DNA of 32,000 nt from Wallemia ichthyophaga EXF-994 (lineage: Eukaryota; Fungi; Basidiomycota), in contig NW_008806291.1 in the NCBI RefSeq assembly GCF_000400465.1, forward strand, positions 135,680 through 167,679, read 5' to 3'. Below, piece by piece: positions 1-32,000 of this stretch. The translations under genes were made by a program, and so were the position numbers. Position 1 is the stretch's first letter. Every line of letters starts with the position of its first letter. Below the pieces are notes generated by a model that was not told the DNA's origin, did not search any database, and worked only from the letters and a program-made list of their open reading frames with translations.

Positions 1-23
1 CTAAACTAGTTAGCTTGATACAG

Positions 24-289
24 TTGATAATTGGAGACCAGTACAAACTATGCCATTCGGTACTGATCTGTTCGCATGGAAACATCCAACAGCGAAGAAG
101 ATGTTGATTGGTTGTGGATCAGTTTCAAGCGCTCATAAGTTGGATGAACACATATACAAGGATGAGTTGGTTGAAGGTGTTGATGTTTACGTGGAGCTGA
201 TCACCGGTTTATTGGAAGGTACGCTAAAAACGTCGACTACCAAGCAAGAACAAGCTGAGCAGCACAAGCATGTAAAGGATGAATTGTAA
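24..289 (+). CDS. 3' end of an M20/ArgE-family metallopeptidase or deacetylase (gene begins before the window)
   Basis: C-terminal motif GCGSVSSAHKLDEHIYKDELVEGVDVY fits the M20 G.G....AH..DE signature; probable intron acceptor CAG at ~21-23. Confidence 0.65.
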
Positions 290-367
290 AGGTGGATAAA
301 TTAGGATATAGTACAATCTTACACAAAAATATATTACGATGTCGTTAAATGAGCTGATATGATGGAT

Positions 368-1842
368 TTACCTCCCCTTTACTAGAATACACCCTCGACT
401 CTGTTGACGCTCGATACTCCAACCTTGATTCTCGAGCATACGTGCTACTTGTGGGAACAGAATGGGTTGCTTACCAGTTGAATGCAAACCAATACCAGTA
501 ATGAAAACAAGTGGACCAAGTTTGAGTAGTTGATTGTTGTTGAGGGGACGTTTAGACCACCATTTATCAACGCTATCAGCGGCAACGGCTAAAGCTTCTT
601 GTGAAGTGAGGTAGTGCAGATCTACAACATTTTCAGATAGTGATGATCTGGATTGTATGGAAGCTTTAGCAGCCTTGACAGCCCATTCATCGGCTAGCTC
701 TTTCAATTCTCTAGCCTGTTGAGATTTTGCTTGACTTGCAATACCACCTGTACCATGTTTCCAAGATTTAGAAGAGTAATAAAGATGACCAGCATCTTTG
801 ATAGCAGATTGTCGTTTAATTCTAAAGTCATGCTCCATTTTACGACAATAAAGTTCGTAGTGGTTTGTAGAATTGTTAGAACTGTTAGAATCAATGTCAT
901 CTTTAGTGACTTGAGGTAGATGAGGGAAAATAGGTTGATTGTTCTTCTTTGGAGGCTTCTTACTAATTTTATTCCAAGCAGTTGGTGTACTAATTGATTG
1001 GGAGGGTATAGAAGGGGTGGATTTAGCTCTGGAAAGTTTAGTTGGGTTGTTTGAAGTAGAAATGTTGAGTTGATCTTCAAGCAAACCATCGATGGAGCGT
1101 TCAGATAGTTTCAAGTGGTTCAGAGTGTGGAGAACGGTTTCAGCGTCTTCTATACGATTATTACAGGCTTGTAGGACTAATTTAGCGTCATGAATATCTT
1201 GATTGCTGAATAAAGCGAGGAAGATGTCTAATGCGGTAGAGTTTAGAATGTGATTGAATGTTTCCAAGTAAGTAGATAAAGCGTCGGACAGAGTTAAAGC
1301 TTTAGTTGAGTTTATGTGAGATTTGAGTGAGTTAATGAGATGGTCATTTGAGACACCAAGTTGTCTATGAATGGAGGTTGAAATTGAATCTAACACAACC
1401 CAATCAAAATCTGTAGGAGGCTCAAATTGTTTTATAGGAGTGATTGATTGTTGTTTTTTTTTCTTCTTGTTTGAATTTGAGGGGAGTGAGGTTGTTGAAG
1501 ACGGTGATTGTGTAGTGTAATTTGACAATCTGAACTCATTTTGAATCAAGTATTCAATTGTAGTATCTAAGTTATTATCGTTGTTAATGAGTGTCGAGTT
1601 TAGTTGATTAGATGAAAGTGAAGGGAATGAATCTTTTAAAAAGTCTAAAACGTTATCATCGAGGTTTTTATCACCGTCTAACTCATTTAAAGTGTCTAAC
1701 AAGCTATCAACGTCATCACCGTAGTCTTGGATTAAAAGGGTTAAGAGTGTTGTATCGATGGAGGGATACTTTCGCTTCTATTTGTTAGATTTGAGTATTT
1801 TAAAAGCATATTACCTACTTGGATATCTTCAAATATCAACAT
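368..1842 (-). CDS. CUE2: CUE-domain plus Smr-domain endonuclease (Cue2/N4BP2-like)
   Basis: Two N-terminal CUE-like repeats (KYPSIDTTLL.., SFPSLSSNQL..) and a C-terminal Smr domain (VDLHYLTSQEAL..FITGIGLHS). Probable short first exon from ATG at 1842, followed by a gtaggt..ag intron. Confidence 0.75.
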
Positions 1843-1870
1843 GATTGTGTGAGTACTCTAGAGGATATCT

Positions 1871-2407
1871 CTACTGCCTCGAATTAAATTTAACAAATTT
1901 ATAAATAAGCTCATTTGATAATAATTTATCAATTGAATTGAACTCATCTGCTAAATCTTTATTTGAAATATACTGATGGCAGCTATTGTGGCAATTTCTG
2001 CAGATTTTAATAGTGAGATTATCGCACTGATGCTTATCAAATAAACCTCTTTTGATCAACCTTTTATGTTCAGATTTTGGTAGCAAGTGATGTATCGTTA
2101 GTCGAGTAAATCTTTCACAAAGTTCACATTGATTGTTGTTCAAGTATTCTATGTCTTGTGTGTGTGTTTGCGTGTGTGTATAGTTGAATATAATTTTATC
2201 AACCTTTTCATCCGCGATCCCCTCATCCACACCCAACTCAACTAAACAACCAATTAGAAGGCTTCTGATCTGAGAATCTTCGTTGGCTATATCATCTATA
2301 TCCTCAATATCCTCATCCTGAATCAAATCAATCAAATATTCAACTAGATCTTCCTCCTCAACTTCCCGCCTAATCGAATTACCCAATTTATCCAAATCCA
2401 AATCCAT
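1871..2407 (-). CDS. Small HNH-family (McrA/YisB-like) zinc-binding protein with an acidic N-terminal helical domain
   Basis: Single 178-aa ORF with [21 protein letters not shown] (CxxC, HH, CxxCH pattern). Confidence 0.7.
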
Positions 2408-2467
2408 TTCTAAACATTGACCAAATGTATTTGCCGTTTATTCTCATACATAAAAATTTGTTAAAAT

Positions 2468-2990
2468 TTAAATGCTTGATGGGTAAAGCATCTGTAAGGA
2501 AATAAACCGTGAATATAATTCTCAATGCAAATAAACGACAACCCACAATACGACAGGTTGCACCAAATGTAACTGGTGGAAGGTTCGAGGAGAATTTTGC
2601 ACGAACGACGCCAGAGTTACCGTGGGTACGAGTGCAGCGACCCCAAATGACGCGGACCTTGGTTCCATTAACTGCCTTCTTACCCTTGTAAACGTATGCG
2701 ATTCTCTGTGAGCTTTGTGAGCTAGCCATCCACACCACTCAAATCACAACGAAACCCACCTTACCAAGGTAGAATTTAGCATCTTCAGTCTTGGTTGCAC
2801 CCTCAACTTGGATGATAGAGGTCTTTGGGCGTGACGTACGCTTTCCTCTTTGGTGCGAGAGTACACGACCACGGGCGTAGAGGCTGAGTCGAGCGATTAG
2901 ATTGATTGTAAAGCCACGTCCAAAAACACTAACCGAGTCACTGTATTAGATATTAGCTTTTCCTTATATTCTACTCTACTCGCACTCACT
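2468..2990 (-). CDS. RPL35A: 60S ribosomal protein eL33 (L35a/L33), multi-exon
   Basis: Spliced translation [71 protein letters not shown]. Confidence 0.95.
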
Positions 2991-3122
2991 TGCTAAATTA
3001 GTTGGTCAAGGCTAAAGAGAAGAAATTTGACATGATATCAATCCCAAATTTTTAACTTTAAATTTTATTCTTATTTCTTCATCCTTGTATAGTACAATAC
3101 ATATTTACTTGTTTTATTCCCT

Positions 3123-5064
3123 TTATCCTCCCCCTCTGCGCTTCACCGGTGAATGAGACATCCTAGCCTTGGAAACTTGCTCTGCCTGCGAAGGTCTCTT
3201 ATTCGCATTACTACCCCTAACTCCTCTCTTTGTTGGCGTTCCTTTTCCTCCCTTGTTGCTGTCCTTCAGCTTTGCCATCTTCACCCTCTCTGCAGCCCTC
3301 TGCTGTGCCTCTGCTGCTTGATTTGGCGGGTTTGTTGAGTTTTTAGGGTTTGATGGACTTGTAGTATTTGCTGTGTTTGCATTGTTTGAATTGTTTACAG
3401 TGTTTCTACTGCTTTTACTCCCATCATTCCTATCACCTTTACCTCTAGCACCCGCAAACGAAAATGGCGTTGGCTTTGTCGCTGCTGATGTTCTTGGGGT
3501 TGGCGGTGCTTGCTCCACCTTCTTAAGTTTCTTCACCATTCTCGTCTTCCCTGTACCTTCTTCGCCACCTCCAGAGCTACTCGATGCCTTTGCATTAGTT
3601 GTACTGCTACCACTTCCACCGAATATCTTCTTGCCTACACTTTTGATCATCCCAGCAGCCTTGCTAGCAGTTGCGACTCTAGTTGGTGGTTTCCCGCCTC
3701 CGCTCATCCTAGCAGATGGTCTTCCTCTAGCATTAGCTGCCATACTTGACCGTCTCTTCTGTCTCGACACCTCTAATCTACGCTTGACATCATCTCTACG
3801 CTCCTTCTCCTCATTTGTAGGTGCAGCCACTTTGATCCTCTTGTTAGGTTGGCTTGGTTCTGTTACAGATGGTCTAGCTTTGGCTTCTTTCTGCAGAACA
3901 CCCTCGTCTTGAGCAGATGAGGTGGGTTGAGTAGGTTGTGTCGTTTGTCTATATTGTGCAGCCTTCGATGGACTTGTCTTGCCCTCAGTCTGTGCCCTCG
4001 GCTGACCTGGCTTCTTGGGCGAAACCTTGGGTCTGGCTGCATAGTGATCGGCTATACTGCCCATCTTCTTAAACTCATTCTCATGTGCATCATCGAATTT
4101 CCTCTTTATCTTGAGATTCGTGGCACTCTTCAACCCTAATTGCGCTGCACTCTTTGGTGATCTACTCGTCTCTGCTTGCGCTTCAACTTCAGGCTTGACT
4201 TCGGCAGTTGGCAGACGTCTGTTCAGTTCATCCATAATCGACGTGAAACCTGCATTTGAAACACCTGATTGCTGCCCAAACACGAATTGTGGTAGTGGTG
4301 GGTACACCTTAGGTGATGCGCTTCTACTTGAGACATCGCTCTTGTTGTTTCCAGGCAGACTTGGTCTGTTTACGAACGAAGGTGATGGCGATGGCGGTCT
4401 ATTGTCATTGTTGACTAGTTTAACGGTATCGTCAATAATTGTGTCATCATGTATCGATGCAGCTGTTGATAAACGAGTTGGTTGACATTCTCCAGGAATG
4501 ACATTCCAATTCTCTTCTTCCTGCTCATCCTCATCCTCGCTGCTGCTATCTTGATCCATTGGAACGCAAACATCCTGAAACTTGGATGGACTGACGGTGG
4601 ATTGCTTCGAAGGGCTAATATCCCTCCACTTGTTCTTAATAGTTGAAGCCAAGGACCTCAAAGTTGAGCTTGATTTTGAGTGTGTAGGCTGTGATCCGTG
4701 TTCTCCTGCTTGTTTACGCGGTGAAGCTGGTCCAAAGTCGACATTCTCAGAATGGCTAACATCGTCAACCATTTCCCAATTGTCTGTCATTCTACCTTTC
4801 TTCGTTGGTGACTCCTCAGGCGCACCTGCAAAGTCATCGAGTTCCTGTCTACTGATATTCCCGGCCAAGTTTTCTAATCTACCAATAAGCTCTGTATTCT
4901 GAGATAAAAACGCGTAAACTTGCTGGCTTATAATCACAAAACGATACACGCACCTTTCCTTTAGCGGTGAGACCAAATCTTTTACACAGTCTATTCAATT
5001 GTGGGCGCTTTAACGCATGCAGGGCTGCGCTATTTGATAATATCTCCTTTGAAGGTTCCGACAT
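3123..5064 (-). CDS. SAP-domain, low-complexity basic protein with a NuSAP-like motif (putative microtubule/chromatin-associated protein)
   Basis: N-terminal SAP-like exon MSEPSKEILSNSAALHALKRPQLNRLCKRFGLTAKGK, then an intron. Internal RKFDDAHENEFKKMGSIADHY resembles the NuSAP conserved block. Confidence 0.6.
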
Positions 5065-5111
5065 GTCGTTGTTCAGGTCAAACCAAGGTAAACGCGGGTG
5101 TTTGTGATAAA

Positions 5112-6161
5112 ATGAGAGTAATTGCCGTGAAACTGAGTGAATGGAATCCAAGTGACGACGTGAGTGAATTTGTTTAGTGGGGTATAACACACAGCTCACT
5201 CCACCCTTCAAGCTATTCAATAAACTCCTTTCAACCCTAGACACAGCCTCAATTGAACGTACTAAAGCATACAGATTTAAGGATGACGCGAAGAGTACGC
5301 GTTTTAAGCTATATTAAACCAATTCACACTTACAAAAGTACCAGGATGTATTATTGGAAGACTGCTGCCACGATACATACTCACGAAATACTTCAACATT
5401 GATTGGAACTTAATTTCATTCGGTGCAACTCCAGAGAATAGACCTTTCTATGTGAGAAACCGTTTATTATTATCATTTCAATTCTCACTCACTTCAGTCT
5501 AATCCTGTCGACATTCCAGTCTCAGATTACAACGTATCCCATGACGGAGACTATGTTTTAATCGGTTATACGCTATCCCATAACTCCAGAATAGGCGTCG
5601 ATGTTACAAGGCTAGCTTTACCTCGCAATACAACGCACGAAGAGTTCTACCAAGCATTTGAGACACAGGTGTGTACTTTGCCTTAATGGAATTAAACAGT
5701 TTTAAGCTTTTCTGCAGATGCACTCCAGTGAAAGCATCAATCTACGCGCTATGCCAGACCACACATCGAAACTCAGCAGATTGCTATCTTTATGGACACT
5801 TAAAGAGGCTTATACGAAAGCCTTAGGTTTTGGATTAGGGTTTGATTTCAGCCGCGTGGCTTATAGATTCCCTTGCGATTATACTGCAGACTCAACGACC
5901 CCCACAACGCCCGAACAACGTCAACAGAACGCTGCTGCTAACATCACAGCAGTCACAGTAGATGGACGGGATTTAAAACTCGGTTATGTTACTCAAGGGG
6001 TTTTAAATAGATGGGGCTTTTTTCAGGCTCACTTGGATGGCCATCTTGTTGCTGTTTCGCTCAGAGATGGTTCTGAAGGACAGTATCAGCAGCAGGAATG
6101 GCTTAGCACGATACACGTAGATGATCTAGTGAATGATGTACTATCTATAAAGAACAAGTGA
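5112..6161 (+). CDS. LYS5: 4'-phosphopantetheinyl transferase (Sfp/Lys5/AASDHPPT type), multi-exon
   Basis: Spliced MRVIAVKLSEWNPSDD..AYRFKDDAKRCIIGRLLPRY..YNVSHDGDYV..IGVDV..LWTLKEAYTKALGFGL. Confidence 0.85.
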
Positions 6162-6179
6162 ATAATTATATCATACTGC

Positions 6180-7534
6180 CTACTCCCATTGAACATACGT
6201 CAACTCTTCAACCCACTGTTCGCGAGCTTCTTTTTGAGTATCTTTATTAGCCGGATCTAAGCAGCAATCATTCTCGCAGACAAAGAGAAGTATAGTGCCC
6301 CACTCCATATCTGCTGATTTATTATCTTGCAACTCCTCCTTCTGTTTGTCGTCAGTTTCAGTGGAAGTGTTGCACAAGTTAATAATATTAGGCGTGACCT
6401 GACACTCAAATACACGCTTGCTACCGCACTGTGCACATCTTGGCACTTTAGACGCGTCGTAGCTGTTTCCACTACCGTATAGCTTCTTGTAAACTTCATC
6501 TCTGTTGGTGTACATCATCGGCACACCGCCCAGATCATATCTTATGCACTGCTGTGGTTCATGGCTGATGCGTTTGACGAAATGCTCAAAAGCCTGATCC
6601 ATTCCATTACCCATACTCCTCTCAAACTCTTCCAGCTCGCTATTTGGACCAGCTGAGAGGGTTTGATTCACCTCTTCAATCTTCAAAGGCTTTTCAGAGC
6701 TCTGCTTTGGTATGACTTCGGGTGTGGTTGCGATGTACTGACTTGTGTAGCTCGGTTGCGTTGGCCACGATAACTTCGTTGGCGCTGCACCTCCATCTGA
6801 AATCTCCAACTTGGCTAGCTCAGCTTCTAGCTCTTCATCTTCATCTTCTCCTTCCTCCTCGCTATCTGAATCTATTATCTTCTTGAATCTAGGCTGTTCC
6901 TCTTCATCGTGGTCAGAGTCGGAGCTGTCTGCACCAAAAGCACCACCTCCCTGACTACTCTGATTGAATGGGTTGGGTTTATGTGACTGTGTCTAGTTAG
7001 CAGGCTTTATCGTACCCAAGTACCCAAACACACAGTAAATGGATTGCTCTTTGCTTCTTCCTTAGCCTTGTTTTCATCCTCTACCTGCTTCTTCTTCTTT
7101 TCTTGATCCCTCTGCTTCAATTTCTCGAGCTTCCTCGCCCACTTTTCATTCCTAGACAAACACCTAAACGCTCTGACACTGCCCTCCTTCTTCTGGCACG
7201 CGACTCTAGAGCATGCGAAGAAGAACAATACTCTATCATTGACAGAATCAGGATATGGCGCAAATATCTGTATCATCATCTGCATACTCCCATTGCAATT
7301 TTTACATAAATTGCTTGAGGGGTTAGGGAGAGAGCGTAAACGCGGGAAGGACTGAGATGTAAATAAGAATATATCAAGGTTACAAAAGAGAGTGCGTACA
7401 GGTTGACCTCCGATGCGCGATATTTCAATGACTGGATGATCTGAATCGGCGATCGGACCGCCATCAGGCAAGCCCAGGTGAACATTGCTCTCGTATTCAC
7501 TGTAGTCTGAATCGTCTGAATCGTATGAGCTCAT
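6180..7534 (-). CDS. TSR4: PDCD2-like protein / uS5 chaperone Tsr4
   Basis: N-terminal VHLG..SRIGGQP..C..C..MIQIFAP; C-terminal PDCD2_C IRYDLGG..C..CGSKRVFECQVTP..MEWGTILLFVC. Confidence 0.8.
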
Positions 7535-7865
7535 TATGCTTATGGTTTTACTGAAGAAATGTCAGAAAAGAAGAGAAAGAAAGAGCGTAAGAGAAAAGAG
7601 AGAGTGCTAGATCAGGGCCAAAAGTATCATCAACCCGATAATCCATCCAGTACGATCCACATTGGCTTCCGAATAACTCAGAGAACCGCCGCGGAGAGTG
7701 TACCTTGAAGAAAACCAGTAAGACTCGTCATCTAAAAGTAAAATATATTTCATCCTCTAGCACTACTCTATTCCTTTACGCCTCCCGCCTCATTTTACTC
7801 ACTTTATTTCGTTGCGGATCAAGAAGCTTTTCCCATTTCTGCTTTTCAAAATCCCCAAATCAAAA

Positions 7866-8881
7866 ATGAGCAGCGGAAATCCCGATGAGCAAATCTGGCA
7901 GAGACTGAGCGTGGATGCGCTAGCGATTCTAGCCAGCTCAGAGCTGATCACCAAGGAATTAAATGAGGCTGTGCTGGAAGAGAAGACTATAGAATACAAT
8001 AGCGATGTCAGATACACCATTGGTGGCAAGTTCTTATCCGATCACTTGGAAGCCTTCAATAGCCAGAATAAGTGCGTTTTGTGTGTCTTGCTCTTTGTTT
8101 CGCTTCTTACCCGCGAATTACAGCGCTCGCAATCTCATCAGCCACAATCACCAGCACGTCATTGAACCCGATTATAACACACCATTCAATAGCTACGAAG
8201 ATGCTCTAGATAGGCTACTCCCTTATCACGTATATCAACAGCCAGTTGAAGACACTCACGTCTCCCGACCTTCCACAAGCCTAGGTGATGATACCGTCCT
8301 CGATTTTTACGCACGGCGGCAGAAGATCTACGACAGATTCAGAAAAGCGAGAGAATTTGATGTTATACACAAGTCTCACTCAAATTTCCTCCTCAGACAA
8401 GTCAATAGTCACATAAAAGACGATAACGTCAGATTGGCACAACAAATACGTGATTTAAAGGGTGTTCCTGGTGTTTCTACCACGAACAGATCAGCAACAT
8501 CCACTCCTGCCCCTTCTACTCCCGCAAACAATGCTCAGATTCCACTCACTCTCCCTTATACCAGACTCGGTCAGCTCATGTCACTAGGTATCACTCCTGT
8601 ACCGATTGCAAATGTACAAAATGGTGATAGCCCCGCATGTGTATTGCACAGCGTAATTGAGAACAGGGGCATGGTTCATTTGGTCGTTAACTTTGGCAGT
8701 CTCAATCCGAGACAACTTAACACTTTAGCGCAGCTATTGCGAACTTGTGAGTGTTATTCTCAACAACAAGTTTTTTTGTTTACAATAATTACTAGGGGTA
8801 TCTGAGAATGATCGGAATGCAGGAAATATTGGCGAAAATAACTCCAGAAACACAAACAATGATACCACGTCAAATGACTGA
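7866..8881 (+). CDS. GLTSCR1-domain protein (chromatin remodeller-associated), multi-exon
   Basis: PDYNTPFNSYEDALDRLLPYHVY matches the GLTSCR1 domain signature. Last exon inferred after a gtgagt..tag intron, ending at TGA 8879-8881. Confidence 0.65.
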
Positions 8882-9046
8882 TATGTGACTGATATACGAC
8901 TCAAACACAACCTCCTTAGACAAATTTAGCATTCACTCACTCGCATCCTTTGTTTCATGTTGTATAATTTATTGACAAGCGTGTTTTGTTTCTGACTGAC
9001 AGATATAAGTACAACACATGCAAAGCTAATTGAACTTGTGAAAATA

Positions 9047-9909
9047 TCATGTGGGTGGCTTGAAGAAACCTCTGATATCTTTACTTGCCTTTTCAGGCTT
9101 GTGCTTCTTGTTAGGTGGTGTTTTAGCTGCCGTTGGTGGTGGTGCCGGTGGACCTGGAGCTTTTCCTATCCTTTCCAATAAATCTTCGAGCGCGGCTTTA
9201 GGCAAGTCGTCACTTGTAGAGTTATAGTGTTTGAACACGCCATCTGTTTCGTCCACCACTAGAGCGTTCTGTATCGGTTCCAGATTGCAAACTGGCTGCT
9301 TTCTGTTGCCGAACATATTCAATATCTGTTGAATTTTAGAATGAGCGTCATTTCAAAAAGTACACCCACTTTTATAGCTTCGACGGGGTCTGCTATAGTT
9401 GGATGGTCTTGTCGTGTCGTGAGACGATCCTTGCAGACCTGATTGGATGTGAATGGTATGTTGGAACTGAGCAGGAACTCACTTGGTAAGATACCTCAAC
9501 TAGCCATATCGATAAGCTATCACACTGAATGTTATCTTCACTTACGACTCAAAGACTGAGTGACAGCGCCAAACTCAGCAGCGATTCTTGTCCAGTGTGA
9601 GCGTTGTCTGGAAGAGAGAAATAGCATTGAGAAATAACATAAAAACACTACTGAACCACCCACTTGATATCAATGTTTGTTCGGTCAACAATGACATTCA
9701 AACCAGTGGACAAAGTCTGCCTTACTAGCTTCTCTACACTCCGTCTGTCCTTCAAATCATCCTGATTGGCTCTAACCCAATTTGGGATGTGTCGTTCGAT
9801 AGCCTTAGACAGAGTGCTCTGAGAGGATATGAGAACGGAAATGCGAATAATCCTTACGGCAGACCTTCCCAGAGCCAACTACGCCAACCAAAATTAACAC
9901 GACCGTCAT
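9047..9909 (-). CDS. P-loop (AAA_33 / polynucleotide kinase-like) protein, multi-exon
   Basis: Spliced MTVVLILVGVVGSGK|STLSKAIERHIPNWVRANQDDLKDRR..VIVDRTNID (Walker A, DRTN motif). Confidence 0.75.
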
Positions 9910-9942
9910 TCCCGTTCGTTGTCTCTGCTCAACACTCTAGCA

Positions 9943-10545
9943 ATGGCAACTAAGAAGCAATTGGAAAATATGTTCACAACCAACGTCAAGCAGATGAATT
10001 GGAAATCAATGCAAAAGTCCAAATCACCAGAAATGCTCTTCGTCGGCAGATCAAACGTCGGGAAATCCAGTCTTCTCAATAGTCTTCTCTCAACCAAAGA
10101 CATGGTAAAGACGAGCAGACACGCAGGTCAAACAAAGCACTTAAATTACTTTTCACTTAATGGAAAATTCACCCTCGTGGATGCACCAGGATATGGCGGT
10201 ATGGGTAGAGATAGTTGGGGTGGAATAGTGGAAGAATACATTGAAACGCGTTCGAATCTGAATCGTGTTGTGGTTCTAATCAATGCTATGCATGGTTTAC
10301 TAGACAGTGATCACTATTTCCTAAACTATCTAAACAAACAAAGAGAAGAATATGGCGTACGTTGGTTATATCAATTGGCGTTTACAAAATCAGATATGGT
10401 TCCTAAGCCCGTTTTAGAGGAGTATGTTGGAAATGTGGAGATGGAGTTATGCAGACGATATCCAACACTGACACCACCAATACACATGGTATCAATTAAG
10501 GATCCCTTATCAATATTCAAGTTGAGACGGGGTCTGCTTGAGTAG
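9943..10545 (+). CDS. EngB/YihA-family GTPase (Mrx8/GTPBP8-like)
   Basis: G1 GRSNVGKSS, G2 GQTK, G3 DAPGYG, G4 TKSD. Confidence 0.85.
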   Translation: MATKKQLENMFTTNVKQMNWKSMQKSKSPEMLFVGRSNVGKSSLLNSLLSTKDMVKTSRHAGQTKHLNYFSLNGKFTLVDAPGYGGMGRDSWGGIVEEYIETRSNLNRVVVLINAMHGLLDSDHYFLNYLNKQREEYGVRWLYQLAFTKSDMVPKPVLEEYVGNVEMELCRRYPTLTPPIHMVSIKDPLSIFKLRRGLLE

Positions 10546-10549
10546 GAGG

Positions 10550-11839
10550 CTAAGTTAGATAGTCTAATACATGCACATAACCTTGACTAGTACAGAAGAC
10601 GACTTTACCATTCGCGTCGTCGAAATCAGCGTTAATGATAACACCCATATGTTGAGCATCTGTCGTTGGGAATACAATGTTGAAGTTGTTGTCGATAACA
10701 GTACACTTTGGGAAGTAACCACCTGTAATGATAGAGAAGAAGTATTTTGTATCGCTAACGTCTATGAATTGACCCATCGTCATCACCGTGTAGTCTGTGT
10801 TAAAGTGTTGCAATAATGGAGAAGGTGATTGTAGCGGGTAGTGATGTGTGATTGGGTTGTAGATATTGCTAGAGTTGAAAGTTGTTTTATGCAACTCATG
10901 TCTAGTCATGCATATTAAGTGGGTATCTTGACTTTGATCGTTACGCTGAATTGAGTTTGTAAACTTGCAAAGAAAGTTAAATTCATTTGGAGTTGATTGA
11001 TTGAATGTGAGTGATGGTATAATGCGTTGCTGGGTTGTATAGATTGTTGAAGATTGTCTGCTTTCCAAACAATGATCAGATTCGCGAAATGTGTTTACAG
11101 TGTATGTTGAATGTGTTGTGTTGTTACTGATTGACCATAAGTTAGATGATAGAATGTCTGATAAGTCATAAACTTCTATTCTCGAGTATTTAGTGATGAC
11201 TATTAAGTGATTATTGAGTAATTTCAATTGAGATAAAGTGTGATCTGAAGAGGAATCTCTCTGGAGTGTAAGGTGTTGATTTGTTCTGTGATTTAGAACG
11301 TGTAAGGTGTGATTAAAGGATGAGTAGACAATAAAGTCTTCTTCTATAGATATAGAGTGGCATATTGGCCAAGATCTATCATAGACGGTAGATAACAAAT
11401 CAATCCGATGTGGTTTATCAATGCTAACCCTATAAACGCAACTTGCGGGTTGATTATTGAAGAAATAGGCGACGATTAGGATATAATCATTACGCTTATC
11501 AACAGCTAAGCAAGTCAAGTCATCATTACACTTGATAGAAGCTTGATTGTTTATATTGATTAAGCTGTCAGATGAGCAAGTTATAACCAAATTATCAACC
11601 AAATGAACAAATTTAATGAAATACTTATCAAATTTGGTAGAAGTCAGTTTAAATCTTTGAGAATTCCACCTCTTATCAATCCTAATGGAATCCAAAGGCT
11701 TAGCTGTGTTTAGCCTTATAGAGAGCGCATGCGAGACTAAAGAATAGAAATCTTTATTGATTTCTAATAAAGCCAGTAGATTTGAAGTGTCTAGTCTATT
11801 AATAATTTCCAACCAAATATCCTCATTCAATAAGATCAT
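10550..11839 (-). CDS. F-box protein with a divergent beta-propeller-like C-terminus
   Basis: N-terminal LNEDIWLEIINRLDTSNLLALLEINKDFY is F-box-like; beta-rich downstream region; 429-aa uninterrupted ORF. Confidence 0.6.
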   Translation of the reverse strand: MILLNEDIWLEIINRLDTSNLLALLEINKDFYSLVSHALSIRLNTAKPLDSIRIDKRWNSQRFKLTSTKFDKYFIKFVHLVDNLVITCSSDSLININNQASIKCNDDLTCLAVDKRNDYILIVAYFFNNQPASCVYRVSIDKPHRIDLLSTVYDRSWPICHSISIEEDFIVYSSFNHTLHVLNHRTNQHLTLQRDSSSDHTLSQLKLLNNHLIVITKYSRIEVYDLSDILSSNLWSISNNTTHSTYTVNTFRESDHCLESRQSSTIYTTQQRIIPSLTFNQSTPNEFNFLCKFTNSIQRNDQSQDTHLICMTRHELHKTTFNSSNIYNPITHHYPLQSPSPLLQHFNTDYTVMTMGQFIDVSDTKYFFSIITGGYFPKCTVIDNNFNIVFPTTDAQHMGVIINADFDDANGKVVFCTSQGYVHVLDYLT

Positions 11840-11872
11840 TATTATGGTTCAACTGACGACGTCAAACGATAA

Positions 11873-13786
11873 ATGCCTGTGAATCAGGTGCGCTTTAGTT
11901 TTTAAACCTGAATTCTATTAACTTTAAACTAAAGCAAGAGCTCTCAATTTTAGAATCCTTAGTCAAGTTAGTTTGTGTGTGAGTGTGTGGCCACTTGCTA
12001 ACTTCCGTTATAGCATCCGAAACCGCCTGACAGCTTTAAAGAAGGATAGGAAGGATTACATCAAATCTTCAGATGTACAATCAATTTACTCTCAAGTTAT
12101 AAAGCTAATTTCAAAGTTAAATGATGCAAGAGAAGACGTTGATCTATCAACAGCTACTCCAAATAGAGTTGATACTACGCTAGATGACGTTATTCAATTA
12201 TTATCTTTATTCTTCTTAACGATTGGTAAAAACAAAGAAAGTCCTGCAACTTACTGTCAATTAGCAACTATACGTCAATTACTGTCTCATCTCGATGAGT
12301 CTGGTGTCTACACACAAAATGACTTACAACCATTTCAAAATAGACTTAGCCAACTTAGCCAGATTATCAATAAAGATAGAGAAATCGGTAAACACCCAGA
12401 TCAAATGACAAAATTTCTTTTGAGAAGGCTAGAAGACTGTGAACGCATTTACAGAAACTTGGTCACCTCTTTAAGCGTTTTAGACGTTGAGCTAGTTCCC
12501 ATCCATCAACGTTTAGTCACAATTCGTCGTCAATTAGCTGCTATCGTTAGCAAAGACAACCCTCCTCAGAAGCACGAAATTAAACCTCTGCTCGAAGAAT
12601 TACGTAAAATTGACAGCAAAAGACAAGATGGTAAATTCTTAGGCCCAGGTGGCTCATCCGTCCCACCCGGTCAAGCCATTCTTGTCGGTTTACTCGAAGA
12701 ATGCTTCGAAATCGTTCAAGATGTTAACGCTAGAAGAGATGACGTCGCTATACCACTTAAACCTATATTTGACAGACTGACGGAAATCAGAATGCAATTA
12801 GAAAGGTTGGTCCTAACTCACAGATGGACTTTGCGAGAGACCGACCTTTGGAATTATCAATTAAGCTTGCAAGAGATTGACAAAATGAGAATAGATGGAA
12901 AATGGGTTGACAGTGATGGCAATCGTGAGTTCTAGCTACTTGGTTACCATGACATCGTACTAACAATCGTCAACAGAACCAGGTGGTCAATTCGTTCGTT
13001 TTGCTTTAATAGTCCAAAATATTACCCTAATAATTACCTCAGGCCCTTCTCTACCTTCTCCGCCGCTGTCATGGTCTGCTGTACAGACTGATCTCTTCAA
13101 GTGAACCTATCTCCGAAGAACTCATGCCTATATCCAACAAGCTACTCACTGTCAAGAAGTGTTTAAATGAAGTTCTCAAGCATGGCAATGACTTTACTCC
13201 AAGAGATCTTTATCCAGTGAGTACCTGCCCACTTGCTCAATATCCACCTAAATGCCTCTAGTATCACCTCGCACTCTACCAAATCGACAACCTCCGTAAA
13301 GATGGCAAATTCTACTCTGACGACGGAAGTGTTCCAGAAGGTGCGTACTAGGATAGCATACCTCATCCCATGCTCATACTTCAACACACAGGTCAAGCGA
13401 TAGTCTCTGCCCATCTAGAAGAATGTCATGCTTTGATTGAGCAAATGCAAGAAGGCATAAACTCATCTGATGACGATGAAGACGATGAAGAGGAGGATGA
13501 CGACAACTCTGAAGAAATCTTAGAAGATGGATTAAAACCTGCACAACCTTTCCCAACTCACTCACCCGTCCCTCCATCTGTCACACTCGCTCCGCCTACT
13601 TCCACACTCGCAAGTCTCGCAATAAGAAGCAACGATAGCGGCTCAACCGCAAGCAATGCCTCATCATCAGCCGTACCGCCTGTGAACATTCCAAGTGGTA
13701 CAACCCACACTACTTCAATGGATAGATCTGAGTCTACCTCTACTTCACTCGACACTGCAACTGCATCTCAACCAGATCAGCAGTGA
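11873..13786 (+). CDS. Conserved fungal protein, DUF2408/UPF0662 (YPL260W-like), multi-exon
   Basis: Spliced start MPVNQ|QELSILESLVN|IRNRLTALKKDRKDYIKSSDV; repeated HQRLVTIRR / LTHRWTLRETDL blocks; family assignment from recall. Confidence 0.65.
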
Positions 13787-14314
13787 GTTTTATTGTCTTG
13801 ATTACAAACGATGCATTATTATTATATCTGTTATCCAAGGCTATCTGCTAAAGTGTAGCCACCCAACGAGCTCTCTCACCCACTAAAAGCCTGCATTATA
13901 TAAAAATCGTAGTCAAGGGGAATATTTGGACAATAATGATGTGATTTGCAGAAACTAGGTGTGCAAAAAGGCGATGGTGATTGTAGTCTGTTTAGCACTT
14001 TGAATCACTCTGTATCACTCTGTAAACTTTAAACTATATCTGGCATGTTTTAGGGAGTGTGAATTTGTTTTTATAATTACACATTTGATTATCCTGACTT
14101 TGGCAATGTCATTGCAACTTTCATCACCCCTTCACTCCATTTATTTGAAATCTCGAAATGCACTGGTCAGAAGCCAAACCCCATGTTTCATAGTTGGGCT
14201 GACCCCCCCACTTTTCTTTGCGTCATTTGTATTTAGTAGGTATGCAATAGTTCGGAATGACAGTTTTTTTTCCTGGAGCCAGCATTAAGCCCTGTGGACG
14301 CTAATTGTCTGTGA

Positions 14315-14668
14315 ACTGCCTCGTCTTGGTGGTTGAGGTTAGATAAACCAAGTGATGATAGGAAGCTTACTAGGAGTATCACTCAAAGGGAACTTTAAAC
14401 AGACTGCCAGGTATTGTTGAAGGTCAGTGAGAGTCGAAAGAGTAATGATAGAGCTTACTGGGAGTTGTGCAGACTATTTACAGTGAAAGGCTTATACCCG
14501 CCTTACTATAGCCACCAAGACGTTTTACCGCAAGGAAAAGAGGAAGGGATTGTGGGCTGCTTAAATACTGCAGCGACGGACGAGAAGCACTTGACTCGCG
14601 CCTTGTGTTTGTTTTGTCTCACGAATCCCGGCTTCCCTCGTTCCTATTTACGCCGCTAACGGCGTACA
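14315..14668 (+). repeat. Copy 1 of a 354-bp structured non-coding repeat (candidate non-autonomous mobile element or ncRNA)
   Basis: Reverse complement of 18199-18552 with 3 substitutions (at 14381, 14406, 14412); many hairpins. Strand chosen from G.U pairs and GNRA loops. Confidence 0.95.
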
Positions 14669-15128
14669 AACAGTTATTCAATGGCTGTGACTGGTGATAT
14701 CAGCGAAAATCACGTAGCTCGATACTACGTTTATGGTGAATATAGAGGTATATCGGTGTGATTCAGCAGCTTTGAAGATTTAGATGTTGGTATTATGCAA
14801 ATTTCCGACCATTTGCGGTTTGAGTTGAGCAGATCAATTTGATAGGGAGATGAATAAGATCGAGAGCAGTGTAGATATTCAGTAGGACACTCAAGCCACC
14901 CTTACTTGGTTATTTGCAGGGTGCCTTGAGAAAAATTAATCGAATCAAATGACTCATACGGCTGCAATCATTTGATCGTACTAGGAGAGCAATTCAAAGC
15001 GCCCTTTCATCTATAAACACATCCTGAAGTCATCAGATATGCAGAGACCAGCCCCAGATTGAGCTTTCGTATAGTTTGACGAAAAAATGGCTTCATTAAT
15101 ATATCTATAAAGTTAAACTACAAGTATT

Positions 15129-16605
15129 TTAATACAAGGGGAAATTACTGTTTATTTCGCTATACCTTGCCAGTCCACCTTGAACATTCTTAACATTGAG
15201 TTGATTTTTTTTGAGGAGGGCATCAGTGGCTATCTGCGAGTCGTTTCCACGGCGACAAAAAACATAAGCAGTGTCGTTCTTGTTCACTTGGACCTGTGAA
15301 GGATCTTTGAGTAGGTCGGTTATAGGTAAATCTTTGGCAAGTTGTGAGATCATACATCTGCAGATAAAATATCACTCACTAATTGATCCATCGATGTGAC
15401 ATATGCCGTATTCAACAGCAGATCGTGTATCGAGTACGAGGTCATTATTCTTGCGTGACGCCATGAAATCCTATTCAAGATGAGCTTTGCGATGCCTATA
15501 TAGTTTCAAATCCAACGCACCTCTACGCTTATCTCATTGTTTTTGCTGAGATTCATGTCTACACCACATGAACCAGCGCCGGTGAAGGTGAGATAATCAA
15601 TATCCTCGACATTCTCCAAACGCTCTTCATCATCATCGCCGTTAGCAAAACAATTCTTCTTTCTGCCTCTCATCTTCATTGTTCTGAAAGGAGCAGGAGC
15701 GAGCGCTGAGTAAATTGTCATTGCACTTTCACCGCTGTGCATGCCAAGAAGAACTTTGATACATTCAGTAGCCTGTAATGTACCGAGCGTACCAGTAACG
15801 ACACCTAGAATACCATCATCAGCACAGCTAGTTACAGTTTGTACTGGTGGTGGTCGCGGAATGATACATCTGTAACATGGAGCATCGTCACTGTAACAGA
15901 GAGTAATGATTTGACCGTTGAAGCCAGTTGCAGCGGCACTGATGAGTGTTGCACGTTTGTTAGATCTATTGTGTATGACTACACTATCGGAGACGAGATA
16001 ACGAGTTGAAGGGTTATCAGTACAGTCTAAGACAACATCTGGCTGGATGGAGTGAAGGAGAGATTGGGCATTGGTTGAGTTAAAGGATTCTAAGACTGGG
16101 ACTACTTTTACATTTGGGTTGATGTAACCTGCAGCTTGATTGATAGATTGTGCCTTATGCATACCAATCTTCACGTCAGAATGCAGAATCTGGCGTTGGA
16201 GGTTGCTGATTTCGACAGTATCACCATCTATAACAGTAATAGTCCCTTTTATTGATTAGATTTGATATTGTAGAAGCGAAGCGAGAAGACACACCGACGC
16301 CGGTAGCAACGAGATACTGGGCAGCGGGACATCCAAGACCACCAGCACCAACGATGACGACAGAAGCATTCTTGAGTTTCAATTGGCCTGTGAGATAGAG
16401 TGAGCGAGTGAGGAATAAGTAGGGCTGCAAACTGACCAGGTAAGCCGATGCCATCAAGTACCATATGGCGGCCGTATCTCTTGTATTCATCGAGCGATAA
16501 GCCATTGACATCATTATTTGGAGATTTATCTTCTCGCTGTAATTTAAGCTCAAGCTCCCGCAAATGCTGGCGAACATGTGTGATCTGCTCGTTTATAGAG
16601 GACAT
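15129..16605 (-). CDS. UBA4: Adenylyltransferase/sulfurtransferase Uba4/MOCS3 (ThiF plus rhodanese), multi-exon
   Basis: [21 protein letters not shown]; [14 protein letters not shown]; PCYRC; SCADDGILG; rhodanese CRRGNDSQ. Confidence 0.92.
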
Positions 16606-16712
16606 GAAGGTGAGAGAGTAAGAAGGAATTGGAAATAATTTTATTTGTTTGGAATGTTTGGTGCTATGTAGCTGCTATCGTATCCAGCCAGCGTACGGTC
16701 AAGAAGAAAGAT

Positions 16713-17769
16713 ATGGCCGGTGTTAGCGATATAATTTCGAATATACTTGGGTGGTCATACGTGACTTGCTGGTGTATTTCATTTTATCCGCAACTGGTTT
16801 TAAATTATAAACGCAAACGGTGAGCAATGGAGGCTTATCAAGAATCGTAGAGTTGATGCGTGATTAGAGTGGATGGCGTGAGCATAGATTTCTTATATCT
16901 TGTGAGGAGGATGCAAGTATGGCGCTTTAAACTAAACCTCGAGTAGAACGTACTTGGATTTCTTTGCTTGACAATCTACAATCTGTCATTCCTATACTCT
17001 GAAACAATAAAAAGGGAGTATAGAAGCAGGCACAATGGAAACGACTCGACTGTACAGTTCAATGACGCGTTATTCTCAGTTCACGCTTTAGTAATGTGCA
17101 TCATTGGCGTTATTCAATCCGTTATCTATCCGAGAAGTAAATCACAGAAGAGCGTGAGTTTAACTTCAGGGACGACGATTTGGATAGTGATTGAAGGATT
17201 TTTCATAATCTCGCTATTTGTCTATCTCGGATGGTGGGGACTAGAATTGATTGATATGATGTACGCCATCTCTGCGGTGAAAATCTTCTTGACATGGCTC
17301 AAGTATGCACCACAAGTAAGTATTAGGATTATTTTAACCAAACTGACAAGTCGAAGATGCTACACAATTATCGAAGAAAGTCCACAGTCGGATTTTCAAT
17401 ACTGAATATACTATTTGTGAGTCTAGGGAGTATTATAAATGGGAGAATATAACTGAAGGAGAATGACAAAGGATTTTGCAGGAGGATTGCTTAGTTTATC
17501 ACAATTGATATTTGACTCAGTTGTGTCTGAAGATTTAAGTGGAATAACGGGAAACCCAGTCAAGTTGTAAGTGATGATGTTTAGTGAATGATAGCACTTA
17601 CGAATAATTAAACAGAGCGTTATCAGTTGTAACGCTTGGCTTTGACTTTGGGTTCATTGTTCAGCACTATTACTTATATAGAGGGAATGAAGGGAGTGAG
17701 GATGATGATGATGATGACGCAACACGATTTAATCAATCAAGAGATGAAGAGAGTCGAGGATTCTTGTAA
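16713..17769 (+). CDS. ERS1: Cystinosin/Ers1 PQ-loop vacuolar cystine transporter, multi-exon
   Basis: [24 protein letters not shown]|SVDG..; second PQ loop KYAPQ|[15 protein letters not shown]; last exon [13 protein letters not shown], stop TAA 17767-17769. Confidence 0.88.
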
Positions 17770-17807
17770 CTAAGAGAATCAATACCCTTTGTGATGTAAC
17801 CACCGAA

Positions 17808-18119
17808 ATGGCTGATAAGAAAAAGGCCGATTCGAATGAGATCAGAGGTGAAATGAGCGAATCAACGCCACTTTTAGAAGATGATAGACATGTTAAATTC
17901 AATACTAGAATAAGGATAAACAGGAATACGACGGCATCAACTACGAGCTCAGTTTCAGCGTCGCTGAGATCAAATTCAAGCAATCAACGCTACTCAAACT
18001 CATTCATGAGCATAACGCCTTTACCTGACCCATATGATAATAGTCCATCGAGTAGTGAATACATTTGGGATAGCATCGTTGAGTTTTTTTGCGGAAATTG
18101 TTGTCAAAGTTTGAATTAG
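17808..18119 (+). CDS. Small orphan ORF (103 aa), possibly a vacuolar/membrane-anchored protein
   Basis: ATG-initiated ORF with an ESTPLL dileucine-like motif and a C-terminal FFCGNCC Cys cluster; no family recognised. Confidence 0.35.
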   Translation: MADKKKADSNEIRGEMSESTPLLEDDRHVKFNTRIRINRNTTASTTSSVSASLRSNSSNQRYSNSFMSITPLPDPYDNSPSSSEYIWDSIVEFFCGNCCQSLN

Positions 18120-18198
18120 TTGAATAACTAGGGGTTATAGAGATCTCTAAGGATCATTTATATTCTTCTTCATAGATAACAGAAATCTAATGACTGTG

Positions 18199-18552
18199 TG
18201 TACGCCGTTAGCGGCGTAAATAGGAACGAGGGAAGCCGGGATTCGTGAGACAAAACAAACACAAGGCGCGAGTCAAGTGCTTCTCGTCCGTCGCTGCAGT
18301 ATTTAAGCAGCCCACAATCCCTTCCTCTTTTCCTTGCGGTAAAACGTCTTGGTGGCTATAGTAAGGCGGGTATAAGCCTTTCACTGTAAATAGTCTGCAC
18401 AACTCCCAGTAAGCTCTATCATTACTCTTTCGACTCTCACTGACCTTCAACAATGCCTGGAAGTCTGTTTAAAGTTCCCTTTGAGCGATACTCCTAGTAA
18501 GCTTCCTATCATCACTTGGTTTATCTAACCTCAACCACCAAGACGAGGCAGT
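18199..18552 (-). repeat. Copy 2 of the 354-bp structured non-coding repeat, inverted relative to copy 1
   Basis: 351/354 identity to 14315-14668 by manual alignment; its edge lies 6 nt before the WDR70 ATG. Confidence 0.95.
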
Positions 18553-18558
18553 CCGCAA

Positions 18559-20685
18559 ATGGATGATGAAATGGCCCGATTGATGGGATTTAGTGGATTC
18601 GGTAAGAAGGATAAAGAGCAGAAGTCAGCGATTAATCAAAGATTACAATATTCTAAAAGGGTTTGTCTGTTTCTTGATTTATTGAAGTGCACTAATATTC
18701 GCGTTACAAGGATGATAATGAACCTATAATAAAAAACACTGATGAAAATGATCAGCAACCTCCTCAACAGCCTTCTCAATCACAGTATAATTCTCTTGCC
18801 CCTCCCGCTGATGATGAACATAAGCCTGACATTGTAAACTTGGAAAAGACTCAAAAGACTCAAAAGACTCAACCTCAGCAACCCATAAAGCCCCCAGAAC
18901 CCTCTCAAGATGAAGAATACGAAGCTGATCGTGATGAAATCCCTTGTTCGCATGAAATCATCCTTCAGGATCATACAAAGGTTAGTTTTTACTCGCATTT
19001 ACAACAGTCATATAAATACAAATTACAGGCTGCGACTGCTCTCGATCTAGATCCATCCGGTAGTCGTCTTGTCACCGGTTCTCATGATTACGATATCAAA
19101 TTATGGGATTTCGCAGCAATGAATAGTACTTTGAGACCTTTCAAGTCTTTTGAAGGGTGTGAGACTAATCATGTAAGCTGCTTGTTCAATCACCCAAGGC
19201 ATTCTAACATGACTTCAAGATACATGACCTCAAGTATAGTATAAATGGTGACTCAATCCTTGCAGCATCTGGGCAAGCTATCGTGAGACTATTTACCCGT
19301 GACGGTGATGAGATATACAAATGGTCAAAGGGCGATCAATACATTAAAGATCAACGTCAGACAAAGTTAGTGTTTTGCATTACTTGGCTATCGGAAGCTA
19401 ACAAAAGCTAATACCGCACTCAGAGGACACATTGCTGAAATCAACAACTGCGCTTGGCATCCATTCGATTATAACATCTTCATCACTTGCTCTGCAGATA
19501 GCACAGTACGGTATGTCTTAATGAAAAAACAAAGAGTACTCTCCTTACAAATGCTCAAATACTCAGAATCTGGGACGTTACAGAACCTCGTGAACAGAAA
19601 CATGTCCTTGTGTTTAAATCTAAAGAAAGAGGTACGAAAACAAAGGTGACTGCTTGCGCGTATAGTCCAGATGCCAAGTACATAGTAGCAGGTGTGTTTA
19701 ATTGCAAACAAAAGTATACAACTTAGCGTGTACAGTTGGTCTAGACGGTGCTATGCATCTTTGGTCAACGGCCGGGAACTACGCTCGACCTAACGCAACG
19801 AACGACGCTGCGCACAACAAAAACACCTGGACTAGCTCTGTAGGATTCACACACGACTCCAAGTATATCATCACTCGAGGCGGTGATGACACAGTGAAAT
19901 GTAGGTAGAAAACCACGTAACGATAAATGGAAACTAATCAAAGCAAACCAGTGTGGGATGTGAAAAACATCAAGCGACCATTAAGTGTAGCTAGCAATCT
20001 TCCTTCCCTTTATCAAGAGGTGAATGCTGCTATATCACCTGATGGCAAGTACATAATGACCGGTGTGGCTGGAGAGCGAGGAGCAACCAAGGCCTCAGTC
20101 GTAGTTTTATCACGAAGCGACCTCTCAGAAGTACGTCGTATACCAGTCGGCAAAGACAGAGGAGGGTGCGTGATAAGAACGCTATGGCACTCGCGCATCA
20201 ATCAAATAATAGCAACACATTCAAATGGCAGCGCATACGTCCTTTACGACCCAATGACATCTGTCCGAGGTGCCCTAATGCCTTTGGGGAGAGCACCAAA
20301 GCGTGCGCGTGATGTAGAAGAGGTCCTCGCAAGCACTGACCCAGATCGCGATTTAAGAGTACCGATCATTACGCCAGATGCCATGGAAGAGGATGAGCGG
20401 ACCAAGAAGCGTATGCGCGCCAAGAAGGAGTCTGATGCTCGTAAACCACAGCCACCGCTGGTGGGCGCAGGCAGAGGAGGCAGAGTGGGGAGTAGTGCGA
20501 CACAAGCAACTGTCCAGAGACTGTTTGGTGAGAGTACATTGGGACAGGATCCACGTGAGGAGCTTCTCAAGTATGCCCATGTCGATAAGGACCCGACGTG
20601 GACAGCTGCTTGGAAGGATACAGGGAAGGTATATGATGACAAGACAGAGGAGGTAGACAAGGACAAGAAGAAAGAGAAGGAGTAG
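18559..20685 (+). CDS. WDR70: WD40 protein WDR70/GAD-1-like, multi-exon
   Basis: Start MDDEMARLMGFSGFGKK; LDPSGSRLVTGSHDYDIKLWDFAAM; C-terminal GAGRGGRVG..DPREELLKYA. Confidence 0.85.
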
Positions 20686-21333
20686 TGCTCGCGTCGCGTA
20701 CAAAACATGTAATGGCAGATATGAAGAAGCGAAAAAGAAGGCAAAGGGATATATCTGTAGACAAAACAGTATTTATTGTAATTGGATAATATAAATTCAT
20801 TTTTATGCCGCCAGAAATTTTTTATTTTATCATTTTGGCCACCGCAAAAATTGAAAGTGCCTTCTTGCCTTAGACCAAAGTTCTCACTTGGTGAGTAATT
20901 TGAATAGGTAAATGGACTTGTGTGCGGAAATTTGCTGGATTCATGCACGTATGCACGTGTAGAAGGAGTAAGTATTCGTGGCTTGCAAGTTGAGACTACG
21001 GGATGAGCGGTGCAGAGGATTAGGAGGATTAGGAAGAAGAAGGAGCAGCTATAGGGAAATACGTCAAATATTCATTCAGCGCATATAGGAGTCAGTTAGA
21101 ATATCCTCAGCTGGTTTAACTCGCCCATTCGATGCTCAGAAAAAGCTGTTCAATCACAAGAAATCCCTTCTAAGGAAAGCAATTTAGTCTGCCTACGAGT
21201 AGGCCTTTGAAAGCGCTTTCAGCTTTGAAATTACTCGCTTAGTTGAAGATTTGATCAATCTGGCAAATTTCTACTCACACAGACCATTTACCCCGTACTA
21301 CCACCACACCTACTAACACTCAACTTAGAAAGC

Positions 21334-22119
21334 ATGGCTGTTGGAAAGAATAAGTCGTTCTCCAAGAGAGGTGCCGGTAACAAGCGCCGCGCCGTTGACG
21401 CTTTCGCTAAGAAGGATTGGTACGACTTGAAGGCACCTTCACTCTTCGAGACCCGCAACATCGGTAAGACAGTCGTCAACCGTTCAGCTGGTCTTAAGAA
21501 CGCCGACGACAGTCTTAAGGGACGTATCGTTGAGCTTTCACTTGGTGACCTCAACAAGGATGAGGACCAAGCATTCCGTAAGATGAAGCTCAAGGTTGAC
21601 TCTATCCAAGGCAAGAACTGCTTGACCTCATTCTACGGTATGGATATGACTTCAGACAAGTTACGTTCCTTGGTTCGTAAGTGGCAATCATTGATCGAGG
21701 CACACGTCGATGTCCGTACAACCGACGGCTACTTGGTCAGATTATTCGCTATTGCTTTCACCAAGCGTCGCCCACAACAAGTCAAGAAGACAACATACGC
21801 CAAGTCATCCCAAATCAAGGAGATCCGTAAGAAGATGTTCGATATCATGACTAGAGAGGCCGGCTCTTGTGACTTGAAGCAATTGGTTCAAAAGTTCGTC
21901 CCAGAGGCCATCGGTCGTGAGATTGAGAAGTCAACAAGAAACATCTACCCATTGCAAAATGTTTTCATCAGAAAGGCAAAGATCTTGAAAGCACCAAAGT
22001 TCGAATTGGGCAAGTTATTGGAACAACACGGTGGTGCACAAGCCGCAACTGAAGACTCTGGTGTCAAGGTTTCAAAGGGTACCGACTACGTTGAGCCAGC
22101 ACCACTTGCATCAGTTTAA
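21334..22119 (+). CDS. RPS1: 40S ribosomal protein eS1 (S1/S3a); coding region intronless
   Basis: [55 protein letters not shown]. Confidence 0.98.
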
Positions 22120-22389
22120 AATTAGTTTTAGGCTTGTTATGAGAATGCTATATGAGCTTATATAAAACCATTTGTCCGTCTTGTGCTGTGCATAAAATAT
22201 ACAGCGACGTCATTGAGAATTTGATCGACATAAGCTATAAATGTCGGCAAGAGAAGGAGGGAGTGGGGATAGTGATAGGAATGTGTATTGATAATGATTC
22301 TATAAAGAAATAAAATAAAAAAATGATTTGCGTTTAGTTTCATAAACCTTTGATTCAAGTCTCGGTTGGATTCTTGGATACTCACCGCG

Positions 22390-23890
22390 ATGAGCGAGAA
22401 TGTGGAAAGGAACTGGATGAGAATATTTAAGAGGACACAGACAAACCTGGATGATAGTCAAGGGGAATCGACAAAGTCCAAGTTGATACGTCGCGTGGCG
22501 TCTGCGCCAAACACAAACAAGTTGTTCAAGAAGAGCAGCAGCAATCTACTCAGCCCGTTAGAGAAGAACAACATCTACGATTCAAATCACAATACATCCG
22601 AGAATACCATTTCCTCCACTTCAACCTCCACCAAATATCAAACATTGGATCATACATCGATTGAGAAGGCTGACAAGTTTGATAAGGTTGTGACCAAAAG
22701 CCCCTCCAAACCCCCGTTTAAACGAACTTACAGCTCCAACTCAATCAAGACTAGAGTGGTATGTCCTTCCCCCTTTGGTATATTCACATTCCTTATCCGT
22801 ACCTACACAGGCTCAAGTCACACCCGCGTCATTTGAAAAGATTAAATTACTCGGCAAAGGTGACGTTGGAAAGGTTTTCTTGGTCCGCGAAAAGTCGTCT
22901 GGCTCTTTGTTCGCTATGAAAGTTCTTAACAAGCGGGAAATGGTGAAGCGTAATAAGATCAAGAGAGCTTTAGCAGAGCAAGAAATCTTATCAACCTCCA
23001 ATCATCCCTTTATCGTCACTTTACATCATTCTTTTCAATCTGCCTCGTATTTGTACTTCTGTATGGAGTACTGCATTGGTGGTGAGTTCTTTAGAGCATT
23101 GCAAACAAGGCCAGGCAGGTGTCTATCAGAAAATGATGCCAAGTTTTACGCTGCAGAGGTCATAGCAGCGCTGGAATATTTACACTTGATGGGCTACGTT
23201 TATAGAGATCTTAAGCCTGAAAATATTCTCCTCCACTCCTCAGGTCACCTCATGCTCAGCGATTTTGATCTCTCGAAGCAAGGCAAGACAACCGGTGGTG
23301 GTGCTCCAACGATGAAGCACGGTCAAAATGGTTTACCTATTTTAGACACGAGGAGCTGTGTCGCTGATTTCCGCACCAACTCGTTCGTTGGTACTGAGGA
23401 GTACATTGCACCTGAAGTTATACGCGGACATGGTCATACTTCGGCCGTTGATTGGTGGACACTCGGTATACTCATCTATGAGATGATATTCGCAACTACA
23501 CCATTCAAAGGCTCAAATCGGAATATGACATTTTCAAACGTCTTGAAGCAAGATGTAGATTTCCCTGACTCGTACCATAACATGTGCTCTTCATCTGGAC
23601 GCTCACTCATACGCAAATTACTCATCAAGGATGAGAACAAGCGTTTAGGATCTACATCTGGTGCAAGTGAAGTCAAGCAACACAAATGGTTCAACACTCT
23701 CAATTGGGGATTATTGCGTAACTTGAAACCACCAATTATTCCACGTAACGGGAATGAAACAGATGCTGTAAATTTCCGTCACTTACGTGAATCGAGGTCG
23801 ATTGATTTCGATAATCAAACAATTCAATCAAAGAATGATACCATTGATCCATTCCGGTTTTTCGCTAGCGTAACAAGACTTACAGATTAA
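22390..23890 (+). CDS. FPK1: AGC Ser/Thr kinase, Nrc-2/Kin82/Fpk1 (flippase kinase) family; one intron at ~22760-22809
   Basis: RRVASAPN motif; [15 protein letters not shown]; YRDLKPEN; DFDLS; [14 protein letters not shown]. Confidence 0.88.
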
Positions 23891-23990
23891 GTTTATTAGT
23901 TTCGGATAGATTATTACTATATCTCATTAGATTTATATTGTAGACACTGTAAATTATTCATGTCTCTATGGCTTCTTGATTGATGGTGTC

Positions 23991-25424
23991 ATGGCGTCAT
24001 TGAGGGATTTGCCAACAGAGCTACTGCTAAAGATTATTGATTGGTTGGATTTGAAGGATGTTGTACACTTAAGTGGAGTGAATAGGCTATTATACAGTGT
24101 AGCGATATCGAACACAGTGTGGTATTCAATCAATCAGCGAACACTCCCAGAAGTAGATATCGACAGCTGGATGATGAAGCTAGGATTGAGTGATCGTGAC
24201 TTGTACACGAATGTGACGAGATATGCCAAGTCATTTACCTATGTCCATGCTGGAAATGTGTATCCTCAGGGCCATTTACTTGACTGGACGATATCCGCAA
24301 CTGAGCCAATATCCCAAGGGAAGCTGGTGAGCATTACCAACACTTTTACGCCCACGCCCGCATATACCAGTGCACTCGAGCAAGCGCGATGGATATATGT
24401 GAACGACGCCAACATACTACTCAACGATGTTATCAGCGATTATGTAGAAGCAGGACTGCGCATAACGGAGGAAAGAGTGAGCGATATAGCAGTCAAGTTC
24501 ACCGGATCGCCAAGTTGGCCAGTTATCGCGGTAGATGTGGAGAGTGGGGCGGAGAAGCGCATGGAGGGATACAGAAGCGAGGATGTACCGATACGCCATC
24601 TGCTCTGTCCTAAACATGAAGATGAAGACCATGTCGAGGAGACTTACTTGCAGACCCACCCCTTTCACCACCTCACCCCGTTCCTCGCACAGAGACGCGG
24701 CATTGTTTCGGTTTTCCACTTCAATCGCCCTTACCCTTGGCCAGAAGACGAGCCTCTGGAAACTGTCCAGCTTGTTCAGCCTGGCGATGGCGCGCCAACA
24801 GATAGCGATAGCGATATAGTGGGTTACTATGCAGGCACATATGGCGGACATGGCATCGAAGTGCTTGGCATGCGCCGCTTCAATAGCGCAGATGGGTGGG
24901 CGTGAATTCTCAGTCAGCGCGATTCTCACTCTAACTTTATCGCAGAAGACCCCTGCTGGAATTCGTCAAGGTGACTGGAGACGACAATGTGCCGAGGTGG
25001 GTTTGCATTGCTGGGCAGCTATGTTATAGACAGCTACTGATGCGCTGTGCGTTGCACTGGCAGAGGACTAGTGTCTTTGCGCGTCTTCCTTGATGAAGAG
25101 GTTCGCGATACGGAGCTCGTCAGCGACCAACACGAAAGCAGACTGTCCTCAGACGATAACCTCCCGTGGCCGATAGACAGCCCTACACGACCGGCAGGCG
25201 TGTCGTTCGCAGGGGTTGGGAAAATAGCACACAGCGTGAGTTGCATTCTTGGTCTCGTTTCTCATTCACAGTGCTCATACTCACACGCATCCTCTTGCTG
25301 CTTCTTTCAGTCATACACATCCCCCAGCTGGACTAACGTGGTCGTGCACATCGAGAAGGAGAATCTGGTGTACGCGCGTTGGACAGACTTGCGCAATACG
25401 CTTATAATGAAAAGGTTCTTGTGA
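23991..25424 (+). CDS. F-box protein with an FBXO31/DUF3506-like C-terminal domain, multi-exon
   Basis: LRDLPTELLLKIIDWL F-box; GYYAGTYGGHGIEVL and spliced EFVKVTGDDNVPR motifs. Confidence 0.7.
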
Positions 25425-25490
25425 TTCGTTTCAATACATTCTTTCTATCGTCTGTGCCTTGGATAGAGACGATTACGACCACAAGAATTC

Positions 25491-26350
25491 ATGTCAGACG
25501 CACAGCTTAAAGCGCAGAAAAGACAGGAGAGACTGCTCGCCAAGAGTACAGATAGACTGGCGAAGCTGACGGGAGGATCAGCAGACAGAGTGGTCAGTGA
25601 TACAGGTGGTGCGTAAGCTGAGGATTGAGTTGGTGGATTCTAAGCTGTATTGTAGGCAGAGAGAAAGTGGAAAAGGGCTCAGATAGCGTAGGAAATACAG
25701 GCAATACACTCAAATCAAACGTGGAAGATCCAGGTGATATCGACCTCGCAGATATTGCTGGCCAGACAGCCAGCATGGATGAGGTGGATAGCGACAAAGC
25801 TTTCAGGTCTTTGCTTGAGCAGCGCAGTGGTGATATACCAGATATACCATCATTTGAACAGCTGTTGCGTAGTCAGTCAACAGCACCAGAACAACAGACA
25901 GCCATGCCGAAACCACGTAATGAGCGTATGTTGGCGGTAATAAGAGTCATGCGAGTAATCTCTGTGGTTGGTTTGAGCGTATTTGCAGTCATTCACTCAA
26001 GTATTCTGCCATGGCATGAATCATTTTCAACACTAGCTAGCGCAGATTCAGAGAAGAGGTTGCAAGATACAAATGCAGATGGTGCTGGTGTTGCATTCTT
26101 CCCTCTTTGGTCGACCTTGTTGCCGTTGCAGATCTTCTTCTACGTCCTAACTTCACATCTCTCTCCAGAAAGCCAGACAAAGTTCAAAAGGCTACCCGAA
26201 TGGGCGCAAGGGCTGCTAGAATCACCATTAGTACCTAGATGGATAACTAATGTGTTTAGATGGTTGAAGATAGCCAGCCATTTCCTCGATGACCTTGCAT
26301 TGGCCGTTTTTACCATAGTTGCGATTGAAGTTGTATCAGAATACATGTAG
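25491..26350 (+). CDS. GET2: GET complex receptor Get2/CAML-like membrane protein
   Basis: N-terminal AQKRQERLLAKSTDRLAKLTGG basic motif, then an intron; hydrophobic C-terminal segments. Confidence 0.6.
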
Positions 26351-26385
26351 AAAAGGGTATATATAATGCATAAATTAAAGATAGA

Positions 26386-27080
26386 TCATTTGTCAATATC
26401 AGTAAAATCATCATCTGTGCTCATATCTGACACGGCACCAGCGTTATTTGTGGGTAGGGATTGATTCATATGTTGAGCTTCATCGTTCATTCTATCCAAC
26501 CACCTTTGTAATAAGTTTGCGTTATCATTCTTGAGGTCTTGATTACGTAATTCGACTTGATCTAGTTCTAGCTTGAGCGTAGCGAGATCATCCTGAAGGG
26601 ATTCAATACCACGTTCACGTTCACGCTTACCTTCGAAGTCATCCTCTCTAGCTTTGGTGAGGCGACTCACGGAGGCTTTTAAAGAAAGATTTTCAGCTTC
26701 AATAGCTCTAAGAGAGTTATCCTTATCTCTGAGTAGCTCGTTGAGGTTGAGAAGTTTAAGGTTGTGAATATTTTGAGATTTATAAAAGTTGGTGAGTTCA
26801 TCCCTATAAGAATGTAATTGAGATTGTAAGGATTGAATAAAGGCAGATTGAATGTTTTCGTTTGAATCGAGAGGTGTCTCAGATGCTTTAAGTAGGGTTA
26901 AATTCTCCTGTTTTAACTGAATGAATTGTTGAAGTAGTATCTTAACTGGATCGAGTGTTTATTAGACTTATAAGTATATTTGTATACCCTATACACACAA
27001 TTATCCGTATAGAAATTATTTAAGCTCTGTTTCTTATCCCTTTCTAATAAATTTAACCTTAATTGATCAATCCACATCAT
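26386..27080 (-). CDS. ATG16: Autophagy protein Atg16 (coiled coil)
   Basis: MWIDQLRLNLLERDKKQ; ELTNFYKSQ; NANLLQRWLDRMNDEAQHMN. Start ATG uncertain (27077-27095). Confidence 0.75.
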
Positions 27081-27101
27081 CGTCATCAACAACATTGAGT
27101 A

Positions 27102-27930
27102 ATGCCACAACCAAAGAAAACCGTTTTATTGAAGGTGATTAGGGCAATTTATTGGAGTTAAATGTGGCTGATATAACTCCACACAGGTTATTATCCTTGG
27201 TGACTCTGGGTTAGTCTTTGTAGCCCTAATAGCCATTCTAACACATCCACAGCGTTGGAAAGACTTCTCTTATGAATCAATACGTTAACAAGCGTTTCTC
27301 TAATCAATACAAGGCTACTATTGGCGCTGATTTCCTAACAAAGGAGGTTGTAGTTGATGATAGAGTGGTTACTATTCAAGTGGGCATACACTTTATATCA
27401 ACATCCTGCTCCCTTCTAACTCCCTTCTCCAGCTCTGGGACACCGCTGGTCAAGAACGATTCCAATCCTTAGGCGTTGCTTTCTATCGTGGCGCTGATTG
27501 TTGCGTTTTGGTGTACGACGTTAACAACGCAAAGTCATTCGAAACCCTTGACAGCTGGAGAGACGAATTCCTTATCCAAGTTAGTTCCCTAGATTTCTTA
27601 TCTTATCCATCCCCCTTAACACTCCACACGCAGGCTTCTCCCCAAGACCCCGTTAACTTCCCTTTTGTCCTTCTTGGTAATAAAATTGATACTGAGGACT
27701 CTAAACGCGCCGTCTCTCAAAAGAAAGCAACCAATTGGTGTCAATCTAAAGGTAACATCCCTTACTTTGAAACTTCTGCTAAAGAAGCCATCAACGTTGA
27801 ACAAGCTTTTCAAACTATCGCACGCAACGCTTTAGTTCAAGAAGCTGAGGTTGAGTTATACGCAAACTACCCTGATCCTATCAGAATCGATCAAGACAGC
27901 TCTCAATCTTATGGTAGATGTGAGTGTTAG
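27102..27930 (+). CDS. YPT7: Rab7 GTPase, multi-exon
   Basis: Spliced [11 protein letters not shown]|VIILGDSG|[47 protein letters not shown]; CxC prenylation end. Confidence 0.96.
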
Positions 27931-28240
27931 CATGGCAACCACAATAATACCTCTCTCCTTGGATTAGGACGTCTACTCGAGTACTATCTACAATTACCGT
28001 CTTTCTCAACCTCCACCTCCTCTCCTTTTTAATTACTTTTCAATTGTTTTTTCTTCAAACATTTCAACGACAAATGTACAAAGTTTAAATATATATATAT
28101 ATAGCGTAAAATACATGTCTCAATCGAGCTTTCTCTTGTTTTCGTACAATTTGATTATTAAATATAGTTTGTCTCATTTCTTTTTTTTTTCGTCTTTGAG
28201 TGGTGGAATGCCATCTTGACTTAAAGACTCAGAGTGATAT

Positions 28241-31012
28241 TTAATCTGACTCACTACCTGAATCTGAGACTGAATCACTATCAGATCCAGAAGATGCTTC
28301 ATCATTCTCAACCATCGCTCCAACCCCACTGATATCTGCTCCTTCTGTTGATCCGCCCTCGAATGACTTGAGCTTTGCTTCTAATGCTTGTATCTTTAAA
28401 GCTTCTTCATCTTCATTCATTGACTTTCTCTTCACTCCACCTGTACCTGCACGCTTTGGTGGTCTTGGTTGTAAATCCACGTCTACGTGCTGCTTATTGT
28501 ATGGACCTCTCTTCTGCTTCTGAGGCTTCACGACGAACATGTAAAGCTTTTGTAACGTCTTCGTTGGCAATACGTCAATATCCAATTCAATCTCGTCACT
28601 ATTATTATCAAGATCTAACGTCTCATAAATAATCTTGATAGCTTTGTCTAATTGATCTCCTTCCAGCTGTTGAATTTTACCTGCCAATTCTTTCTTCATG
28701 TCGAATGTTATCTCAGGTACTTGGTAATTCTCATCATCTTCATCGTATGATTTCCTACGAGGTCTACCAACTTGTCCACCTGTGGATCCCCTCTTACCTC
28801 CTCTACCTCCACCCCCATTAGCTGTAGTAGATCCTGCTGCTGCTCTACCTGTAACACCTCCACCTTTCTTGAAATCATTCAATGATTTTTGCATATCTTC
28901 AATCTGGCGTTGAAGAGCTTTAACTGTATCTGAATTTTCGTCATCTGATATTTCAAGAGGTGTTGATAATGGTGGTAATTGCGTCCACTTGTCGTCAAAT
29001 ACCTTCTCTGTTTGTTTACCTGCTTCATGAACAGGTGTTCCAGGTGGGTTATACTTGTAACAGTTCCCAAGCATCAGCTTCATATCACTAAAGAAATCAT
29101 TCGGTCCTTCATAATCACCGTAGTTGAATTTCTGACCAATCGTCGACAAGTCCATTGGCTGTTGGATTACCTGAGGATAATCTGGTAATCCGAGTGCAAG
29201 ATAATCGACAGGATCGTAAAATGGTGCTGCGTATGAAGAATGCACCTTCTTGTGAAGCTCTTTTAAAATAAATGCACAATGACGCATCTGATCTGCTGTT
29301 CCATTACGACCATAAGCAGTTGTTTTGCGCCGTCTTCCACGATTTGCATCATTTGCTTGCTGTGCTGTTACTGGCTGTTGAGTATCTCTACGTGGTCTAC
29401 CTGTTTCTTGAGAACGTCGTGGTGCTCCTCTTCCCCTACTGGTGGATGGTACAGCATCATTAGTCTGCAGATTACGTTAGCTGTGCAACAAAATTTATCT
29501 AAAACCACTCACGCTTGGTGGCATTTTCTTCAACTGCTTGTCAAATGATTCTTCAACTTGCTTTCCCATTTTAGACACAGGGTGCTCAACGCCATTGAAC
29601 CATTCAGTGTTTCTGAAAATTCTGCGAACATCTGCCTCCCAATCATTAAAGTTGTGATAGCCTCCTTCCTCAGCTTTGATGGTCTTTTGTACCCTTCTGT
29701 CAACGCTACCAAGATCTGATGGTTCAGAGATGACTTCTGGGTAATGTGGCACACCTAAAGACATGTAATCAACAGGTGTGAGAAATGGGACTGCAGCTTT
29801 CATCTTTTTCAACTGCTTCATCAATGTTGAGACATATTTGAGCTGGTTAAACGAGAATGATGGCCCTCCAGGTATACCAATGGCTGCAGAACGTGGAGGG
29901 AGTTTGCTACCATTTGGAAGAATGATAGGTTCTGTACCTGCGGGTGTTGGTGGCACGATCGGTGGAGCAGAAGACGTATCTTCACCATCTGGATAATCAT
30001 GAGCATCGTGAGCCACCACCCCTGGTGCATCAAACGGTTGCGGTTGGTGCTCTACTTGATATGCTTCGTATGGTTGCTGAGGTGTTTCTACTTTAACAGA
30101 TTGCCCATTCACTCCTTCATCAGTTTGTTCTGGTTCTGCTTTGACTGCATGGTGCTCTTGTGGGTTTGATTTACCAGCTTGTTGATACGGTGCTACTTCC
30201 TCACCTTGAGCATCAGCAGGTTGTGCCTGCGATTGTGCTGTGACTTCCATTGCCTGTGGTTGGGGTTCAGTCGAACTTGCAGCGACAGGTTGGTGAGTTT
30301 GCTCAAGTGGTGGTTGGGCTACAGCATCAGTAGAAGGTGGCAAGGATGAGTGGGTAAGATTTGGCTGTGGTTCGGAAGACTGCTGCACTTCGGGTTGGGG
30401 TGGTGCCAGTGGTTGATTAAGAGGCTGTGGTTGGCCTTCGGCAGCAATAGCGGGCTTAACATCTAATGACTCAGCTGATGGTGCCTCTGTTGATGGCTCT
30501 ACTGGTGCTGCCGATGTCTCAGATTGAGTAACAGGAGCTGGGAGTGCTGGAGAGTCTGCTTTAACAGTCTGAGGTACTTGTGAGGGTTGAAAGTGTTGCG
30601 GCGTGTCAGCAGGAATGTCAGTTGGTGTAGCCATTGCGGCAGGTTGAGGTGTTGGAGGATCTTGAGGAATTGGAGTAGGCTGAGTAGATTGATTTAACTG
30701 ATCTGATTCCAAAGGAGGTTGTGGAGGTTCAGAGGGAGCGGGAGTTGGAAGTTGATTTGATTGATGAAAATTCTCAAGCTTCTCAGGACCATCTAAAGGC
30801 TTAGTAGTTGGATTATCGATAACTTGAAACACGTTAATAAGACTAATAGTATACATTAACAACATTTACACACCTTGTGACAAAGGTAAGGATACATGAT
30901 TTGATGATGTCGATCTAAGATCAGATTCTTGTGGCTGATCGTATTTCTGTCTCTTATTACTAACATCTCCTTCCTCTTCAGATAGTGGCCTTTTATCTTC
31001 TACTATTGACAT
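28241..31012 (-). CDS. BDF1: BET-family double-bromodomain plus ET-domain protein, multi-exon
   Basis: Two bromodomains (PFLTPVDYMSLGVPHYPEVI; PFYDPVDYLALGLPDYPQVIQQPMDL); ET domain (ITFDMKKELAGKIQQL..EIELDIDVL); P/Q-rich N-terminus. Confidence 0.93.
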
Positions 31013-32000
31013 TGTCTTTCAAACTAAAAATCAATCACGGTTCAGATTCAATTTTTAATTTTTATTAAAATTAATTTTGACACGCGCAAAATTTACTGTT
31101 GGATGTACGAGAACAACAAGCGGAATGATATACCCAGCCGGTCCGATCACGTGAAAATAATCTCAAAATTTAAATTTCACCAAAAATTAATACTTTTTGG
31201 CGATTAAAAATTATTTTATTGTAAAGCATGTAGGCTTTGTCATGGATATATGTTTTTTATTTGGCTAGACTGCGTATAAGGCGATTTATCAGCCGCAGAG
31301 ACTGCTGACGTGGTAATTTTAGTGCGAGTCGGTGACCGCTGATTTTGAGATTTGTAAGCATATTAAATAGCGTTGTTGTGGTCATTGGCGGTGGTGGCAA
31401 TGTAAGCTACCAACGTGCAATCACGCAATCAGTGTGTCAGCAGCAAGCCATCCTTCAGCCGATGACAGCTGTGATCCAGCTGGAATATCTTGAGATATTC
31501 AAAGTTAACACTGGGTGTATAATGACTCTTAAATCCTACTAGACCTAGAGTCACCAATAAACTTTTTGCGGCGATATTCCCAACCCTCTCAATCGACAAG
31601 ATTATACCGGATTGCTACCTTTAAATTACTTGTATACCTTTCCAGATCATGGTTGTTGTTCTGCTAAACTTGATACGGCCTCGACAGGGGCTGTCTGTAA
31701 CCTCTCCTATCTCCCAATCCACGCTTCAAAACCTCACTGTCCCTTACTTACTAATAAATTGCTTGATATCTCGTTCTGTATTCCTTTCTTACATTCTCTC
31801 CATTCATCCCTCCTGACCTCACGAATCGTGTTGTTGATCGACCAAAAAATGACCGTTTTCGGTGTAAAATTGCATTTGAAAAATTAACAATCCAAGAATG
31901 TTGGATGTCTTGAGTATTATAAGCTGCTTATAAGCCTTTTGTCGGTTAAATGGAGATTGCGGCTCAAACTATCGAATTATCTTTGTTGATTATGAGGATC

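Follow-up and report, generated by a model that had tools for sequence, protein, structure and literature searches.

Inverted low-copy repeats (segmental duplications) flank polymorphic inversions in human and yeast, where non-coding inverted arms lie a few kb apart, are lineage-specific, sit at a synteny breakpoint and carry polymorphisms which are common to the paralogues through gene conversion. We describe here a pair of arms with the same features in the halophilic fungus Wallemia ichthyophaga EXF-994, found in a window of 32,000 nucleotides (the whole stretch of DNA analysed, from scaffold KE007241.1). The Wallemia arms differ from the human and yeast repeats in being very small (354 bp) and in lying in a 9.6-Mb repeat-poor fungal genome, and inversion of their spacer was not observed here. 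Inverted arms also surround a segment that can be flipped by homologous recombination in the mating-type switching of Ogataea polymorpha and Komagataella and in the yeast 2-micron plasmid. The Wallemia cassette is enclosed in the same manner, but it holds no mating-type or regulatory genes, has no dedicated recombinase, and its arms have gene 3' ends as inner neighbours on both sides, so that a flip should switch nothing. In templated insertion and template switching (SDSA, MMBIR/FoSTeS) at double-strand-break and rearrangement junctions, the site receives a short inverted copy of sequence from close by, with no target-site duplication and with microhomology or homeology at an edge. The Wallemia locus would be alike in all these respects, whereas here it is only the anatomy of the arms that points to such a mechanism. 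Finally, MITEs, non-autonomous Helitrons and solo LTRs resemble the element in size, in being non-coding, in lineage-specific insertion and in having a hairpin near one end, whereas the Wallemia element lacks terminal inverted repeats (TIRs), a target-site duplication (TSD) and TC...CTRR termini, was detected in two copies and has no known autonomous relative.

The two arms and the genes around them

A window-wide repeat search returned a single large inverted pair, 14310-14688 and 18179-18557 (379 nt, 97%), and apart from this pair no repeat longer than 37 nt. MAFFT alignment defined an exact core, 14315-14668 matching the opposite strand of 18199-18552 at 351 of 354 positions, and the three substitutions (14381, 14406 and 14412) all lie within the outer third. 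Both searches thus confirmed the 354-bp inverted pair with three substitutions put forward in the original prediction, and its description as duplicated and non-coding is supported. The claim that the rest of the window is single-copy agrees with the lack of any other repeat above 37 nt, but its treatment as tightly packed prokaryote-like sequence was wrong, this being a fungal chromosome with short introns. Identity had also been said to fall at both edges. The outer edge is sharp, but the inner edge is fuzzy, as 14 of the next 20 bases match and similarity reaches chance level only past about 30 bases. The parts of the arms, none of which is assigned a strand, are as follows.

14315-14668, no strand: copy A (left arm), high-identity core, from the repeat search and the alignment
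14669-14688, no strand: degenerate inner extension of copy A, 14/20 identical to the reverse complement of 18179-18198
18199-18552, no strand: copy B (right arm), reverse complement of copy A, ending 6 nt before the ATG of the WD40 gene
18179-18198, no strand: degenerate inner extension of copy B, from alignment to the extension of copy A
14322-14332, no strand: internal 11-bp inverted repeat CGTCTTGGTGG, pairing with 14512-14522
14512-14522, no strand: partner of the internal inverted repeat, CCACCAAGACG, pairing with 14322-14332
14649-14666, no strand: G+C-rich 7-bp hairpin TACGCCG-CTAA-CGGCGTA at the inner end of the element

The pairing of 14322-14332 with 14512-14522 supplies most of the predicted fold of the element. 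The DNA between and beside the arms holds the following.

13825-14314, no strand: orphan non-coding DNA from the DUF2408 gene to copy A; collinearity with a close relative ends at 13824
14669-15128, no strand: orphan non-coding DNA from copy A to the 3' end of UBA4, from searches of the relatives' loci
15129-16605, minus strand: UBA4/MOCS3-type adenylyltransferase-sulfurtransferase gene (ThiF and rhodanese, 4 introns), in the spacer
16629-17770 (ends approximate), plus strand: PQ-loop (cystinosin/ERS1-like) gene, PF04193, with a W. mellicola orthologue, in the spacer
17808-18119, plus strand: gene for a small conserved protein of 103 aa with a C-terminal CGNCC motif, the last gene of the spacer
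18559-20685, plus strand: WD40-repeat gene, its start codon 6 nt past copy B

The PQ-loop gene is missing from the EXF-994 gene list. The WD40-repeat gene at 18559-20685, which we take to be WDR70-like, is represented in other strains by a 590-aa gene model beginning at the same start (18559), and the EXF-994 gene model in which the small protein and the WD40 protein are joined across an intron of about 450 nt (estimated) is probably wrong. The outer part of copy B would now have to act as the 5' leader of the WD40 gene and would probably also form its core promoter. Promoter and terminator scans were run as well, but their models are bacterial and so were uninformative for a fungus.

The arms in independent assemblies and strains

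The EXF-994 assembly was built from short reads, with K=21 in SOAPdenovo (PMC3849046), a setting in which a repeat could be collapsed or falsely duplicated in the scaffold, but an artefact of this kind is practically inconceivable, as independent strain assemblies link each unique flank to the same element end, giving two copies, and the arms bear arm-specific variants in some strains. In eleven IDBA assemblies of other strains the contigs break off within copy A, and the three contigs shown, common to seven samples, begin within copy B. The strain assemblies were made with a maximum k of 120 (PMC6738226), and in each strain the IDBA contigs stop exactly 119 nt (k-1) after the last A/B difference. 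Three Logan contigs (k=31) from separate runs end at 14344, i.e. 14314+30 or 30 nt inside the arm, which sets the outer edge of copy A at 14315. Because the unique flanks of copies A and B both join the outer end of the element in these independent assemblies, at least two copies are required, and both arms were present in inverted orientation in every strain seen. The presence of only one copy, which had been named as the mark of an assembly artefact, is refuted by these joins and by the arm-specific variants. The element also explains why each short-read assembly of W. ichthyophaga breaks at these two points.

We observed that the strains differ in how the variants at 14381/14406/14412 are distributed over the arms. 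EXF-994 and SPNX carry AGT in copy A and GTC in copy B, SPOB carries GTC in both arms, and SPOH carries AGT in both arms but has arms that differ at 14417 and 14451. Within a strain the two copies show 0, 2, 3 or 4 differences, and the AGT/GTC block is found in either arm, varying by strain. Since polymorphisms are common to both arms, the arms exchange sequence by non-allelic gene conversion. W. ichthyophaga forms a recombining population (PMC6738226), so that allelic recombination contributes to the haplotype patterns; allelic recombination alone, however, cannot place an identical variant block in two paralogous sites. It is this concerted evolution which keeps the arms about 99% identical irrespective of their age. 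An identity of 99% is no proof of a recent event when the arms exchange sequence in this way, and the suggestion that the element was recently mobilised is left unsupported, as gene conversion accounts for the near-identity. The degenerate 20-nt inner extension hints at an older event.

Comparison with other species and origin of the arms

The orthologous loci of relatives were reached through cluster members. W. hederae and W. mellicola share with W. ichthyophaga the order UBA4 - PQ-loop - small gene - WD40 gene. Between the stop codon of the small gene and the ATG of the WD40 gene, W. hederae has 23 nt and W. mellicola 124 nt, against 79 + 354 + 6 nt in W. ichthyophaga. The element is absent from the copy B site in both relatives (the 23- and 124-nt spacers). 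As the sister species keep the gene order without the element, copy B is a lineage-specific insertion, and the earlier idea of DNA copied to a new place holds for at least this copy. On the other side, W. mellicola and a relative of 76.6% nucleotide identity have Tim44 - RPS4 - Nramp after the DUF2408 gene, and homology with these relatives ends at 13824. By this comparison copy A is seen to sit in 1.3 kb of orphan DNA at a lineage-specific synteny breakpoint, in a region which is prone to rearrangement in the genus Wallemia. Searches of the element with nhmmer and blastn against about 160 kb of orthologous DNA of the relatives (L010-L012 and L020-L025) found no copy, which answers the proposed check on related genomes within those 160 kb only, and when the 1.3-kb junction and the B spacer were compared with the relatives' loci by tblastx and blastn-short, no match was obtained.

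The arms are probably a low-copy inverted duplication specific to the W. ichthyophaga lineage, which came from break repair or rearrangement and evolves in concert, and which is neither a gene nor a recognisable mobile element. One arm would have served as template for the other, at a distance of about 3.9 kb, while a chromosome break was repaired, and the likely route would be a templated insertion or a template switch primed on short homeology. Such a route would explain the lack of a target-site duplication and the presence of one sharp and one fuzzy edge.

It is unlikely, though conceivable, that the element is instead the non-autonomous mobile element suggested earlier (a MITE, a Helitron derivative, a solo LTR or an unclassified type), with two insertions or a local hop within the W. 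ichthyophaga lineage. It is true that copy B entered a short spacer cleanly and in this lineage only, and that copy A lies at a synteny breakpoint, where repeats often sit, but the ends of the element do not have the expected form. On inspection ACTGCCTCGTC... and ...CGGCGTACA were not complementary, the sole inverted repeat being the internal one of 11 bp, and no target-site duplication was found at either copy with any boundary tried. No direct repeat flanks copy B at the several candidate boundaries inspected, and the CTGTGA beside copy A belongs to the shared extension and is not a target-site duplication. A MITE was rejected, there being no TIRs and no flanking target-site duplication at A or B. 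The G+C-rich hairpin near one end (14649-14666) is Helitron-like, but neither copy has a 5'-TC start or a 3'-CTRR end. For a solo LTR, TG...CA ends are readable only if the degenerate extensions are counted, and the 5-bp flanks differ (ATGAC/AATGG at B, ATAAC/GACAA at A). An introner was likewise rejected on the evidence. One fuzzy edge is unexpected for an element with defined ends. There is also no coding remnant: ORFs of the element and the junction gave no match in a Pfam search, and the 85-aa ORF had no homologue in a HMMER search against 1.84 billion representatives, with one spurious 23-aa match. As to copy number, two copies lie within the approximately 45 kb of W. ichthyophaga DNA examined, the assembly graphs show no sign of a third identical copy, and the extension of contigs to k-1 past the last A/B difference argues against one; a third copy that has diverged, or a donor elsewhere in the genome, is conceivable. 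The element is absent from the relatives' 160 kb, and a 28-mer scan of JGI metagenomes returned 0 matches. Thus the statement that there is no TSD, long TIR or transposase ORF stands on junction inspection and protein searches, while the classification as a non-autonomous element is not supported, given the missing TIR and TSD, the lack of Helitron or LTR termini, and the failure to see a third identical copy in the assembly graphs or any copy in the relatives' 160 kb.

If the arms are a low-copy inverted duplication, the pair should also cross over, and this would flip the 3.5-kb cassette of UBA4, the PQ-loop gene and the small gene. Little consequence would be expected of such a flip, as the gene ends that face the arms are all 3' ends. 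A population study of W. ichthyophaga reported inversion only at the MAT locus (PMC6738226). There is a slim chance that the arms have a larger role, either as a working recombination module, with the cassette in both orientations within populations or cultures and with complementary arm RNAs (the WD40 leader, and those near the DUF2408 and UBA4 3' ends) which couple expression, or as the first seen member of a class of fungal mobile elements without TIR or TSD. On present evidence, neither a new RNA nor a new mobile element is revealed.

A duplicated structured non-coding RNA gene (snoRNA, snRNA, RNase P/MRP-like or a new RNA), which the original prediction had offered as its other choice, is very improbable. 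The element is non-coding and of about 350 nt, with a predicted long-range helix of 11-14 bp and a terminal hairpin, a fold z-score of -2.5 and RUGAUGA-like motifs. The fold z-scores are, however, modest on both strands (about -2.4), and the opposite strand folds nearly as well (z = -2.35), as expected of a DNA palindrome and not of an RNA. Rfam 15 gave no match to a known family, either at gathering scores or, with 5 kb or just the element as query, at E<=10, the best match reaching 11 bits against a 100-bit threshold, and ARAGORN found no tRNA. No covariation was found, and the six variable sites do not pair with one another. Moreover, the element is absent at both syntenic sites of the sister species, and an essential RNA gene would not be species-specific.

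If the 3.5-kb segment had been inverted through staggered breaks (isochromatid or staggered-break model), inverted arms would likewise be left at both of its ends, with neither a TSD nor features of a transposable element, as is seen here. We consider this origin highly doubtful, since UBA4 (minus), the PQ-loop gene (plus) and the small gene (plus) are oriented with respect to the WD40 gene (plus) just as in W. mellicola and W. hederae, which means that the segment is not inverted relative to these outgroups; a single inversion is contradicted by this orientation. Also, the B side is an insertion site and not a breakpoint.

Meaning for Wallemia ichthyophaga

The locus is mainly of value as a clean and small case in which inverted paralogous arms evolve in concert, and the genome that carries it is among the most compact and repeat-poor of fungi. 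The arm pair sits exactly at a lineage-specific synteny breakpoint and directly against a start codon, and the site is thereby marked as a candidate for inversion polymorphism.

Anatomy of the inverted pair and the genes around it

A repeat search of the window returned one large inverted pair, 14310-14688 against 18179-18557 (379 nt, 97% identity), and no other repeat longer than 37 nt. Alignment placed the exact core of copy A at 14315-14668, the reverse complement of copy B (18199-18552) except at 14381, 14406 and 14412, which bore out the coordinates, the inverted orientation and the three substitutions of the original prediction. The outer edge of the arms is sharp; at the inner edge 14 of the 20 adjoining bases are identical and similarity falls to chance level past about 30 bases. 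The element carries an internal 11-bp inverted repeat (14322-14332 and 14512-14522) and a terminal hairpin (14649-14666). The 3.5-kb segment between the arms is called the cassette here. An exact look-up of the eS1 ORF assigned the window to scaffold KE007241.1 of W. ichthyophaga EXF-994, and the ranges of the annotated loci put it at about 135,680-167,679.

Features around the inverted pair
11873-13786, plus strand, DUF2408 gene
14315-14668, copy A
15129-16605, minus strand, UBA4-type ThiF/rhodanese gene
about 16629-17770, plus strand, PQ-loop gene
17808-18119, plus strand, conserved small gene (103 aa)
18199-18552, copy B
18559 (ATG) to 20685, plus strand, WD40-repeat gene
21334-22119, plus strand, ribosomal protein eS1 gene, intronless ORF

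The PQ-loop gene is cystinosin/ERS1-like (PF04193, E = 7e-11), intron-bearing and syntenic with a 271-aa gene of W. mellicola; the EXF-994 record does not list it among its genes. A 687-aa EXF-994 model (17808-20685) begins at the ATG of the small ORF and seems to join the 103-aa small protein to the WD40 protein, copy B seemingly being removed as an intron of, by our own estimate, roughly 450 nt. The halophilic basidiomycete W. ichthyophaga has a genome of 9.6 Mb with 1.67% repeats and introns about 60 nt long (mean 61 nt) (PMC3849046), so a bacterial ORF list is misleading for the window. The annotation of other strains has a 590-aa WD40 protein starting at 18559, and since the small protein is a separate 207-aa gene in the W. 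mellicola annotation, the fusion in EXF-994 is probably an annotation error due to the insertion of copy B. Downstream, eS1, an nrc-2-like kinase and an F-box protein (21334-25424) form one 1449-aa gene model in other strains (L017-L019), owing to which a 90% protein cluster mixes unrelated proteins. Elsewhere in the window a 37-nt direct repeat (9367-9403 and 10511-10547, 73% identical, common core GACGGGGTCTGCT) lies upstream of an EngB-like GTPase gene and at the 3' end of the same gene, and may be a common regulatory motif or chance.

Two copies across strains and exchange between them

In other strains DUF2408 lies on contigs of about 149 kb (17 such contigs); all 11 of the DUF2408 contigs listed end inside copy A, and every 19.8-kb contig listed that carries WD40 and eS1 begins inside copy B. 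The assemblies were made by IDBA-Hybrid with k up to 120 (PMC6738226). The strain contigs end exactly 119 nt past the last base separating the arms, namely at 14433 where the arms are identical from the edge, at 14531 where the last difference is 14412, and at 14570 where it is 14451; the exception is L009, a contig of another strain, which ends at 14409. In three further sequencing runs the Logan contigs, built at k = 31, end at 14344, which is 14314+30. As both unique flanks are joined to the same element end in independent assemblies, the element is required to be present as at least two copies, and an assembly artefact is excluded. The extension of contigs to k-1 beyond the last difference between the arms also speaks against any further identical copy in these genomes; diverged copies could still exist.

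Variation among strains falls on six sites (14362, 14381, 14406, 14412, 14417 and 14451), and the block 14381/14406/14412 has two forms, AGT or GTC.

Form of the block in the two arms of each strain assembly
EXF-994: copy A AGT, copy B GTC
SPNX: copy A AGT, copy B GTC
SPOB: copy A GTC, copy B GTC
SPOH: copy A AGT, copy B AGT, the arms differing at 14417 and 14451 instead

Copy A is also GTC in the SPOE and SPOQ assemblies. All variable sites except 14451 (five of six) lie within 119 nt of unique flank, which allows them to be assigned directly to an arm. The same variants thus segregate at two paralogous places, the signature of arms homogenised by non-allelic gene conversion. W. ichthyophaga does recombine, with LD decaying over about 1.3 kb (PMC6738226); allelic recombination shuffles alleles and cannot transfer a block between arms. 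Because the arms undergo gene conversion, the age of the duplication is not datable from their 99% identity. The duplication may be older, given the degenerate 20-nt extension on the inner side, where the edge would have escaped conversion.

Comparison with relatives and proposed origin

The gene order in W. mellicola CBS 633.66 is GST (minus), UBA4 (minus), PQ-loop (plus), small gene (plus, 207 aa), WD40 (plus) and eS1 (plus). In the sister species W. hederae, UBA4, the WD40 gene and subsequent genes lie on a single uninterrupted contig, on which the PQ-loop and small genes were found by similarity. Since both species share this order and orientation, the cassette genes of W. ichthyophaga keep their ancestral orientation with respect to the WD40 gene; the cassette is not inverted, which contradicts duplication by a single staggered-break inversion. 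The W. ichthyophaga small protein is complete and ends, as in the relatives, in ...CGNCCQSLN and the stop codon. From that stop to the WD40 ATG there are just 23 nt in W. hederae (L020, 3810-3876), 124 nt in W. mellicola, and 79 nt, the 354-nt element and 6 nt in W. ichthyophaga, which makes copy B a lineage-specific insertion 6 nt upstream of the WD40 start codon.

On the other side, Tim44, RPS4 and Nramp come after DUF2408 both in W. mellicola (L010) and in L011 (Logan SRR25399871), a relative with 76.6% nucleotide identity. L011 is collinear with 2034-13824 of the window and similarity ends at 13824 (L011 11790), so that copy A and the orphan DNA in which it is embedded (1.3 kb) lie at a synteny breakpoint joining the DUF2408 and UBA4 3' flanks. 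DNA downstream of UBA4 is different in each species examined, with GST in W. mellicola and a 435-aa ORF in another Wallemia lineage (loci L022-L025, from several metagenomes). In that lineage the entire block has the opposite orientation to eS1, and SH3-PX and DFP genes separate WD40 from eS1. In Wallemia the UBA4-WD40 neighbourhood forms a hot spot of rearrangement. At its start the W. hederae contig (SPNW01000107.1, L020 1-250) has a long (GCACTT)n microsatellite and then degenerate, heptamer-like repeats rich in GCA; these lie downstream of UBA4 at a distance of about 570-816 nt, in the position that the orphan DNA and copy A occupy in W. ichthyophaga.

Across about 160 kb of loci from relatives, blastn, blastn-short, tblastx and nhmmer found no match to the element or the junction DNA. 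The two-arm inverted duplication is confined to the W. ichthyophaga lineage; one of its arms was inserted and the other stands at a rearrangement junction. Probably one arm served as the template for the other, 3.9 kb away, when a break was repaired, likely by templated insertion or template switch; copying would have begun at the short homeology that can still be seen at the inner edge and finished at microhomology (YCRCA) at the outer edge. Such a route would explain why no target-site duplication is present and why one edge is fuzzy and the other sharp.

Nature of the element and consequences for the WD40 gene

A transposon of unusual type appears unlikely. LTR-like TG...CA ends are readable solely if the degenerate edges are included, and then without a duplication; the element has no terminal inverted repeats, neither copy has a target-site duplication at any boundary tried, and Helitron TC...CTRR termini were not found, so that it is no recognisable transposon and fails the defining tests for MITE, Helitron and solo LTR. 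Inspection of the junctions thereby agreed with the original prediction, which had seen neither long terminal inverted repeats nor a shared target-site duplication.

Its suggestion of a duplicated RNA gene was not supported. Searches with 5 kb and with the element alone gave no Rfam match at gathering scores and just noise at E<=10, and no tRNA was found. The fold z-scores of the two strands (-2.5 and -2.35) are driven by the 11-bp inverted repeat and the hairpin, and near-equal folding on both strands is typical of DNA palindromes. With no pairing among the six variable sites and the element missing at syntenic sites in sister species, there is no good evidence for a new RNA. A coding element was rejected, as its longest frame, of 85 aa, lacks both a Pfam match and a homologue among 1.84 billion representative proteins.

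The reading that passed the tests applied is an inverted low-copy duplication with concerted evolution; the MITE, Helitron, solo LTR, Rfam family and staggered-break readings each failed theirs. The arms resemble in behaviour the inverted low-copy repeats of many genomes, which undergo concerted evolution and mediate inversions, and their architecture resembles the flip-flop inverted repeats of methylotrophic yeasts; unlike in those yeasts, however, the W. ichthyophaga cassette has no switchable content. A crossover between the arms should flip the cassette, and as only gene 3' ends face the arms, flipping should be nearly neutral.

The 23-nt spacer in W. hederae implies that the WD40 promoter of that species must lie inside the upstream gene or that both genes must be co-transcribed. 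From the tiny spacer in relatives we infer that WD40 transcription in W. ichthyophaga must start within copy B or read through it. A TATAAG lies at 18370-18375, 184 nt upstream of the WD40 ATG, and in the GTC haplotype alone an upstream ORF of 14 codons starts at 18453. Its ATG (18453-18455), on the outward-reading strand of the element, is made or abolished by the T/C polymorphism at 14412, and therefore the copy B haplotype could affect WD40 translation, if the leader begins upstream of this ORF.
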